A stretch of DNA of 64,000 nucleotides from Rhodospirillales bacterium. Its GTDB lineage: Bacteria > Pseudomonadota > Alphaproteobacteria > Rhodospirillales > JANQFP01. The notes under the pieces are model-generated. The model ran no database searches. It had not been told where the DNA came from and worked only from the letters and a program-made list of their open reading frames with translations. The stretch spans positions 3,751 to 67,750 of the forward strand of contig JANQFP010000208.1 in the NCBI GenBank assembly GCA_028277795.1. Reading direction: 5' to 3'. Every line of letters begins with the position of its first letter. The stretch's first letter is position 1. Position numbers and translations under genes: made by a program. Shown here in pieces: positions 1 through 64,000 of this stretch.

Positions 1-2
1 CC

Positions 3-515
3 CTGAAGAAGTTCCTGGAGCAGAAGGCGAAGGAGGAGAAAGGGGGCTGCGAGGCCAACAAGTTCACCATCTGCCATTACCAGGAATGGATGGCCTACCT
101 CGACACCCTGCGCGACAAGACGCCGCTGGAGCAGGTCTACGCCGTCAACAAGTACATGAACACACGGCGCTACATCACCGATCCCAAGAACTGGGGCAAG
201 AAGGACTACTGGGCCACGCCGGTCCAGTTTCTGATCCGCTTCGGCGATTGCGAGGACTATTCCATCGCCAAGTTTATGTCATTGAAGATTCTCGGCTTTC
301 CCGAGACGAAGATGCGCGTCGCCGCGGTCAAGGATCTCAATCTGAAGGTCGGCCACGCGGTGCTGGTGGTGTTCCTCGACGGCAAGACCTACCTGCTCGA
401 CAACCAGATCAAGAAGGTGGTCGAGACCAAGACCGTCACCCACTACGAGCCCGTGTTCTCCCTCAACACCGACTACTGGTGGCGCCACCGCAAGCCCAAG
501 AAGCGGAAGAAGTGA
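3..515 (+). CDS. Transglutaminase-like cysteine peptidase (BTLCP / LapG-like), 5' end cut by the window edge
   Basis: The frame is open from nt 3 (LKKFLEQKAKEEKGGCEANKFTICHYQEW precedes the track's Met at 90). Cys-His-Asp triad context is present: GDCEDYSIAKF, GHAVLVV, LLDN. The size and the basic C-terminal tail are typical of the family. Confidence 0.75.
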   Translation: MKKFLEQKAKEEKGGCEANKFTICHYQEWMAYLDTLRDKTPLEQVYAVNKYMNTRRYITDPKNWGKKDYWATPVQFLIRFGDCEDYSIAKFMSLKILGFPETKMRVAAVKDLNLKVGHAVLVVFLDGKTYLLDNQIKKVVETKTVTHYEPVFSLNTDYWWRHRKPKKRKK

Positions 516-534
516 GCCTGCGGGGCGGTCGGCT

Positions 535-1875
535 CTAAGCGCCTTCGACGCCGAGGCGGCGCATCTGCCGCCACAGGGTGGTGCGGTCGATGCCCAGGGC
601 GCGCGCCGCCAGGGACCGGTTGCCCCCGGACCGGCGCAACGCGTCGGCGATCTCGGCGCGGCGTCGGCCGGCATCCTCCGATGGGACCGCGGCCAGGGGA
701 CGGGGGCCGCGCGAGCGGAACTCGCGGATATCCTGGGGCAGACTCTCCGGGACCACGGTGCCGTCGACGGCGCAGATGATGCCGTGCTCCACCGCGTTCT
801 CCAGCTCCCGCACGTTTCCCGGCCAGGGGTAGTCCATCATCATGCGCATGGCGTCCGGGCTGAAGTCGCCGCCCTGCGGATAGCCCCTTTGGCCGAGCTT
901 GGCGCAGAAATGCTCGAGCAGCAGAGGGAGGTCGCCGGGTCGCTGGCGCAAGGGCGGGACGAGCAGCGGGATGACGGCGAGCCGGTAGTAGAGGTCGGCG
1001 CGGAACCGTCCCGCATCCACCATTTCCCGGAGATTGCGGTTGGACGCGGTGATGACGCGGACGTCCACCTGCACGGGGGCGTCCGACCCCACCATCTCGA
1101 ACTGCTGGTCCTGCACCGCCCGCAACAGCGTGGCCTGGAGATGCAAGGGGATCTCGCCGACCTCGTCGAGAAGCAGGGTTCCGCGGTGAGCGGCCTGGAA
1201 GCGGCCCGGACGGTCCTGGGTGGCGCCGGTGAAGGCGCCTTTGACGTGGCCGAACAGCTCGGATTCGATCAGCGATTCGGGGATGGCCGCGCAGTTGACC
1301 TCGACGAAGGGGTAGTTGGCGCGGGTGCTCAGGCGGTGGATCATGCGCGCGATCTCGGTCTTGCCGGTGCCCGATTCCCCCTGCAGCAGGACGGAGGCGC
1401 TGGTGGCGGCGATCTGCTCCACCCGGGCCACGATCTCCAACATGCGGGGGTCGTTGCTGACCATCTCCTGCCGGGCCCGGTTGAACACCGCCTCCAGCCG
1501 GCGCCGGTCGGTGCGGTCGTGGGTGATCACCAAGCGCAGGGGGCGGTCGTGGTCGGGAACCTCGACCAGGCCGCTATGGCATTCCAGGTCGCGCACGGTG
1601 CCGTCGGCGCCGACCCGCTCCTCGAAGCGCACGAAGTTGCCCGGAGGGCGCCGTTCGCCGCCGCAAGCCCGGTCCAACGCCGCTTGCAGGTCGCACGGGC
1701 CGACCGCGTTCAGGGTGCGAATCGGTTCGTTGGGGGGCGCACCGAACATTTCACCCGCCGCCGGATTCTGGTATAGAACCTGTCCCCGCTCGTCGGCGAT
1801 AATGACTCCCTCATCCATGAAGGAAACAATCGCCTCCAAGAGGGGATAAAGGCTCAGCAGATCGAATCGCGGCAT
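535..1875 (-). CDS. Sigma-54-dependent transcriptional activator (PAS - AAA+ - Fis-type HTH)
   Basis: The PAS-like N-terminus reads [27 protein letters not shown]. The AAA+ domain has Walker A GESGTGKT and the GAFTGA sigma-54 contact loop. The C-terminal HTH reads [22 protein letters not shown] prefer the ATG at 1875 (MPRFDLL) over the track start at 1938, which overlaps a palindrome. Confidence 0.9.
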
Positions 1876-1923
1876 GGGGTTCTTTCCGGCGACGGCTCGC
1901 CACCCCGTTGTTGCACGGAGCGG

Positions 1924-1939
1924 CATGTTGCGCAACATG
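1924..1939. promoter_or_regulatory. Perfect 16-bp palindrome CATGTTGCGCAACATG, candidate enhancer (UAS) for the adjacent sigma-54 activator
   Basis: The palindrome is read directly from the sequence. It lies ~150 bp upstream of the -24/-12 element, and GTTGC(R) half-site-like motifs flank it (1908-1944 and 2016-2030). Confidence 0.45.
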
Positions 1940-2078
1940 TTGCAGTCGGCAAGAGTACGGCGGATTCCTAGCTAAATCAAGGCGTTATGTTTTCTCGATT
2001 GAACCGGGGCGCCATGGGTTGCGTTGCAGCCGTCACGGCGTCAAAGAAAAAATGTTTTTAAAACAAAGGCTTAACATA

Positions 2079-2094
2079 TGGCACAGGATTTGCT
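2079..2094 (+). promoter_or_regulatory. Sigma-54 (-24/-12) promoter TGGCAC-N5-TTGCT
   Basis: The sequence TGGCACaggatTTGCt matches the consensus TGGCAC-N5-TTGCW exactly. It sits 66 nt upstream of the ATG at 2160. An AT-rich tract (2042-2068) lies between it and the palindrome and could be a bending site. Confidence 0.8.
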
Positions 2095-2159
2095 AATATT
2101 AGAGAAAGCTTGATAAAGCGTTTCGATTCAGCCAATCTTCGGGACGAAGGGGAGGAGCG

Positions 2160-2555
2160 ATGGCAGAGCTGTTTTCGCCGGAATGGATGGCGAAATATAT
2201 GGAGGAATGGAACAACGAGCCCGAGCTCGCCGCCGAGCTCGAGAAGATCGGGTTCAACTCCAACATCGCCTACGGGTTCGACAACGAGGACAAGCCGCGG
2301 GGCGTGCTCGTGGTCAAGAACGGCAAGGCCGTCGGTGGAGAGGCCTACGCCGATCAACCGCTCAATTGGGACCTCAGGGCGTCCAAGGGCGCCTGGGAGG
2401 GGTGGCTGACCAAGCCACCCGGGCTCATGGGTCTCGGCATGGCCTATACGTCACGCAAGCTCCGATTCAACGTCGGCGACTATGCCGGCATGATCAAGGA
2501 TCCGCGCATGGCCGGCCCGTTCATCAAGAGCTTCGTCGTTATGGGGCGGGTCTGA
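2160..2555 (+). CDS. SCP2 / sterol-carrier-like small protein
   Basis: The 131-aa sequence has the pattern SPEWMAKYMEEWNNEPELAAELEKIGF ... KLRFNVGDYAGMIKDPRMAGPFIKSF, which resembles SCP2-fold lipid-binding proteins. It is the first gene after the sigma-54 promoter. Confidence 0.55.
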   Translation: MAELFSPEWMAKYMEEWNNEPELAAELEKIGFNSNIAYGFDNEDKPRGVLVVKNGKAVGGEAYADQPLNWDLRASKGAWEGWLTKPPGLMGLGMAYTSRKLRFNVGDYAGMIKDPRMAGPFIKSFVVMGRV

Positions 2556-2558
2556 CCC

Positions 2559-3689
2559 ATGCGGGTGAGAGCATGGCTGGCGGCGGTCTGTCTGACCCTG
2601 GTCCCGGCCGGGGCCCATGCGGCGGACTATCAGACGACCACGGTCATGGTCCAGGAGGTGGGCCAGCAGGCCACGGTCGGCGGGACGGTCATTCCCTACA
2701 AGGAGGTGACCCTGGCCGCCCAGATCCCGGGGCAGGTGATCCACCTGGCGGGCAGCGAGGGTGATCGCTTTCAGCTCGGCGCCGTGCTGGTCGCCATCGA
2801 CGACGACGCCCTCCAGGCCCAGCGCCGTGCCGCCCTCGCCCAGATCTACAACGCCGAAGCGGCGCTCAGGAACGCCCACGTCCAGTACTCCCGGGAGCTG
2901 ATCTCGCCGCGCATGAACAGTCCGACGACCATGCCCGGCATGGGGTCGCCCAATATGTTCGACCAATTCTTCACCCGCGGCTTCAGCGACTGGACGGGAC
3001 GCAGCGACACCCGCTTCGAGCGCCATGCCAACCTCTATGCCCAGGGCAGCGGCGTCAACCAGGCGCAGAGCGCGTTGTTGCAGGCCCGCGCCCAGGTGGA
3101 GACCCTCGACGCCAAGATCCGCGATGCCCGCCTGCTGGCGCCTTTCGACGGCGTCATCGTGCAGAAGATGGTGGAGATCGGCGACACGGTGCAGCCGGGG
3201 CAGCCTTTGCTGCGCTTCGCCCATACGGAGTACCTGCGCATCCAGGCCGAGGTGCCGGTACGCCTGGTATCGGCGCTGCGCAAGGGCATGCTGGTGCCGG
3301 CGCGCCTGGACGTGCGCGGCGCCCTGGTGCAGGCGAGGGTGGCACGCATCTACCCGATGGCCGACGCGTCGCGCCACACGGTGACGGTGAAGTTCGATCT
3401 GCCGAGGGGTGTTCCCGGCGGCCCCGGCATGTACTCCGAGGTGCGCATTCCCGACCACACCATGCGGGCGCGCAGCCTGCCGGTGGTGCCGGAGACGGCG
3501 TTGGTGTGGCGGGGCAGCCTGCCGGGCGTGTTCGTCGTCACCAACGGCCGGCTGTCTTTGCGGCTGCTGCGTCTGGGCGTGCCGACCGGCACCGGCGTGG
3601 TCAGCGTGCTCGCCGGCCTGCGCGGGGGCGAGCAGATCGTGCTCAAACCGCCGCCGGGCCTCGCCTCGGGAGTCAAGAAGGCGAAATAA
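2559..3689 (+). CDS. Efflux RND transporter periplasmic adaptor (HlyD/MFP family)
   Basis: It has a signal peptide (MRVRAWLAAVCLTLVPAGAHA), a coiled-coil hairpin region and beta-barrel motifs (APFDGVIVQKMVEIGDTVQPGQPLL). It lies directly upstream of the RND permease. Confidence 0.85.
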   Translation: MRVRAWLAAVCLTLVPAGAHAADYQTTTVMVQEVGQQATVGGTVIPYKEVTLAAQIPGQVIHLAGSEGDRFQLGAVLVAIDDDALQAQRRAALAQIYNAEAALRNAHVQYSRELISPRMNSPTTMPGMGSPNMFDQFFTRGFSDWTGRSDTRFERHANLYAQGSGVNQAQSALLQARAQVETLDAKIRDARLLAPFDGVIVQKMVEIGDTVQPGQPLLRFAHTEYLRIQAEVPVRLVSALRKGMLVPARLDVRGALVQARVARIYPMADASRHTVTVKFDLPRGVPGGPGMYSEVRIPDHTMRARSLPVVPETALVWRGSLPGVFVVTNGRLSLRLLRLGVPTGTGVVSVLAGLRGGEQIVLKPPPGLASGVKKAK

Positions 3690-3737
3690 TCCCGCGCCGC
3701 CGCTCAAGCGGCGGCACGCGGGGGGAATTCAGCGACG

Positions 3738-6700
3738 ATGGCCGAGACCCAAACGCCGCACCAGCCCCAGGACCCGTCCGCCCACGCGCACGGCCACACC
3801 CTCGGGCTGGCCGGCCGTATGACCCGGGCCTTCATCCATTCGCCGCTGTCGCCTCTGCTGCTGCTGGCCAGCCTGTCGGTGGGCATTCTCGGCCTGCTGT
3901 TCACGCCGCGCCAGGAGGACCCGCAGATCTCGGTGCCGATGATCGACGTGTTCTTCGGCTACCCGGGCGCGTCGGCCGAGCAGGTGGCGAGCCTGGCGGT
4001 CGACCCCCTGGAGCGGATCATGAGCGAGATCCCGGGGGTCAAGCACGTCTACTCCGCCTCCCAGCGGGGCGGCGGCATGGTCACCGTGGAGTTCGACGTG
4101 GGCGAGGAGATGGAGCCTTCGCTGGTCAAGCTCTACGACAAGCTGATGTCCAACATGGACAAGGTGCCGCCCGGGGTCACCGAGCCCCTGGTCAAGCCCA
4201 AGGGGGTGGATGACGTCCCCGTCGTCACCCTGACCCTGTGGTCCCACGACCTGGACGACGCGGCCCTGCGCCTGATCGGCCTCGACGTGCTGCAGCGGCT
4301 CAAGGAGGTGCCCGACACCAGCCAGAGCTTCATCGTCGGCGGCCGGTCCGAGCAGATCCGGGTCGAGGTGTTCCCCGAGCGCTTGGCCGGCTACGGGGTC
4401 AGCGCCGGGCAACTGGCCCACACCATCTCCACCGCCAATGCGGAGCAGGGGGCCGGGTACGCGGAATCGGCGGGCGGCAGCTTCGAGCTCTACTCGGGCG
4501 CCTTCCTGACCCGCGCCGAGGACATCGAGCGCCTGGTGGTCGGCGTCCGCAACGGCGCCCCCATCTACGTGCGCGACGTGGCCCTGGTGCGCGAGGTCGC
4601 CGAGGAGACCCGGGCGCTGGTGCAGTACTACACCGGCAGGGCCTACGGGCAGGACTTCGAGAAGCGGTTCGACGTCAAGCCCCCGATCGAGGCCGGGGAC
4701 GGCACGCCGGCGGTCACCATCGCCGTGGCCAAGAAGCCCGGCACCAACGGCGTCACCGTGGCCGCCGCCATCCTCGAGCAGGTGGAGCAGCTCAAGGGGC
4801 GCATCATCCCTGACAACGTCCAGATCGCCGTCACCCGCAACTATGGCGAGACCGCCAACGACAAGGTCAACGAGCTGATCTTCAAGCTGTTCATCGCCAC
4901 CGGCGCGGTGACCCTGCTGATCTGGTTCTTCCTCGGCTTCCGCGCCGCGGTGGTGGTGCTGATCGTCATCCCGGTGGTCATCCTGGTCACCGTCTTCTCG
5001 GCCTGGCTGCTCGGCTACACCATCGACCGGGTGAGCCTGTTCGCCCTCATCTTCTCCATCGGCATCCTGGTCGACGACGCCATCGTGGTGATCGAGAACA
5101 TCTACCGCCGCTGGCTGATCAAGGGCGAAGTGGACACCGAGACCTCGGTGGACGCCGTCCGCGAGGTGGGCAACCCCACCATCCTGGCCACCTTCACGGT
5201 CATCGCCGCGCTGCTGCCCATGGGCTTCGTCAGCGGCATGATGGGGCCGTACATGGAGCCCATCCCGGTGCTCGGCTCGGTGGCCATGCTGTTCTCGCTG
5301 TTCGCCGCCTTCATCTTCACCCCCTGGCTGGCCATCCGCATCCGTCCCAGCCTGGCCAAGCTCGACAAGGCCCAGGTCAAGGAGCACCGCCAGTCGGAGC
5401 GCCTGGACGGGGTGTTCCGGCGCATGTTGACGCCGCTGATCGATCACCGGGGCCGCCAGGTCATGCTGCGGGTCAGCATCTACGCCGTGTTCGCGCTGCT
5501 GTGCGCCATGTTCTACACCACCCACGTCACGGTGAAGATGCTGCCGTTCGACAACAAGCCCGAGTTCAACGTGGTGGTGAACATGCCCGACGGCACGGCG
5601 CTGCCGGAGACCGCCAACGTCATCCAGCGCCTGAGCGAGGAGGTCCTCGACATCCCGGAGGTGGTCGCCATCCAGACCTACGCCGGCACGGCCTCGCCCT
5701 TCAATTTCAACGGCCTGGTCCGCCACTACTACCTCAGGCAGGACTCCTGGCAAGGCGACATCCAGATCCAGCTCCTGCACAAGAACGACCGCGAGCGGAG
5801 CAGCCATCAGATCGCGTCGGCGGCGCGCGAGGCCCTGACGCCCATTGCCAGCGATCTGGGCGCCAAGATCCAAATCGTCGAGATGCCGCCGGGACCGCCG
5901 GTGCTGCAGACCATCGTGGCCGAGATCTACGGGCCCGACCAGCACACCCGGCGCAAGGTGGCGCGCGACATCACCGGCCTGTTCGAGGAGGCGCCGAGCG
6001 TCGTCGACGTCGACAATTACCTGCAGGACCCCTACGAGATCTGGCGCTTCGTAGTCGACCGCGAGAAGGCGGTCCGGCGCGGCGTGTCGGTGGAGGACGT
6101 CAACACCCAGCTCGGCATGGTCATGGGCGACTTCAAGCTCGGCGACGTCAAGGTCGGACGGGTCCTGGAGCCGCGCTACATCACCCTGCAGGCTCCCATG
6201 GCCCTGCGCAGCCAATTCTCGCGCATGGGCGAGCTGCCGATCCCGTCGTCCCAGGGCAACCTGATCCCGCTGGGCGAGCTCGGCCAGTTCGAGCGCATCA
6301 CCCAGGATCCCATCGTATTCCACAAGGACCTGCGTCCCGTCGAGTACGTGACCGGCGACGTGGCCGGCCGCCTCGGTGCGCCCATCTACGGCATGCTGGA
6401 GGTCGAGGATCTCCTCGCGGATTACGTGGCGCCGGACGGTATCCGCGTGGAGACCGAGTACCTGGGACCGCCCAAGGACAGCTTCGCGTCGGCCTTCGAG
6501 TGGACCGGCGAATGGACGGTCACCTACGAGACCTTCCGCGACATGGGCCTGGCCTTCGCCGCCGCCATGGTCCTGATCTACATGCTGGTGGTGTGGGAGT
6601 TCGGCAACTTCCGGCTGCCGGGGATCATCATGGCGCCGATTCCGCTCACCTTGATCGGCATCATTCCGGGCCACTGGTTGTTCGACGCAGAGTTCACCGC

Positions 6701-7988
6701 AACCTCGATGATCGGGTTCATCGCCCTGGCCGGCATCATCGTGCGCAACTCCATCCTGTTGGTGGATTTCTCCAAGCAGGCGGTGGAGGCGGGCACCGAT
6801 CTCAGGGAGGCGGTCATTCAATCCTGCCGTACCCGGACCCGGCCTATCCTGATCACCGCTTTCGCCCTGGTGCTGGGCTCGAGCGTCATCCTCACCGACC
6901 CCATCTTCGAAGGGATGGCCATCTCGCTGATGTTCGGGGTCATGGTCTCGACCCTGCTCACCCTCGTCATCATCCCGCTGGGCTGCGTCCGGGCCAGGAA
7001 CTCCTTCGCCATTCCGCCTGCCGACCCGGCGGTCGCTGCTGCGGCGCCGGCCCCGGCCATGGCGGCCCCGGCCGCCGCGGGCGCCGCCGCGGCACCGGGC
7101 GCCGCAGCGTCGCCGACCGGTTTCGCCGATGAAGCCGGAAAGCCGGGCCGCCTGGCCAGGATCGGGCGGGCGGTGTTCATGGCGCCGGCCATTCTGCTCA
7201 TGTTCCTGGGTGCCGCCCTGCAGACCATCTTCGGGCGGTTCCAGAAGTTCCCGCCGGTCCGCTGGATCACCATGATCGTCTACGGCCTGCGGGCGCTGCC
7301 GTATTTCGTCATGCTGTTCCTGCGCGAGACCTTCAAGAGCAAGGGCGGCGGAGACCGGGCGCCGCAGCCGGCCGCCGCCGCGCCGGCGCCTTCGGCCCCG
7401 CCAGCCGCCGCGGAGCCCGCGGCGCCGCAGCCACCCGCGCCGGCAGCGCCACCCGAACCGGAGCCGGCCCCGGAGCCGGTCGTGCCGTCGGAGCCCGTTC
7501 CGGAGCCCGCCGAGCTGGCTTCGGAGCCTGCGCCCGAGCCGGCCCCTCCGCCTGCCGCCTCGGAACCGGCGAGCCCGGTCCGGCCGGCCGAGAAGCCTGC
7601 CCGCAAACCGGTCGCCACGGAGCGCCGGACCATCAAGCCGAAACCGCCGGCGCCGCGGCCCGAGGCACCTTCGACGCCCGCCGCCACCGGCGATGCGGCC
7701 GAGGCCGGACGGGAGCGCGAGACCACGGCGGCGCCGGCGCCGGCCCGGCCCGGCAAACGCGCCATCCGGCCGCGCCCCATCGCTCCGAAGAAGGCCGCTG
7801 CGACGGGGCCTGCCGAGGCGGGGAAAGCCGAGCGGCCGGCCGCCAAGACCGCCAAAGCCCCTGGTAAGAAGCCCGCCGCCGACGAGAAACCATCGCCGAC
7901 CGGCCGGCGTCCCGGCGAGCGCCGCGGCATTCGCCTCAGAATCAAGCCCGGCCAGGGAAAGAAGCCGGGACCGGAAGGGAGTCGGTGA
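3738..7988 (+). CDS. RND efflux permease (AcrB/COG0841-like) with an atypical ~330-aa C-terminal extension
   Basis: The 12-TM RND core has typical motifs (FALIFSIGILVDDAIVVIENI, GFIALAGIIVRNSILLVDF) and ends near nt 7000. The frame then stays open for about another 330 codons, encoding two extra hydrophobic helices and a Pro/Ala/Lys-rich tail. Confidence 0.9.
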   Translation: MAETQTPHQPQDPSAHAHGHTLGLAGRMTRAFIHSPLSPLLLLASLSVGILGLLFTPRQEDPQISVPMIDVFFGYPGASAEQVASLAVDPLERIMSEIPGVKHVYSASQRGGGMVTVEFDVGEEMEPSLVKLYDKLMSNMDKVPPGVTEPLVKPKGVDDVPVVTLTLWSHDLDDAALRLIGLDVLQRLKEVPDTSQSFIVGGRSEQIRVEVFPERLAGYGVSAGQLAHTISTANAEQGAGYAESAGGSFELYSGAFLTRAEDIERLVVGVRNGAPIYVRDVALVREVAEETRALVQYYTGRAYGQDFEKRFDVKPPIEAGDGTPAVTIAVAKKPGTNGVTVAAAILEQVEQLKGRIIPDNVQIAVTRNYGETANDKVNELIFKLFIATGAVTLLIWFFLGFRAAVVVLIVIPVVILVTVFSAWLLGYTIDRVSLFALIFSIGILVDDAIVVIENIYRRWLIKGEVDTETSVDAVREVGNPTILATFTVIAALLPMGFVSGMMGPYMEPIPVLGSVAMLFSLFAAFIFTPWLAIRIRPSLAKLDKAQVKEHRQSERLDGVFRRMLTPLIDHRGRQVMLRVSIYAVFALLCAMFYTTHVTVKMLPFDNKPEFNVVVNMPDGTALPETANVIQRLSEEVLDIPEVVAIQTYAGTASPFNFNGLVRHYYLRQDSWQGDIQIQLLHKNDRERSSHQIASAAREALTPIASDLGAKIQIVEMPPGPPVLQTIVAEIYGPDQHTRRKVARDITGLFEEAPSVVDVDNYLQDPYEIWRFVVDREKAVRRGVSVEDVNTQLGMVMGDFKLGDVKVGRVLEPRYITLQAPMALRSQFSRMGELPIPSSQGNLIPLGELGQFERITQDPIVFHKDLRPVEYVTGDVAGRLGAPIYGMLEVEDLLADYVAPDGIRVETEYLGPPKDSFASAFEWTGEWTVTYETFRDMGLAFAAAMVLIYMLVVWEFGNFRLPGIIMAPIPLTLIGIIPGHWLFDAEFTATSMIGFIALAGIIVRNSILLVDFSKQAVEAGTDLREAVIQSCRTRTRPILITAFALVLGSSVILTDPIFEGMAISLMFGVMVSTLLTLVIIPLGCVRARNSFAIPPADPAVAAAAPAPAMAAPAAAGAAAAPGAAASPTGFADEAGKPGRLARIGRAVFMAPAILLMFLGAALQTIFGRFQKFPPVRWITMIVYGLRALPYFVMLFLRETFKSKGGGDRAPQPAAAAPAPSAPPAAAEPAAPQPPAPAAPPEPEPAPEPVVPSEPVPEPAELASEPAPEPAPPPAASEPASPVRPAEKPARKPVATERRTIKPKPPAPRPEAPSTPAATGDAAEAGRERETTAAPAPARPGKRAIRPRPIAPKKAAATGPAEAGKAERPAAKTAKAPGKKPAADEKPSPTGRRPGERRGIRLRIKPGQGKKPGPEGSR

Positions 7989-8704
7989 TGGAATTCAGAT
8001 CGCTCACCTGTGCCGTGGCGTTCGTCGGCCTCGCCGGGCTGACCTGGGCCGGGACGGCGCTGGCGCAGGGCGCCGCGGTGCCGGCGCCGCCGGAAGGGCC
8101 GTACGCCTCGGGCGAATTGCCGCCCGTGCATACGACCGAGCCCGGCGGGGGCTTCCCGCCCCTCGACTACGATCCCAGGCGCGCCTCGGTGCCGCGACCG
8201 GCGTGGACCAAGCCCCGCGCTCCTTCGATGCAGCGGGTGATCCCGGCGTGGCGCCCGGTCGTGCCCCAGCCGCGGACGAGCCGGGAGCCGACCCCGCAGC
8301 GGGGAGAGCAGGCGCGGACGGCGACTCCGGCCGCACGGCCGTGGCCGGGACTGGTCCCCTACCGGATGCCGTCCGGGACCTTGCCTGCGACGCGTCCCTC
8401 CGCGTGGCCGGTGCCGCGGCCGGTAACGCCGCCGGCTCCGGCCGTGACGCGGCCGCAAGCGACCGCGCCCGCGCAGATCCCGAGTCCGGCGGCACCGGCA
8501 GGCGGGGCCATCAAGCCGGCCCGCCCGCCGGAATCGGCGCCCAAGGAGGCGCCGACGTACGCGCCCTTGCCGGAAGGCGAGGGCTCGGTGTGGCGTCCCC
8601 GCGGCGAGGACCGTGAGAGGGCGCCCTACCGTCCGTTCCGGCATGGAGCGTCGTCCTGGGGCGGCGCCGAATATGGCGCGTCGTCCGCCACGGACTCGCG
8701 TTGA
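7985..8704 (+). CDS. Exported proline-rich protein (hypothetical)
   Basis: A signal peptide is present (MMEFRSLTCAVAFVGLAGLTWAGTALAQG) and the rest is ~25% Pro. The start overlaps the RND stop (GTGATG). There is no recognisable domain. Confidence 0.5.
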   Translation: MMEFRSLTCAVAFVGLAGLTWAGTALAQGAAVPAPPEGPYASGELPPVHTTEPGGGFPPLDYDPRRASVPRPAWTKPRAPSMQRVIPAWRPVVPQPRTSREPTPQRGEQARTATPAARPWPGLVPYRMPSGTLPATRPSAWPVPRPVTPPAPAVTRPQATAPAQIPSPAAPAGGAIKPARPPESAPKEAPTYAPLPEGEGSVWRPRGEDRERAPYRPFRHGASSWGGAEYGASSATDSR

Positions 8705-8724
8705 ACCAGGTGATCGGAAGTCCC

Positions 8725-9732
8725 ATGACAAATTCCTTGGCGCGCCTCGTTCTCTCCGCCCTCGCCGTGGCCTCGCTGGCAGCCGGCGCGTGGGCCGGCA
8801 ACCCGTGGCAGAGCCAGTCCGACTACTACGGCGGGGCGCAGCAGCAGGCTCCGTCGTGGTCGACGCCGGCGCCCTACACGGCCGATACCCTGCTTCAGCG
8901 GGCCCGCCCCTCGGTCCCGTCGGCGCCCGGGGTGCAGCCCTACGGAGCGCCGGGCGCGCCGCACCAGGCGCCGACAACCGGGTACTACCCGGCGCCGCAG
9001 CAGCAGTACCCGGGTACCGCGCCGCAGTATCCGGCGCCGGGCTACGGGGCCGCACCGTCGGACCAGCCGGTCTATGGCGGGCAACCTGGCGGCTATGGCC
9101 CGGGGGACTACGGAGGCGGCATCCCGCCGACCCAATTCCCCTCGGCGGCCAGCCCTTATGCGCCGGGAGGGCAGGTCTACGCACCGCCCCTGTCCGAATA
9201 CCCGCCGCTCGACGATTCCGTGCCGCCGCGCGCCGGACCGCCGCCGGGGACCTACGCGCCGCCAGCCGGCTACGCGCCGCAGCAAACGGCCCCGACGTAC
9301 GCGGCTCCGCCGGCCGGCTATGCGACCCAGCAGCCGGCACCAAGCTACGCAGCGCCGCCGGCCGGCTACGCGACACAGCCGACGACCACCTACGCGCCGG
9401 CGGGGACGCAGGCCGCGCCGGTGATCACATACCCTCAGGCAACCGTGGTGGCGCCGCAAGTCGGCTATCCGGCCTACGGAGTGCCGGGGCTGGGATACGG
9501 CGGCCTCGGCCATCCGGGTCTGGGCTACGGTCTCGGGTACGGCGGCCTGGGCTACGGTCTGGGCTATCCGGGGCTGGGATACGGCGGCCTCGGCCATCCG
9601 GGCCTGGGCTACGGTCTCGGGTACGGAGGCCTTGGCCACGGTCTCGGGTATGGAGGTCTGGGTTACGGGGGTCTGGGTTACGGGGGGCTCGGTTATCCGT
9701 GGTTGGGCGGATTTCCGGGGCTCACATGGTGA
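8725..9732 (+). CDS. Exported Pro/Tyr/Gln-rich protein with a C-terminal GLGYG repeat array
   Basis: The signal peptide is MTNSLARLVLSALAVASLAAGAWA. It is followed by YAPP/YPAP repeats and then (P)GLGYGGLGH / GLGYG repeats, ending in GFPGLTW. The ATG at 8725 is preferred over the TTG at 8701. Confidence 0.6.
   Translation: MTNSLARLVLSALAVASLAAGAWAGNPWQSQSDYYGGAQQQAPSWSTPAPYTADTLLQRARPSVPSAPGVQPYGAPGAPHQAPTTGYYPAPQQQYPGTAPQYPAPGYGAAPSDQPVYGGQPGGYGPGDYGGGIPPTQFPSAASPYAPGGQVYAPPLSEYPPLDDSVPPRAGPPPGTYAPPAGYAPQQTAPTYAAPPAGYATQQPAPSYAAPPAGYATQPTTTYAPAGTQAAPVITYPQATVVAPQVGYPAYGVPGLGYGGLGHPGLGYGLGYGGLGYGLGYPGLGYGGLGHPGLGYGLGYGGLGHGLGYGGLGYGGLGYGGLGYPWLGGFPGLTW
9484..9651 (+). repeat. Two tandem 84-nt units (~92% identical) encoding 28-aa PGLGYGGLGHPGLGYGLGYGGLG(Y/H)GLGY
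   Basis: I aligned the two units by eye (9484-9567 against 9568-9651) and found 6-7 mismatches in 84 nt, in frame. Confidence 0.85.
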
Positions 9733-9840
9733 TGGCCCGTGGCGGGTATCGTGTCGCCACGGGGCAGGACGGATACCGGGGGCGTTCCCTCCTTCCGGCG
9801 TCCGAAGTGGGAGAGGGAGCAAACATTGAGGAGTAAATCC

Positions 9841-10194
9841 ATGAGGAAAACTCTCAAGGCACTCGCCGTGGCGGGTCTGTTCGGCGCCGCCAGCGCCCTG
9901 CCGATCGGCGACGCCAATGCGTTCATGTTCAGCAGCGGCCCCGGCGGCGACGGATTCAACTTCAGCATGGGCTCCGGCGGCTACGGCTGGGGCCGTGGCC
10001 ACGGCTGGGGCGGCCCGTGGGGCGGCTACGGCGGCCCGTGGGGCGGCGGCTACGGCTGGGGCGGCCCGTGGGGCGGCTACGGCTATGGCGGCCCGTGGGG
10101 CGGCGGCTACGGCTACGGCGGCCCGTGGGGCGGCTACGGCTATGGCGGCCCGTGGGGCGGCTATGGCGGCGGCCCCTGGGGTGGTTGGTGGTAA
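9841..10194 (+). CDS. Small exported Gly/Trp/Tyr-repeat protein (GGPWGGYG repeats), paralog 1
   Basis: The ATG at 9841 follows a GAGGAG Shine-Dalgarno sequence. The signal peptide is MRKTLKALAVAGLFGAASALPIGDANA. The mature ~90 aa are almost entirely G/W/Y/P with about 9 GGPWGG(G)YG units, ending GGPWGGWW. Confidence 0.75.
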   Translation: MRKTLKALAVAGLFGAASALPIGDANAFMFSSGPGGDGFNFSMGSGGYGWGRGHGWGGPWGGYGGPWGGGYGWGGPWGGYGYGGPWGGGYGYGGPWGGYGYGGPWGGYGGGPWGGWW

Positions 10195-10213
10195 ACACCG
10201 GCTCTGGCTGGTC

Positions 10214-10236
10214 GGACGGCCCTTATTCGGCCGTCC
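10214..10236 (+). terminator. Hairpin GGACGGCC-cttattc-GGCCGTCC downstream of paralog 1
   Basis: It has a perfect 8-bp GC stem and lies 20 nt after the stop codon. There is no U-tract, so the terminator call is tentative. Confidence 0.4.
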
Positions 10237-10394
10237 GGCTGGCCGCCACCACACACACTTGAAAGGGTCCTGCCGAGGTTAGGTCGCGTGATGCGGCGGG
10301 GCCCGCGGTCCCACAGGGGAGGACGGATGCCGGGGGTTTTCCCTCCTTCCGGCATTCGAGGTGGGAGAGGGAACAGAGTTCGAGGAGTAGAGCC

Positions 10395-10727
10395 ATGAGG
10401 AAAACTCTGAAGGCACTCGCCGTGGCGGGTCTGCTCGGTGCCGCAAGCGCCGTGCCGATCGGCGACGCCAAAGCGTTCATGTTTGGCGGCGACGGCATGC
10501 ACTTCAGCATGGGCGACGGCTATGGGTATGGCCGTGGCTACGGCTGGGGTGGCCCTTGGGGTGGCTGGGGCGGCCCTTGGGGCGGTTACGGTCCCTATGG
10601 CTGGGGCGGTCCGTGGGGCGGCTACGGCCGGGGCGGCCCGTGGGGCTATGGCGGCCCGTGGGGCGGCTATGGCTGGGGCGGCCCTTGGGGCGGCTACGGT
10701 GGCGGTCCCTGGGGTGGTTGGTGGTAG
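10395..10727 (+). CDS. Small exported Gly/Trp/Tyr-repeat protein (GGPWGGYG repeats), paralog 2
   Basis: Its signal peptide is nearly identical to paralog 1 (MRKTLKALAVAGLLGAASAVPIGDAKA). It has the same repeat type, the same GGPWGGWW C-terminus and the same 74-nt leader. Confidence 0.75.
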   Translation: MRKTLKALAVAGLLGAASAVPIGDAKAFMFGGDGMHFSMGDGYGYGRGYGWGGPWGGWGGPWGGYGPYGWGGPWGGYGRGGPWGYGGPWGGYGWGGPWGGYGGGPWGGWW

Positions 10728-10742
10728 GCACCGACCGCGGCT

Positions 10743-10770
10743 GGACGGGCGGCCCGTTCGCGAACCGTCC
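10743..10770 (+). terminator. Hairpin GGACGG...CCGTCC downstream of paralog 2
   Basis: It occupies the same position as the hairpin after paralog 1, with a 6-bp outer stem. There is no U-tract. Confidence 0.3.
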
Positions 10771-10904
10771 GGCCACCACCCCGCATGCTCGGCAGGCTCC
10801 CGCCGCCGGCACGATCGCGTGACGCGGCGGGTCGGGTGACGCCGCACCGGTTGCGGTGCGGTGTCATCCCCCTGCCCGGCAATAGAACAAAGGGAGTGAA
10901 GTCC

Positions 10905-11783
10905 ATGCGGAAATACCTGTGGTTTCCCGCCGCAGTCTTCTTTCTCGCCGGCGCCGCCGGTGCCCAGGCGGGAAGCCCGTCGTTCACCGCGGACACCGTG
11001 CAGCGCCATCCCCAAGCCGGTGTGCAGCAGGGGCGCATCTTCGTCTCCGAGCTCGGGACGCGCATGGAGGGCAAGGACCAGCAGGGCCGCCAGGTGATCC
11101 AGATCACCCTGCCCAAGGAAGGCATCATGCGGGTGCTGTTCCCCGAAGAGGGGACCTACATGGAGGTCCAGGGGCCCAAGGCTCCGGCCCAGCCGATGCC
11201 CAAGCCGGACAACCCGTGCGCCATGGCGCCGCCGGAGAGCAAGTGCGAGCGGGTCGGCACCGAGACCCTGGGTGCGGTGGCGACCGAGCAGTATCGTTTG
11301 ACCATCAAGGACGCCAAGGGGCCGGTGACCGTCTGGTGGGATCCCCAGCGCAAGCTTCCCCTGCGCCAGGAGAACCCCGACGGCAGTTCCGTACAGCAGA
11401 CGCTTCGCGGCGAGACCCAGTACGAAGGCCGCCGGGTCGAGCACTGGGTGACGACCATGGTCACGCCGCAGGGACAGACCCATACCGTTCAGAGATGGGA
11501 CGACCTGGAACTCAAGATTCCCGTGTACCAGCAGTTGGGTGAAGGCACGACCAGCGAGTTGCACAACATCCGGCTGGTCAGTCCCGACCCGGCGTGGTAC
11601 CAGGTACCGCAGGGCTATCGGCGGGTGGAGCCCCAACAGCAGCAGCAACAGCAGCAGCCGCAGCAACAGCAGCGGCAGTGGGGCGCCCAGCCGCCCCCGC
11701 AACAGCCCAGGCAGCAGTGGCGCGGTCAGCCGCAGCAGCCGCAGCAGCAATGGGGGGGCCAGCGACCTGCCTGGCAGCGGTGA
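10905..11783 (+). CDS. Periplasmic LolA-like / DUF4412-like protein with a C-terminal polyglutamine tail
   Basis: The signal peptide is MRKYLWFPAAVFFLAGAAGAQA. A beta-rich body follows (RIFVSELGTRMEGKD..VIQITLPKEGIMRVLFPEEGTYMEV). The last ~50 aa read QQQQQQQQPQQQQRQWGAQPPPQQPRQQWRGQPQQPQQQW. The ATG at 10905 is preferred over the track start at 10785. Confidence 0.6.
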   Translation: MRKYLWFPAAVFFLAGAAGAQAGSPSFTADTVQRHPQAGVQQGRIFVSELGTRMEGKDQQGRQVIQITLPKEGIMRVLFPEEGTYMEVQGPKAPAQPMPKPDNPCAMAPPESKCERVGTETLGAVATEQYRLTIKDAKGPVTVWWDPQRKLPLRQENPDGSSVQQTLRGETQYEGRRVEHWVTTMVTPQGQTHTVQRWDDLELKIPVYQQLGEGTTSELHNIRLVSPDPAWYQVPQGYRRVEPQQQQQQQQPQQQQRQWGAQPPPQQPRQQWRGQPQQPQQQWGGQRPAWQR

Positions 11784-12421
11784 TGATCACGGTCGTCGGC
11801 AATCTCAAGGGCGGGACGGGGAAGAGCACCGTCGCCTTCAACCTGGCCATCTGGCTGCTCGCCCGGGGGCGCAAGGTCGAGTTGTGCGACCTCGACCCCC
11901 AGGCGACGCTGCACGATGCCGCCGAGGTCCGCATGGAGGAGGGGTACGACCCGGGATTGAGCGTTCTCGACCGCATCCCCCAGAAGCCGCAAAGCGAGAT
12001 CCTGGTGGACGTGGGCCTGTCCGACCAGGACGCCATGCAAAAAGCCATCGCGCGCGCCGGCCAGATCCTGATCCCGGTGGCGCCGAGCCAGGCCGACGTA
12101 TGGTCCACCCAACGTTTTCTCGAGATTGTCGACGAGGTGGCGCCGAAACGGAAGCGGCCGCGCCTGGTCGCCTTCATCAACCGTGCCGATACCCATCCCG
12201 CGGCCCGCGAGAACGAGGAGGCGTCGACCGCCCTTCGTCTGCTGGACGGCCTGACCGTGCTCAGGCCGCGCCTGGCCCAGCGGATGGCCTTCCGCCGTTC
12301 GTTCAGTGAGGGCCTCGGCGTGTTTGAAATGGAACCTCGCGGCAAAGCCGCAAAGGAACTCGAGGCGCTGGCCATCGCCCTGTTCGGTCGCGGCCGTGGC
12401 AAGCAAAAAGACGAGGAATAA
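11783..12421 (+). CDS. ParA/MinD-family P-loop ATPase (deviant Walker A)
   Basis: The N-terminus MITVVGNLKGGTGKSTVAFNLA contains the deviant Walker A KGGxGKS/T. DLDPQ and a Walker B-like ILVDVG are also present. The start ATG overlaps the upstream stop (TGATGA). The part of the track ORF upstream of 11783 is an out-of-frame-gene artefact. Confidence 0.85.
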   Translation: MITVVGNLKGGTGKSTVAFNLAIWLLARGRKVELCDLDPQATLHDAAEVRMEEGYDPGLSVLDRIPQKPQSEILVDVGLSDQDAMQKAIARAGQILIPVAPSQADVWSTQRFLEIVDEVAPKRKRPRLVAFINRADTHPAARENEEASTALRLLDGLTVLRPRLAQRMAFRRSFSEGLGVFEMEPRGKAAKELEALAIALFGRGRGKQKDEE

Positions 12422-12438
12422 TTAGGAGAACACAAGAA

Positions 12439-13341
12439 ATGGCTACCATTCGTTGGCTGTTTACGAACCTGTTGATCGTCCTGGTGGTCGTGACCGGCAT
12501 CCTCGGTGCCGCCTATTGGCGGGAGATCCGCCAATACCTGGTCGTCGTGGCCGACGAGTGGGGCATCGAGGCCACGGCCTTGCGCACCACCGGCCACGCA
12601 ACGCCCCGTCCGGCCGCGCCGCCGCCGATGACGGCCGCGCCAGCCCCGGCCGCGCCGCCGGCGGCGGCGCCACAACCCGCCGCGGCGCCGCAACCGCCGG
12701 CCCCAGCCCCGGCCGCGCCGCCGAGCGCGGCAGCGCCGCCGCCCGCAGCGGCTCCGGCGCCGAGCCCTCCGGCCCCGCCGGCGGCCGCGCCGCAGCCGCC
12801 CGCCGCAGCGGCGCCGAGCCCCTTGATGCCACCTGCGGCACCCAGGCCGGGTGGTTACACACCGCCGCAGGGCACCTATGCCCCGCCGGCCCCCGCCTAC
12901 CGGCCGGCGAGGCCGGCCGCCCCGCCGGCGGCGGCTCCGGCCCCCGCTGCCCCGCCGCAGGTGACGACCGCGCCGCCACCGTCGGCGCCGGCCCCGGCGG
13001 CCCAGGACACCGCCGACCTGCGCCAAGGCTGGATCGAGGCGCGACGCGCCTACTGGACACGGGATCTGGAGACGGCCGAAGAACGCTACCGGGCGTTGAT
13101 CGCCCGCCACCCGGACCAGGTGGACCTCCTGGGCGAGCTGGGCAACGTGTACTTCGCCCAGGGTAAGATCAAGGAAGCGGCTTCGCAGTATTTCGAGACC
13201 GGGCTGCGGATGCTCGACGGGCCCAATCCGGCCCGCGCCGGCACCGTCCTCAGCCTGCTCGAGCGGCTCGATCCGGACAAGGCCAGTGAACTGCGCCAGC
13301 GCATGTTCGAGGCCATGCAGGGCCGCGGTCCGGCCCGCTGA
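12439..13341 (+). CDS. Membrane-anchored Pro/Ala-rich protein with a C-terminal TPR-like domain
   Basis: The N-terminal TM segment is WLFTNLLIVLVVVTGILGAAYW. A ~150-aa PAAPP low-complexity linker follows. The C-terminus is TPR-like (AEERYRALIARHPDQVDLLGELGNVYFAQGKIKEAASQYFETG). Confidence 0.65.
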   Translation: MATIRWLFTNLLIVLVVVTGILGAAYWREIRQYLVVVADEWGIEATALRTTGHATPRPAAPPPMTAAPAPAAPPAAAPQPAAAPQPPAPAPAAPPSAAAPPPAAAPAPSPPAPPAAAPQPPAAAAPSPLMPPAAPRPGGYTPPQGTYAPPAPAYRPARPAAPPAAAPAPAAPPQVTTAPPPSAPAPAAQDTADLRQGWIEARRAYWTRDLETAEERYRALIARHPDQVDLLGELGNVYFAQGKIKEAASQYFETGLRMLDGPNPARAGTVLSLLERLDPDKASELRQRMFEAMQGRGPAR

Positions 13342-13388
13342 CCGCGGCCGGGACGCGACAAGGAACGCCGGCAGGGAGGCACCATGTC

Positions 13389-13985
13389 ATGAACCTCATC
13401 CGCAACATCCTGGCGATCATCGGGGCTCTGGTCATCGTCGGCGCGGCCGTCGCCTATCCGACCGTCTCCCGCTTCCTCGAGTTCGACGAGGGGGCGATGG
13501 ACACCTACGCCGAGATGATGACCAAGCTCCTGGAGACCGGCAATCCGGCGGAAGCCACCGTCTGGAAGATGAAGGTCGCCGACGGCATCACCTTCGAAGA
13601 GCTGGAAGAAACCATGCGCTTCGTCGCCAACGAGCACAACTTCATGAACGTGGGCGAGTTGCCGTTCTACCGGCAGATCGAGGCGATCTACGAGCAGACC
13701 CCGGGATTCGAGGGCAGGAAACGGCGGATCACCAAGTTCTACCTGTTCTGCGATGCGCTGGTGGGCGCCGACATGCTGGACTACAGCGACGCCTACTCGG
13801 CCTATATGCCGTGTCGAATCAGCGTCGTAGAAGATAAGGACGGAAACCTGTGGCTCTATTCCATGAACATGGACATGATGATCCACGGAGGCGACCCTTT
13901 GCCGCCTAAGCTCAAAGAGGACGCCATTCGGGTCAAGAAGGTCATGCTCGACATTATGAACCGTGCGGCGTCGGGCGACTTCTGA
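13389..13985 (+). CDS. DUF302-domain protein with an N-terminal membrane anchor
   Basis: A TM or signal-anchor segment (ILAIIGALVIVGAAVAY) is followed by a DUF302-like core containing YMPCRISVVEDKDGNLWLYSMN. Confidence 0.65.
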   Translation: MNLIRNILAIIGALVIVGAAVAYPTVSRFLEFDEGAMDTYAEMMTKLLETGNPAEATVWKMKVADGITFEELEETMRFVANEHNFMNVGELPFYRQIEAIYEQTPGFEGRKRRITKFYLFCDALVGADMLDYSDAYSAYMPCRISVVEDKDGNLWLYSMNMDMMIHGGDPLPPKLKEDAIRVKKVMLDIMNRAASGDF

Positions 13986-14058
13986 CCCATCGTGTTGGGG
14001 GGAGGGAGATGACTGACGACATCGGAAGCACGACGGACTGCGGCAGGGAGACCAGGCC

Positions 14059-15597
14059 ATGTTGACCGGCCCCGGTAAGACCCTGGCTGCCCGATTGGCC
14101 AGCCTGGAGGCCCAACTGAAGGCTGAGCATCCTGACCTCCTGGAGGCGGTGCCCACCTACAAGCGCATGGATCGGCTGCTCTATGGCATGGGCTTGATGA
14201 GCACCGACGAATCCCTGGCCACGCGCATTCCCTGGTGGCCGCTGATCGCGGTGCTCGGCACCTTCTCGTCGGGCAAGTCCACCTTCATCAACCACTACCT
14301 GGGCCTCAAGCTCCAGGCCACGGGCAACCAGGCGGTGGACGACAAGTTCACGGTGATCTGCTACGGCCCCGACGACGAGCACCGGGTGCTGCCGGGCACC
14401 GCCCTGGACGCGGACCCCCGCTTCCCGTTCTATGGAATGAGCGCCGAGATCGACAAGGTGGCGGCCGGCGAGGGCAAGCGCATCGACGCCTACCTGCAGC
14501 TCAAGACCGCCTGCAGCGAGGCGCTGAGAGGCAAGATCCTTATCGATTCCCCGGGATTCGACGCCGACGACCAGCGCCGCTCGACCCTGCGCCTGACCGA
14601 TCACATCATCGACCTCTCCGACCTGGTCCTGGTGTTCTTCGATGCCCGCCATCCCGAGCCGGGGGCCATGCAGGACACCCTGGAGCATCTGGTCGCCGCC
14701 AACCTGAAGCGCCCGGATGCCAGCAAGTTCCTGTTCATCCTCAATCAGCTGGACACCACGGCGCAGGAGGACAACCCCGAGGACGTGGTGGCCGCGTGGC
14801 AGCGGGCGGTTGCCCAGGCCGGCCTGATGACGGGCCGCTTCTTCTGCATCTACAACGAGCAGGCCGCCGTCCCCATCCCCGACGAGGCCTTGCGCCGGCG
14901 CTTCGAGGGCAAGCGCGACGTGGACATGGACGAGATCTACCGGCGCATCCGGGACGTCGAGGTACAGCGCGCCTACCGCATCGTCAACGTCCTGGAGGCA
15001 GTGGGGGACGACCTGGAGAAGGACGTGGTTCCGGTCCTCAACGAAGTCCTGTCACGGTGGCGCAAGAGGGTGCTGATGGTCGACGGCATCGCCTTCGTGG
15101 TGGCGGCGTTGGTGACCGTCGGCGTGGGCTTCGCCGTCGGCGGGGAGGCGGTGGGCACGGCGTGGCAGTGGCTGCTGGACGTGCATCCGCTTGGCCTGGC
15201 GGTGGCCCTGGCCCTGGTGTTCACGGCCATGGCCGGCGTCCATTTCGCGGTGCGCAACGTGCTGGCCCGCATGATGGCGCGGGATTTGCCCGAGTCCTAT
15301 GGCCCGGTGGAGCTGAACCTGCGTGAGGCCTTCATCAAGAACACCCGGTACTTCCGGGCCCTGTACCGTCAACATCCCGTCGGTTGGGGCCGCCGCACCA
15401 TGCGGCGGCTGCGTGAGATCGTCGACGCGGCCGACCGGCACGTGCAGCGATTGAACGACATGTATACCGACCCCTCGGGCCACCGGGCAAAGGCCGAAAC
15501 CGAAGCGCCCGCGACGTCGGCGCCCCCGGAGGAGGAGCCGGCGGCCACCAAGAGCGGTCCGTTCTTAACCAAGGCGGCGGGCGGCAAGAGCGGCTGA
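14059..15597 (+). CDS. Dynamin-family (bacterial dynamin-like) GTPase with a C-terminal hydrophobic paddle
   Basis: G1 is GTFSSGKST, G3 is DSPGFD and G4 is NQLD. A hydrophobic hairpin is present (IAFVVAALVTVGVGFAV ... LAVALALVFTAMAGVHFAV). Confidence 0.8.
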   Translation: MLTGPGKTLAARLASLEAQLKAEHPDLLEAVPTYKRMDRLLYGMGLMSTDESLATRIPWWPLIAVLGTFSSGKSTFINHYLGLKLQATGNQAVDDKFTVICYGPDDEHRVLPGTALDADPRFPFYGMSAEIDKVAAGEGKRIDAYLQLKTACSEALRGKILIDSPGFDADDQRRSTLRLTDHIIDLSDLVLVFFDARHPEPGAMQDTLEHLVAANLKRPDASKFLFILNQLDTTAQEDNPEDVVAAWQRAVAQAGLMTGRFFCIYNEQAAVPIPDEALRRRFEGKRDVDMDEIYRRIRDVEVQRAYRIVNVLEAVGDDLEKDVVPVLNEVLSRWRKRVLMVDGIAFVVAALVTVGVGFAVGGEAVGTAWQWLLDVHPLGLAVALALVFTAMAGVHFAVRNVLARMMARDLPESYGPVELNLREAFIKNTRYFRALYRQHPVGWGRRTMRRLREIVDAADRHVQRLNDMYTDPSGHRAKAETEAPATSAPPEEEPAATKSGPFLTKAAGGKSG

Positions 15598-15623
15598 CCG
15601 CCGTCGAGTCCGGCCCGCCGGGG

Positions 15624-16064
15624 TCAGTCCGACCGTTCCTCGCGGACCACCAGGACCGACACCTTGGAATGGCGGACCACGTGGCCGGCGTTGGGGCCGA
15701 GCAGGTAGTCGCTCATCTCCGGCCGGTGCGAGCCCATGACGATGAGGTCGGCGCCGATGCGCTCGGCGACGTCGACGATCACCGCGTAGGGGGTGCCCCA
15801 CTCGAGGATGCGGTGCGCGTTCACGTCCTTGGGCACCCGCTCCTCCATGAAGGCATCCAGGTCGCGGTCCAGGGTCTCGGTGAGCCGGGTCAGAGTGTCT
15901 TCCTGCAGGTACATGCCGACCAGACTCATGGGCAGGTTGGGCACCACCGTCAGCACGTGCAGGGTCGAGCCGAAGGCCCGGCACAGCTCCAGCGCCGTGG
16001 GCAGCGCCTTGCGCCAGGACGCCTCGTCGTGCAGGTCGACGCTCAGCAGGATGGTCTTGTACAT
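15624..16064 (-). CDS. Universal stress protein (UspA family)
   Basis: The 146-aa sequence runs MYKTILLSVDL ... ADLIVMGSHRPEMSDYLLGPNAGHVVRHSKVSVLVVR, which is the typical Usp ATP-binding motif region. Confidence 0.85.
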   Translation of the reverse strand: MYKTILLSVDLHDEASWRKALPTALELCRAFGSTLHVLTVVPNLPMSLVGMYLQEDTLTRLTETLDRDLDAFMEERVPKDVNAHRILEWGTPYAVIVDVAERIGADLIVMGSHRPEMSDYLLGPNAGHVVRHSKVSVLVVREERSD

Positions 16065-16097
16065 GCGGGGTCCTCCTCGGGCCGGGGCCGGGAGCGG

Positions 16098-17498
16098 TTA
16101 CTTGTACCCTCTCAGCTCGTCGATGTACTCGGGCAGGAACAGGGAGATCTCGGGCACGTAGGTGATCAGGATCAGGAACAGAACCAGGATTCCCGCCCAC
16201 GGCAGGGCGGCCCGTAGCACCCAGAGCAAACTTCGCCCGGTGATGCCGGCGGCGACGAACAGATTAAGGCCCACCGGCGGCGTCACCATGCCGATCTCCA
16301 TGTTCACCACCATGATGATGCCCAGGTGGACGGGATCGATGCCCAGCTGGACGGCGATGGGCAGCAGGATCGGGGCCATGATCAGCAGGATCGCCGACGG
16401 CTCCATGAAATCGCCGGCGAGGATCAGGATGACGTTGAGGACGATGAGGAACCCCCAGGCGGGCAGACCCCAGCCGATGATGGCCTCGGCGATCAAGTGG
16501 GGAATGCGCTCGGTCGTCAGCACATGGGCGAACAGCATCGCGTTGGCGATGATGAACAGCAGCATGATGGCGACTTTGGACGCGTCGAGGATGACCCTGT
16601 GGACGTCGGGATCGCCGGCGCTCCGCACCAGCGCAACGCCCATGCCGCCGACATTGCGCATTGCGGCCGTGGCGAGGGGCTCGTCGGGGCGACGCCATGG
16701 CACCCCTTTCATGGGGCCGATGTCCCTGTAGCCGAAGATGGACACGCAGTAGGCATAGAACGCCGACACCGCGGCCGCCTCGGTGGGGCTGGCGATGCCG
16801 CCGTAGATGGCGCCGAGGACGATGATGATCAGGAAGATGCCCCCCGACGCGGCGAAGGCCGAGACGAAGACCTCGCGGAACCCGGCCCACGGCTGGGCCG
16901 GCAGGTTCTTGACCCGGGCCGCGATATAGATGGCGACCATCAGCATCAGGCCCATGATGATGCCGGGGATGAAGCCGGCCATGAACATGCGCGCCGCCGA
17001 GACCTCGGTGGCGGCGGCGTAGACCAGCATGACGATGGACGGGGGAATGAGGATGCCCAGGGTACCCGCGTTGGAGATCACGCCGACGGCGAACCGCTCC
17101 GGGTAACCGGCGCGGACCATGCCTGCGATGACGATGGAGCCGATGGCGGCCACGGTGGCCGGCGACGAGCCCGACACGGCGGCGAACAGCATGCTGGCCA
17201 GCACCGAGGCCATGGCCAGGCCGCCGCGCACCATGCCGACGACGGAGATGGCGAAGCGGATGAGCCGTCGGGCCACGCCGCCGGTGGACAGGAAGGCCGA
17301 CGACAGGATGAAGAACGGGATGGCCAGCAGGGTGTAGTGCTCGGACAGGTTCTCGAAGAACTTGAGCGCCACGGAGGCCAGGGAATCGGGGGAGAAGAAC
17401 AGGATGGTGACGACGCTGGACAGGCCCAGGGCGATTGAGATGGGCATGCCCAGGAACATGCACCCGAACAGGATGATGAACAGCGCAGCGGTGGTCAT
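16098..17498 (-). CDS. dctM: TRAP transporter large permease DctM (copy 2, no cognate DctQ)
   Basis: It is ~80% identical by eye to the DctM at 18695-20095. The ATG at 17498 (MTTAALFIILF) aligns with the start of the paralog. Confidence 0.9.
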   Translation of the reverse strand: MTTAALFIILFGCMFLGMPISIALGLSSVVTILFFSPDSLASVALKFFENLSEHYTLLAIPFFILSSAFLSTGGVARRLIRFAISVVGMVRGGLAMASVLASMLFAAVSGSSPATVAAIGSIVIAGMVRAGYPERFAVGVISNAGTLGILIPPSIVMLVYAAATEVSAARMFMAGFIPGIIMGLMLMVAIYIAARVKNLPAQPWAGFREVFVSAFAASGGIFLIIIVLGAIYGGIASPTEAAAVSAFYAYCVSIFGYRDIGPMKGVPWRRPDEPLATAAMRNVGGMGVALVRSAGDPDVHRVILDASKVAIMLLFIIANAMLFAHVLTTERIPHLIAEAIIGWGLPAWGFLIVLNVILILAGDFMEPSAILLIMAPILLPIAVQLGIDPVHLGIIMVVNMEIGMVTPPVGLNLFVAAGITGRSLLWVLRAALPWAGILVLFLILITYVPEISLFLPEYIDELRGYK

Positions 17499-17655
17499 CG
17501 CAGATGCCCGCCCTCTGTTCGGGCGTGGACCGCCGGCATACGCGTCTCGTTGATCGCGGAAACCAAACCCGGTTCGGTGCCGATACAGGCGCACACGCCC
17601 ATCGGACGACGGCCTCCCCCCTTATACCCCTGCTTCTCTTGTTGGTCTGTCTTGT

Positions 17656-18651
17656 CTATTGATTGGACGCGACGGCCGCGTCGATCAGGTCCTTTCCGAT
17701 CTCGGCTTCGAACTCCTTCCACACCGGCATCAGCGCTTGGCGCCAGACGTCCCGTTCGGCCTCGTTCAGCGTCATGACTGTGACTTGCCCCGACTCGGCG
17801 ATCTCGCGGCGATTGGCGATGGCCTTTTCCTGCGCCAGCCGGCGGACCTCGGCGGTGACCTCGGCCAGGATGTTCTCCAGCTCGGTGCGGATGTCGGGTG
17901 GCAGGCTGTTCCAGAAGTTGGAGCTGGTGACCACCATGTAGCCCAGGTACGTGTGGCCCACCTCGGTGAAATACCTGTGCACGGTGTGCAGCTTGCGCGA
18001 GTAGATGTTGGACCACGCGTTCTCCTGGCCCTTGACCAGTCCTTCGCGCACCGCGTCGTAGACCTGCTTGAACGCCATGGGGAAGGTGTTGACCCCGATG
18101 CGGGACCACTGGGCATGGAACACCGACGAGGGTTCGATGCGGAAGGTCAGGCCGCGGGCGTCCTCGGGCCGTCGCAGCGGTTGGTTGGCCGAGATCACAC
18201 GGGGGCCGTTGTCCCAGTAGGCCAGGCCCTTGATTCCGCGCTCCTCCATGGAATCGAGCAGGGCGCGGCCGGGCGGGCTGGCCTGGAAGCGGTGCAGGGC
18301 CTCCATGTCCTTGAACAGGAAGGGCAGGTCGAAGATCTGCAGCTTCTTGGTATAGGTGCGGAACTTGGCCAGGGACGGGGCCGCCATCTCCGCGTCGCCC
18401 AGCAGCAGGGCCAGCAGCACTTGGTTGTCATTGAACTTGATGGACCGGGGATAGACCTCCACCCGCACGCGCCCCGCCAGCCGCTGCTCCACCAGGGTCT
18501 TGAACAGGGTGGCGCCCTCTCCCTTGGGAGTCCGTTCGCCGACCACGTGGGCGAAGCGTATGAGAATCTCGTCGGCCGCCACCGGCTGGACGGCGACCAG
18601 CAGGAGACCGATGGCTGCGACGGCTGATCTCAACAACGACATCGGGTGCAC
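17656..18651 (-). CDS. dctP: TRAP transporter solute-binding protein DctP (copy 2)
   Basis: It has a signal peptide and DctP motifs ([29 protein letters not shown]). It is a paralog of the gene at 20685-21677. Confidence 0.9.
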   Translation of the reverse strand: MHPMSLLRSAVAAIGLLLVAVQPVAADEILIRFAHVVGERTPKGEGATLFKTLVEQRLAGRVRVEVYPRSIKFNDNQVLLALLLGDAEMAAPSLAKFRTYTKKLQIFDLPFLFKDMEALHRFQASPPGRALLDSMEERGIKGLAYWDNGPRVISANQPLRRPEDARGLTFRIEPSSVFHAQWSRIGVNTFPMAFKQVYDAVREGLVKGQENAWSNIYSRKLHTVHRYFTEVGHTYLGYMVVTSSNFWNSLPPDIRTELENILAEVTAEVRRLAQEKAIANRREIAESGQVTVMTLNEAERDVWRQALMPVWKEFEAEIGKDLIDAAVASNQ

Positions 18652-18694
18652 TCCCCGTTTTCGAGGGACGCGCCGGCCTCCACCGGCCGCGACG

Positions 18695-20095
18695 TTATTT
18701 GAACCCCTTCAGGTGGTCGATGTACTCGGGCAGGAACAAGGAGACCTGCGGCACGTAGGTGACGATGATCAGGAACACGAGCAGGATCGCCAGCCACGGC
18801 AACGCTGCCCGCATGGCCCACAACAGGCTGTGCCCGGTGATGCCGGCGATGACGAACAGGTTCAGTCCCACCGGCGGCGTGATCATGCCGATCTCCATGT
18901 TGACCACCATGATGATGCCCAGGTGGATCGGGTCGATGCCCAGGGTCACGGCGATGGGGAACAGGATGGGGGCCATGATGAGCAGGATGGCCGACGGCTC
19001 CATGAAGTTGCCGGCGGCCAGCAGCAGCAGGTTGACCACGATCAGAAAGCCCCAAGCCGGCAGGCCCCACTGGACGATGGCCTCGGTGATCAGGTGCGGG
19101 ATGCGCTCGCTGGTCAGCACGTGGGCGAACAGCATGGCGTTGGCGATGATGAACAGCAGCATGATGCTGACCTTGGCCCCGTCCATCACCACCTTCTGGA
19201 CTTCCGCGCTGGCAAAGCTCTTGGGCAGGGCGACCAGAATCTGGCCCGCGTTGCGGACCGCCACCTTGCCCCACGGCTCGCCGTCGTGGCGCCACGGCAC
19301 CTCCTTGAGGGGACCCATGTCCCGGTAGCCGAACACGGCCACCAGGTAAGCGTAGACGGCGGAAATGGCCGCCGCCTCGGTGGGGCTGGCGACACCGCCG
19401 TAGATGGTGCCCAGCACGATGACGATGAGCAGAATGCCGCCCGTGGCGCTGAACGCCGATGCGAAGACCTCGCCGAAGCCGACGAACGGCTGCGCGGGCA
19501 GGTTCTTGAACCGCGCCACGATGTAGATGGCGATCATCAGCATCAGGCCCATGGTGATGCCGGGGATGAAGCCAGCCATGAACATCCGCGCCGCAGACAC
19601 CTCGGTGGCGGCGGCGTAGACCAGCATGACGATGGACGGCGGAATAAGAATGCCCAGGGTGCCGGCATTGGCGATAACGCCGGCGGCGACGGACTCCGGA
19701 TAGCCGGCGCGGACCATGCCCACGATGACGATGGAGCCGATGGCGGCCACCGTGGCTGGTGACGAGCCCGACACGGCGGCGAACAGCATGCAGGCGACCA
19801 CCGAGGCCATGGCCAAGCCGCCACGCACCATGCCGACCACGGATATGGCGAAACGGATCAGCCGCCGCGCCACCCCGCCCGTGGACAGGAAGGCCGACGA
19901 CAGGATGAAGAAGGGGATGGCCAGGAGCGTGTAGTGCTCGGACAGGTTCTCGAAGAGCTTCAGCGCGATGGACGCTAGGGAATCCTCCGAGAACACGAGG
20001 ATGGTGAAGACACTGGACAGGCCGAGCGCGATGGCGATGGGCATGCCCACGATCATGCAGGCGAACAGGCTGATGAACAGGGCGGCCGTAGTCAT
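18695..20095 (-). CDS. dctM: TRAP transporter large permease DctM (copy 1)
   Basis: It is a 466-aa polytopic protein. Its start overlaps the dctQ stop. Confidence 0.9.
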   Translation of the reverse strand: MTTAALFISLFACMIVGMPIAIALGLSSVFTILVFSEDSLASIALKLFENLSEHYTLLAIPFFILSSAFLSTGGVARRLIRFAISVVGMVRGGLAMASVVACMLFAAVSGSSPATVAAIGSIVIVGMVRAGYPESVAAGVIANAGTLGILIPPSIVMLVYAAATEVSAARMFMAGFIPGITMGLMLMIAIYIVARFKNLPAQPFVGFGEVFASAFSATGGILLIVIVLGTIYGGVASPTEAAAISAVYAYLVAVFGYRDMGPLKEVPWRHDGEPWGKVAVRNAGQILVALPKSFASAEVQKVVMDGAKVSIMLLFIIANAMLFAHVLTSERIPHLITEAIVQWGLPAWGFLIVVNLLLLAAGNFMEPSAILLIMAPILFPIAVTLGIDPIHLGIIMVVNMEIGMITPPVGLNLFVIAGITGHSLLWAMRAALPWLAILLVFLIIVTYVPQVSLFLPEYIDHLKGFK

Positions 20096-20652
20096 TGCTG
20101 GGCCTGACCGCCTTTGCCCTCGGCAGCCCTGCCCTCCTCCGCCTCCTTGAGGGCGTCGGCCGCCTCGTCAGCCAGGTTGAAGCCGGTCGCCGTGCCCTTT
20201 CCCAGTGCCCATAGGAGCTGCAGGAACCGGATGGACAACAGAATGAATCCGATTAACAGAATGGAGTGGGCGACCCACGTGGGGATATCGATGTCTTCCA
20301 GCGGGATGCCAATGCGGTACATCTTGTCCAGGTAGACCCAGCCGCCATAGAGGAATAGGCCGCAATAGATAAGGCACAGAACGACGGCGAACATGCTGAC
20401 CACCCGCCGGGTACCCGGCGGCAGGAGCTTGACCACGGCGTCGACGCCGATGTGCGACCCCACCTTGATCCCATAGGAGGCCCCAAAGAGAACCATCCAC
20501 GCCGAGAGGTGCAGGGTGGCTTCCTGAATCCAGATGAATCCGGTGTTGAAGCCGAAGCGCATCACCACTTCGACAAACACCATGAGCGTGAGGACGACGA
20601 GGAGGAGGGAAATGATTCCCTCCTCCAGTCGACCAATGAACCGGGCAGTCAT
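20092..20652 (-). CDS. dctQ: TRAP transporter small permease DctQ
   Basis: It is 186 aa with 4 predicted TM segments and lies between dctP and dctM, with an overlap of its stop with the dctM start. Confidence 0.85.
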   Translation of the reverse strand: MTARFIGRLEEGIISLLLVVLTLMVFVEVVMRFGFNTGFIWIQEATLHLSAWMVLFGASYGIKVGSHIGVDAVVKLLPPGTRRVVSMFAVVLCLIYCGLFLYGGWVYLDKMYRIGIPLEDIDIPTWVAHSILLIGFILLSIRFLQLLWALGKGTATGFNLADEAADALKEAEEGRAAEGKGGQAQQ

Positions 20653-20684
20653 GTCGGGTTGCTACGCCGCGGTGTGGTCCACGA

Positions 20685-21689
<1,005 letters not shown>

Positions 21690-21956
21690 CTAGCTTGGAC
21701 CTTAAGCTCCGGGGCCGGTCGGCTCCGGGCACCTCCCGGTTTCGAGTTGTTGTGGCCCCGGACGTCCCCGTGGCCCCTATTAACAGGGATCGCGACCCCT
21801 TTGGCAAGGAATTCAAAGAAATCGGTTCGTTCGGCCGGCAAGGCGCGCGCGGTTCCGGGGCGCGGACAGCCGCGAAAGGTTCATCGCTTTCTGCTACAAT
21901 ACCGGGTTAGGGGGGCGGCCGTCCGGATGCCGCCAGCGTGATCAGCGGAGGGCATC

Positions 21957-22904
21957 ATGAGCAAGAAGGCGGACCCGACGAAGCCGGGCAAGGGGAAGGC
22001 GAAAAAGGCCGACAAGCCGGAACCGCAGCAGCCCGCGCAGCCGACCCTTCGCGTCGTCGAAGACGCGGCGCCGGAACCCCACTACGATCGACCGATCGAG
22101 GAGATCCGGGGCGAGACAAAGGCCAAGCTCAAGAACCAATTCTACGAAGCGGAACTGGCCCGCCTGCAGGAAGAACTCGTCAAGCTGCAGGAATGGATCA
22201 AGCACAAGGGCCTGAAGGTGGTGGTCATCTTCGAGGGCCGCGATGCCGCCGGCAAGGGCGGCGTCATCAAGCGCATCATGCTCAGGCTCAACCCGCGCAT
22301 CTGTCGCGTCGTCGCCCTCGGCACGCCGACCGAGCGGGAGAAGACCCAGTGGTACTTCCAGCGCTATGTACCCCATCTGCCGGCGGCCGGGGAAATGGTC
22401 CTGTTCGACCGCTCCTGGTACAACCGGGCCGGGGTCGAGCGGGTGATGGGCTTCTGCACGCAGGAGGAACACCGGGAGTTCCTGCGCTCCTGCCCGGAGT
22501 TCGAGCGCATGCTGGTCCGTTCGGGCATCACCCTCATCAAGTACTGGTTCTCGGTCAGCGACGAGGAGCAGGAACGCCGCTTCCAGGGGCGCATCACCAA
22601 TCCGGTCAAGCGCTGGAAACTCAGCCCCATGGACCTGGAATCCCGCAAGCAGTGGCTGGAGTACTCGAAGGCCAAGGACGAGATGTTCGCCCACACGGAC
22701 ATCAAACAGGCGCCGTGGTATGTGGTCGAGGCCGACCAGAAGAAGCGGGCGCGGCTCAACTGCATCCGCCACCTGTTAAGCATGATCCCTTACGAGGACC
22801 TGACGCCCGAACCCATCGAGCTGCCGCCGCGGCAGCCCGACAGGGGCTACGTCCGACCGCCCATGGACGATCAGACCTTCGTGCCCGACGAATACGAAGA
22901 CTAA
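21957..22904 (+). CDS. ppk2: Polyphosphate kinase 2 (PPK2)
   Basis: The sequence VVVIFEGRDAAGKGGVIKRI is the Walker A region. QWYFQRYVPHLPAAGEMVLFDRSWYNRAGVERVMGF is the canonical PPK2 core. Confidence 0.9.
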   Translation: MSKKADPTKPGKGKAKKADKPEPQQPAQPTLRVVEDAAPEPHYDRPIEEIRGETKAKLKNQFYEAELARLQEELVKLQEWIKHKGLKVVVIFEGRDAAGKGGVIKRIMLRLNPRICRVVALGTPTEREKTQWYFQRYVPHLPAAGEMVLFDRSWYNRAGVERVMGFCTQEEHREFLRSCPEFERMLVRSGITLIKYWFSVSDEEQERRFQGRITNPVKRWKLSPMDLESRKQWLEYSKAKDEMFAHTDIKQAPWYVVEADQKKRARLNCIRHLLSMIPYEDLTPEPIELPPRQPDRGYVRPPMDDQTFVPDEYED

Positions 22905-22916
22905 GGAAACCGGCTG

Positions 22917-23531
22917 TCAGGCCGACTCGAGGTCACGCGGCGAGACGAACCCCTCGAGGCGGCAGCTGCCCGGAGCGAGGGCCGCCCAGTCCCCGGTCTC
23001 GCAGGTCAGCACGGCCAGGGCCCCGGTCGGGTACTTGTCGGTCATGCGTTGGTGGGCCGCCCCGTCGCCGCGGCCGGCCAGCGCCGTGGCCAGGATCTCG
23101 AGGCCGGGGTTGTGGCCAATCATCATCACCGACGGCACGGATGGGTCCAGGGTCTGCAGGCGGCGCAGGAGGTCGCCGGCGTCGGCCTCGTAGAGATCCC
23201 GTTCCACGTGGGTGGCGACGCCGCCACCCAATGCGCCTTCGATCAGCGCCAAGGTGTCGCGGGTCCGCCGCGCTGCCGAGCACAGGACCATGTGGGGCCG
23301 CAATCCATGGCGACGCAGGTGCTCGGCCATCAGCTTGCCGGCGCGGCGGCCGCGCTTGGCCAGCGGGCGGTCGAAGTCGTCCAGCGACAGGTCCTTCCAC
23401 GAGGACTTGGCATGACGCAGCAGATAGATGGTCTTCAGCGTCGGTGCGGCGGGCTTTTTGGCGGACCGCTTCGCGTCTTTCTTGCCTGCCTTCCCCTCGG
23501 TGCCGGCCTTGGGCCCGGGGTCGGCCATCAT
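22917..23531 (-). CDS. Histidine phosphatase superfamily protein (SixA-like)
   Basis: The RHA motif is in IYLLRHAKSSW and the second His is in MMIGHNPG. The ATG-ATG start at 23531 overlaps the stop of the upstream ppk2 (ATGA). The track ORF reaching 24110 is a run-on. Confidence 0.8.
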   Translation of the reverse strand: MMADPGPKAGTEGKAGKKDAKRSAKKPAAPTLKTIYLLRHAKSSWKDLSLDDFDRPLAKRGRRAGKLMAEHLRRHGLRPHMVLCSAARRTRDTLALIEGALGGGVATHVERDLYEADAGDLLRRLQTLDPSVPSVMMIGHNPGLEILATALAGRGDGAAHQRMTDKYPTGALAVLTCETGDWAALAPGSCRLEGFVSPRDLESA

Positions 23532-24487
23532 GAGGTCGGCGAGCCCGGCCCGGCGCGGCGGGGCAGGACGGAATCGGGCCCGCTGTCGCGGAGCTCGACG
23601 AAGTTGGATGCCGGGCCGACGATCTTCGGGTCGGGCGTCATCGCCACGGCAGGGTTCTTGTCCGGATAGGGAAGGGCCGTCAGCAGGTGCCGCATGCAAT
23701 TGAGGCGGGCCCGCTTCTTGTCGTCCGACTTGACGATGGTCCACGGGGCGTCGGTGGTGTCGGTGTGGAAGAGCATGGCCTGCTTGGCCGCCGTGTAGTC
23801 GTCCCACTTGTCGAGGGACTGCTTGTCGATGGGGCTGAGCTTCCACTGTTTCAGGGGGTCCGTGCGCCGGGACGCGAAACGCCGCGACTGCTCGGCGCGG
23901 CTTACCGAGAACCAGTACTTGAACAGGAGAGTGCCGCTGTTCACCAGCATGCGCTCGAACTGCGGCGCCTGGCGCAGGAACTCCAGGTACTCGGTGTCGG
24001 TGCAGAACCCCATGACGATCTCGACCCCGGCGCGGTTGTACCAGGAGCGGTCGAACAGGACGATCTCGCCCTTCGAGGGCAGGTGGGTCACGTAGCGCTG
24101 GAAGTACCACTGGCCGCGCTCGCGCTCGGTGGGCTTCTCCAGGGCCACAACCTGGGCGCCGCGGGGATTGAGGTGCTCCATGAACCGCTTGATGGTGCCT
24201 CCCTTGCCGGCGGCGTCGCGGCCCTCGAAGATGAGCAGCACCTTCTGCCCGGTGTCGCGCACCCAGCTCTGCACCTTCAGGAGCTCGGTCTGCAGCTCCA
24301 TCTTGGTGCCCTCGTACTCCCGGCGCCGCATCTTAATGCGGTAGGGGTAGTCGGGGTCGAGGATGCGCTTGCGCAGCGGGATGGCCGGGTCGTCCAGGGC
24401 GTCCGGGTGCGCCGGCGACGGATCGGCGGTTTCCGCCACGTCCGCGAGGTCGGCAGGGTCGCGTTGATCGGGCTCGGTTTCCGGCAT
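23528..24487 (-). CDS. ppk2: Polyphosphate kinase 2 (PPK2), second paralog
   Basis: VLLIFEGRDAAGKGGTIKRF and QWYFQRYVTHLPSKGEIVLFDRSWYNRAGVEIVMGF are both present. The ATG at 24487 is preferred over the TTG at 24505. Confidence 0.9.
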   Translation of the reverse strand: MPETEPDQRDPADLADVAETADPSPAHPDALDDPAIPLRKRILDPDYPYRIKMRRREYEGTKMELQTELLKVQSWVRDTGQKVLLIFEGRDAAGKGGTIKRFMEHLNPRGAQVVALEKPTERERGQWYFQRYVTHLPSKGEIVLFDRSWYNRAGVEIVMGFCTDTEYLEFLRQAPQFERMLVNSGTLLFKYWFSVSRAEQSRRFASRRTDPLKQWKLSPIDKQSLDKWDDYTAAKQAMLFHTDTTDAPWTIVKSDDKKRARLNCMRHLLTALPYPDKNPAVAMTPDPKIVGPASNFVELRDSGPDSVLPRRAGPGSPTS

Positions 24488-24667
24488 GGCACGATCGAAT
24501 GGCAAATGGGTGTCGGAGGTGATTTCGACCCTACCACAAGATCATGACAGGAACTATCACGGTCCCGGCCGCGGGCCCGTCGATGGCCTGGAACCCGCCG
24601 CCCGTGGTGTGGTAACGCAGGAGACGGCCCCGAGGTCGGGCCGGGCACGGGCAGGGAGCGGCGGGGC

Positions 24668-26260
24668 ATGGACGACTGGTGGCGCGGCGCCGTCCTCTAT
24701 CAGATCTATCCGCGCAGCTTCCTCGACACCAATGGCGACGGCATCGGGGATCTGCCGGGCATCGCGGAAAAGCTGGACTACGTGGCCGATCTCGGCGTCG
24801 ACGGGGTCTGGATCTCGCCCTTCTTCCCTTCGCCGATGAAGGACTTCGGCTACGACGTGGCCGATTTCCGGGGCGTCGACCCGATGTTCGGCAGCCTCGA
24901 CGATTTCGACCGGCTCCTCGACCGTGCCCACGGGCTCGGGCTCAAGGTGATCATTGATCAGGTCTACTCCCACACGTCGGACCGGCACCCCTGGTTTCAG
25001 GCCAGCCGGCAGGGCCGCGACAACCCGTTCGCCGACTGGTACGTGTGGGCCGACCCCAAGGTGGACGGCACGCCGCCCAACAACTGGCTGGCCATCTTCG
25101 GCGGCGTCGCTTGGGAGTGGGAGCCGCGAAGACGCCAGTACTACCTGCACAACTTCCTGCGCGAGCAGCCGGACCTCAACCTGCACAACCCGGCGGTCCA
25201 GGAGGCCATCCTGGACACGGCGCGGTTCTGGCTCGACCGCGGGGTCGACGGATTCCGCCTCGATGTCGCCAACTTCTTCCTGCACGATCCGCACTTGCGC
25301 GACAATCCGCCTTATGCTCACCCCAACCCCATCAAGCCCTATTGGCTGCAACGGCAGGTATTCAACCGCTCGCGGCCGGAGACCTTGGACTTCGTGGCCC
25401 GCCTGCGGGCGGTGCTGGACGCCTATCCGGGCACCATGACCGTGGCGGAGATCGCCAGCGACCGGCCGGTGGAGACCATGGTCGAGTACACGGACGGCCC
25501 GGACCGCTTCCACACCGCGTACAGCTTCGTTCTCCTCCGCCAATCCTTCGGCGCCGAGCACATCCGCCGGTCGGTGGAGGCCATGCGCGGCGAGACGTCC
25601 CACACCTGGCCGTCGTGGGCGTTCAGCAACCACGACGTGGAGCGGGTGGTCTCGCGCTGGGCGGCCGAGCCGTCGCCGGCGTTCGCCCGCCTGATGGTGG
25701 CCGTGCTGACCAGCCTTCGCGGCACCGCGTTCCTCTACCAGGGCGAGGAGCTGGGCCTGCCCCAGGCGGCGGTCCCCTACGAGCGTCTGCGCGATCCGGA
25801 GGGCCTCACGTTCTGGCCCGAGCACAAGGGCCGGGACGGGGCCCGCACGCCGCTGCCGTGGCGGGCCGACGGCGCCCACGCCGGTTTCTCCGATGCCGAG
25901 CCTTGGCTGCCGATGGACCCGGCCCACCGGCCGCTGGCGGTCGACCGTCAGGACGCCGATCCCGGGTCGGTGCTCAACTTCACCCGCCGGTTCCTGCGCT
26001 GGCGCAAAGGCCACCCGGCCCTCATCCGCGGGGCCATCCACTTCCTCGATGGCGCGGAGCCGCTGCTCGCCTTCGAACGGCAGGGACCCGACGGCCGCAT
26101 CCTGTGCGCCTTCAACCTGGGTCCCGAACCGCTGGCGGCGGCGCTGCCGCTGTCCGGCGTCGCGACCCCTTTGGCCGACGCCGGCCTGCCCGGGCGCCTG
26201 CACGGCAATCGGCTCGACCTGCCCGGATACGGCGGCGTCTTCGCCGCGTTGGACGGTTGA
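24668..26260 (+). CDS. GH13 alpha-glucosidase / oligo-1,6-glucosidase-like
   Basis: The N-terminus WWRGAVLYQIYPRSFLDTNGDGIGDLPGI and the segments GVDGVWISPFF, DQVYSHTS, GVDGFRLDVA and NHD make up the conserved GH13 regions. Confidence 0.9.
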   Translation: MDDWWRGAVLYQIYPRSFLDTNGDGIGDLPGIAEKLDYVADLGVDGVWISPFFPSPMKDFGYDVADFRGVDPMFGSLDDFDRLLDRAHGLGLKVIIDQVYSHTSDRHPWFQASRQGRDNPFADWYVWADPKVDGTPPNNWLAIFGGVAWEWEPRRRQYYLHNFLREQPDLNLHNPAVQEAILDTARFWLDRGVDGFRLDVANFFLHDPHLRDNPPYAHPNPIKPYWLQRQVFNRSRPETLDFVARLRAVLDAYPGTMTVAEIASDRPVETMVEYTDGPDRFHTAYSFVLLRQSFGAEHIRRSVEAMRGETSHTWPSWAFSNHDVERVVSRWAAEPSPAFARLMVAVLTSLRGTAFLYQGEELGLPQAAVPYERLRDPEGLTFWPEHKGRDGARTPLPWRADGAHAGFSDAEPWLPMDPAHRPLAVDRQDADPGSVLNFTRRFLRWRKGHPALIRGAIHFLDGAEPLLAFERQGPDGRILCAFNLGPEPLAAALPLSGVATPLADAGLPGRLHGNRLDLPGYGGVFAALDG

Positions 26261-26273
26261 GGGAGGACGGCGC

Positions 26274-26999
26274 GTGACAGCCCCGTCCCCTTGGTCGCCG
26301 CGGCCGCCCCGCCGCCCCCTGTGGCCGTGGCTGGTCGGGTTCGCGGTGGCGGTGGCGGCGCTGGTGGCCCTGTTGGCGAGCCTGTTTCCCGAGGCCCTGG
26401 CAGAAGACGTCTCGCGGGCCGAGTTGGTGCGATCGCTGCTCATCCTGGCCCTGATCGCCAGCGGGGTCATCGTCCATTGGCGGACCCGGCCGGGGCAGGC
26501 GCTGCGGCATCTGGGTCTGTGGACGGCCATCGGCGGCGTCGTTTTCCTCGGCTACAGCTTCCGCCACGAGGCGGGGTTCCTGAAGGACCGGATGCTGGGC
26601 GAGCTGGTTCCCCACCACGGCGCCGTCACCGGAGACGCCGTCACCCTGGTCAAGCGCGCCGACGGCCATTTCGTGGTCGCGGCGGAGGTGGACGGGGTTT
26701 CGGTGCGGTTCATGGTCGATACCGGGGCCAGCGACGTGGTGCTCAGCCCGGCCGACGCGCGCCGCCTGGGGTTCGATGTCGACGGTCTGGCGTTCACGCG
26801 CCGCTACCGGACGGCCAACGGCACCGTGTGGGGCGCGCCGGTCGTGCTCCGCCGCGTGGCCATCGGCCCCATCGCCCTGTCGGACGTCCGTGCCTCGGTC
26901 AACGGTGCGCCCATGGAACTGTCGCTGCTCGGCATGAGTTTCCTGGACCGTTTGTCGGGTTACGAAGTGGCCGGTGATCGTCTTACCCTTAGGCCCTAA
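26274..26999 (+). CDS. Membrane-anchored retropepsin-like (clan AA, TIGR02281-type) aspartic protease
   Basis: The GTG at 26274 follows GGGAGGA. TM segments are followed by GHFVVAAEVDGVSVRFMVDTGASDVVLS, which contains the DTGA active site, and by LLGMSFL. Confidence 0.8.
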   Translation: MTAPSPWSPRPPRRPLWPWLVGFAVAVAALVALLASLFPEALAEDVSRAELVRSLLILALIASGVIVHWRTRPGQALRHLGLWTAIGGVVFLGYSFRHEAGFLKDRMLGELVPHHGAVTGDAVTLVKRADGHFVVAAEVDGVSVRFMVDTGASDVVLSPADARRLGFDVDGLAFTRRYRTANGTVWGAPVVLRRVAIGPIALSDVRASVNGAPMELSLLGMSFLDRLSGYEVAGDRLTLRP

Positions 27000-27174
27000 C
27001 CCTTTGTTGCTGAGGCTTTGCGGGGTCCTCGGGCGTCCAGGCGGGATCGCTCTGGCGGGGAATTCGATTAAAGCGTGCGGCTATTTCTGCTAGACTCTTA
27101 GGTTGCGCAGAGGTTGAGTGTGAGGTGGGTACGTAGCGGCAATTTGGATCAACGTTGGTGTGGGGAGCAGCGAT

Positions 27175-27390
27175 ATGTCTGATAGTGTCTACAAAGTCAT
27201 TACGCTGGTCGGCAGCAGCCCGACCTCGTGGGAGGACGCGACGAAGAACGCCGTCGCCGAAGCCGCCAAGCACCTGCGGGACCTGCGTATTGCCGAGGTC
27301 GATAACCTCGACGTGCATCTCGAGAACAACGAAATCGCCATGTTCCGGGCCAAGGTGAAGGTCTCGTTCAAGTACGAGGGTACCGGCTGA
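27175..27390 (+). CDS. Dodecin (flavin-binding, DUF1458)
   Basis: MSDSVYKVITLVGSSPTSWEDATKNAVAEAAKHLRDLRIAEV matches the dodecin signature. The protein is about 71 aa. Confidence 0.8.
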   Translation: MSDSVYKVITLVGSSPTSWEDATKNAVAEAAKHLRDLRIAEVDNLDVHLENNEIAMFRAKVKVSFKYEGTG

Positions 27391-27517
27391 GGCTGCGCCG
27401 CGCGTTCGCCGCGCGCCATCCCGTGAATGGGCGAGGGGACCGCGAGGTCCCCTCGTGCCATGCGGGCGGAGACCTGGGGCCGCACCGGGAACCGAGACGG
27501 CGGATTCGGGACGATCG

Positions 27518-27847
27518 ATGAGCGAAAGAGCCGTTTTCAGGTTGTTCATCGCCGGCGATACGCCGCAATCGCGGAACGCAGTGGCCACCCTGCGACGCAT
27601 CGGCGAAACCGAGCTTGCCGGCAACTGCCAACTGGAGATCATCGATGTCCTCGAGGACCCCTGGGCGGCCGAGCGGGAGAAGGTGCTGGCGACCCCCGCC
27701 CTGATCAAGCTCGCGCCGCCTCCGGCGCGGCGACTGGTTGGCGACATGGCCGATATCCCGGGCCTGCTGTGGACCCTGGACATCGGGATTCCGGCGGCGG
27801 AAGGCGCCGACAGGGGGGCATCACGGCGGTCGCGGGGGACAACGTGA
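27518..27847 (+). CDS. kaiB: KaiB-like protein (thioredoxin-fold circadian clock protein homolog), orphan
   Basis: FRLFIAGDTPQSRNAVATLRRI..LEIIDVLEDPWAAEREKVLATPALIKLAPPPARRLVGDM aligns motif for motif with cyanobacterial KaiB (LYVAGNTPNS...IDVL..P..AE..KILATPTL.K..P.P.RRIIGDL). The ATG at 27518 is preferred. Confidence 0.85.
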   Translation: MSERAVFRLFIAGDTPQSRNAVATLRRIGETELAGNCQLEIIDVLEDPWAAEREKVLATPALIKLAPPPARRLVGDMADIPGLLWTLDIGIPAAEGADRGASRRSRGTT

Positions 27848-27916
27848 CGGCGAATTTTGGACGGCGGCGTCGCCGATGCCGTGATAAACTTCCGTGTTCG
27901 ACAGGAGGCATGGACG

Positions 27917-29671
27917 ATGATCGTTGAATTGCGGACGGTGTTGGCCGCGGCCCTTCTCGCCGGGCTGCTCGGAGTGGCCGCGGCGGATGCCGCGGGGCGC
28001 TTCCCGCCCGAGGTGGAGGCCAGTCTGGAGCGCGCCGACGCCCTCATCAAGATCGAGCAACTGGAAGAGGCTCTGGCCGTTCTGAAGTCCATAGAGACCG
28101 AGGACTCCGCGGTCGACGCCCGCATCGAGACCCTGCTCGGCAAGATTTATCTGCGCATCGCCAAGCCGGCGAAGGCCCTCGACCTGTTCGAGCATGCCAG
28201 CTTCAACACCCTCGACGATGCCGAGCCCCACCTGGGCATGGCCCAGGCCGCAATGGCGATGGGCAACCTGAAGCGGGCGCGGCGCCAGGCGAACATGGCC
28301 CTGCGGACCGATCCCGACTTGACCGAGGCGCACCTGGTGATCGCCCTCATCGACGACCGCAGCGGCAAAGTCGAGGAGGCGCACGGCCGTTTCCTCGAGT
28401 TGCGGCGCCACCAGCCGGACAACGAGGAAGTGGTGGTGGCCTACGGCCGGTTCCTGGCCGAGCGCGAGGGACTGGGCGAGGCGTCGCGGCTGCTCACCGG
28501 CTATATCGACCGGCATCCCTTCGCCCCCGAGGCCAGTGACCTGCTGGGTCAGCTCTACTGGCGGGCCGGCGGTCGCGTCGAGGACGCGCTGAGGTACCGG
28601 GCCGCCGCCGCCAAGGCGTTCGAACTCCAAGGGAACCACTACCGGGCGGAGGGCCTGCGCGATTGGCTCGCCGCCAACGATCCCAGCGGCCGCTTCAGCG
28701 GCCAGCCCGCGCCGGAGCCGAAAAAGACGACCCCGCCGCCGGCGAAACCCGAAGCCAAGCCGCCGGCCGCGCCGACGCCGCCGCAGCCGGTGACCCAGCC
28801 GCCGCGGCCGGCGCCGGCCCCGCCGCCGAAGACGCAGACGGCGAAGGTGCAACCGAAGGACCCGGTTCCGCCGCCAGGGGTGCAGAGCCCCAGGGCACGG
28901 CCGGACAGGCCGGCCCGGCCCGCTCCGCAGGTCACTCCGAAACCGGCCCCGGCGCCGCAGCCGGTGGCCGCGGTCATGCCGCGCCACACGGTCCTCAAGC
29001 GGCCGGAGCCATTGCCTCTCAGGCCCGGTTCCAAGTTCAAGAGCGGCAGCGGCTTCGTGGTCGACGGCGGGCGCCGGGTGGTCACCAACCGGCACGTCAT
29101 CGACGGCATGAGCCGGGTGGTGGTGCGCAGCGGCACCGGCGAGGTCCGCCACGCCAAGGTCGCCGCCATCGCGCCCAACGACGACCTGGCCGTCCTTGAT
29201 CTGGCCAAGGCGTTCCCTGCCTCCTATGCGGTGCCGTTTTCGGCCATGTCCGATCCGTCGCCCGGGCGGGCGGCGGTGGTGATGGGGTATCCGATGATGG
29301 GCATCCTGGGATCGCGCCAACCGTCGCTCACCGAGGGCATCGTCAGCAAGTCGAGCGGCATGGGCGACGACCCCAACACCTTCTTCATCACGTCCAAGAT
29401 GAACAAGGGCAACAGCGGCGGCCCCATCTTCGACCGGCGCGGCAACCTGATCGGCGTCGCCGTGGCCAAGCTCGACGCCCTCGACGTCTACGAAAAGAAG
29501 GGCTACATGCCCGAGGACGTCAACGTGGGGATCAAGGCCAACCGCGTCCTGCGTTTCCTCAAGCGGCCGGCCAAGCCGAGAGAGGGCCAGGCCGTGGCCG
29601 ACGCCGCGCTGGAGGACCTCTATCAGGGCATGTTGGCACGGGTGGTGCTGGTGGTCGGCGAAGTGAAATGA
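27917..29671 (+). CDS. Exported TPR-repeat / Pro-rich linker / trypsin-like (S1, PF13365-type) serine protease
   Basis: The ATG at 27917 lies 9 nt after AGGAGG. The signal peptide is MIVELRTVLAAALLAGLLGVAAADA. TPR repeats and a ~110-aa Pro-rich linker follow. The catalytic triad context is TNRHVIDG, NDDLAVLDL and KGNSGGPIF. Confidence 0.85.
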   Translation: MIVELRTVLAAALLAGLLGVAAADAAGRFPPEVEASLERADALIKIEQLEEALAVLKSIETEDSAVDARIETLLGKIYLRIAKPAKALDLFEHASFNTLDDAEPHLGMAQAAMAMGNLKRARRQANMALRTDPDLTEAHLVIALIDDRSGKVEEAHGRFLELRRHQPDNEEVVVAYGRFLAEREGLGEASRLLTGYIDRHPFAPEASDLLGQLYWRAGGRVEDALRYRAAAAKAFELQGNHYRAEGLRDWLAANDPSGRFSGQPAPEPKKTTPPPAKPEAKPPAAPTPPQPVTQPPRPAPAPPPKTQTAKVQPKDPVPPPGVQSPRARPDRPARPAPQVTPKPAPAPQPVAAVMPRHTVLKRPEPLPLRPGSKFKSGSGFVVDGGRRVVTNRHVIDGMSRVVVRSGTGEVRHAKVAAIAPNDDLAVLDLAKAFPASYAVPFSAMSDPSPGRAAVVMGYPMMGILGSRQPSLTEGIVSKSSGMGDDPNTFFITSKMNKGNSGGPIFDRRGNLIGVAVAKLDALDVYEKKGYMPEDVNVGIKANRVLRFLKRPAKPREGQAVADAALEDLYQGMLARVVLVVGEVK

Positions 29672-30492
29672 TTCGTCCGTCTCGGCTGATGCCGCCGCTT
29701 CTCGCGGTGGGCCTTCTGTTGTCGGCGCCGGCCGTGGCGGCCTGGTCGGCCGGCGTCGGCGAATGGATCTTCGGCCCCGACATGTCGGAGCGGGAAGCCT
29801 GCCTGCGGGCCGAAAGCAAGGCCAAGGAATCGGCCCTGCGCAAGGTCACCGGCGAGGCCATGTCGTCGGAGGACCTGATGGTCTGCCGGGAGCAGGGGGA
29901 CGACGCCCAGTGCCGCATGAACCGTATCACCTGGAGCATGATCGACGGCAACATCCGGGACGTGCGGAACGTCCGCAAGGAACGCCGTCCCGGGCCCCAG
30001 GGGGCGCTGTTGTGCCGGGTCAGCCTGGAGGTCAACGTGGACGTCGGTCAGGGGCGTCCCGACCCCAACTTCGATATGGCGGTGCGGCTCAACCGCCGCA
30101 CCCTGCGCCACGGGGACCCCATGGAGATCGAGGTGATCCCGACCCAGCCCATGTACGTCAGCGTGTTCCAATGGCTGCCCTACGAGAAGGCCGAGCGCCA
30201 GATCATGCGCATCTTTCCCAATCCCTACGACCAGAGGAACCTGTTCCAGGGACGGGCGACCGTTCCCACCGCGGCCGGCCGGCAGGCCTACGACCTCTAC
30301 GTGGGCTTTCCCCAGGGCTTGGCCGACTCCAGGACCATGGTCGACGAGTACCTGATGGTGATCGGCACCAAGGATCAGGTCCGTTTCCGCGAGACCTATT
30401 CGCTGCACGAGTTCACCGCCCGCCTTCTGGAGATTCCCCGCCAGGAATGGCGGCGGGTGCGCAAGGCCTACAACGTGGTGAGGTCGGAATGA
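29668..30492 (+). CDS. Exported DUF4384-domain protein
   Basis: The signal peptide is MIRPSRLMPPLLAVGLLLSAPAVAA. The C-terminal part is DUF4384-like (LRHGDPMEIEVIPTQPMYVSVFQWLPY...IFPN). The start overlaps the upstream stop (ATGA). Confidence 0.6.
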   Translation: MIRPSRLMPPLLAVGLLLSAPAVAAWSAGVGEWIFGPDMSEREACLRAESKAKESALRKVTGEAMSSEDLMVCREQGDDAQCRMNRITWSMIDGNIRDVRNVRKERRPGPQGALLCRVSLEVNVDVGQGRPDPNFDMAVRLNRRTLRHGDPMEIEVIPTQPMYVSVFQWLPYEKAERQIMRIFPNPYDQRNLFQGRATVPTAAGRQAYDLYVGFPQGLADSRTMVDEYLMVIGTKDQVRFRETYSLHEFTARLLEIPRQEWRRVRKAYNVVRSE

Positions 30493-32162
30493 GGACGCGA
30501 ACCGGCGCCGCCATCGGCATCGCCGCCCTGTGCGGACTGATCGCCGCCTGCGAGAAACCCACCTACCACGATCAGGGCCTCGAGGAGCAGGGCCTGGAGA
30601 ACCCCTTCTCCAAGGTGGTCTTCCAGGTCCACGACGCATACAAGGCCAACCCGCCGGAGTGCGTCGCCGTGCTGCCCTTCGAGATCGGGCCCGGCGAGGA
30701 GGAGGCAGATCCGGAGGCGGCACCCGAGGCGGAAGGCGAGGGATCCGCCGAGCCCGCGGCCGAGCCGCCCACCGAGGTCGCCACCGACGAGCAGGGAAAT
30801 CCGTTGACCGGCGACGTGACAGCCGAGGAGGCGGAGGCGGTGCGCCGCGCCTTCTATGCCCACCTGTCGCCCCAGGGCAAGCGGGACGTGGAGATCCCCC
30901 GCATCGATTTCGTCCTCAACCGGATTCCCGATGAGCACCGGCAAGACCTGGTGACCGTGGCCTCCAATCTGAACTGCGATTCGGTGATCGTGGGGCGGGT
31001 CACCGAGTACGGCGCCCAGTTCGTCGGCGTCTATTCGCGGATCGGCGTCGGCGCGGACCTGAAGATGGTGCGGGCCGAGGACGGCGCCGTGCTGTGGGAG
31101 GGCCGGCATCTGGCGCAGAGTCATGGGGGCTCGGTGCCGCTGTCGCCCATAGGGCTGGCCATGGGCATCCTCTCGGCGGCGTTCAACCTGGACGAGGAAC
31201 AGGAGCTGCGGGTGGTCGACGACCTGACCCGGCGCCTGGTGAAGACCATCCCCGACGACCGGCTGTCGGTCCTCGATACCCCGTTCACCACGGTCAAGGT
31301 GATGCCCCGCCGCGGCGACGAGGGTGCCAAGGTGGCGGGAGCCGGCGCCGGCGCCGGCGGCGACGCCGCCCAGCCGGCTCCGGCCGACGTTGCCGGCGAC
31401 GTCGGGGTCGGCCTGACCACCGTGGCCGACACGGTGGTGCTCAGCTCCGAGCACCTGGGGCCGGTGGAGGACGCGGCGGCCGCCCGGGCCTTCATCGAGT
31501 CGCTGGCCGCCGAGCCCAGGGAGCAAAGGGTGTCGGCCCTGGTCGAGGCGGCCGAGTCCTACCGGTTCGACGACGAGGGCACCGAGCTGGTGCACCGCAC
31601 GCTCATCGAATGGGCGCCGGACGACCCGTCCCATTCCATGCGCTTCGCCGAGCACCTGGTCGGCAAGGGCGATTACGACGGCGCGCTTCAGGTGGCCGAG
31701 CAGTCCCTGGCCGCCCATCGGGACGACCACGCCATGCATTACCTCAAGGCGCGGGTGCAGATCAAACTGGGCCAGCTCGACGCCGCCGACCAGTCCATCG
31801 TCCAGGCCGTCGCCCTGTCCGACAACGAGCCCAGTTACCTGAACGGCCTGGGCTACGTGAACTCGCTGAGGGGCAATGCCGAGCGGGCGCTGGCCGCCTA
31901 TCGCATGGCCCTTGATCGCGACCCCGCCAACGGCTACGCCTACTACAACATGGGCGTGACTCTTTATAATCTCGAAGACATTCCGGGCGCCGCGGAAGCG
32001 TTCTATGGTGCCGGTCTGGCCTATCTGAAGACCGGGGACTACGGTCAGGCGGAAAAGGCCCTGGAGGATCTCAAAGACCTCGCCGCCCAGGGGATTGATG
32101 CGGGCGAGGAAATCAAGACTCTGGAAGACGCCCTGGAGTCGCTGACAAGAGGGGTGAGCTGA
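30489..32162 (+). CDS. Lipoprotein with a DUF799 (GNA1162-like) domain carrying an acidic insertion, fused to C-terminal TPR repeats
   Basis: The lipobox is LIAAC. The DUF799-like core contains AVLPFEI...DSVIVGRVTEYG...ADLKMVRAEDGAVLWEG. An acidic E/A/P insertion lies at about 30700-30830. The C-terminal TPRs include ALAAYRMALDRDPANGYAYYNMGVTLYNLEDIPGAAEAFYGAG. The start has an ATGA overlap with the upstream gene. Confidence 0.65.
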   Translation: MRTRTGAAIGIAALCGLIAACEKPTYHDQGLEEQGLENPFSKVVFQVHDAYKANPPECVAVLPFEIGPGEEEADPEAAPEAEGEGSAEPAAEPPTEVATDEQGNPLTGDVTAEEAEAVRRAFYAHLSPQGKRDVEIPRIDFVLNRIPDEHRQDLVTVASNLNCDSVIVGRVTEYGAQFVGVYSRIGVGADLKMVRAEDGAVLWEGRHLAQSHGGSVPLSPIGLAMGILSAAFNLDEEQELRVVDDLTRRLVKTIPDDRLSVLDTPFTTVKVMPRRGDEGAKVAGAGAGAGGDAAQPAPADVAGDVGVGLTTVADTVVLSSEHLGPVEDAAAARAFIESLAAEPREQRVSALVEAAESYRFDDEGTELVHRTLIEWAPDDPSHSMRFAEHLVGKGDYDGALQVAEQSLAAHRDDHAMHYLKARVQIKLGQLDAADQSIVQAVALSDNEPSYLNGLGYVNSLRGNAERALAAYRMALDRDPANGYAYYNMGVTLYNLEDIPGAAEAFYGAGLAYLKTGDYGQAEKALEDLKDLAAQGIDAGEEIKTLEDALESLTRGVS

Positions 32163-32163
32163 G

Positions 32164-32766
32164 ATGAAGACCTTCGATCAGATTTCCGGACCGGCCGCGC
32201 TGGTCGGAACCATCGTGCTGGCCGCCGGGCTCATGGCCGGCTGCGCGACCCCGCCACCGGGATCGCCCGAGCAGAAGGCGGAGGCGGTGGAGGAGAGCGT
32301 GGTCGACATGCCGGAGTGGTTCGTGTCCCTGCCGACGGACGAAAACCACGTCTATTCGGCCGGCACGTCCACCTCGTCCAATCTGCAGCTCGCCAAGGAC
32401 AAGGCGGTCATGAGCGCCAAGCGGACCCTGGCGGATTCGCTGAACGGCAGGCTCAGCAGCAAGATGAAGAGCTTCCTCTCGGAAAGCACGGTCGGCGAGG
32501 ACACCGAGGCCATCGAGGAGGTCGAGCGGGTCACCACCAACCTGATCACCGAGACCAACGTGTCGGGCTACAGCGTCAAGCAGTCCAAGTTCCTGTCTCA
32601 GGGCAAGATGTTCCGCGCTTACGTGCTGCTCGAGTACCCGGTCGGCAAGGCCAACCGCATCCTGGTCGACCAGGTGAAGAAAAACCGGGTGCTCAGCGCG
32701 CGTTTGCGCAGCTCCAAGGCGTTCAAGGACCTGGAGGACGAGATCAAGGCGGCCCGCCAGCGTTGA
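32164..32766 (+). CDS. LPP20-family lipoprotein
   Basis: The lipobox is LMAGC. The core is LPP20-like (PEWFVSLPTDENHVYSAGTSTSSNLQLAKDKAVMSAKRTLADSL...FRAYVLLEYP). Confidence 0.7.
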   Translation: MKTFDQISGPAALVGTIVLAAGLMAGCATPPPGSPEQKAEAVEESVVDMPEWFVSLPTDENHVYSAGTSTSSNLQLAKDKAVMSAKRTLADSLNGRLSSKMKSFLSESTVGEDTEAIEEVERVTTNLITETNVSGYSVKQSKFLSQGKMFRAYVLLEYPVGKANRILVDQVKKNRVLSARLRSSKAFKDLEDEIKAARQR

Positions 32767-32790
32767 GGCGGTCCGGCGGGGGAGGATGAG

Positions 32791-33273
32791 ATGGTGAAAC
32801 GTCGTTCGTATCGGTGGGCGATCGCAGTGCCGGTGCTGCTGTGCCTGGCGGCCGGAGTGGCGCCGGCGGACGAACCCAAGTGGCTGATCACGCCGGAGGA
32901 GGTGGCCCAGGTCACGCGCGGCGGAAGCTACGACTTCAAGACCCTGGTGTCGGCCGAAGAGGGGCCGGGGCCCGAGATCGTGCTCAAGAACCCCAGGGCC
33001 CTGTCGCGGGTGGTCTCACCCGTCGACATCCACGTCAAGTTCGAGCCCGGCGACAGCGGCGAGCCACCCGACATGGGCAGTCTCGAGGTCACCCTGGTGG
33101 GCTTCATCGACATCGACATCACCGACCGCGTGCGCGAGTACGTCAAGGGGAACGATCTGGGCATCCAGGCGGCGCCCCTGCCCAGCGGCCGCCACCGCAT
33201 CCGGATGGCCATCAAGGATGTGAAGGGCAACCCCAACGAGCGCGACGTGGTGGTCCGGGTCGTCGACGAATGA
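32791..33273 (+). CDS. Exported hypothetical protein (beta-rich, Ig-like?)
   Basis: The signal peptide is MVKRRSYRWAIAVPVLLCLAAGVAPA. I recognise no domain. It is coupled to the next gene by an ATGA overlap. Confidence 0.5.
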   Translation: MVKRRSYRWAIAVPVLLCLAAGVAPADEPKWLITPEEVAQVTRGGSYDFKTLVSAEEGPGPEIVLKNPRALSRVVSPVDIHVKFEPGDSGEPPDMGSLEVTLVGFIDIDITDRVREYVKGNDLGIQAAPLPSGRHRIRMAIKDVKGNPNERDVVVRVVDE

Positions 33274-34574
33274 GCATCCGCCGTCCATATCGTCTACCCA
33301 AGTGGGCAGTGGCTGCACCGCTGCTGGTAGCGGCGATGGCCGTGGCCGGCTGCGAGAACCCGGACCAGGCGGCCCGCCAGGTCGACCAGTTGGCCGAGGG
33401 CATCAAGCAGATCGGGCGCGCGCTGGCGGTGAAGAATCCGCAAGTGGAGCCGACCAAGAAAGAGGTGGAGGGGCGCGAGTTCCGGGTCGACGTGTCGGAG
33501 AAGTGGGAGGGCGAATACACCATCCGCGTGGTCGACACCGCCTCGGTCATCTTCCGCCCGGACTCCGAGGCGGTCCAGGAGCCCCGCCGCAAGGCCATGG
33601 AGAAAGCCATCGCCGAAACCTGCCCCTATGGCGTCAAGAAGGTGCGCAAGGAGCGGACCCAGGCCGCCAACACCATGATCGCCACCGTCCAGTGCCTGCG
33701 ATCCGACGAGCCCCAGATCGCCCGCCGGCCCGGTCTCGGCGACACCGCGGCCCGCGGCCGGAAGTTGTCGGAGAAGGCTTTGGCGCTGGACTACCCGAAA
33801 GGCGAGAAGCGTGCCGACGACATCGCGGTGATCATCGGCAACGCCGACTACACCACCGAAGGCAAGGACATCCCCGACGTGGTGCCGGCCTATGCCGATG
33901 CCGAGAGCTTCAAGATGTACGCCCAGAGCACCCTCGGCATCAGCAAGGACAACATCATCTTCATGAGGGACGCCACGCAGGCCGACCTGATCTCCACCTT
34001 CGGCAGCGAGGACGACCACCGGGGCCAGCTCTTCAACTGGGTGGAGCCGGACGTCTCCAACGTGTGGGTGTACTACTCGGGCCACGGGGCGCCCGGCGAC
34101 AAGACCGGCGACAGCTACCTGGTCCCGGCCGACGCCCAGGCGACCATGATCCAACTCAACGGCTATCCGCTCAGGCGGCTCTACCGCAACCTGAGCAAGC
34201 TCCCCGCGAAGTCGGTGACGGTGGTCTTGGAGGCGTGTTTCTCGGGCGCCAGCGCCGGCGGCTCGGTGATCAGCAACGCCTCGCCCATCTACCTCAAGGC
34301 CAAGGAGACCGGGGTCCCGGCCAACGTCACCGTGGTCGCCGCCGGCACCGCCAACCAGATCGCCTCGTGGGAAGAGGACAAGTCCAACGGCCTGTTCACC
34401 AAATACTTCCTCAAGGGCATGGCCGGCGAGGCCGACGAAAGCCCCTACGGCGACGGCAACGGGACGGTGGCGTGGTCCGAGCTGGAGGCCTTCCTCAAGC
34501 GCACGCTGACCCGATCGGCGCGGCGTATCTACGGTCGCGATCAGACGGCGCAAATCGTCGTCGCCGGCCATTGA
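33270..34574 (+). CDS. Lipoprotein with a caspase-like (peptidase C14) domain
   Basis: The lipobox is AVAGC. The caspase His-Cys dyad context is VWVYYSGHGAP and VVLEACFSGAS. The N-terminal ~170 aa match no domain I recognise. The track ORF beginning at 32814 is a run-on. Confidence 0.8.
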   Translation: MSIRRPYRLPKWAVAAPLLVAAMAVAGCENPDQAARQVDQLAEGIKQIGRALAVKNPQVEPTKKEVEGREFRVDVSEKWEGEYTIRVVDTASVIFRPDSEAVQEPRRKAMEKAIAETCPYGVKKVRKERTQAANTMIATVQCLRSDEPQIARRPGLGDTAARGRKLSEKALALDYPKGEKRADDIAVIIGNADYTTEGKDIPDVVPAYADAESFKMYAQSTLGISKDNIIFMRDATQADLISTFGSEDDHRGQLFNWVEPDVSNVWVYYSGHGAPGDKTGDSYLVPADAQATMIQLNGYPLRRLYRNLSKLPAKSVTVVLEACFSGASAGGSVISNASPIYLKAKETGVPANVTVVAAGTANQIASWEEDKSNGLFTKYFLKGMAGEADESPYGDGNGTVAWSELEAFLKRTLTRSARRIYGRDQTAQIVVAGH

Positions 34575-34605
34575 CCGCGTCCGCGGCCGGGGCGGCCCGG
34601 CACCT

Positions 34606-36108
34606 ATGACCCAGCGGAGGAGCAGGCCGGGGCGGCCCGTGGCGGCGGGATTGTGGCCGGTCGCGGCGACCCTGCTGTCGCTGGTGCTGTCGGTCCATGC
34701 CGGCCAGGCCGCCGGGGGACCCATGCCGCCGCGGCCCTACTACGTCACGCCTTGGGCCTTCGTGCCGGTGGCATCGGCGTCGCCCAATCTATCGCGTGCC
34801 CTGTTCGCCTACGAGCGCCGCATCGACCGGCGCGCAAAGCCGACCGAGGTGCGGCGCTACAAACGCCTGTTCAAGGCGGTCTTCGAGCGGGTGCGCATGG
34901 ACTACGTGATCGCCGCCGACCCGGCCAAGCTGGTCGCCGCCGCCATCGGCGGCATGGACCAGGCGGTGGCCGGCGGCGGCGACAGATCGGCGCGGGCGGT
35001 GATGGAGGCGGGCCTGGCGGCCATGCTGACCTCCCTGGACCCCCATTCCGAGTACCTCAGCCCCGAAGACCTGCGGGATATCCGCGCCCAGAGCCGCGGC
35101 CGCTTCGCCGGCCTCGGCGTGGAGATCACCCTGGACGGCGGGCTGGTGCGGGTGATCTCGCCCATAGACGGCACCCCGGCCCACCGGGCCGGCATCCGCG
35201 CCGGCGACCGCATCACCCACCTGGACGGACAGCCGGTGCGCGGACTGACCCTGGCCCAGGCCGTCAAACGCATGCGCGGACGCAAGGGCACGGCCATCCG
35301 TCTCACCGTGCAACGGCCCGGGCAGCCGCCCTTCGACGTCACCGTGGTCCGCGACATCGTCAACGTCCGCGCCGTCCGCTCCCGCCTCGAAGGCCAGGTC
35401 GGCTACCTGCGGGTGACCGTGTTCAATCAGGCGACCGCGCCCAAGGTGATGCAGGCCGTCGAAGGTTTTCGCCGCCAGGCCGGCCCCCGCCTGCGGGGCC
35501 TGGTGCTCGACCTGCGCAGCAACCCGGGGGGCCTTCTCGATCAGGCCGTCGCCGTGGCCGACACCTTCCTGCCCGGCGGCGTCATCGTCAGCGCTCGTGC
35601 CCGGCGCGCCGCCGACAACCAGCAGTACCGGTCGGTGCGTGGCGACCTTACCGGCGGCCTGCCGCTGGTGGTACTGGTCAACGGCGGCTCGGCGTCGTCG
35701 GCCGAGATCGTCGCCGCGGCCCTGCAGGACCACCGGCGGGCGGCCATCCTGGGCAGCCGCTCCTTCGGCAAGGGCTCGGTGCAGACCGTGTTCCCGGTGG
35801 GCGGTCATGGCGCCGTGCGCCTGACCACCGCCATCTACTACACGCCCGCGGACCGGGCCCTGCAGAAGACGGGCATCGTGCCCGACGTGATCATCGCCAC
35901 CGAGGCCGAGGCCGACCGCAAGCGCGAGTCCGACCTGCCGGGCGCCCTGCCGGCCGCCGGCAACGCCCACGCGGCCTCGCGCGTCACCATTTCCGAGGAC
36001 CGCTGTCCGGCGGTGGGCGCCGATGCGGACCGGGTGCTCGGCTGCGCCCTGGCGTACCTGCGTGCGCCCAGCCCCGCCGCGTTCATCGACGCGGTCAACC
36101 GTCGGTAA
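34606..36108 (+). CDS. C-terminal processing peptidase (S41, PDZ-containing)
   Basis: A signal peptide is present. The PDZ domain contains GLGVEITLDGGLVRVISPIDGTPAHRAGIRAGDRI. The S41 core contains LVLDLRSNPGGLL, NGGSASSAEIVAAAL and GKGSVQT. Confidence 0.9.
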   Translation: MTQRRSRPGRPVAAGLWPVAATLLSLVLSVHAGQAAGGPMPPRPYYVTPWAFVPVASASPNLSRALFAYERRIDRRAKPTEVRRYKRLFKAVFERVRMDYVIAADPAKLVAAAIGGMDQAVAGGGDRSARAVMEAGLAAMLTSLDPHSEYLSPEDLRDIRAQSRGRFAGLGVEITLDGGLVRVISPIDGTPAHRAGIRAGDRITHLDGQPVRGLTLAQAVKRMRGRKGTAIRLTVQRPGQPPFDVTVVRDIVNVRAVRSRLEGQVGYLRVTVFNQATAPKVMQAVEGFRRQAGPRLRGLVLDLRSNPGGLLDQAVAVADTFLPGGVIVSARARRAADNQQYRSVRGDLTGGLPLVVLVNGGSASSAEIVAAALQDHRRAAILGSRSFGKGSVQTVFPVGGHGAVRLTTAIYYTPADRALQKTGIVPDVIIATEAEADRKRESDLPGALPAAGNAHAASRVTISEDRCPAVGADADRVLGCALAYLRAPSPAAFIDAVNRR

Positions 36109-36129
36109 TCTGCGATCGGAGTGGCCGGC

Positions 36130-36318
36130 TCAGCCCGAGGCGCCGTCGGGGGCCTCGTCGCCCTCGTCGGCCACGTCCGCCTCCGGCACCGGGGTGGCGG
36201 GCCGGCACGGGGCGGGTGCCCGCGGGGGTGGCGCAGCCGCCTTGTCGGCGCGCCGCGAGCTGGGATGGATGCGGAGCACAGGGCCGGCACAGGGTTCGGG
36301 GGGTTTGGTGTCGTTCAT
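36130..36318 (-). CDS. Possible small acidic Pro-rich protein (62 aa)
   Basis: The only support is an ATG start and about 85% GC at third codon positions. I see no homology and no clear RBS. Confidence 0.25.
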   Translation of the reverse strand: MNDTKPPEPCAGPVLRIHPSSRRADKAAAPPPRAPAPCRPATPVPEADVADEGDEAPDGASG

Positions 36319-36497
36319 CAGAAATCAATCCACGGTCGGTATGGGTTTCGTTCGCTTATCCGGTTGTGTTTGAAGATGGCGCCGTCGGCGTTCCGGTTCA
36401 ACCCGCGCCGCCGCTTGACAGGGGGCGGCCGGGCCGATTCGATGAAAGGCGGCGGGCCAAGGGCACGGGTCCACGGGCGCCTGCGAGGGGGCACGAA

Positions 36498-37187
36498 ATG
36501 AGCCGCGAGCTGATTTTCGTCATCGCCGGGTTCCTGGTTCTGATCGCCTATCACGGGCGGCTCTACTACATGCTGCGGCGGCGCCCGTTCACCACCTCCA
36601 TCGGGATCGCCAACTACATGCGCGCGCTGTGGGTGCGCAACGTGGTCACCGAACGCAAGGAGATCCTGGCCGTCCAGACCCTGCGCAACCTGACCATGGC
36701 GGCCAACTTCCTGGCCTCCACCGCCATCATCATCGGGCTGGCCATCCTCAATGTGGCCCTCGGCCGCGAGGAGCGGCCGGGCGATTCCCTGATGCTGTGG
36801 CAGTTCGAGATGACCGCCGGGGAGATCTGGACGGCCAAGCTGCTGGTCCTGTCCGGCGCCTTCTTCTTCTGTTTTTTCAACTTCATGCTGTCGGTGCGGT
36901 ACTACAACCACGCGGCCTTCTTCGTCGGCGTACCCCATTCCGAGGAGGCGAGCTGGGCCCTGCACAAGCCGGGGCTGCTCATCGACCTGGCCGAGCACGA
37001 CGAGGAGGCGCCGACCCTGCGGCCGGTGGCCGACACCGTCAACCGTGGCGCCGCCCACTACACACTGGGCATGCGCGGTTATTACCTGGTGGTGCCTCTG
37101 GCTTTGTGGCTGTTCGGGTCGGTTTGGTTCCTGGTCGGGGCCATCGGACTGGTCGGGGTGCTGTACCGCGTGGACAGCGCCGGCTGA
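36498..37187 (+). CDS. DUF599-family integral membrane protein
   Basis: The ATG at 36498 begins MSRELIFVIAGFLVLIAYHGRLYY. NYMRALWVRNV...LRNLTMAANFLASTAIIIG is the DUF599 pattern. The upstream 600 codons of the track ORF are a run-on. Confidence 0.7.
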   Translation: MSRELIFVIAGFLVLIAYHGRLYYMLRRRPFTTSIGIANYMRALWVRNVVTERKEILAVQTLRNLTMAANFLASTAIIIGLAILNVALGREERPGDSLMLWQFEMTAGEIWTAKLLVLSGAFFFCFFNFMLSVRYYNHAAFFVGVPHSEEASWALHKPGLLIDLAEHDEEAPTLRPVADTVNRGAAHYTLGMRGYYLVVPLALWLFGSVWFLVGAIGLVGVLYRVDSAG

Positions 37188-37330
37188 CGAGCGGGAGCCC
37201 CTCATTTGCGTCGCCGTGCCGAACGGTGTTGACTGCCCGGTCGTTCGTCCGTTGAATGGCGCCCGTGCCGGACGCGGACACCCCGGAGGGCCCGGAAGAC
37301 CGCGCACGGGGGGAAGGGAAGGACGTCCGC

Positions 37331-37801
37331 ATGGGTGAAGTACAAGGCCTGCGGATGCTGTTGAAGCAGCATCCGTTCTTCAAGGGTTTGGATGCAGAGA
37401 CCTACGAGCTGCTCGACGGCTGTGGCGCCAACGAGGTCTTCAACGAAGGCGACATGGTGTTCCGCGAGGGACAGCCGGCCGACAAGCTCTACCTGATCCG
37501 GGTCGGCGAGGTCGACCTCCAGCATGGCGGGCCCGGCGGCGATATCACCCCCATCCAGACCCTGCGCGACGGCGACGTCCTCGGCTGGTCGTGGCTGGTG
37601 CCGCCGTATTCCTGGCGGTTCAGCGCCCAGGCCAAGAAGCGGACACGGCTGATCAGCCTGGACGCCAACTGCCTGCGCAACAAATGCGACGAGAACCACG
37701 ACGTCGGCTACGCCATCGCCATGCGCATCGCCACCGTGGTCCTCGACCGGCTGACGGCGCTCCGCCTCAAGATGGTCAAGGGAGAGCGTTTGGGCCAGTA
37801 G
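37331..37801 (+). CDS. Cyclic-nucleotide-binding-domain protein (stand-alone cNMP domain)
   Basis: LLKQHPFFKGLDAETYELLDGCGANEVFNEGDMVFREGQPADKLYLIRVGEV has a CAP/PKA-type cNMP-binding beta-roll pattern. No DNA-binding HTH is evident. Confidence 0.7.
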   Translation: MGEVQGLRMLLKQHPFFKGLDAETYELLDGCGANEVFNEGDMVFREGQPADKLYLIRVGEVDLQHGGPGGDITPIQTLRDGDVLGWSWLVPPYSWRFSAQAKKRTRLISLDANCLRNKCDENHDVGYAIAMRIATVVLDRLTALRLKMVKGERLGQ

Positions 37802-37838
37802 GCGCAACGACGCCGGTCGCCGCGAGGCAAAACCGACC

Positions 37839-38654
37839 ATGGGGCGCACGGCCGGCCCCGGCGGCGCCATCCACGTTTTCGTCCTGACCTACAACAGCAT
37901 CGGCCTGTTCGCCGAGTTCTTCGATCCCGACCGCTTTCCCGGCATCGCGCTGCACATCGTCGACAACGGCCGCCAGCCGGTGCCGGCCGGCCTGGCCGAC
38001 CGCGTGGTCCATGTCACCGCCCGGAACATCGGGTGCGCCGGCGGCGTCAACCTGATCGCCGACATCGGATTCCGCTTCATGGACCAGGAGCGCATCGTCA
38101 TCACCCAGGACGACGCCTCCTACGGGCCGGCCGACCTCGAGGCGCTGATGGCCGAGACGGCGCCCGGGCGGGTCGCCGGCCTGTTCGGCCCGTTTTTCGA
38201 GTTCTCCTGCTTCGGCCTGCACCGGGACACCTTCGCCACCGTCGGCCGTTTCGACGAGAACTGCATTTACGGCTACAGCGAGGATACGGACTACAAGCAC
38301 CGGTGCGCCCTGCTCGGCATCGACGTGGTGTCCCTGGGGCGCAGCGTCGAGGGCGGCAACCGCAGCGCCACCCTCAAGAAGGACCCGGGCCTCGACCGCA
38401 TCGCCTACAACCAGGCCTACATCCGATTGAAATGGGGCGAAAGCCGCCATCCGCTGGAGGCGGCGCGGCACAACATGCAGCCGCCGTTCACCTACGATCA
38501 CCCGTTCAACATGGAGCAGATCCCGCCCACCTTCGTGCCCCTGTCCAACCGCATCAAGGAGGTGTACGGCGAGGTCACGGAGCTGCCCAGCGAGACCGAG
38601 TACGGGCGTTTCCTCGAGGCCAATGGCCAGGGAGGCGAAGACGGCCCCGGCTGA
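37839..38654 (+). CDS. Glycosyltransferase family 2-like protein
   Basis: VFVLTYNS, IVDNG, NIGCAGGVN and ITQDD (DxD-like) together resemble the GT-A fold GT2 pattern. Confidence 0.5.
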   Translation: MGRTAGPGGAIHVFVLTYNSIGLFAEFFDPDRFPGIALHIVDNGRQPVPAGLADRVVHVTARNIGCAGGVNLIADIGFRFMDQERIVITQDDASYGPADLEALMAETAPGRVAGLFGPFFEFSCFGLHRDTFATVGRFDENCIYGYSEDTDYKHRCALLGIDVVSLGRSVEGGNRSATLKKDPGLDRIAYNQAYIRLKWGESRHPLEAARHNMQPPFTYDHPFNMEQIPPTFVPLSNRIKEVYGEVTELPSETEYGRFLEANGQGGEDGPG

Positions 38655-38672
38655 CCCCGTGTCCCTGGTCCT

Positions 38673-39182
38673 GTGCGGCGCCCTGGCGATGAGGGGAGGC
38701 GGGCCTGTTCATCGTCCTGCAACATTTCCCTGGTATGGTCGGCGCGGCGAAGAAGGGGAGTCCGGGCCGTTCCAAACCGCCTTGCCGGGCTGTTCGTGTT
38801 GCTGGTGCTGGCCGCGTTGGCGGCACCGGCCGGTTCGGCGTGGGCGGGCGAGTCCCGCGACAGCCTGATCGCCGAAGGGGCGCGTCTGATGGCCGGCCAG
38901 GCCTGGGCCGACTTGCTCGCGGGCAACACCCTCAAGGGCCGCGGCTGGGCTACCTACTATGCCCCCGACGGACGCAAGGTCAGCACCTACAAGGGCTGGC
39001 GGGTGGAGCGCCGGTGGTGGATGGACGATGCGGGCCGCTTCTGCCAGACTCGGGCCGTGGACGGCGCCGAGACCTGCGAGGCCGACATCTACCGTGTCGG
39101 CGACCGATTCGTGGTGTTCGCCGACGACGGCTCGCCCCGCGCCTGGTTCCGTCTCGTCGACGGCAATCCCGAGAACCTGTAG
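38673..39182 (+). CDS. Exported hypothetical protein (possibly DUF995-like)
   Basis: The signal-like segment is LAGLFVLLVLAALAAPAGSAWA. It is followed by LAGNTLKGRGWATYYAPDG...WWMDDAGRFCQ. The start codon is uncertain (GTG at 38673 or a later codon). Confidence 0.45.
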   Translation: MRRPGDEGRRACSSSCNISLVWSARRRRGVRAVPNRLAGLFVLLVLAALAAPAGSAWAGESRDSLIAEGARLMAGQAWADLLAGNTLKGRGWATYYAPDGRKVSTYKGWRVERRWWMDDAGRFCQTRAVDGAETCEADIYRVGDRFVVFADDGSPRAWFRLVDGNPENL

Positions 39183-39190
39183 CCCGCTGA

Positions 39191-39255
39191 TACCGGCGCG
39201 CCTTCGAGCCCACTCGCGAAGCGCCGTCATGGCGCGCCGGAAAGCCCGCGCGGCG
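39191..39255. repeat. 65-nt palindromic intergenic repeat, copy A (CCGGCGCGCC-N28-GGCGCGCCGG plus an AAGCCCGCGCGGCG tail)
   Basis: It is ~92% identical (5 mismatches in 65 nt) to 55722-55786. Both copies start within 10 nt of a plus-strand stop codon. Confidence 0.85.
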
Positions 39256-39318
39256 GTATGATTGTCGGCCCAGGGCACGATGCTTATACTCGGAGCCGTA
39301 AACCAAGCCGGGAAGACA

Positions 39319-39564
39319 ATGGCGGGCAAGCCCTATCGCGTGAATGGCGCCTGGGACAGCGAGGCCGGCGTTTGGATCGCCACCAGCGAAGACGTGCCGG
39401 GATTGTGCTGCGAGGCGGCGACCTTCGACGAACTGGTCGAAGTCGTGGTCGCGTTGGTGCCCGAGCTCCTGGTCGCCAACAACGCGGGACCGCCGCCCGG
39501 TGTTTCCGAAATCCCCGTCGAAGTCATCGCCGAACGCCGGACCGTGGCCCGCCTCGTCGCCTGA
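39319..39564 (+). CDS. hicB: HicB-family antitoxin (DUF1902-type)
   Basis: MAGKPYRVNGAWDSEAGVWIATSEDVPGLCCEAATFDELVEVV has the DUF1902 pattern. It lies immediately upstream of a HicA-like ORF. Confidence 0.65.
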   Translation: MAGKPYRVNGAWDSEAGVWIATSEDVPGLCCEAATFDELVEVVVALVPELLVANNAGPPPGVSEIPVEVIAERRTVARLVA

Positions 39565-39758
39565 TCGCGAGCCTTTACCGCGACCTCGCGGAAATACTCC
39601 GGAGAAGCGGCTGCCGGCCGCTGCGGCAAGGCAAGGGAAGCCACGAGATCTGGAGTAGCCCGATCTCCGGCCGGACGTTCAGCGTGCCCGTGACTCTGAA
39701 GTCCCGTCACCTCGCCAACGCGATCCTCAAACAGGCGGGGCTCCCGAAGGGGCTCTGA
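39561..39758 (+). CDS. hicA: HicA-family mRNA interferase toxin
   Basis: LAEILRRSGCRPLRQGKGSHEIWSSPISGRTFSVPVTLKSRHLANAILKQAGL matches the HicA (YcfA) pattern, including the GSH motif. There is no ATG or GTG near the 5' end, so the start is assigned tentatively to the CTG at 39561, which overlaps the hicB stop. Confidence 0.6.
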   Translation: MIASLYRDLAEILRRSGCRPLRQGKGSHEIWSSPISGRTFSVPVTLKSRHLANAILKQAGLPKGL

Positions 39759-39761
39759 ATA

Positions 39762-41105
39762 TCATTCCGCCGCCATGCGGCGGTCCAGGTCGTCGGCGAG
39801 GGTGCGCAGGGCGGGGGCGACCTCGACCGGGTAGGGCGGCGCGGTGTCCAGGCGGCGCAAAGGCTCGGGCAGGCGGGCGAGTTGGTTCGCCGCGTGGGCG
39901 CGGGACTCTTCGAGCGACGGCAGGGGGGCGACCGCGTCACCGGCGACCAGCACCGGGCGCACAAGGGCCTCGCCGTCCCGGTCGTCGTCCTCGACGGTGA
40001 GCACGTCCCCGGTCATGCGGCCGTCGGCGGCATAGGTGCGGTACACCTGCTTGCGGCCGGGCCAGGTGGCCTTGCCCTCGGAGCGCTTGCGCCGGGCGAT
40101 GCCGGCGTATTCCTGCAGCTTGTAGGCGCAGTCCAGGGCCGGCGCGTCCTCCGACGTGGCCAGCGAGGTGCCGACCCCGAAGCCGCCGATGGGCACGTCG
40201 TCGGCGACGAAGCGTCGGATGAGATCCTCGTCGATGCCGCCGCTGGCGAACACGTTGACCTCGTCCAGGCCGGCGTCGTCGAGGATGCGCCGGACCGTCC
40301 GCGCGTGGGCCGCCAGATCGCCCGAATCGATGCGTACGCCTTTCACCTGGATGCCGTCGGCGGCCAGGCGCCGGGCCAGGGCCACCGCCTTGCGGGCGCC
40401 GGTCTCGGTGTCGTAGGTGTCGATCAGCAGCACCACCGCGTCGGGCCGCGAGCGGGCGAAGTGCTCGAAGGCGTCGGTCTCGTCGTCGTGGGCCTGGACG
40501 AAGGAATGGGCCATGGTGCCGAAGATCGGGATCCCGAACCGGGGCTCGGCCATCACCGTGGCGGTGCCGGCGAATCCGGCCAGATAGGCGGCGCGGGCCG
40601 CATACAGACCGGCCTCGCCCCCGTGGGCCCGGCGCAGGCCGAAGTCGATGAGGGTGCGCCCCTCGGCCGCCAGCACCATGCGCGCCGCCTTGGCGGCGAT
40701 GAGGCTCTGCAAATGCACGATGTTGATGAGCCGGGTCTCCACCAGTTGCGCCAGCGGCATGGGCGCGGTGACCCGGAACAAAGGCTCGTCGGCGAACAGC
40801 ACCGTGCCTTCGGGCACCGCGTGAAGGTCGCCGGTGAAGGTGAGACCGGCCAGGTAGTCCACCAGGTTGGCGCGGAAGCGTCCGCTGGCCGCCAGCCACT
40901 CCAGCTCGTCCTCGGCGAAGCGGAAGCCGCGCAGGAAATCCACCGCCTGCTCCAGGCCGGCGGCGACCAGGAACCCGCGGCGCGGTGGGAGCTTGCGGGC
41001 GAAGAACTCGAACACCGCGGTCTCCGTCATGCCGTGGTCCAGGTAGGCCTGGAGCATGTTGAGCTGATAGAGGTCGGTGAGCAGCGGGCTGGTATGCAGG
41101 TCCAT
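39762..41105 (-). CDS. pncB: Nicotinate phosphoribosyltransferase
   Basis: MDLHTSPLLTDLYQLNMLQAYLDHGM and FGTMAHSFVQAH are NAPRTase signatures. The ATG at 41105 is preferred. Confidence 0.9.
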   Translation of the reverse strand: MDLHTSPLLTDLYQLNMLQAYLDHGMTETAVFEFFARKLPPRRGFLVAAGLEQAVDFLRGFRFAEDELEWLAASGRFRANLVDYLAGLTFTGDLHAVPEGTVLFADEPLFRVTAPMPLAQLVETRLINIVHLQSLIAAKAARMVLAAEGRTLIDFGLRRAHGGEAGLYAARAAYLAGFAGTATVMAEPRFGIPIFGTMAHSFVQAHDDETDAFEHFARSRPDAVVLLIDTYDTETGARKAVALARRLAADGIQVKGVRIDSGDLAAHARTVRRILDDAGLDEVNVFASGGIDEDLIRRFVADDVPIGGFGVGTSLATSEDAPALDCAYKLQEYAGIARRKRSEGKATWPGRKQVYRTYAADGRMTGDVLTVEDDDRDGEALVRPVLVAGDAVAPLPSLEESRAHAANQLARLPEPLRRLDTAPPYPVEVAPALRTLADDLDRRMAAE

Positions 41106-41293
41106 AACCGGCGTTCCTGTCGTCTCCCCCTTGACCGCGCTGCCGTCCGCCGCGACCCCATTCAAGAGCAATCCCTTCCCTGAAATCAAATGGAAGGTTG
41201 CGCCCTCCGGCGGCCATCTCTCCGGTGAACGGGCGGGCGCGATAGGGTACGGTCAAACCCGCCGTTGGTCCGAGGCAGGAAGGAGGGACAAGC

Positions 41294-42268
41294 ATGGCCG
41301 AGCAAACGGGTTTGGTGGCCGCGTATGTCTTGGATGGCCAGGGGGGCGGCCGCAAGGTTGGCTGGCCGGAAATCGACGTCTGGACACCCGCGGAGGGGAC
41401 CCTGTGGGTCCACCTGCAAGGGACCGAGGAGGACACCCGGGCATGGCTGCGCGGGCCGAGCGGCCTCGATCCGCTGGTCGCCGACGCCCTGCTGGCCGAG
41501 GAAACGCGGCCGCGCGCCCTGGCCGTGGGGGACGGGCTGGTGGTCAACCTGCGCGGCGTCAACCTCAACCCCGGGGCCGATCCCGAGGACATGGTGTCAC
41601 TCCGCCTGTGGGTCGACGCGCACCGCGTCGTCACCGTGCGGCTGCGCTACCTGATGGCCCTTCAGGACGTGCGCGAAAGCCTGGCCGCCGGCCGCGGGCC
41701 CAAGGATACGGGCGACGTCCTGGCCGACATCTCGACCCGCCTGGTGGAGCGCATGGGGCCGGTCATCGGCACCCTCGACGATCGGACCGACGACCTGGAA
41801 GAACAGATGATCGGCGCCGAACGCCGCGAGATCCGCCAAGAGCTGGCCGGTATCCGCCACGAGGCCATCGTCCTGCGCCGCTATCTGGCACCGCAGCGCG
41901 ACGTCATGGGCGGGCTGCTGGTGGAGCAGCAGCCGTGGATCGGGGCCCGCCACCGGGCGCGGCTGCGCGAGGCCATGGATCGGGTCACCCGTTACGTCGA
42001 GGACCTGGACGCCATCCGCGAGCGGGCCGGCGTCATCCAGGACGAGCTGGTCAACCGGCTGGCCGAACAGATGAACAAGACCATGTACCACCTCACCGTG
42101 GTGGCCACCATCATGCTGCCGCTGGGATTCGTGACCGGGTTGCTGGGCATCAACGTCGGCGGCATCCCGGGGGCGGAGAACGAGTGGGCGTTTGCCGAGG
42201 TGTGCGCCATTTTGGCGGCCATGGTGGCGGTGCAGGTGGCTTTGTTCAAACGATTGAAGTGGATTTGA
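41294..42268 (+). CDS. zntB: CorA-superfamily zinc transporter ZntB-like
   Basis: The C-terminal two-TM region contains YHLTVVATIMLPLGFVTGLLGINVGGIPG, which carries the GxN motif. The N-terminal cytoplasmic domain is typical of ZntB. Confidence 0.8.
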   Translation: MAEQTGLVAAYVLDGQGGGRKVGWPEIDVWTPAEGTLWVHLQGTEEDTRAWLRGPSGLDPLVADALLAEETRPRALAVGDGLVVNLRGVNLNPGADPEDMVSLRLWVDAHRVVTVRLRYLMALQDVRESLAAGRGPKDTGDVLADISTRLVERMGPVIGTLDDRTDDLEEQMIGAERREIRQELAGIRHEAIVLRRYLAPQRDVMGGLLVEQQPWIGARHRARLREAMDRVTRYVEDLDAIRERAGVIQDELVNRLAEQMNKTMYHLTVVATIMLPLGFVTGLLGINVGGIPGAENEWAFAEVCAILAAMVAVQVALFKRLKWI

Positions 42269-42275
42269 GGGGCGG

Positions 42276-42298
42276 CGCGCCGGCTCCACCACGGCGCG
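42276..42298 (+). terminator. Hairpin CGCGCCG-N9-CGGCGCG after zntB
   Basis: It has a 7-bp GC stem and lies 8 nt after the stop codon. There is no U-tract. Confidence 0.3.
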
Positions 42299-42634
42299 AG
42301 TGTCAAATCCGTCGACACCGAATCGATGTGCGCGCGCGCAAATCGGGGGCGGAGTCCGGGATTCTTTACAGTCGAAACGGTATCGTCACCGGCGGTCGTC
42401 GTTAAGGTATTGAAATCCAAGAATTCAGCGGCCTTGGCGCGAAAATTGCTTCGGTGAAGAGCGGACAACGCCTGGGCTTTTCGACCATCGCCCTTGGGAA
42501 ACGCCGGGGTCGTGGGCGCAACGCGAGGGTCACAGGGAAGACGGATTGGAGCGTATCCCCTTGACGGACAACCTGACATCTGTAGATGGATGGCACGCCA
42601 GGGTGTTGCGGACGGACCAGTCGGTAGGCTGATC

Positions 42635-43291
42635 ATGGCATCTCCGGGAAGACGACCGTTTGCCGCAACCGTGTCTGCCTTGATCTTGGCCGCCGCGTTG
42701 TTTGGTGTGGATATCCGGCCAGCCGAGGCGACAGTCGTTCATCTCGTCGACGGCGACGGCTTCCTGATCGGCGCCCAGGACGTGGAGGTCGGCGGCGAGC
42801 TTTACAATGTCGAGTTCCTGGACGGGGTTTGCGACGACCTGTTCGGGGTTTGCGTCAGTTCCAGTCCGTTCACCTTCACCACCAAGCCCGATGCGACCCT
42901 TGCCGCGCAGGCTCTGCTTGACACTGTCTTCATCAACGGGGTCGTGATCGGAACCCAAACCTTCAATTTCGACTCGGAACCCGAGTTCACCCGCGGGTGC
43001 ACGGACACCGATCGGTGTGAAACCCTCGTCCCGTGGTTGGGGGGATCGGGCCGCTTGGTGGTTGTCATCGCGGCCAATGCCAATCCGTTTTTCGATGACC
43101 CGCCGCATTACGGGTCTGGGGATCACACCCGCGACGGGGACCTTCCCCACGGAACCGACACATCGGTTTCTGCACATCTGACCTACGCGCGGTTCACGTC
43201 GGTGAACCAGGTTCCCGAGCCGGCGACGCTGCTGCTGTTTGGCGTCGGTCTCGCGGGCTTGGGATTGATGAGGCGGCGCCAAACGGCGTAG
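42635..43291 (+). CDS. PEP-CTERM-anchored exported protein
   Basis: An N-terminal signal peptide is present. The C-terminus VPEPATLLLFGVGLAGLGLMRRRQTA is the canonical PEP-CTERM sorting signal (PEP, TM segment, Arg cluster). Confidence 0.8.
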   Translation: MASPGRRPFAATVSALILAAALFGVDIRPAEATVVHLVDGDGFLIGAQDVEVGGELYNVEFLDGVCDDLFGVCVSSSPFTFTTKPDATLAAQALLDTVFINGVVIGTQTFNFDSEPEFTRGCTDTDRCETLVPWLGGSGRLVVVIAANANPFFDDPPHYGSGDHTRDGDLPHGTDTSVSAHLTYARFTSVNQVPEPATLLLFGVGLAGLGLMRRRQTA

Positions 43292-43450
43292 ACCGCGTCG
43301 ATACCGTTGCCGCGGGGCGACGGCTCTTGCGATCCGGACCGCATCCCGGTCCTGGCATTTCGCCCTCACCTGCACCACCTGAAGAAGTATCGATCGCGGC
43401 CGGCGCGCCGGCGCGCGCGGCCGCAACCAGGACCGCGAAGGAGGTGCGTC

Positions 43451-43786
43451 ATGGCGTCGTTGGATGATCTTCTGGCCCTGGACGGGGTGGTCGCCGCCGG
43501 GGAGTTCGGCCGCGACGGGAGCCTCAAGGACCACAAGGCAAACATGGACATGTCGCCCGAGCTGGCCGCGGGGACGGCTCAGTTCTGCGCCAGCGTGACC
43601 ATGCTGTTCGACGTGCTGGCCGGAGCCTACGGCCACATCGCCCGCATGAACTGGTTGCCGCAGAGGGGCTGGGCATTCTCGGGCGGTGACTGGACGGTGG
43701 CCGTCGGCGGCAACAAGGGCGTGTTCGTGAAAACCGCCGAGGCCGACTTCAACCGTCTGTTCGAGGTGCTGGTCGGCCCGCGCTGA
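43451..43786 (+). CDS. DUF2173-family small protein
   Basis: The ATG at 43451 follows AGGAGG. MASLDDLLALDGVVAAGEFGRDGSL...WAFSGGDWTVAVGGNKGVFV matches the DUF2173 pattern as I recall it. Confidence 0.55.
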   Translation: MASLDDLLALDGVVAAGEFGRDGSLKDHKANMDMSPELAAGTAQFCASVTMLFDVLAGAYGHIARMNWLPQRGWAFSGGDWTVAVGGNKGVFVKTAEADFNRLFEVLVGPR

Positions 43787-43807
43787 GGCTTGGCTGCGGC
43801 GGTCTTT

Positions 43808-44965
43808 CTAATCGTCGCCGAAGCGCTGCGGCATGCCGAGCAGCCGGAGCAGTTGCGCCAAGTCGCTCTTGTCCTGGATCAGCTCCTGGAGGAGCTGGTC
43901 GAGGGACATGGAACCCCATGCCACGGCCCGCTTGACCAGGTACGGGGTCGGACTGTGGGGCTCGGTCTGCAACAGGTACTCGGCCGCCTCGGCGAGCCGC
44001 CGGTAGGCGTCGTCCCGGTCCGTGATGGGGCCCGAGGCGGTGGGCGCCGGGGCCGTCTCGGCGGTCTTGCCGGCCTTGTCGGGTGGGGGGGAGTCGTCCA
44101 TGGTCGAATCCTCCGGGGTCGGCGTCGGCTCGGGCACGGGCTCGCCGCGGTCCTTGAGGAACGAGGCGACCAGTTGCGCCGACTCGTTCAGCGCCGCGCG
44201 GAACTGAAGCAGGCTGGGCGCGGCGGGGCCGCACCGTTGGTCGAGCCAGGCCTCCAGGGCCGCCGCCTCCTGCTCGGCGGCGCGGGCCCGCTGCATGGCG
44301 TCCTGGAGCACCGGCTTGGGCGTAAGGGCGACGCTGGTCATGAAGCGCGCCCGGGTGACCTTGTCCTCGTCCTCGCCGCGGCGGTCGCCCTTGGGCATCA
44401 GGGCCAGGTTCTCGCGCCGCAAGGCGTCGTCCCAGTCGGCGTAGCGGTAGGGCAGGGCGTCGCCACTGGCCGGCTCGGTCAGCGGCACCAGGCGGACGGT
44501 CAGGGGCAGCTTCTCGTTGACCCAGTGGAACGGCGCCAGGCGGAAGTCCAGGTCGTCGTCCTCGATTTCCGGATAACAGGTGTCCCAGAAGGTCTCGGAC
44601 AGGGTCCGCAACACCCGCAGGCCGGCGACGGCGCCGGCGAAGCCGTGCAGGTGGATCAGGGCCTCCAAGAGCCAGGCGGCGATCTGCAGGTCCTTGCTGC
44701 GGGTGGCGAGCGCGTCGAGGCAGCCGTCGCGCACGGCCCCCCAGTCCGCCCGTTTCAGGGACGTCTGCCACACGCCCTGGGGCAGGTTGGGGTCGTCCTC
44801 GCGGGCGTCCTCGCGGATGCGGTCATAGGTCCCTTCGTAGCGGAGCGACTCGCCCGCCGGCTGGTCGCCGGGCAGCGGTGCGGCTAGGGCCGCGACGTCG
44901 ATGCCCAGATCGTCGTCGTCGGCCATGATCGACGCAGCGCTTTCGCCCATGGCGCCCTCCATCAC
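43808..44965 (-). CDS. tssA: T6SS protein TssA (ImpA N-terminal domain)
   Basis: The ImpA_N signature is present: ESLRYEGTYDRIREDAREDDPNLPQGVWQTSLKRADWGAVRDGC..SKDLQIAAWLLEA. Confidence 0.85.
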   Translation of the reverse strand: MMEGAMGESAASIMADDDDLGIDVAALAAPLPGDQPAGESLRYEGTYDRIREDAREDDPNLPQGVWQTSLKRADWGAVRDGCLDALATRSKDLQIAAWLLEALIHLHGFAGAVAGLRVLRTLSETFWDTCYPEIEDDDLDFRLAPFHWVNEKLPLTVRLVPLTEPASGDALPYRYADWDDALRRENLALMPKGDRRGEDEDKVTRARFMTSVALTPKPVLQDAMQRARAAEQEAAALEAWLDQRCGPAAPSLLQFRAALNESAQLVASFLKDRGEPVPEPTPTPEDSTMDDSPPPDKAGKTAETAPAPTASGPITDRDDAYRRLAEAAEYLLQTEPHSPTPYLVKRAVAWGSMSLDQLLQELIQDKSDLAQLLRLLGMPQRFGDD

Positions 44966-44969
44966 CCGG

Positions 44970-47900
44970 TCACTTCTCGGCCGTCATCAGACTCGGCGCC
45001 CGGCGCGGGAAGGTGGGCATCTGCAAATGCTTGACCCGCTCGCCCTCCTTGGGCGTCGTGGTCAGGCCGAGCCAGATGAACACCTTGGTCTCGCTGACCT
45101 CCTCGTTGCGCTGCACGGCGTCGGGGTCGACCCACTTGACGGTGGAGGTGGGGACCGCGAAGCGCAAGGTGTGCGGCGTGGTATCGACGCCGCGCGCGAA
45201 GTCGCCGGCCTGGCCGCGATGACGCTCCAGCAGCCGCAGCATGGACCAGGCGTTGTCGTATTCCCAGACCACCGTGCGTTCGTTCTCGATGCGCATGCCG
45301 GCGTCGGGTCCGGTCACCGGCGTGGCCGGCGAGTCCTTGGCCCAGCGCAGGGACACCCGCACCGGATCGCCGAACCGCCACGTTCCGTCCAGCTTGACGT
45401 CGGAAATCAGGAACCGCTTGCTGCCCAGGTCCAGGGCCCATTCGATGATCTGGTTGCTGCCCACGTCGGCGGCCCGGTTCACGCGGAAGTCCACCTTGGT
45501 GTTGTAGAGCGGCTCGATCCCGGCCAGATCGGCCGCCAGCACCGGCGCCAGGAAATCGCGCACCTTGGCCATGTCCCTGAGGAAGCCGATGGCGGCGCGA
45601 CCGGGGGCGCCGAGGACCGGGTTGTCCTCGAGCAGCTTCTCCACTGCGTCGGCCTCGCGGTCGAAGGTCAGGTAGAAGGTCCGGATGTCCTGGGGATCGG
45701 CGTCGCGGATGGTCTCGCCGGGGCCCACGTCGGCGAAGGGATAGCGGTCGGCCAGGGTGTCGTTGAACAGGTCGGCGATGCGGGCGTAGCGCACCTCGAC
45801 GCGCTCGCCGGCCAGGTCGCGGCAGCGGTCCAGCAGGGCGGCGTGCAGGGCGTTGCGCCGGGCGAGGAAGAAGTCGCCGCTGGGTTTGCGGTCGCCGGCG
45901 GACAGGGTCTCGTGGCAGTTGGCCGCGGTGGTCTCGAACATGTCGAAGCGGATGAACTTCTCCAGCTTGACCACCGAGCTGCCGGTCTGGCGGTTGGCGT
46001 ACTTGTTGAGCTCCTCGAAGATGCGCCGCCATTTGCCGACCACGAAGGCCACCGACCGGTCGCGGCGGAAATGGCTGCCGGCGAGGAAGGCGATCAGGGG
46101 TTCGGCATAGTCCCGGAGCAGCACGTCGACCCGGTCCCGCTGGAGGTCCAGGTAATGCAGGACCTCGGTGTCGTCGTGGGCCTGGAAGGCGAAGAACACC
46201 GGCGGCTCGCGGCCGTCCCACAGCTCCAGGCTCTCCGCCGGCAGGTAGAGATGCTCGCCGTTGAGCAGGCGGTCCACCCGCTCCAGCAGGTCGGCGGCAT
46301 GGGCCAGCGAGACCGCGTGCAGGGCCTGGTAGGACTCGGGCATCTGCAACTGCTCGAGCACGGTCAGCAACTGGGTCAGCACCCCCGAGGCCTTGCGGAA
46401 GTCGCGGATCTCGCGGGCCAGATCCTCTTCGGCCTGGACGTGCCAGGTGCTGAGCGCCACCCGCTGGCTCTGGGAGCCGGCGATCTCGGTGGCCATGTTG
46501 GTCTCCAGCCGGGCCAGGGCCAGGTCGCGCACCCGCGCCTGCAGGGGGAAAGGGAAGACGTCCAGGTGCTCGGCCATGAAGGCGTCGAACTCCTCGAAGA
46601 AGACGACCGCCGCATCCAGGCGCCGCGGCGACCACACCAGGCGCTTGACCGGACTGTAGGTGGGGTCGATGGGCTGGGGCAGCTTGACGGTCATGAAGTC
46701 CTGGGCGAACAGGCGCGACAGGGCCAGGCGCAGGCCGACCAGCGGCTCGGCCGCGCGCATGCGCACCCGGCCCTCCTCGCGGGCCAGCAGCGGGCCGGTC
46801 AGGCCGGCCTTGTACGCCCCCAGCTTCTGCTTGAAACGCTCGAACTCGCTCTGGCCCTGGGCCACCAGCTCGGTGCTCAGCTCGGGGCCGAGGAAGGCGG
46901 AGTCGGCGACCCGGGCCATGGCCTTGCCGAAGGCGACTCCCGGGTTGAACACGTCGCCGGCGATCCATGCCACGTCGGGGCTGCCGAGCAGCTTTTCCGT
47001 GCGCTCGATGGCGTCCAGGGACTCGCGCAGGGCGACCGCCTCCAGCTCCAGCGAGCGGGCCGGCTCCTCCAGCGCCCGCAGCTTCTGGGTGAGGCCGTAG
47101 AGCTGGCGGGAGATGGCGCCCGAATAGAACAGGCGCCCATAGAGCCGCCAAGTGGTGTCGCGCACCCGTGCCGTGGCCCTGCCGCCGAAGCGCTCGATCT
47201 CGAACCGGCGCTGGGCCACCGAGTGCAGGGCGCGGCGGAAGAACTCCGGATACTCGAAAATGCCGGGCGGCAGCTCGATGTCGAACAGGAAGCGCGACAG
47301 CTCGGCCACGTCCCTAAGGTCCTGGGTGTCGCCGAGGCCGTTGTAGCGGGCCACGTTGGCCTCCAGGTTCTCGATCTCGTCGAGCAGCCGGACCAGGGCC
47401 TGGAACTCGGCCATGTCGTCCAGGCCCTCCAGGGCCGCGGCCTCGTCCGCGCCGGCCTCCACCGGGGCCGCCAGCAGGGTGCGGGTGCGCACCACCAGCT
47501 CGTTGTACATGGCGCGCATGATGATGTTCTCGAAACCGCCGGCGATGAAGCGGCCGATGTGGTCGTCCAGATCGCTGAACCAGGACGACGGGATGAACAC
47601 CGACGTCAGGCTCTTGGTGCGCACGTGGGCCATGACGTCGAGCAGGCGGCGGGCGCTGCTCTCCTGGAGGAAGGTCAGCTTGGCCGCGCCGTCGCCGTCG
47701 CCGGCCACCTCGGCGGCGCGGCGCTCCTGGTCGCGGAGGCGGGCCACGTCGTCGCCGATGCCTTCGAGCACCGGCTGCAGGGAGCGGATGTCGGCGGTCA
47801 GCCCGTCGTAGGCGAACCACAGGCCGAGGCCGAAGATGAGCACCGAGGCGGCCAGCGCCGACTGGGCGGCGAGCACGGCGCGGTTGCGCGACAGCAGCGT

Positions 47901-49157
47901 GCGGCTGGCCGGCCGGGCCAGCCCGTGCTCGGGGAACACCTTGTCCTCGAACAGATGGGTGACCAGGGTCGGCCGGGCGCCGGAGCGGACGAATCCGGAA
48001 CCCAGGCCGAGGGCCGCCTCCGGCGCGGCGAACAGGTCGCCGGGCTTGCGGTGCTCCGGCGCCGTGCTGACGTCGGCGCCCACGTCGCCGGAGAAGTAGA
48101 GCCCGCGGAAGAAGAAGGACTCGTGGTAGACGGTGGGCCGGAAGATCTGGTCCAGATAGACGCCCAGCGGCGCGCGGATGCTGCGGAAGCGGCCCGGGAA
48201 CAGGAACATGCCGTCGCCGTCGGCGGGGTCTTGGCCGGCGGCGCCGATCTCCATCTGGGCCTGGAACAGGCCGCCGGCCATGGTCTCGAAGGCCTCGTCG
48301 ATCCAGGCCGGCGAGTAGGCGGCGGCCAGGGCGTAGGGGCTGGACCAGCCGAACATCTCGTCCTGGCGCTCCGCCGGCAGCTCCCGCCAGAAGCTGCGGA
48401 AGCCGGGCACGGCGTCGCACTTGGTGACCAGCACGTAGACGGGGAAGCAGACGCCCAAGGTCTTCTGCATCTGCCAGAGCTTGCGGTTGATGATGTCGGC
48501 CTTGACCGTCAGGTCGTCCCGCGACAGGGCGTCGGGCCCTAGGAGGTCGGTGGCCGGGATGGCCAGGACCACGCCGTCCACGGGCCGCTGGGGACGGAAC
48601 CGCTGCAGCAGGCGCAGGAACGACCGCCACTCCTTCTCCTCCGACGTGTTCTGCTCGCGCTGCAGGATGTAGTCGCCGGAGATGTCGAGCACGATGCCGC
48701 GGTCGAAGAACCACCAGTTGCAGCCGCGCCGGCTGCCTTTCTCCGGCTCCAGGGGCCGACCCAGGGGCAGGTTGAGGGCGACCCCGTGCAGGGCCGCCGT
48801 CTTGCCGGCGCCGGCCTCGCCGATCATGGCGAACCAGGGGATCTGGTAGCGGTAGCCCCGTCCCGAGACATGCCGGCGCAGCACCCGCATGGCGGTGCGG
48901 AAAGACCGCCGCAGGGACTTGACGCTGGCCCCCGACGCGGCCTCGGACTCCGAGACCGAGGCGGTCACCTCGGGGGACTCTTCCGGCGGCCCCTCGGCGC
49001 CGGCCGCGGCCAGGGCCTCCAGCTCGGCGGCGCGGGCCCGCCGTGCCGCCCGGCGCACCATCAGCACCAGGCCCAGCAGCACCAGCAGCGCCAGCACCAC
49101 GGCGGCGATGCCGATGTACAGCAGGTAGGGGCCCAAGGTGTCGATCAGGAAGTCCAT
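44970..49157 (-). CDS. tssM: T6SS membrane-complex subunit TssM (IcmF)
   Basis: It is 1395 aa with N-terminal TM segments and Walker A GEAGAGKTAAL. IcmF-like periplasmic domains follow, and it sits next to tssL. Confidence 0.9.
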   Translation of the reverse strand: MDFLIDTLGPYLLYIGIAAVVLALLVLLGLVLMVRRAARRARAAELEALAAAGAEGPPEESPEVTASVSESEAASGASVKSLRRSFRTAMRVLRRHVSGRGYRYQIPWFAMIGEAGAGKTAALHGVALNLPLGRPLEPEKGSRRGCNWWFFDRGIVLDISGDYILQREQNTSEEKEWRSFLRLLQRFRPQRPVDGVVLAIPATDLLGPDALSRDDLTVKADIINRKLWQMQKTLGVCFPVYVLVTKCDAVPGFRSFWRELPAERQDEMFGWSSPYALAAAYSPAWIDEAFETMAGGLFQAQMEIGAAGQDPADGDGMFLFPGRFRSIRAPLGVYLDQIFRPTVYHESFFFRGLYFSGDVGADVSTAPEHRKPGDLFAAPEAALGLGSGFVRSGARPTLVTHLFEDKVFPEHGLARPASRTLLSRNRAVLAAQSALAASVLIFGLGLWFAYDGLTADIRSLQPVLEGIGDDVARLRDQERRAAEVAGDGDGAAKLTFLQESSARRLLDVMAHVRTKSLTSVFIPSSWFSDLDDHIGRFIAGGFENIIMRAMYNELVVRTRTLLAAPVEAGADEAAALEGLDDMAEFQALVRLLDEIENLEANVARYNGLGDTQDLRDVAELSRFLFDIELPPGIFEYPEFFRRALHSVAQRRFEIERFGGRATARVRDTTWRLYGRLFYSGAISRQLYGLTQKLRALEEPARSLELEAVALRESLDAIERTEKLLGSPDVAWIAGDVFNPGVAFGKAMARVADSAFLGPELSTELVAQGQSEFERFKQKLGAYKAGLTGPLLAREEGRVRMRAAEPLVGLRLALSRLFAQDFMTVKLPQPIDPTYSPVKRLVWSPRRLDAAVVFFEEFDAFMAEHLDVFPFPLQARVRDLALARLETNMATEIAGSQSQRVALSTWHVQAEEDLAREIRDFRKASGVLTQLLTVLEQLQMPESYQALHAVSLAHAADLLERVDRLLNGEHLYLPAESLELWDGREPPVFFAFQAHDDTEVLHYLDLQRDRVDVLLRDYAEPLIAFLAGSHFRRDRSVAFVVGKWRRIFEELNKYANRQTGSSVVKLEKFIRFDMFETTAANCHETLSAGDRKPSGDFFLARRNALHAALLDRCRDLAGERVEVRYARIADLFNDTLADRYPFADVGPGETIRDADPQDIRTFYLTFDREADAVEKLLEDNPVLGAPGRAAIGFLRDMAKVRDFLAPVLAADLAGIEPLYNTKVDFRVNRAADVGSNQIIEWALDLGSKRFLISDVKLDGTWRFGDPVRVSLRWAKDSPATPVTGPDAGMRIENERTVVWEYDNAWSMLRLLERHRGQAGDFARGVDTTPHTLRFAVPTSTVKWVDPDAVQRNEEVSETKVFIWLGLTTTPKEGERVKHLQMPTFPRRAPSLMTAEK

Positions 49158-49182
49158 GGGTGCACCAGGCTCTCCCGCGCCG

Positions 49183-49950
49183 TCACAGGATGCGGGCGAC
49201 GGTGGCCGCGATGTCGGCGGTCAGGTCGCGCCACAGGATGTGGGAGACCAGCAGATAGCTGGCGAAGAACAGCACCAGCAGGGCCACCCAGCGGCGCATG
49301 TGGGGCAGCTTCTTGGCCTCGCCCTCGGCCAGGCGGTGGCCGTAGGCTTCGGCGAACATGTGGGCCGGGGCCTCGGCGCCGGGCTGGCGGCGGGTGACGA
49401 AATAGAACAGCTGGCGCCGGTAGCCTTCCAGGCGCCCGCCGTCCTCGGTGTCCCGGTAACGGCCACGGAAGCCGAGGGTCAAAGCCATCAGGTAGACGGC
49501 GCCCAGCTCGGCGAACACCGGGTCGCGGCTTTCCAGCACGTCCTCCAGCTTGGTGAAGAAGCGCTCGCCGGCCACGTAGCTCTGGAACAGGCGGGTCTCC
49601 AGGAGGTTGTCCTTCCAGGCGTTCCTGCCGTCCCACTCCAGGTCGTGGAGGAAGATCTCGTCGGCCACGGCGGCCATCACGTACTGGGCCTCGCGATAGA
49701 GCGCCGTGCCGTAGGCGCCGCCGCGGCGGGCCGCCTCGATGGCGCCGTTCTCCAGGTGGGCGAGGAGGCGCTGGCTGACCGCGGTGGCGCCGGTGACGGG
49801 GGTGCCCTCGGGCGCCCGCGGCTCGTCGTCGGAATAGGCCCAGTCGCCCCTGCGGGCGCGGCCCTTGAGGTCGACGATCTCGGCGTAGAACGAGCGGAAC
49901 TGCTCGAGCAGGAAGGTTTGGCCCAGGCGCGGCGCCGACCCGTCCATCAC
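49183..49950 (-). CDS. tssL: T6SS TssL (DotU family), without a peptidoglycan-binding extension
   Basis: The DotU pattern is present (FYAEIVDLK..., LMALTLGFRGRY). A single C-terminal TM segment is WVALLVLFFASYLLVSHILW. The protein ends ~20 aa after the TM, so it has no OmpA/Pal-like domain. Confidence 0.85.
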   Translation of the reverse strand: MMDGSAPRLGQTFLLEQFRSFYAEIVDLKGRARRGDWAYSDDEPRAPEGTPVTGATAVSQRLLAHLENGAIEAARRGGAYGTALYREAQYVMAAVADEIFLHDLEWDGRNAWKDNLLETRLFQSYVAGERFFTKLEDVLESRDPVFAELGAVYLMALTLGFRGRYRDTEDGGRLEGYRRQLFYFVTRRQPGAEAPAHMFAEAYGHRLAEGEAKKLPHMRRWVALLVLFFASYLLVSHILWRDLTADIAATVARIL

Positions 49951-51323
49951 GGCCGCCCCGCGCCGGCGCCGTCGGCGGCCACGTACAGGACCACCTCGGT
50001 CGGCGCCCGCTCGCCCTTGAGGTCACCCCGGTTGAGGATGAGCAGGGTCTCGTCCCCCTTGATGAAGGCCGGGTCCCCCTCGACGGCGAACAGCACGACC
50101 CCGCGGGTGGGCATCAGGCCCAAGGTCTCGTCCATGTCGATGACCCGGCGGCCGGGGCCGAGGATGCGGCGGTCCCCCATGGACTGGATGAAGGGATCGG
50201 AGCCGATCAGGCTTTCCTCGATCCAGGTGGTGGTGTCCTTCTCGCTGGCGCCGCTGCGGGTGCGGGCGCCGATGACCAGCCGCTCGCTCACCCACTCGTT
50301 GCGGAGCTGCAGGTGGAAGCCGCCCTCGACGCGGGAGAAGGGGACGGCGAAATAGGCCTCGCGCACGCTGTCGATCATGCGCTGGGCGAACTCCAGCGGC
50401 CGCGCGAAGGTGCCGCGCAGGTCGTTGTGGTTGTAAGGCGGCAGGGCCGGCGGCACCATGCCGCCGCCGAGGGCGGCCAGGTGGCCGACCACCGAGCACA
50501 GGCCCAGGTAGACCGTGTAGGGGTGGGCGGCGCCGGTGCCGATGACCGCCTCGAACCGGGGCAGGGCGGCGACCAGGCTGCGGATAGTGCCCTGGGTCTC
50601 GGCCACCATGGCGCCGGCGGCGGCGGCCGGCGACTGCAGCCGCTCCGACAGGTACACGGCCTTCTCACGCAGGGCGTGGGCGAGGTCGGCGCAGCGCCGG
50701 CCGAGGGCCGAGTCCGTAGTCACCGCCAGGCACGGCGGCACGAAGTCGCTCAGGCCCAGGGCCTCGTTGCGGTAGGCGATCTCGGCCAGGGGGAAGCTCA
50801 CGTACTTCTCCGGCGGCTTGTCGCCGAGGATGAGTCCGATGCGGGGGCGCAGGCGGGGGATGCGCAGGTCCGCCTCGCCGGTGTTGGCGTCGGCCACTGC
50901 CGGGCCCTCCGCCGAATCGTACCGGGGTAGCTCGCCCTTGCCCGGGCTATCCGACTTGAGCACCGGCACCACCAGGTGCACCAGCATGGGGCGCGCCTGG
51001 ATGTCGTCGAGATGCGGCGTCAGGTCCAGCTCCAGGTCGGCCCCGTTGGCGCCGCCGGAGACCAGCAGGGCGTCGGGCATGACGGCCACCAGGTCGGTGA
51101 CCCGGAAGGTGCCGTCGACCAGCAGCGACGGATCGATGGCCAGCCGCTGGACACCCCAGTGGAAGGGGGCGGCGGCGCCCAGGTGATAGGCCAGCAGGGC
51201 CTCGCTGCGCAGGGACCATTGCTGGAAGTGCTGCGGCGCCAGCAGCATGCCTTCGTGCCATTGGATGGCGTCGGGCGGCAGGAAATCGCTCACCACCGAT
51301 CCCCCATCCGGCGGTGGTGCCAA
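49947..51323 (-). CDS. tssK: T6SS baseplate subunit TssK
   Basis: IQWHEGMLLAPQHFQQ is the canonical TssK N-terminus. Its stop overlaps the tssL start (ATGA). Confidence 0.9.
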   Translation of the reverse strand: MAPPPDGGSVVSDFLPPDAIQWHEGMLLAPQHFQQWSLRSEALLAYHLGAAAPFHWGVQRLAIDPSLLVDGTFRVTDLVAVMPDALLVSGGANGADLELDLTPHLDDIQARPMLVHLVVPVLKSDSPGKGELPRYDSAEGPAVADANTGEADLRIPRLRPRIGLILGDKPPEKYVSFPLAEIAYRNEALGLSDFVPPCLAVTTDSALGRRCADLAHALREKAVYLSERLQSPAAAAGAMVAETQGTIRSLVAALPRFEAVIGTGAAHPYTVYLGLCSVVGHLAALGGGMVPPALPPYNHNDLRGTFARPLEFAQRMIDSVREAYFAVPFSRVEGGFHLQLRNEWVSERLVIGARTRSGASEKDTTTWIEESLIGSDPFIQSMGDRRILGPGRRVIDMDETLGLMPTRGVVLFAVEGDPAFIKGDETLLILNRGDLKGERAPTEVVLYVAADGAGAGRP

Positions 51324-51462
51324 GCACCGGGAAGAGATGACTCAAGGACTCTCAAGAATAGCCCCAACACCGGCAAAAGGATTCCTCCGCCCCCCTGCAA
51401 ACCAGACCACCGACAAGAGACCACACCCCACAAGCATCCGGATAATTCCCGCAAATGATTTT

Positions 51463-51977
51463 TTATTCGTTAACGGATTCTATTGTAAAGCCCTTTTCTC
51501 CCAGGCGAATCAGCACGTTGTCGATCTGATCGAGACGGGCGCGGTGGTCGCCGTCGGTGTAGTAGTTGGCGAACACGAAGCTGCCCACGGCGGTGGCGGC
51601 GTTGTGCGGCATGGGCGTCGGGTCGACCCGCTGGCCGGGCACCAGCTCCCATTCCAGGGCCTCGTAGCCGGAGGGGAAGTCGCGGCGGAACTGGTCGCGC
51701 TGGCGGAACCATTGGCGGGCCGGCAGCTCGCCCAAGCGGTCCATCATGTCCTCGTCGTAGATGATCAGCACGTCGACGGCCACCGGGTTGTCCTCGTTGG
51801 CCCACGGCGACACCTGGATCTGGATCTCCTTGGTCTTGAAGGCAGTGACCTCGAACACCGGCACCGGCACCGGGATGATGCCGCCGCAACCCGCCACCGC
51901 CAGGAGCAGCGCGGCGGCGGCCAGGGTGGCCAGCCGGCGAGCCCAGGAGCGGGGCCGGGGCGCGGCGCTGTTAACCA
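51463..51977 (-). CDS. tssJ: T6SS outer-membrane lipoprotein TssJ-like
   Basis: The ATG at 51977 is followed by the lipobox LAVAGC. The protein is about 170 aa and lies immediately upstream of tssK. The assignment rests mainly on position and size. Confidence 0.6.
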
Positions 51978-52170
51978 TGTTTCGCCCCACATGTTGTGGG
52001 CGCGCCACACCGCCGCCACGAATATTTGTCCTTACGCGCAACCGTTTCACAGTATTGTTCACCATACCTTTCAGTAAACGGCCGAACGAGTCCTGGTGGA
52101 ATCCATAACGCGAAAAATGGTCATCGAGAGGTTCGTTGCGGACTCCGTAGGACTCGTTCCCAATTCTCAG

Positions 52171-52184
52171 ATTCAACATTGAAT
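52171..52184. promoter_or_regulatory. Inverted repeat ATTCAA-ca-TTGAAT in the tssJ / SPOR-gene divergent region
   Basis: It is a perfect 6+6 palindrome read from the sequence, in the lowest-GC stretch of that intergenic region. Confidence 0.3.
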
Positions 52185-52201
52185 CACGACTTAGCATATT
52201 G

Positions 52202-52231
52202 TTGACACAAAAAGGAATCGCCGTCTATGTT
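52202..52231 (+). promoter_or_regulatory. Sigma-70-like promoter (TTGACA - 18 nt - TATGTT) for the SPOR-domain gene
   Basis: The -35 hexamer is exact and the -10 matches in 4 of 6 positions. It lies ~40 nt upstream of the ATG at 52268. Confidence 0.35.
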
Positions 52232-52267
52232 TTATGGTCGCTGACGGACGGACGGTCCTTGACGGCC

Positions 52268-53113
52268 ATGGCGGGCGAATCGATCCATACGGTACGGCAC
52301 GGGGACGCCGGGCTCTTCGGAGTCGGAGTGGCCGGCTCGCCGTTCGCGCATCCCATCGCGCCGGCGGCGGGCGAGGGTGTCGTTATGACCGAGCCGGTGC
52401 GCGGCGGCGGGGCCTGGCGCGACGCCGTGGCGCCGATGACCGCGCCGGTCATTGCGCTGACCCGCGGCCTGGTGGTGGCGGTGTCCGCCGGTCTGGTGGT
52501 CGCCGGGCTCAGCCTGTTCTGCGCCGGGCTCCTGGTCGGCCTCAGCCTGGGCCACGGACTGGTGGCGGCCAGCGGCGCCGGGGGGGGCGGCATGCGGCTC
52601 ACCGGCCCGACCGTGACCGCGGCCGCAGGCATGGGCGCCACCATGGCCGAGGCGGCGGCCCCGGCCGGCGTGGACGCGCCGCCGCCGGTCGTCGACCGGC
52701 CGCCGGACCCTGCGCCGGTGGCGAGCACCGCCCCGGCACCGGTGGCGCCGGCGCCGGCCGTGCCCGAGGAGAACGACCCGGTGCCGGCGGCCGAGCCAGC
52801 CGCGCCCGCGCCGGACCCTCAACCCTTGGTGCGACCGACGCTCCGACCCAAGCCCGCGCCGTCGGCGGGTGCCTATGCGGTCCAGGTCGGTGCCTTCCTG
52901 GTGCCGGGCAACGCCGAGGCGGCGAGCCGTGCCCTGGCGGCCAAGGGCCTCGACGCCTACCGCGTGCAGCGCACCGACCGGCGGGGGCGGACCTGGCACC
53001 TGGTGCGCGTCGGCCGGTTCGGTGGGCGCGGGCACGCCGTGGCCCTGGCCGGACGCCTGGGAGATCAGGGCACGCCCGGGTTCGTGGTCGCCCTGAAAGA
53101 CGCCGGCGGCTGA
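52268..53113 (+). CDS. Membrane-anchored SPOR-domain (peptidoglycan-binding) protein
   Basis: The TM segment is LVVAVSAGLVVAGLSLFCAGLLVGLSL. A Pro/Ala-rich linker follows. The C-terminal SPOR pattern is YAVQVGAFLVPGNAEAASRALAAKGLDAYRVQRTDRRGRTWHLVRVGRF. The start could instead be at 52385. Confidence 0.75.
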   Translation: MAGESIHTVRHGDAGLFGVGVAGSPFAHPIAPAAGEGVVMTEPVRGGGAWRDAVAPMTAPVIALTRGLVVAVSAGLVVAGLSLFCAGLLVGLSLGHGLVAASGAGGGGMRLTGPTVTAAAGMGATMAEAAAPAGVDAPPPVVDRPPDPAPVASTAPAPVAPAPAVPEENDPVPAAEPAAPAPDPQPLVRPTLRPKPAPSAGAYAVQVGAFLVPGNAEAASRALAAKGLDAYRVQRTDRRGRTWHLVRVGRFGGRGHAVALAGRLGDQGTPGFVVALKDAGG

Positions 53114-53282
53114 CGGCTCCCCACAATTTGTGTTCGGGTTCGGTAAAAGCCGCACCATCTCGCACGTCCTACTAGAACGAGCATATTGGCGCCTGGCCTT
53201 GCTCCATATATAGTGCCCATAGGCCGACGGGTGGCCCCATCGGGGCTGCGCGGCCGGCACGGGCACAACGGCGGCAGAGGCC

Positions 53283-53483
53283 ATGGCGGACGTGGAGCCC
53301 CGGATCCGGGTGGTCCCGGGCCGGGCGGAGTGGATGGGCAAGGGCGTCTGCGGCCGCGCCGGCGGGCGGGTGGTGGCGTCGCGGGACGTGCGCCTGCCCC
53401 TGGCCAAGCCGGCGCGCGAGCCGGAGCGGCGCCGCGAACGCATCATCATCACCGCCGACGTCGTTCCGGGCCGCGCCCGCTGA
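53283..53483 (+). CDS. Possible small basic protein (66 aa)
   Basis: The ATG is preceded by GAGG, and GC at third codon positions is above 90%, consistent with coding sequence in this genome. I see no recognisable domain. Confidence 0.3.
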   Translation: MADVEPRIRVVPGRAEWMGKGVCGRAGGRVVASRDVRLPLAKPAREPERRRERIIITADVVPGRAR

Positions 53484-53558
53484 CCCATTATCCTTGGGCG
53501 CGCCCGACCGGACTATGCTAGCGTCACCCCGGATTGCCCCGGACGGATCGGTGCGGCC

Positions 53559-55721
53559 ATGACCCAATCGCGCGGTGGCGACGGCGCCGCGAGACCGCCG
53601 AAGGGCCGGCTCGTCCGCGGATCGCTGCAGTTCAACATCCTGATCATCTTCATCAGCCTGCTGGTGGCCATGACCGTCAGCGTGGCTTGGTACACCTATC
53701 AGAAGCAGTCCGAGGCGATCCTCGATCTGTCCGAGGACATCATCCACCAGGTCAGCGCCACCGCCATCGAGAAGACCGTCCGCTACCTGGAACCGCTGCG
53801 CCAGGCGGCGGAGACCACGGCCGCCGTCGCCGGCCGCGCCGCCTTCCTCGACCGCCGGCCGGAGCTGGTCGCCTACCTGGTCCGGACCCTGGCCGTGCAC
53901 GACCACTTCTACAGCCTCTACGTGGGCTACGCCGACGGCGATTTCCTGCAGGTCATCACCCTGCCGGAGGGCCTGCAGCGGTTCCGCCCCGACGACATGG
54001 CCGTGCCGCCGGGCGCCGTCCGCGTGGTGCGGCTCCTCGACCGGGACGGCGAGGACGCCGTCGAGACCTGGACCTACGTGGACGCCGACGGCCGCACCCT
54101 GGCCGTCGGGGAATCGTCCGAGGTGGTGTTCGACCCGCGGGTGCGCCCGTGGTACCAGGGCGCCGAGCAATCAGACGGGGCCTTCTGGAGCGACCTTTAC
54201 GTCTTCTTCAGCCTCGGCAAGCCGGGGCTGACCGCATCCAGCCCGGTGCGCGGCGCCGCTGGCGGCATCGAGGGCGTGGTCGGCGCCGACGTGGCGCTGG
54301 ACGCCCTGTCGGCCTTCCTCGCCGGCCAGCACATCGGGCAGTCGGGCGCGGCGTTCATCATCAACTCCCGCGACGAGCTGGTCGCCTTTCCCGATCCGGC
54401 GCGGGTGGTCGCCACCGACGGCGGCCGGCCGCGGCCCGTGGTCATCGACGAGCTCGGCGAGGCCGGCCTGTCGGCGGCGGTGGCGGCGCGCCGGGAGGGC
54501 GGCGCCGCGCGCGCCATCGTCGAGGCCGACGGCATCAGCTTCATCTCCGCCTTCACCGCCTTTCCGCCGTCCTTCGGCAAGGACTGGACCATCGGCGTCG
54601 TGGTGCCGGTGGACGACTTCGTCGGCACCGTCAAGGAGACCAACCAGACCAGCCTCGCCATTTCGCTGGTGGTGCTGCTGGTCGGCATCGTCGTCATCGT
54701 CGTCGTCTCGCGCTGGATCTCCCGGCCCATCCGCAACCTGGCCGGGGAGGCGCGCAAGATCCGCGACCTGGACCTGGACGGCACCATCGAGGTGCCGTCC
54801 CACGTGGCCGAGGTCCGCGAGCTGGCCGAATCCATGGGCGCCATGAAGACCGCCGTCCAGGCCCTGGGCAAGTTCGTGCCCAAGGGCCTGGTGCAGGAGC
54901 TGATGGACAGCGGCGTCGAGATCGAGCTCGGCGGCCGCAACCGCGAGCTGACGGTGATGTTCACCGACATCGACGGCTTCGCCACCATCTCCGAGCACAT
55001 GGCGCCCGAGGCCCTGATGCTGCAGGTCTCCGACTACTTCGAGGAGCTGACCGTGGTCCTGCGCGACCACCGGGCCACCATCGACAAGTACATCGGCGAT
55101 TCGATCATGGCCTTCTGGGGGGCGCCCGCCGCCAACCTCGATCACGCCGGCGACGCCTGCATGGCCGTTCTGTTCGCCGACCGGCGGACCCAGGCGTTGA
55201 ACGCGCAATGGCGCGGCACCGGCAAGCCGTCCTTCGTCACCCGGTTCGGCCTGCATTGCGGCGAGACCGTGGTCGGCACCCTCGGCTCCTCGGAGCGCAT
55301 GAGCTACACGGTGCTCGGCGACACCGTGAACCTGGCCTACCGGCTCGAAGGCCTCAACAAGACCTACGGAACCCGCATCTGCGTCAGCCAGGACATCCAC
55401 GGCCGGGTCGAGGACCGCTTCCTCCTGCGGCCGCTGGACATCGTGGCGGTGAAGGGCCGCCAGCAGGGGACCTTCGTCTACGAGCTGCTGGGCGCCCGCG
55501 AAGGCGACCCGGACGTGGTCGCGCGGGCCCCCGACTACCGGCGGTGCCGCATGACGGAGGAGGGAATCGACGCTTACCTCGGCCGCCGCTGGGGCAAGGC
55601 CATCGCCGTGTTCACCGACCTGGCCGACGCCTTTCCCGACGACGGCCTGCCCGGCGTCTACCTGCCGCGGCTCAACGCCTACCGGACCCATCCGCCGCCG
55701 GATGACTGGAGAGGCATTTGA
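53559..55721 (+). CDS. Transmembrane Cache-HAMP class III adenylate/guanylate cyclase
   Basis: TM1 is ILIIFISLLVAMTVSVAWYTY. The periplasmic region is dCache-like (DPRVRPWYQGA). TM2 plus a HAMP domain follow (VVSRWISRPIRNLAGEARKI). The cyclase core contains VMFTDIDGFATISE and YIGDSIMAFWGAP. Confidence 0.9.
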   Translation: MTQSRGGDGAARPPKGRLVRGSLQFNILIIFISLLVAMTVSVAWYTYQKQSEAILDLSEDIIHQVSATAIEKTVRYLEPLRQAAETTAAVAGRAAFLDRRPELVAYLVRTLAVHDHFYSLYVGYADGDFLQVITLPEGLQRFRPDDMAVPPGAVRVVRLLDRDGEDAVETWTYVDADGRTLAVGESSEVVFDPRVRPWYQGAEQSDGAFWSDLYVFFSLGKPGLTASSPVRGAAGGIEGVVGADVALDALSAFLAGQHIGQSGAAFIINSRDELVAFPDPARVVATDGGRPRPVVIDELGEAGLSAAVAARREGGAARAIVEADGISFISAFTAFPPSFGKDWTIGVVVPVDDFVGTVKETNQTSLAISLVVLLVGIVVIVVVSRWISRPIRNLAGEARKIRDLDLDGTIEVPSHVAEVRELAESMGAMKTAVQALGKFVPKGLVQELMDSGVEIELGGRNRELTVMFTDIDGFATISEHMAPEALMLQVSDYFEELTVVLRDHRATIDKYIGDSIMAFWGAPAANLDHAGDACMAVLFADRRTQALNAQWRGTGKPSFVTRFGLHCGETVVGTLGSSERMSYTVLGDTVNLAYRLEGLNKTYGTRICVSQDIHGRVEDRFLLRPLDIVAVKGRQQGTFVYELLGAREGDPDVVARAPDYRRCRMTEEGIDAYLGRRWGKAIAVFTDLADAFPDDGLPGVYLPRLNAYRTHPPPDDWRGI

Positions 55722-55786
55722 CACCGGCGCGCCTTTGAACCGACTCGCGAAGCGCCGTCATGGCGCGCCGGGAAGCCCGCGCGGCG
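55722..55786. repeat. 65-nt palindromic intergenic repeat, copy B
   Basis: See copy A at 39191-39255. The arms CCGGCGCGCC (55724-55733) and GGCGCGCCGG (55762-55771) can form a 10-bp stem directly after the cyclase stop codon. Confidence 0.85.
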
Positions 55787-55866
55787 CTTGAGCGCCACCG
55801 CCTTCGCGTGAAGTGGCCCGGAGGGTCATTTCATCAGCGGGGCGGTATGGTGCGGGGTCGGTGCCG

Positions 55867-55998
55867 CCGGTCTGTCGTGTCATAAATCTGTCGTGTGCGG
55901 AGTCTGTCGCGTGGCCAGTCAGTCGCGTCGGCGCGTGACTCGGGCAGGTATGCGTCCGGCCGCCCCGGCGTCTGTCGCGCCGCATCTCTGTCGCGTCG
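55867..55998 (+). repeat. Array of TCTGTCG(Y)GT direct repeats with an exact 16-bp period
   Basis: Units begin at 55871, 55887, 55903 and 55919 (TCTGTCGTGT, TCTGTCGTGT, TCTGTCGCGT, TCAGTCGCGT). A second block begins at 55971 and 55987 (TCTGTCGCGC, TCTGTCGCGT). The array lies 385-510 bp upstream of tssB. Confidence 0.8.
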
Positions 55999-56273
55999 GG
56001 TCGACCCGTCGTCGCGAAGATTTCATGGGCGCGGGCGAGAGAAAGGGAGGGTGTGTTTTCCTCGGTCGAAGGAAAACCCAATAATGGCCTGGGGCGGGGT
56101 CGGGCCCGCGAGCCGGACCGCCGGATTCGAAAGAAGTGCCTGATTCGACGGTGATTCACCGATTTGTCCCCAACGCGGGCGGCGAGTGCCGATTCAGGAT
56201 CTGCCAACCTCGGCTGTCCTTCAACCCATCATGTTGGGGCCTTTATGGTTAACGGACTTCAGTCTTATTCCGT

Positions 56274-56292
56274 GAAAAAAACTATTTTTTTC
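56274..56292. promoter_or_regulatory. A7/T7 palindrome GAAAAAAA-cta-TTTTTTTC upstream of tssB
   Basis: It is a perfect 8+8 inverted repeat. It is the most AT-rich element in the window and lies 90 nt upstream of the tssB ATG. Confidence 0.4.
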
Positions 56293-56381
56293 GGGACTCG
56301 TTCCTGATAACCTCTGTCAACGACCCATAATAATGCCTCCACTTACTTGTGGAGTCGTTGAGTCCAGATAGAGCAGGGTAA

Positions 56382-56921
56382 ATGGCGGAAAGTATCCAAC
56401 ACAAACTCGACCGGGTTCGCCCGCCGCGGGTGCAGATCACCTACGACGTCGAGATCGGCGGCGCCATCGTGATGAAGGAGCTTCCCTTCGTCGTCGGCAT
56501 CCTGGCCGATCTCTCCGGCATGCCGGCCGAGCCCCTTCCCAAGCTCAAGGAGCGCAAGTTCGTCGAGATCGACCGCGACAACTTCAACGACGTGCTGGCC
56601 TCGGCCGCGCCGCGCCTGGCCTTCCGGGTGGACAACAAGCTCACCGAGGACGACACCCAGCTCAACGTCGAGCTCCACTTCAACAACATCGACGATTTCG
56701 AGCCGGTCAGCGTGCTCAAGCAGGTCGAGCCCCTGCGCCAGTTGTTCGAGGCGCGCCTGCGTCTGCGCGACCTGCTGGCCAAGCTCGACGGCAACGACGA
56801 CCTGGATGCGCTCCTGCGCGAGGTCATCGAGAGCACGGATCAGCAGGCCGAGCTGCGCAAGGCGATCGAGGCGGCCGCGCCCCAGGAAGAAGGCGGCGGC
56901 AAGGGCAAGGGCAAGAAGTAG
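56382..56921 (+). CDS. tssB: T6SS contractile sheath small subunit TssB (VipA)
   Basis: SIQHKLDRVRPPRVQITYDVEIGGAIVMKELPFVVGILADLSG is the canonical TssB N-terminus. Confidence 0.95.
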   Translation: MAESIQHKLDRVRPPRVQITYDVEIGGAIVMKELPFVVGILADLSGMPAEPLPKLKERKFVEIDRDNFNDVLASAAPRLAFRVDNKLTEDDTQLNVELHFNNIDDFEPVSVLKQVEPLRQLFEARLRLRDLLAKLDGNDDLDALLREVIESTDQQAELRKAIEAAAPQEEGGGKGKGKK

Positions 56922-57045
56922 CCGGGGCGGGCGGCACGTCAATCGGCGCCGTCGGCCGGTCCCGAGGGCGTCGGACGCAGCGACTCGCAGGCCCGTGAGT
57001 GACTGAGGCGGGACGCCGCCTGAGGGAGTTGCCAGGAGGACACCG

Positions 57046-58521
57046 ATGGCTGAGGAAAAACCGGAAAGCGGCGCCGCAGAAGGCGAAGACCTGCCGATTC
57101 TGGAAAGGATCATCCGCAAGGGCAAGATGGCCCGGGACGAGTCCCAGGAGGACTACGCCCGCGACCTGATCGGCGAGTTCGTCAAGGAGGTACTGGCCGA
57201 GGGGGCCACCGTCAGCGCCGACGCCGTGGCCGCCATCAACGACCGCATCGCCCAGATCGATGACCTGCTCAGCGCCCAGCTCAACGAGATCCTGCACGCG
57301 CCCGAGTTCCAGCGTCTGGAGGCGTCCTGGCGCGGCCTGCACTACCTGGTGATGAACACCGAGACGTCGACCCGCCTCAAGCTGCGCCTGCTCAACGCCA
57401 GCCGCGGTGACCTTCAGAAGGACCTGGAGAAGGCGGTCGAGTTCGATCAGAGCGCGCTGTTCAAGATGGTCTACGAGGAGGAGTACGGCACCTTCGGCGG
57501 CAACCCTTACAGCATGCTCATGGGTGACTTCGAGTTCAGCCGCCACCCGCAGGACATGGCCTTCCTCGACAAGCTGGCCGAGGTCGCGGCGGCGGCCCAT
57601 GCGCCCTTCATCGCCGCGGCGCATCCCCGCCTGTTCGACATGGACTCGTTCCTCGAGTTGGCCGGGCCGCGGGATCTGGCCAAGATCTTCGAGAGCGCCG
57701 AGCTCATCAAGTGGCGCTCCTTCCGCGACAGCGAGGATTCGCGGTACGTGGCGCTGGCCATGCCCCACATCCTGCTGCGCCTGCCGTTCGGCCCCGACAC
57801 GGTGCCGCTGGAGGAGTTCAATTTCGTCGAGGACGTGGACGGCAAGGACCACAGCAAGTACCTGTGGGGCAACGCCGCCTATGCCATGGCCCAGCGCATC
57901 ACCAATGCGTTCGCGCTGTATGGCTGGACGGCGGCCATCCGCGGCGTCGAGGGGGGCGGTCTGGTGGAGGGTCTGCCGGCCCACACCTTCCCCACCGACG
58001 ACGGCGACATCGCGCTCAAGTGCCCGACCGAGATCGCCATCACCGACCGCCGCGAGAAGGAGCTCAACGACCTGGGCTTCATCGCCCTGTGCCACTGCAA
58101 GGGCACCGACTACGCGGCCTTCTTCGGCGGCCAGACGGCCAACAAGCCCAAGGTCTACAACACCGACCAGGCCAACGCCAACGCGCGCCTGTCGGCCATG
58201 TTGCCGTATCTGCTCAACGCCTCGCGCTTCGCCCACTACATCAAGGCCATGATGCGCGACAAGATCGGCTCGTTCATGACCGCCGGCAACGTGTCGCGGT
58301 TCCTCAACACTTGGCTCACCGAGTACGTGCTGCTGGACGACGACGCGCCCCAGTCCATCAAGGCCCAGTACCCGTTGCGCGAGGGCCGCATCGACGTCAC
58401 CGAGATTCCCGGCAAGCCCGGCTGCTACAACGCCACGGTGTTCCTCAAGCCCCACTTCCAGTTGGAGGAGCTGACCGCGTCGATCCGGCTGGTCGCCGAG
58501 CTGCCGCCGCCGGCGGCGTAA
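57046..58521 (+). CDS. tssC: T6SS contractile sheath large subunit TssC (VipB)
   Basis: It is 491 aa, with EFQRLEASWRGLHYLV and other family-typical motifs, and it follows tssB. Confidence 0.95.
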   Translation: MAEEKPESGAAEGEDLPILERIIRKGKMARDESQEDYARDLIGEFVKEVLAEGATVSADAVAAINDRIAQIDDLLSAQLNEILHAPEFQRLEASWRGLHYLVMNTETSTRLKLRLLNASRGDLQKDLEKAVEFDQSALFKMVYEEEYGTFGGNPYSMLMGDFEFSRHPQDMAFLDKLAEVAAAAHAPFIAAAHPRLFDMDSFLELAGPRDLAKIFESAELIKWRSFRDSEDSRYVALAMPHILLRLPFGPDTVPLEEFNFVEDVDGKDHSKYLWGNAAYAMAQRITNAFALYGWTAAIRGVEGGGLVEGLPAHTFPTDDGDIALKCPTEIAITDRREKELNDLGFIALCHCKGTDYAAFFGGQTANKPKVYNTDQANANARLSAMLPYLLNASRFAHYIKAMMRDKIGSFMTAGNVSRFLNTWLTEYVLLDDDAPQSIKAQYPLREGRIDVTEIPGKPGCYNATVFLKPHFQLEELTASIRLVAELPPPAA

Positions 58522-58574
58522 GGGCGGCGCGCGGGACGCGGCAACGGTAACGCAAGCGAGGTTCGGAGAGAGAA

Positions 58575-59078
58575 ATGGACGCAATCGTCTTGGATTTCGG
58601 GAGCGGCGACGATGCGGTCGAGGGCGAATGCCAGCTCGAAGGCGAGGTCGGCAAGATCATGTGCCTCAGCTTCTCCCACGGGGTGACCATGCCCATGAGT
58701 TGGGACGTGGCCAACATGAAGCGGACCATCGGCAAGAGCCAGCACAACGACTTCACCATCACCAAGAAGGTGGACATCGCATCGCCGAAGCTGAATTTCT
58801 ACGCCTCGGTCGGACGGGAGTTCGCCGAGGTCAAGGTCCGGGTCTACCAGGCCGACGGCGAGGACGACTTCGTGCTCTATCAGGAGTTCGCCCTCACCGA
58901 GGCGGTGATGTCGGAGATGAGCACCGAAGGCGGTGGCGAGGATTCGGCGGTGGAGACCATCAACTTCAACTTCACCAAGATCAAGTGGCTGTACAAGAAG
59001 CAGCTCGCCGACGTGGGCCAGGAGGGCCAGTCGGCCTACGAGTTCGATCTGAAGGCGGCCAAGGGCGCCGCGGCCTAG
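58575..59078 (+). CDS. hcp: T6SS inner-tube protein Hcp (TssD)
   Basis: It is 167 aa. The Hcp1 pattern is present (FSHGVTMP...HNDFTITKKVDIASPKL...NFNFTKIKW). Confidence 0.9.
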   Translation: MDAIVLDFGSGDDAVEGECQLEGEVGKIMCLSFSHGVTMPMSWDVANMKRTIGKSQHNDFTITKKVDIASPKLNFYASVGREFAEVKVRVYQADGEDDFVLYQEFALTEAVMSEMSTEGGGEDSAVETINFNFTKIKWLYKKQLADVGQEGQSAYEFDLKAAKGAAA

Positions 59079-59085
59079 CGGGGCT

Positions 59086-59595
59086 GTGGGGCCCGTGGTA
59101 GCCGCCGGCAAGGACGGAGCCCCCGCGCCGCTGTTCGACCGCTTGGTCGATCTGCACCCCGAAGTGCCGGGGGAGCCCCGTCCGTTCCGCACACTTTCCC
59201 GAGACCAGCTCCGCGACTCCGTGCGCCGCGAGGTCGAAAGGCTGCTCAACACCCGGGCGCCGTTGACCCAGGAAGAGCTGGCCGGCCGGGCGCGCACGGT
59301 CATCGACTACGGCCTGCCCGACTTCGGCACCTTCTCGGTGACCAGCGGCGAGGATCGCTACCGGCTCGGCGTCTCCATCGCCGAGACCATCGAGATCTAC
59401 GAGCCGCGGCTCCGCGAGGTGGCGGCCGAGGTGGACACGGTGCGCCGGGCCGAGGGCGTCCTGGCGGTCAACATCGAGGCCCAGATCGTGGTCGGGCGCA
59501 TCATCGAGCCGGTGTCGTTCCCGGTGCTCATCCGTCAGGGGCGGGACGGGACCGCCGGCGAGCCGGAAGCGGTGGCGGCCGGCCATGAGGGGTAG
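59086..59595 (+). CDS. tssE: T6SS baseplate subunit TssE (gp25-like)
   Basis: PLFDRLVD...LRDSVRREVERLLNTR...DYGLPDF is the GPW/gp25 pattern. The start is a GTG at 59086 or 59095. Confidence 0.85.
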   Translation: MGPVVAAGKDGAPAPLFDRLVDLHPEVPGEPRPFRTLSRDQLRDSVRREVERLLNTRAPLTQEELAGRARTVIDYGLPDFGTFSVTSGEDRYRLGVSIAETIEIYEPRLREVAAEVDTVRRAEGVLAVNIEAQIVVGRIIEPVSFPVLIRQGRDGTAGEPEAVAAGHEG

Positions 59596-61396
59596 CTTCC
59601 AGGGCACCCTGCTCGACTACTACCAGCGCGAGCTCAGTTTCCTGCGCGAGATCGGCGCGGCGTTTGCCCGCAACTACCCCAAGATCGCTTCGCGCCTGCA
59701 GATCGGCCACGACGAGAGCCCCGATCCCCACGTGGAGCGGCTCATCGAATCCTTCGCCTTCCTGACCGGGCGGGTGCAGCTCGGCATCGACTCCGAGTTC
59801 CCGCTGATCCCGACGGCGCTGCTGGGCATCCTCTATCCGCATCTGCTGGAGCCGGTGCCGTCCATGGTCGTGGCCCGCATCGAGGCCGACCCCACCCAGG
59901 GCGAGCTGACCAGCGGCTTCCTCATCCCCCGCCATACGGCGCTGTTCACCGAGACCGAGCAGGGCGAGACCTGCCGCTTCCGCACCGGGACCGACGTCAC
60001 CCTGTGGCCCCTGGCGGTGACGGAGGCGGCCATCGAATCGGCCGACCAGTACGACTTCCTCGACGACACCGACATCGCCACGGTGCTGCGCATCCGCGTC
60101 GCCGCCCAGGGCGGCGCCACCCTTGCCGACATGGGCGTCGAACGGCTCCAATTCTACATTAACGCCGACCTGGAACGTGCCGGTTCCGTTTACGAAATCC
60201 TGTTCTCCAACGTGGCGGACGTGGTCGTGCTGCCGGACTACGCGGGTCCGCCGCGGGCCCTGTCGGGGGACGCGTTGCGGCCGGTGGGCTTCGCCGCCGA
60301 CGAGGCCCTGCTGCCCCATCCCGGCCAGGCCCATCCAGCCTACCGGCTGGTCCAGGAGTACTTCGCCTTCCCGGAGAAGTACCTGTTCTTCGACGTCGCC
60401 GAACTGTCCGGCCACGGCGCCGAGGCCGGGCTCGACATCCTGTTCCTGCTGAAGCAGACGCCGGACCGCCGCCTCACGGTGACCGCCGACACCTTCCTGC
60501 TTGGGTGCACGCCGGTCATCAACCTGTTTCCCCGGACCAGCGAGCCCATCCGGCTCGACCACACCCAGACCGAATACCGGCTGATCCCCGACTCGCGGTG
60601 GGAGCGGATCACCGAGATCCACTCCATAGAGCGCGTCTCGGCCTCGGCCGACGCCCGCGACGAGGCCCTGGCCTATGCGCCGTTCTTCTCCTTCGACCAC
60701 GCCACCGAGGGCAACGGCAGCACGGCGTTCTGGTACGCCAACCGGCACAACACAGAGCGGGCCGACCTGCCGGGGACCTACATGACCCTGTCCTTCGTCG
60801 ACCTGGAGTTCCGGCCCGCCATGCCGGCCGACCAGACGGTGTACGCCCACACCCTGTGCACCAACCGGGGGCTGGCCGACCAGGTGCCGCCGGGGGCCCT
60901 GCTGCAGATGGAGGAGGCGGCGCCGGTGGCCCGCATCTCGTGCCTGCGCAAGCCCACCGGGCAGATCCACGCGCCCCTCGGCGGGCCGGCCCTGTGGCGC
61001 CTGATCTCGCACCTGTCGGTCAACCATCTGTCCCTGGCCGGCGGCCCCGACAGCCTGGAGGCGTTGCGCGAGATCCTGCGGCTCTACACCCTGTCCACCC
61101 ACCCGGCCACCGAGCAGCAGATCCGCGGCATCCGCAGCCTGGAGGCGCGTCCCGTCGTGCGGCGGCGGGGGACGGACGCCTGGCGCGGCTTCGTCCGCGG
61201 CACCGAGGTCACCATGACCCTGGACGAGCGCTTCTTCGTCGGCGGCAGCGCCTTCCTGCTGGGCGCCGTGCTGAGCCGGTTCTTCGCCCTCTACGCGTCC
61301 ATCAACTCGTTCAGCCAGCTCGTGGTCCGTAACGCCCAACGCGAAGGGATCTGGAAGCAATGGCCGCCGGTCGGTGGCGAACAGGCCGTCCTGTAG
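59585..61396 (+). CDS. tssF: T6SS baseplate subunit TssF
   Basis: LLDYYQRELSFLREIGAAFARNYPKIASRL is the canonical TssF N-terminus. The protein is 603 aa. Confidence 0.9.
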   Translation: MRGSFQGTLLDYYQRELSFLREIGAAFARNYPKIASRLQIGHDESPDPHVERLIESFAFLTGRVQLGIDSEFPLIPTALLGILYPHLLEPVPSMVVARIEADPTQGELTSGFLIPRHTALFTETEQGETCRFRTGTDVTLWPLAVTEAAIESADQYDFLDDTDIATVLRIRVAAQGGATLADMGVERLQFYINADLERAGSVYEILFSNVADVVVLPDYAGPPRALSGDALRPVGFAADEALLPHPGQAHPAYRLVQEYFAFPEKYLFFDVAELSGHGAEAGLDILFLLKQTPDRRLTVTADTFLLGCTPVINLFPRTSEPIRLDHTQTEYRLIPDSRWERITEIHSIERVSASADARDEALAYAPFFSFDHATEGNGSTAFWYANRHNTERADLPGTYMTLSFVDLEFRPAMPADQTVYAHTLCTNRGLADQVPPGALLQMEEAAPVARISCLRKPTGQIHAPLGGPALWRLISHLSVNHLSLAGGPDSLEALREILRLYTLSTHPATEQQIRGIRSLEARPVVRRRGTDAWRGFVRGTEVTMTLDERFFVGGSAFLLGAVLSRFFALYASINSFSQLVVRNAQREGIWKQWPPVGGEQAVL

Positions 61397-62402
61397 AGGA
61401 CGTCCTTTTCGCCGAGCCCTATCGTTTCGACGTCTTCCAGGCGGTCAGCCTGCTCGAGGCCCGCGACCCCGACGCCGTGCCGGTGGGCGAGGGCACCGAC
61501 CCGGCGCGGGAGGCGGTGCGCTTCCGCTCCGGCGCCGGCCTCGGTTTCCCGGCCAGCCAGATCGCCGCCCTCGACCGCCCGGCCGCCGGTGAGCACACCG
61601 CCCCCATGGCGGTGAGCTTCATGGGCTTCACCGGGTACGCGGGCCCGTTGCCCGCCTCCTTCGCCGAGCTCATCCAGGCCCGCGCCTCCAAACGGGACTA
61701 CGCGCTCAGGGACTTCCTGGACCTGTTCGTCCACCGGCTCACATCCCTCATGGTGCGGGGGCGCAAGAAGCACCGCATCGGCCTCGACCGCCGCCACCCG
61801 GACCAGACCCATTTCGCCGACTACCTGTTCGCCCTGATGGGGCTGGGCACCGGCGCCCTGCGCCAACGCATGGCGGTGCGCGACCGGGCGTTGCTGGCCT
61901 TCGCCGGCCTGCTCAGCCAGCGGCCCCGCTCGGCCGTGGGGCTGGAGATCCTGCTCGGCCGGTATTTCCGCGTCCCCGTCCGGGTCCGCCAGTTCCTCGG
62001 CCGCTGGCTCGACATCAGCGAGGACGAGTGGACGGTGCTGGGCCGGGAGGGGCGCAACCGGCGCCTCGGTCAGGGCGCCGTCCTCGGCACCCGGACCTGG
62101 GTCCAGAACGACCTGTTCGAGCTCCGCGTGGGGCCGCTTTCCCTGGACCGCTTCCTCGACTTCCTGCCCGACAGGCCCGGGTTCGCCGGCCTGTGTGACC
62201 TGACCCGATTCTACGGCGGCACCGAGACCGACTTCGTCGTCCGCCTGGAGATCGAGGCGGCCCAGGTCCCGCCCCTGCGCCTGTCGGCTGCCGATGGCGT
62301 GGCGCGGCTGGGCTGGACCACCTGGCTCAAGACCGCCGAGTGGGCCGAGAACGATTCCCAGGTCAGGCTGCGGCCGCCCTTCGGAGTGTCCGCCTCGGTC
62401 CC

Positions 62403-62406
<4 letters not shown>
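61360..62406 (+). CDS. tssG: T6SS baseplate subunit TssG
   Basis: AEPYRFDVFQAVSLLE is the TssG N-terminal signature. The gene overlaps the tssF 3' end. Confidence 0.85.

Positions 62407-64000
<1,594 letters not shown>

Follow-up and report, generated by a model that had tools for sequence, protein, structure and literature searches.

A predicted caspase-family lipoprotein encoded within a conserved gene cluster for exported proteases and lipoproteins in a Rhodospirillales bacterium

The window (the whole 64,000 nt stretch of contig analysed here) carries a caspase-family (C14) lipoprotein gene at 33270..34574 on the + strand, the sixth gene of a seven-gene cluster. As an ORF it reads from an ATG at 33270 to a stop codon ending at 34574, and specifies a 434 aa protein in three parts: a signal peptide with a lipobox, an N-terminal domain of ~130 aa and a C-terminal caspase domain of ~275 aa. 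All seven genes lie on the same strand (+), with gene-to-gene spacings of -4, -4, +1, +24, -4 and +31 nt, and every one of their products carries an export signal.

Gene 1 (27917..29671) encodes an exported TPR and trypsin-like serine protease of 584 aa (Pfam Trypsin_2, E=1e-24, and TPR families), with the signal peptide MIVELRTVLAAALLAGLLGVAAADA and the His/Asp/Ser motifs TNRHV, DLAVL and GNSGGP. It is followed by the gene for an exported DUF4384 protein of 274 aa (gene 2, 29668..30492; Pfam DUF4384, 34.1 bits vs a cut-off of 27), which overlaps both adjoining genes by 4 nt. Gene 3 (30489..32162) specifies a lipoprotein of 557 aa (lipobox LIAAC), GNA1162/DUF799-like in its N-terminal part and built of TPR repeats towards the C-terminus. 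Pfam TPR families match this protein and the GNA1162-like match is weak (23.7 bits, under the cut-off of 25.9), while the NCBIfam matches are weak and of TPR type alone, for example PilW and NlpI (the latter 24.7 bits vs a cut-off of 250). The product of gene 4 (32164..32766) is an LPP20-like lipoprotein of 200 aa (LMAGC); its Pfam LPP20 match is weak (19.5 bits, below cut-off), as is that to Helicobacter pylori LPP20 (PDB 5ok8), and the orthologs from loci L007 and L008 match LPP20 over or near the cut-off. When the GNA1162-like and LPP20-like proteins were searched against PDB sequences, only marginal matches were returned.

Immediately upstream of the caspase gene lies gene 5 (32791..33273), which encodes a secreted protein of 160 aa that we refer to as P160. 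It has a conserved WLITPEEA motif and belongs to no Pfam or NCBIfam family, and its structural model (pLDDT 81) is an Ig/FnIII/PKD-like beta-sandwich, for which a fold search returned generic Ig/FnIII/PKD matches and no inhibitor-like fold. The P160 family has 78 members, several of which share contigs with caspase matches. Downstream, gene 7 (34606..36108) specifies a 500 aa exported C-terminal processing protease of family S41 that carries a PDZ domain (Pfam Peptidase_S41, E=1.4e-48, and PDZ; NCBIfam 'prc', 286 bits), and its residues 47-494 are 48% identical to the S41 part of an S41-PDZ-caspase fusion that ends the cluster in locus L006. The spacing of the genes suggests that the cluster is co-transcribed; a promoter and terminator scan of the locus and an Rfam search were both uninformative. 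PADLOC called no system in the window and gave only weak, generic caspase and trypsin matches. An IcmF/TssM-like T6SS gene is present elsewhere in the window.

The ATG of the caspase gene shares an ATGA overlap with the stop codon of the P160 gene. A mis-called start, in which translation from a downstream site would give a cytoplasmic protein like the characterised bacterial caspase homologs, might be argued from the low GC3 of the first 22 codons (0.59 vs 0.92 for the whole gene, a drop that is common in signal sequences), and from the lack of a clear Shine-Dalgarno sequence upstream of the ATG. However, the sole downstream in-frame Met before residue 110, and so the only nearby alternative, is Met23, which is inside the signal peptide. 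An independent gene call has given the same product, as an identical 434 aa protein is already among the called proteins of a public collection, and 96 of 120 homologs share the exported architecture. An ortholog on a Tara marine metagenome scaffold (L089; 77% identity over residues 1-317) retains the ATGA overlap, the signal peptide, the lipobox (AAVTVAGCETPDQ) and the N-terminal domain; the signal regions of the two are only 48% identical, yet signal peptide, lipobox and overlap have all been kept, and dN/dS between the two genes is below 1 in all three protein segments. Since the ortholog keeps the lipobox, the N-terminal domain and the ATGA overlap, the assigned start codon is sound. The original prediction depended on translation beginning ahead of the lipobox, and a start downstream of it is now exceedingly improbable. 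A long ORF on the opposite strand (33294-34724) fails a test of GC by codon position, which every real gene of the window passes.

The type II signal peptide (33270..33353, +; lipobox VAGC) was read from the sequence and is kept in the L089 ortholog. The N-terminus, MSIRRPYRLPKWAVAAPLLVAAMAVAGC, runs from a basic n-region through a hydrophobic h-region to the lipobox V-A-G-C, with the codon for Cys28 at 33351-33353, and the reading MSIRRPYRLPKWAVAAPLLVAAMA-VAGC28 places a [LVI][ASTVI][GAS]C motif within the first ~40 residues. A Tat signal, suggested by the RR at residues 4-5, was discounted, as the RR lies in a poor motif context that the homologs do not share. The +2 residue is Glu in both the protein and its L089 ortholog, and does not discriminate between inner and outer membrane. 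Judged by these features, the gene encodes a pre-lipoprotein with a Sec-type signal peptide that ends in a lipobox at Cys28. A lipobox had been claimed from the window alone, and the motif recurs among the relatives: 62 of the 120 closest homologs have a lipobox, and another 34 have some other signal peptide or a TM segment. The same counts do not support the accompanying view that an envelope-tethered caspase is atypical. Most of the remaining 24 homologs look like fragments. In a 2012 survey, many prokaryotic metacaspases were noted to have an N-terminal helix, probably a signal peptide (PMC3501461).

The caspase/hemoglobinase-fold catalytic domain spans residues 161-434 (33750..34571, +), and is identified by Pfam, conservation, alignment to MALT1 and fold matches. 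Pfam Peptidase_C14 (PF00656) covers residues 185-389 (E=3.6e-12; 46.9 bits vs a cut-off of 21.4). The YYSGHG motif holds His272 (codon 34083-34085) and the LEACFSG motif holds Cys323 (codon 34236-34238); the histidine is invariant among 70 aligned homologs and the cysteine is present in 69, the single variant having Ser for Cys. When a family profile was aligned to MALT1 (PDB), GHG fell over GHG and E-x-C over D-x-C (E=1.1e-5). This alignment came from a broader profile of 10 sequences; PDB searches with the single sequence and with the 70-sequence profile gave a short GHG match alone. The AlphaFold model has pLDDT >90 across most of residues 170-434, the exception being a loop at 325-342, and its best Foldseek matches are MALT1, metacaspases, GSU0716 and caspases (E from ~1e-9 to 1e-7). 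MALT1 is the top match by both fold (Foldseek E=8e-10) and PDB profile, at about 16% identity. From sequence and model, this is a complete C14 caspase-fold domain with a His272/Cys323 dyad, and it looks active; an intact dyad in canonical context had been noted, and the alignment check for non-canonical catalytic residues puts H272 and C323 on the GHG and D-x-C motifs of MALT1.

Three positions form the Arg-binding S1 pocket of MALT1, and by alignment two of these are acidic in the window protein: D210 aligns with MALT1 D365 and E321 with MALT1 D462 (profile alignment, ~16% identity). E321 is invariant and D210 is found in 69/70 homologs, while a further putative S1 residue, E368, was set against MALT1 E500 by eye only. 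Distant cluster-linked caspases have D-x-C in place of E-x-C. An acidic pocket is conserved in orthocaspases (PMC6426788). In 69/70 members the catalytic cysteine is the only cysteine of the caspase domain, which would fit an oxidising compartment. The loop after the catalytic cysteine (residues 324-350) is conserved, carries K343 and K345, and is predicted to be disordered. Profile matches to EF-hand loops locate an EF-hand-like loop at about residues 386-404. Metacaspases of type I/II are marked by a p10 domain and a Ca2+ site of their own type; in the window protein the C-terminal third folds, in the model, within the caspase domain and carries the EF-hand-like loop instead. The caspase domain is always C-terminal, ending 2-6 residues from the end of the protein, and a paracaspase architecture is absent, as Pfam finds neither an Ig-like domain after it nor N-terminal death or Ig domains. 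The model for the EACC1-associated defence caspase (NF047832) scores 57.4 bits vs a cut-off of 140, and there is no EACC1 neighbour.

Between the lipobox and the catalytic domain lie an orphan N-terminal domain and linker (residues 29-160; 33354..33749, +), with two cysteines, Cys118 and Cys142. When residues 29-165 were compared exhaustively (HMMER) with 1.84 billion representatives, the search returned a self-match only, in line with the original reading of a domain that resembles nothing recognised, and the L089 ortholog is the sole other known carrier. There the domain is 72% identical and both cysteines are retained. In comparison with this ortholog, dN/dS is 0.40 for the N-terminal domain vs 0.17 for the caspase domain, substitution ratios which indicate that the domain is real protein under selection that is evolving faster than the rest. 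The structure prediction that had been proposed for it supplied fold elements (helix, four strands, helix, two strands; AlphaFold), but the confidence of the model is low.

A family search gave more than 1000 homologs. The 120 closest, mostly from Rhodospirillales, have caspase domains that are 55-70% identical, and their N-terminal modules differ among all close homologs. Among the modules of close relatives are lipoprotein domains of RcsF type, DUF2846, a DegP-like trypsin carrying two PDZ domains, and S41 combined with PDZ; such envelope-type partners point to an envelope location. The caspase domain is found elsewhere fused to S41-PDZ or Trypsin-PDZ (DegP-like) proteases. Judging from their predicted N-termini, export is the rule in this large, unstudied bacterial caspase subfamily. 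Nothing specific to the cluster, to its domain combination, or to exported or periplasmic caspases was found in the searchable literature.

The conserved gene context came to light from the P160 search; the two closest caspase homologs (P0002 and P0005) lie in neighbourhoods unrelated to the cluster. We define the core as the genes for TPR-trypsin, DUF4384, GNA1162-TPR, LPP20 and P160 in the same order and orientation. The window genes at 27917-33273 match this core order in loci L006, L007, L010, L011, L013 and L016, in all of which TPR-trypsin heads the cluster and DUF4384 is second; the cluster was also seen in L022 and at the P0140 locus. The position of the GNA1162-like-TPR gene is conserved in other loci, and the LPP20-like gene is directly 5' of the P160 gene in most. 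Across metagenomes, the core is followed by zero to four caspase genes, with tandem paralog arrays of up to 7 in L006, and nearly all cluster-linked caspases have a signal peptide. A caspase gene follows P160 in 7/8 alphaproteobacterial-type clusters with enough downstream sequence. Thirty-eight P160 loci are 8 kb or longer (729 kb in total, with 30 caspase genes); 28 of them have a trypsin-like gene and 12 have caspase genes. In L004, the 133 aa gene that precedes the caspase array is not a P160 homolog. Transposases occur near some of the homolog loci. The cultured Terasakiella sp. SH-1 (L007) has the core cluster without an adjacent caspase gene, and because of this, together with the unrelated contexts of P0002 and P0005, the caspase may be an accessory or independent component. 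Within the window, overlap and gene order indicate that the caspase gene is translationally coupled to, and belongs with, a set of genes for exported proteases and lipoproteins whose clustering is conserved, a context that the original reading had not remarked on.

Several known systems resemble parts of this arrangement. Orthocaspases, such as MaOC1 of Microcystis aeruginosa, have in common with the window protein the Peptidase_C14 domain, the His-Cys dyad, and acidic residues two before the Cys and after strand 1, and from these residues a basic P1 specificity is predicted. Characterised orthocaspases are cytoplasmic and have an N-terminal catalytic domain, whereas the window protein is a predicted lipoprotein with its catalytic domain at the extreme C-terminus, an EF-hand-like loop, and a place in a conserved exported-protein cluster. 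The paracaspase MALT1, which is Arg-specific and activated by dimerisation, aligns at the GHG and D/E-x-C motifs and at the Asp after strand 1. It differs in being eukaryotic and cytosolic, with death and Ig domains and about 16% identity; the window protein has no Ig domain after its caspase domain because it ends there. Exported clan CD cysteine proteases include fragipain, a C11 lipoprotein of Bacteroides fragilis, and the C25 gingipains and PorU, all of which have a caspase-like fold, a His/Cys dyad, Arg/Lys specificity and an envelope or surface location. Fragipain, like the window protein, has a lipoprotein signal, but these enzymes belong to other MEROPS families and phyla, have links to type IX secretion or toxin activation, and bear no relation to the window cluster. 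NlpI-Prc of Escherichia coli and LbcA-CtpA of Pseudomonas aeruginosa, like the cluster, pair an exported TPR lipoprotein with a PDZ-containing S41 protease encoded together, and are a precedent for lipoprotein-scaffolded, substrate-selective periplasmic proteolysis. They have no caspase, trypsin, LPP20, DUF4384 or P160, and the likeness is a functional analogy only. Defence-related caspases and CHAT proteases (EACC1-associated, type III-E Csx29 and gasdermin-activating) have the caspase fold, dyad and modular fusions in common with the window protein, but act in the cytoplasm, where their partners are NTPases, CRISPR effectors or pore-formers, whereas the components of the window's cluster all have export signals.

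We consider it probable that the gene product is lipid-anchored and acts in the periplasm as an endopeptidase specific for Arg/Lys, brought together with the trypsin-like and S41 enzymes at a protease hub for which lipoproteins provide the scaffold. Processing by Lgt and LspA would leave an N-terminal lipid tether at a membrane face bordering the periplasm, inner or outer, and the tethered caspase would cut as an endopeptidase after Arg or Lys. By analogy with NlpI-Prc and LbcA-CtpA, the three proteases could cooperate on a scaffold of TPR and LPP20 lipoproteins. As regards the scaffold, the GNA1162-like and LPP20 matches of the window's own proteins are below cut-off. The fast-evolving N-terminal domain may give this paralog its own substrate or docking specificity. 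Autoprocessing may occur at the K-A-K sequence conserved in the flexible loop that follows Cys323, and the EF-hand-like loop may act as a Ca2+ switch. The substrates may be the cell's own envelope proteins or incoming foreign proteins.

An unlikely alternative is a system of envelope surveillance or cell death, in which a constant platform of lipoproteins and trypsin would serve caspase paralogs whose differing N-terminal domains act as sensor-effectors. Binding of a foreign protein entering the periplasm (phage tail, bacteriocin or T6SS effector) would bring caspase domains together, and proximity activation, as in initiator caspases and MALT1, would lead to cleavage of invader or self targets. 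A constant, highly conserved caspase domain on unrelated N-terminal modules, the tandem arrays (up to 7 paralogs in L006), the faster evolution of the orphan domain, and a post-Cys loop that is conserved yet predicted disordered, as in zymogens, are all consistent with such a role, and the IcmF/TssM-like gene implies an organism engaged in envelope conflict. However, PADLOC gave only weak, generic caspase and trypsin matches, the EACC1-type model scored 57 against a cut-off of 140, NTPases, nucleases and other typical conflict-system partners are absent, and the loci are chromosomal and housekeeping-like, though transposases lie near some. The N-terminal dN/dS of 0.40 also indicates purifying rather than diversifying selection. 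In its most developed form, which we regard as similarly doubtful, the cluster would be an undescribed caspase-based system of periplasmic proteolysis, and a conserved platform of lipoprotein, TPR, Ig-like and trypsin components would dock an expandable set of caspase paralogs with swappable sensor or bait N-terminal domains. If true, induced-proximity activation of caspases in the bacterial envelope would amount to an extracytoplasmic immune or death cascade, or to a programmable device for substrate selection.

The protein might instead be an exported protease acting alone, in peptide scavenging or general envelope turnover, its cluster position reflecting co-regulation or chance. This too has a low probability: the unrelated contexts of P0002 and P0005 (its closest homologs), the caspase-free core of Terasakiella and the presence of nearby caspase genes at only 12/38 long P160 loci argue for it, but the ATGA overlap with P160 is kept in the L089 ortholog, a caspase gene comes after P160 in 7/8 of the alphaproteobacterial-type clusters that have enough downstream sequence, and in fusion proteins the caspase domain is joined to proteases of the S41 and trypsin types that the cluster itself encodes. 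Less likely still is a non-hydrolytic role, either as a transpeptidase or sorting enzyme like the clan CD members GPI8 and PorU, or mainly as a conserved docking module linking varied N-terminal cargo to the core complex. The near-invariant dyad and acidic pocket residues fit catalysis, neither acceptor-substrate candidates nor sorting signals came to light, and one Ser-for-Cys variant in 70 means that pseudo-enzymes are rare, even though the domain is always C-terminal (2-6 residues from the protein end), is attached to other complete proteases, and, at 55-70% identity with many invariant surface-type positions, is conserved far beyond the needs of an active site.

Accounts of bacterial caspase homologs deal almost exclusively with death or defence proteases of the cytoplasm. 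The locus shows a large alphaproteobacterial caspase subfamily that appears built for the periplasm, as judged by its signal peptides or lipoboxes, its one cysteine and the envelope-type modules fused to it, and that is genetically tied to conserved exported proteases and scaffold lipoproteins, including direct S41 and DegP-like fusions. A single operon with three proteases predicted to be active, together with Terasakiella sp. SH-1 as a cultured relative that has the core but no adjacent caspase gene, offers an entry point to caspase roles outside the cytoplasm. Among bacteria, Alphaproteobacteria are the richest source of orthocaspases (PMC6426788, PMC3501461). The finding is also relevant to the alphaproteobacterial ancestry that has been proposed for eukaryotic caspases.

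The caspase gene extends on the + strand from an ATG at 33270 to the end of its stop codon at 34574 and encodes 434 aa. The protein begins MSIRRPYRLPKWAVAAPLLVAAMAVAGC, with a basic n-region, a hydrophobic core and a V-A-G-C lipobox, the cysteine of which (Cys28) is encoded at 33351-33353. A mis-called start, with translation beginning downstream of the lipobox, had been named beforehand as the main way the original prediction could fail, and was not borne out. The sequence evidence indicates that the annotated start at 33270 holds, because the start codon shares bases with the stop codon of the preceding 160-aa gene (ATGA), an identical 434-aa product was found as an independently called protein, the only alternative in-frame methionine (Met23) falls within the signal peptide, and an ortholog on a Tara Oceans scaffold (L089) has the same features. 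There, a copy of the upstream gene (87% identical) is followed, with the same ATGA overlap, by a caspase gene whose product, with 77% identity over residues 1-317, retains the signal peptide and lipobox (AAVTVAGCETPDQ), even though identity in the signal region is just 48%. Against this ortholog, dN/dS is lowest in the caspase domain (0.17), compared with 0.37 in the signal peptide and 0.40 in the N-terminal domain. In a window of 68.6% GC, the gene has a GC3 of 0.92 and a distribution of GC across codon positions like that of the real genes around it, which a long antisense ORF (33294-34724) does not share. The sole mildly discordant datum on the start codon is the low GC3 (0.59) of the first 22 codons, which we put down to the codon bias that signal sequences usually show.

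The Pfam family Peptidase_C14 covers residues 185-389 (46.9 bits against a cut-off of 21.4), and both catalytic motifs are present, YYSGHG with His272 (34083-34085) and LEACFSG with Cys323 (34236-34238). In an alignment of 70 sequences, His272 and Glu321 are invariant (70/70), while Cys323, Asp210 and Glu368 are each conserved in 69. A profile built from ten diverse family members and searched against the PDB aligned to MALT1 (E=1.1e-5), with D210 over D365, GHG over GHG (H415) and E-x-C over D-x-C (D462, C464), MALT1 residues of established role; more distant cluster-linked caspases have D-x-C instead of E-x-C. The AlphaFold model of the domain is confident (pLDDT above 90), and its best fold matches in the PDB are MALT1, Geobacter GSU0716, metacaspases and caspases. 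From the conserved dyad and acidic residues, the MALT1 alignment and these fold matches, we infer that the protein is probably an active enzyme with a basic P1 preference. Residues 324-350, directly following Cys323, form a loop that is predicted to be disordered yet is strongly conserved (K/R343 in 65/70, K/R345 in 64/70); because caspases have their intersubunit linker at this position, the loop is a candidate site of autoprocessing. A stretch at residues ~386-404 (window ~34425-34481) resembles an EF-hand loop, a putative calcium site, with profile matches to calmodulin-type loops. It is conserved throughout the family; the canonical D-x-D-x-N-G-x-V-x-x-x-E is seen in distant members, and the subfamily of the query carries a four-residue insert (SPYG). 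The caspase domain has a single cysteine in 69/70 members, which would suit an oxidising compartment.

Over 1000 matches to the caspase protein were retrieved from 5.8 billion proteins, and the best 120 of these, the majority from Rhodospirillales MAGs, have in common only the C-terminal ~275 residues (query 160-434; 55-70% identity). The nearest relatives point to a marine alphaproteobacterium of Rhodospirillales type as the likely source of the window. The N-terminal domain has no match among the top caspase homologs, and residues 29-165 retrieved only the protein itself from 1.84 billion cluster representatives. Despite this, it is a real domain, because the L089 ortholog matches it at 72% identity and retains both cysteines (118 and 142), and its dN/dS indicates constraint; its structure prediction is a low-confidence model. 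In close homologs its place is taken by unrelated modules, namely RcsF-like, DUF2846, ankyrin, MORN, SH3_3, Sel1, a DegP-like trypsin with two PDZ domains, and S41 with PDZ. Among the same best 120 matches, 62 have a lipobox, 34 another signal peptide or a TM segment, and the remaining 24 are mostly fragments; nearly all caspase genes near the core cluster in other loci also begin with a signal peptide. The original prediction was therefore right in what it observed (lipobox, intact dyad, N-terminal domain without a recognisable match) and wrong in regarding export as atypical, at least within this subfamily: the protein is typical of the orthocaspase subfamily to which it belongs, which is large, uncharacterised and exported. 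A 2012 survey of prokaryotic caspase homologs described N-terminal helices that are probably signal peptides, along with frequent fusions to Sel1/TPR (PMC3501461), and a 2019 survey reported trypsin-caspase-DUF4384 fusions in Alphaproteobacteria (PMC6426788); our literature search found no paper treating periplasmic caspases as such.

The gene is the sixth of seven on the same strand (+), all with export signals on their products: TPR-trypsin (27917-29671), a DUF4384 protein (29668-30492), a GNA1162-like-TPR lipoprotein (30489-32162), an LPP20-like lipoprotein (32164-32766), the 160-aa secreted protein P160 (32791-33273), the caspase lipoprotein (33270-34574) and an S41/PDZ protease (34606-36108). 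The junctions are, in order, -4, -4, +1, +24, -4 and +31 nt. The predicted model of P160 is a generic Ig/FnIII/PKD sandwich. About 70 nt upstream of the TPR-trypsin gene lies a stand-alone KaiB homolog (27515-27847, +; PF07689, E=2e-23), and no KaiC was recognised among the window ORFs scanned. Before kaiB come a 76-aa dodecin (27160-27390, +; PF07311, E=4e-26) and a membrane-anchored retropepsin-like aspartyl protease (~26400-26999, +; PF13975/PF13650, DTGAS motif), the latter ~900 nt upstream of the cluster and a fourth protease type in the neighbourhood.

The two closest caspase homologs lie in neighbourhoods unrelated to that of the window gene. A search with P160 retrieved a family of 78 proteins, several on contigs with caspase matches. 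The first five genes recur with their order preserved in L006, L007 (Terasakiella sp. SH-1), L010, L011, L013, L016 and the P0140 locus, and in L022 with the DUF4384 gene upstream and inverted. Zero (Terasakiella) to four caspase genes follow this core. The array of L006 terminates in Trypsin-PDZ-caspase and PDZ-S41-caspase fusions, and the S41 protein of the window, compared along its full length, shares 48% identity with the S41 half of the latter, so that genes 6 and 7 are linked in the Rosetta-stone sense. Around its single core (GCA_964490815.1, contig CAZBEC010000005.1, 1-17170), L006 has seven caspase-domain genes, each with a different N-terminal region, including the DegP-like Trypsin-2xPDZ-caspase and the PDZ-S41-caspase; next to them, in the opposite orientation, comes a FecR-like gene. 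In L012 (888-2750) and the P0140 locus, the caspase after P160 has the reverse order, signal peptide-caspase-FGE-sulfatase (C-terminal). A distant form of the cluster (Nitrospira and others) retains LPP20-P160-trypsin. Among the P160 loci, 38 span 8 kb or more (729 kb altogether); a trypsin-like gene occurs in 28 of these and one or more caspase genes in 12, with 30 caspase genes in total. Regulators adjoining the core vary by genome: an ECF sigma/anti-sigma pair in the P0140 locus (JGI 3300072015), a two-component system in Terasakiella (L007, upstream of 4652) and a CHASE2-sigma54 activator in Nitrospira (L008), a variety that suggests control by envelope signals; no such regulators are adjacent to the window cluster.

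The exported lipoprotein signal, the intact C14 domain, the conserved genetic linkage and the fusions to exported proteases are settled at the sequence level. What is new is a conserved operon of exported proteases and lipoproteins, with modular caspase arrays attached. The caspase protein would be tethered by lipid to a periplasmic membrane face, would cut after Arg/Lys, and may have the trypsin-like and S41 proteases as partners on a scaffold of TPR/LPP20 lipoproteins, the N-terminal domain perhaps supplying paralog-specific targeting. NlpI-Prc and LbcA-CtpA are precedents for such lipoprotein-scaffolded proteases, by analogy. The cluster could instead serve envelope surveillance or cell death, but a known defence system is unsupported by PADLOC and by an EACC1-type model. 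The caspase might also be an independent exported protease, a reading to be set beside both the unrelated neighbourhoods of its two closest homologs and the fusions and recurrent linkage described here, or its caspase domain might have a transpeptidase or docking role, beside which stands the conservation of the dyad.

Elsewhere in the window are two adjacent, divergent polyphosphate kinase 2 (PPK2) paralogs (21957-22904, +; 23528-24505, -) beside an alpha-amylase-family gene (24668-26260), an unusually long AcrB-family RND transporter (3690-7988, +; 1432 aa; Pfam domain at residues 46-1097, C-terminal extension ~330 aa), a bacterial dynamin-family GTPase (14017-15597, +) and a dCache-HAMP-adenylate/guanylate cyclase (53484-55721, +). 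A 1416-aa protein (44970-49220, -) has an IcmF-related, TssM-like N-terminal domain, suggesting a type VI secretion locus.

Follow-up and report, generated by a model that had tools for sequence, protein, structure and literature searches.

We found an array of six co-oriented 10-nt cores with the consensus TCTGTCGYGT, packed into 126 bp of the 660-bp intergenic region between a cyclase gene and tssB in a 64,000-nucleotide stretch of alphaproteobacterial DNA (hereafter the window). Our preferred reading, held tentatively and at slightly less than even confidence, is that the array consists of iterated sites for a putative DNA-binding protein, which would either provide the tssB operon with an input from a distance or form an insulator behind the cyclase gene. 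The start-to-start distances are 16, 16, 16, 52, and 16 bp. An initial annotation of this DNA had given the coordinates of the six units, their 16-bp spacing, and the 52-bp offset of the second pair exactly as we measured them; it had also rated the cores as conserved at 8–10 of 10 positions, and they are in fact slightly better, at 9–10 of 10. The units and the weaker sequences around them are listed here.

55871..55928, plus strand: block 1, four TCTGTCGYGT cores exactly 16 bp apart from start to start, their 6-nt spacers unrelated
55871, plus strand: unit 1, core TCTGTCGTGT, spacer CATAAA
55887, plus strand: unit 2, core TCTGTCGTGT, spacer GCGGAG
55903, plus strand: unit 3, core TCTGTCGCGT, spacer GGCCAG
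55919, plus strand: unit 4, core TCAGTCGCGT, 1 mismatch to TCTGTCGYGT, spacer CGGCGC
55971..55996, plus strand: block 2, two cores 16 bp apart, 52 bp past unit 4
55971, plus strand: unit 5, core TCTGTCGCGC, 1 mismatch to TCTGTCGYGT, spacer CGCATC
55987, plus strand: unit 6, core TCTGTCGCGT, spacer CGGGTC
55936..55945, plus strand: possible decayed unit TGACTCGGGC, 5/10, 17 bp past unit 4; weak, not significant alone
56005..56017, plus strand: possible degenerate seventh unit CCCGTCGTCGCGA, containing GTCGTCGCG, 6/10 in either of two registers, 18–21 bp past unit 6; weak
55848..55867, plus strand: left copy of a bracketing 20-nt direct repeat, TGGTGCGGGGTCGGTGCCGC, 17/20 identity to the right copy
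56090..56109, plus strand: right copy of the same repeat, TGGGGCGGGGTCGGGCCCGC, 17/20 identity to the left copy

Units 5 and 6 with their flanks (55966-55999) form a 34-nt module that is 79% identical to units 3 and 4 (55898-55931), the two agreeing in their cores and outer flanks (CGGnG...CGG) and differing in the inner spacer. A T variant at core position 8 is common to units 1 and 2. Both the likeness of the two modules and this shared variant suggest that the array expanded as modules of two sites, each about 32 bp or some three helical turns long, were duplicated. The copies of the 20-nt direct repeat enclose the array plus the next 90 bp; when the array was masked and the sequence shuffled, one shuffle in 200 gave an equally good match.

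The array stands out in the window. At no more than one mismatch, TCTGTCGYGT has ten matches in the 64 kb, six of them in the array; the remaining four lie scattered and agree with a chance expectation of 7.5 across the window. In-phase plus-strand pairs at up to two mismatches occur in the array only; of 375 shuffled upstream regions, one contained a chain of at least three units. When the 64 kb were scanned generically for phased 8-mers (up to one mismatch, at least four units, period 9–30), the array and two coding repeats were the only sites returned. One coding repeat, at 9560-9700, is a 15-nt (pentapeptide) Gly/Tyr/Leu-rich, GGTCTCGGGTACGGA-like repeat in the Pfam-less ORF 8701-9732, and the other is a CAG trinucleotide run near 11637 (11637-11680).

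Mismatches to the column consensus number 4 of 60 in the cores and 17 of 36 in the spacers (Fisher p=5.8e-6), in agreement with the conserved core and unconserved spacers that the initial annotation had described. Near-invariant cores with random spacers exclude a plain slipped duplication, and this asymmetry argues for selection on a 10-bp recognition site. A slippage product or simple tandem repeat would need the whole unit to be conserved, and Tandem Repeats Finder did not call the array region, as expected when merely 10 of the 16 columns repeat. We also scanned 185,579 species genomes, a collection that does not include the source genome, for two cores at 16-bp distance. The 24 exact two-unit matches came from unrelated taxa and were nearly all 16-bp tandem duplications in which the spacers had been copied too. 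Ordinary short tandem duplications can share the 16-bp period, and even the 10-mer, by chance (TCTGTCGTGTGAAAGC three times in L003/L020, TCTGTCGTGTCGTGGG three times in L009). Such duplications copy the whole unit including the spacer, whereas the spacers of the array share no more than composition. Given the core-conserved, free-spacer pattern and the comparison with the 24 matches, iterated recognition sites, as first proposed, are a better reading than a slipped duplication.

The array lies on the same strand as tssB, 386–511 bp upstream of its ATG at 56382, close to the 385–510 bp given initially. The features that frame it are the following.

53559..55721, plus strand: upstream gene, a dCache-HAMP-adenylate/guanylate cyclase of 720 aa (Pfam), with its stop at 55721
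55723..55786, plus strand: dispersed 64-nt GC-rich hairpin (REP-like) directly after the cyclase stop; the left boundary of the array, not part of it
56382..56921, plus strand: downstream gene tssB (VipA), first of the tssB-tssC-hcp-tssE-tssF-tssG operon (Pfam)

Upstream on the opposite strand are tssK, tssL, tssM, and tssA, then an orphan gene, with a plus-strand SPOR-domain gene between the orphan gene and the cyclase. Because tssK-L-M-A lie on one side and tssB-C-hcp-E-F-G on the other, the cyclase and the array are inside the T6SS cluster and not at its edge. The GC content of the array segment and its surroundings is 0.64–0.73, with an AT-rich dip (0.40–0.46) at 56200-56380 that holds a sigma-70-like promoter. 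Among the approximately 44 annotated large ORFs of the window, we found no transcription-factor gene near the array. The only transcription factor among the annotated ORFs is a PAS-sigma54-activator-HTH_8 regulator (535-1938, minus strand), 54 kb from the array.

The REP-like element had been taken for a terminator repeat belonging to the cyclase. The element is there, but it is not a private terminator, as it is dispersed: a 94% identical copy lies at 39192-39255. It has 10-bp perfect inverted arms (55724-55733 and 55762-55771), and both 64-nt copies sit just 3' of the stop codon of a plus-strand gene. An independent Logan assembly (SRR20820740) of the source organism breaks at the copy after the cyclase. 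Between this element and the array, at 55841-55852 and 20 bp upstream of the array, is GGCGGTATGGTG, which resembles the RfaH ops element, GGCGGTAGnnTG, in 11 of 12 positions; this is probably a chance match in a GC-rich genome.

We considered whether the periodicity reflects coding sequence or RNA. Four ORFs overlap the array (55758-56207 on the minus strand; 55893-56084, 55895-56143, and 55813-55938 on the plus strand), and all have flat GC content over the three codon positions, with GC3 of 0.62–0.69 compared to 0.92–0.95 in real genes. The initial annotation had presented 55893-56084 as the only ORF over the array and as spurious in appearance; it is one of four, and its flat GC1/2/3 does look spurious. 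A coding repeat in a small ORF was rejected because 16 is not a multiple of 3 and the codon-position GC bias is absent. A structured RNA (riboswitch, sRNA, or leader) was rejected because Rfam covariance models gave no relevant match at E<=1 in the array region and the predicted fold is no better than that of shuffled sequences (z = +1.01 on the plus strand and -0.16 on the minus strand). A transcribed small RNA or small-ORF repeats, which the annotation had named as what would overturn its reading, thus found no support in codon GC, Rfam, or folding.

Unstructured RNA could still be the substrate: UCUGUCGYGU in the 3' UTR of the cyclase gene or in a long tssB leader, or ACRCGACAGA on an antisense transcript, would give an RNA-binding protein or a small RNA a linear platform with multiple sites. 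Several RNA-binding proteins recognize repeated short linear motifs with free spacers in this way, and no clear intrinsic terminator with a U-tract lies 3' of the cyclase gene, so read-through transcription across the array is plausible. We nevertheless consider such a platform quite unlikely. In addition to the negative Rfam and folding results on both strands, promoter prediction finds no promoter upstream of the array, inspection shows no GGA (CsrA/Rsm-type) motif on either strand of the repeat motif, and the plus strand at the array is G-/T-rich rather than C-rich and so not rut-like. We know of no RNA-binding counterpart to the strict 16-nt period.

The arrangement of co-oriented short repeats in a tight block followed by a second block formally resembles replication or partition iterons, or the subterminal transposase or integrase repeats at the end of a mobile element. 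Like the array, RepA/TrfA iterons and the ParR/omega/ParG centromere repeats are iterated, co-oriented binding repeats in blocks. Unlike them, the array has no cognate rep or par gene and no adjacent AT-rich unwinding element, and it lies in a chromosomal T6SS context. A Pfam scan of the approximately 44 large ORFs of the window found no rep, ParA/ParB or related, integrase, or transposase domain, and core T6SS genes flank the array on both sides. The 16-bp period is shorter than that of plasmid iterons (usually 17–22 bp) or TnsB/MuA-type sites (about 19–22 bp) and differs from the 7–11 bp of centromere repeats. The two-core pattern had 0 matches in viral contigs, and 55787-56200 matched no plasmid or phage sequence in a distant BLAST search. 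Plasmid or chromid iterons were rejected on the grounds that the nearest genes are the cyclase and tssB, with no initiator, that the period is 16 bp, and that the surroundings are 64–73% GC; the only AT-rich stretch near the array is the conserved tssB promoter, 250 bp away. A transposon-end or integrase-arm array was rejected because the 64 kb contain no inverted partner array and no such gene and T6SS genes lie on both sides, although the other end could fall outside the window, so this exclusion is not absolute. Taken together, the reading of the array as replication or partition iterons or as a mobile-element end is barely credible, and the term 'iteron-like' used in the initial annotation holds in its loose sense alone.

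The source lineage is isolated, the next-best TssB being 79% identical and the next-best cyclase 47%. The closest TssB relatives are from Rhodospirillales and Magnetovibrionaceae MAGs. The initial annotation had proposed a check of related T6SS loci, and this gave no comparable array: none of the 75 usable related tssB upstream regions (from 80 metagenome loci) has a comparable phased array, and we did not find the array in the syntenic loci L001, L112 (the same Magnetovibrionaceae-type sequence), and L110 (a Rhodospirillales MAG). The cyclase was found in 0 of the 80 metagenome tssB loci, and distant cyclase homologues are not T6SS-linked. The absence from the 75 regions and three syntenic loci leaves the array with no phylogenetic footprint, and it was also rejected as a conserved T6SS promoter element because it is missing from orthologous tssB upstream regions.

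The gene order of the syntenic loci is SPOR, a small ORF, the cyclase, two extra minus-strand genes (150 and 193 aa), and tssB. The extra genes are placed as follows.

L001 5161-5613 and 5859-6440 (= L112 4062-4514 and 4760-5341; L110 276-857), minus strand: orphan genes of the relatives, no Pfam match

The 150-aa orphan has an acidic Pro/Glu-rich tail, and the two could be T6SS accessory or effector/immunity genes. The window lacks both genes between the cyclase and tssB, and tblastn found no remnant of them, on which ground we rejected the GC-rich segment as their decayed remnant; a minus-strand 149-aa ORF in the window has no similarity to the 150-aa gene of L001 and was rejected as its counterpart. 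Directly upstream of the start codon of the 150-aa gene, L001 has a 14-bp tandem repeat, GTCTCTGsCTGTTG, in three to four copies (5621-5707, = L112 4522-4608), with another copy 48 bp on. The sole string that it shares with the array is a 10-mer at E=1. We rejected it as a counterpart of the array because it is a plain duplication in which the whole 14-nt unit is copied (86–90% identical) and because it is missing in L110.

In the window (52199-55721), L112 (381-3952), and L001 (1480-5051), a SPOR-domain gene and a dCache-HAMP cyclase lie between two divergent T6SS operons, an arrangement kept in the Magnetovibrionaceae MAG though its cyclase is merely 47% identical. This hints that cyclic-nucleotide signalling may be tied to this T6SS subtype. 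Elsewhere in the window, 37256-37801 encodes a protein with a cNMP-binding domain alone.

In these relatives it is the tssB-proximal sequence that is conserved. Two elements were delimited there.

56245..56252, plus strand: ATGGTTAA box, 130 bp upstream of the tssB ATG; candidate operator
56253..56331, plus strand: tssB core-promoter block, from the alignment of the window (56253-56320), L001 6912-6975 (L001/L112), and L110 1452-1515

The core-promoter block contains an GAAAAAAA-N3-TTTTTTTC palindrome (56274-56292), GACTC at 56295, and CTGwTAA (in the window CTGATA, 56304-56309). A promoter scan found a sigma-70-like pair, CTGATA-16-CATAAT, which ends at 56331 and overlaps the conserved block. 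The ATGGTTAA boxes are more frequent than expected in the window (2 versus 0.14), L112 (4 versus 0.12), and L110 (2 versus 0.11). Their positions, as ATGGTTAA or TTAACCAT, are 56245-56252 and 51971-51978 (minus strand) in the window, 4715, 5527, 5561, and 5729 in L112, and 1205 and 1374 in L110. Most copies adjoin tssB, and one L112 copy is upstream of the 150-aa gene instead. The copy at 51971 coincides with what is probably the orphan gene's start codon and may be there by chance. The ATGGTTAA box is probably a conserved operator of this T6SS subtype, and we treat it as a candidate.

The array lies approximately 310–430 bp upstream of the conserved tssB promoter, and the conserved control region with the ATGGTTAA boxes is about 250–430 bp downstream of the array. 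The promoter block and the boxes are conserved in the related T6SS loci examined, none of which has the array, a contrast that speaks against an essential role for it; since all of the conserved elements are tssB-proximal, the array falls outside the conserved control region and is, by this comparison of loci, a lineage-specific, private addition of this genome. The same pattern fits an array that is a relic or functionless, its sites having served genes since lost or being a duplication of two-site modules no longer used. That no relative has kept the array, that the window interval lacks the two genes present in L001/L112/L110, that the conserved control elements are all elsewhere, and that the array bears signs of duplication (module 3-4 resembles 5-6, and the 20-nt repeats bracket it) are all compatible with decay. 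We place this reading on the unlikely side. The cores are near perfect (56/60) and the spacers fully randomized, a combination that calls either for constraint still in force or for a function lost only very recently; the window holds no trace of lost genes, and the relatives' own repeat at this place is a different, plain 14-bp tandem duplication that is missing in L110.

In our preferred reading of the array as iterated protein-binding sites, the six (possibly seven or eight) co-oriented 10-bp sites would be bound by a sequence-specific DNA-binding protein. The array would be a distal regulatory region of upstream activating or repressing sites and would supply the T6SS operon with a further input beyond the conserved control elements, which sit nearer tssB. 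In an alternative role, the bound protein would be a roadblock to read-through from the cyclase gene and would shield tssB from it. As the initial annotation had noted, a 16-bp period puts successive sites on alternating faces of the helix, 16/10.5 being 1.5 turns. The sites appear to form three two-site modules (units 1-2, 3-4, and 5-6) of about 32 bp each, roughly three helical turns. The paired sites of a module lie on opposing faces of the helix, and each site shares its face with its equivalent in the next module. Some ribbon-helix-helix systems put successive dimers on different helix faces. Several findings count against the binding-site reading: the only regulator recognized in the window lies 54 kb off, the array is absent from relatives, and 310–430 bp is long for direct activation of a sigma-70-type promoter. 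No sigma-54 promoter (GG-N10-GC) scores in the cyclase–tssB intergenic region, and we rejected a sigma-54 promoter with an enhancer-binding protein for this reason. The existence of a binding protein, its type, its target operon, and the sense of its effect are points that we infer.

As binder we would guess at a winged-helix response regulator of the OmpR/PhoB type, or at a protein of similar specificity, because the core starts with CTGTC (Pho and tor boxes start with CTGT) and one junction between units is close to a canonical Pho box. Decameric direct-repeat boxes are an established architecture for regulators of this type, as the tor boxes show (PMC9239176): the torCAD promoter has four decameric direct repeats, CTGTTCATAT, bound by TorR, one of them weaker at 7/10. 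The tor boxes share with the four-core block of the array a CTGT start and one imperfect box among four; they differ after CTGT, and TorR is an enterobacterial TMAO regulator, whereas the array has no TMAO-respiration context. The period conflicts with this guess. Half-sites in OmpR/PhoB-family direct repeats are typically 10–11 bp apart, about one helical turn, with tandem monomers on one face (PMC9275681, PMC4415409). A 16-bp period is 1.5 turns, and on this basis we rejected the array as a standard operator of the family (tor boxes, ArcA, CenR, ChvI). The ChvI motifs TTGC-N3-GCAA and GCC-N8-GCC (PMC9731502), the CenR motif (TGA-N8-TGA), and the Nla28 motif do not match the array core.

The junction in question is a single feature.

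55877..55894, plus strand: Pho-box-like 18-mer GTGTCAT-AAAT-CTGTCGT, spanning the end of unit 1, the AT-rich spacer, and the start of unit 2

PHO boxes consist of 11-nt direct-repeat units with 7 conserved positions (CTGTCAT) and 4 less conserved, A/T-rich ones (PMC4415409, PMC3131613, our source for the consensus), so that the monomers line up head-to-tail along a single DNA face. PhoB binds them in head-to-tail tandem at 11 bp (PMC4415409). The same consensus applies in rhizobia (PMC3131613), and PhoB is known from P. aeruginosa and E. tarda as a regulator of T6SS genes (PMC12351708). The 18-mer has the 11-bp phasing, 12 of 14 core positions, and a 4-nt A/T spacer. No other site in the window matches with two or fewer mismatches; 0 of 300 Markov-simulated windows had one when the A/T spacer was required, and such a junction arises in 8 of 20,000 arrays with randomized spacers, making it very unlikely by chance even given the array. 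These figures concern a resemblance found post hoc, after comparison with many motif families, and at up to three mismatches the window has 2 Pho-box matches versus 2.05 by chance.

An array that is an operator for PhoB would couple T6SS expression to phosphate limitation. Like the array, PHO boxes are co-oriented direct repeats, often in multiples upstream of regulated operons, with a core that begins CTGTC and a less conserved remainder, and CTGTCGY agrees with the half-site CTGTCAT at 5–6 of 7 positions. The documented control of T6SS by PhoB elsewhere and the shared rhizobial consensus also speak for such an operator, as does the position of the window's only other Pho-like match, next to the start of ppk2. 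The array differs from a PHO box in its 16-bp period and 10-nt core, and five of the six cores have G for A relative to the PHO-box consensus, four of them also C for T. Only one of the five junctions resembles a Pho box; the other units repeat at 16 bp and not 11, leaving isolated half-sites incompatible with 11-bp tandem binding (PMC4415409). The count at up to three mismatches equals chance, and we found no phoB gene in the 64-kb window. Pho boxes normally replace the -35 element, whereas this site is about 420 bp from the promoter. A PhoB operator therefore seems to us unlikely.

The other Pho-like match, CTGTCAT-GATC-TTGTGGT (3 mismatches), is at 24533-24550 on the minus strand and precedes the start of the ppk2 (polyphosphate kinase 2) gene at 23528-24505 by 28–45 bp; a second ppk2 is at 21957-22904. 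A Pho-like site before ppk2 would be biologically plausible and is compatible with chance.

We also considered a recognition mode that has not been described, in which a regulator linked to the cyclase would bind 10-bp sites every 16 bp. The regulator would possibly be controlled by cyclic nucleotide from the adjacent Cache-HAMP cyclase, and its protomers, on alternating faces, would build a three-module nucleoprotein structure with a period of about 32 bp that gates transcription of the T6SS sheath genes. We judge an operator of this kind distinctly improbable.

Direct-repeat arrays of regulator sites upstream of operons are commonplace, and the array would be a familiar kind of cis-regulatory architecture with an unusual 16-bp period. 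If it is a working operator, a poorly studied alphaproteobacterial lineage has added a private input to a conserved T6SS promoter, and the 1.5-turn spacing would be an unusual geometry for regulators that bind direct repeats. The Pho-box link, if true, would couple the firing of the T6SS to limiting phosphate in the way known from Pseudomonas and Edwardsiella. Not conserved in the related loci compared, the array is of value as a clean, easily testable bait and not as a discovery in itself, and since it is restricted to one genome among those compared, its putative role stays a modest lead.

The intergenic region is also rich in GANTC (CcrM-type methylation) sites, with 10 in 660 bp (55722-56381) compared to 1.6 expected from the window rate (P=6e-6), at 55742, 55900, 55937, 56124, 56142, 56153, 56191, 56295, 56352, and 56360. 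Four GATTC lie within 70 bp (56124-56195), and two of these belong to the copies, 18 bp apart, of an 11-nt direct repeat, GCCkGATTCGA. This enrichment suggests that the T6SS promoter may be under cell-cycle or epigenetic (GcrA/CcrM-like) control.
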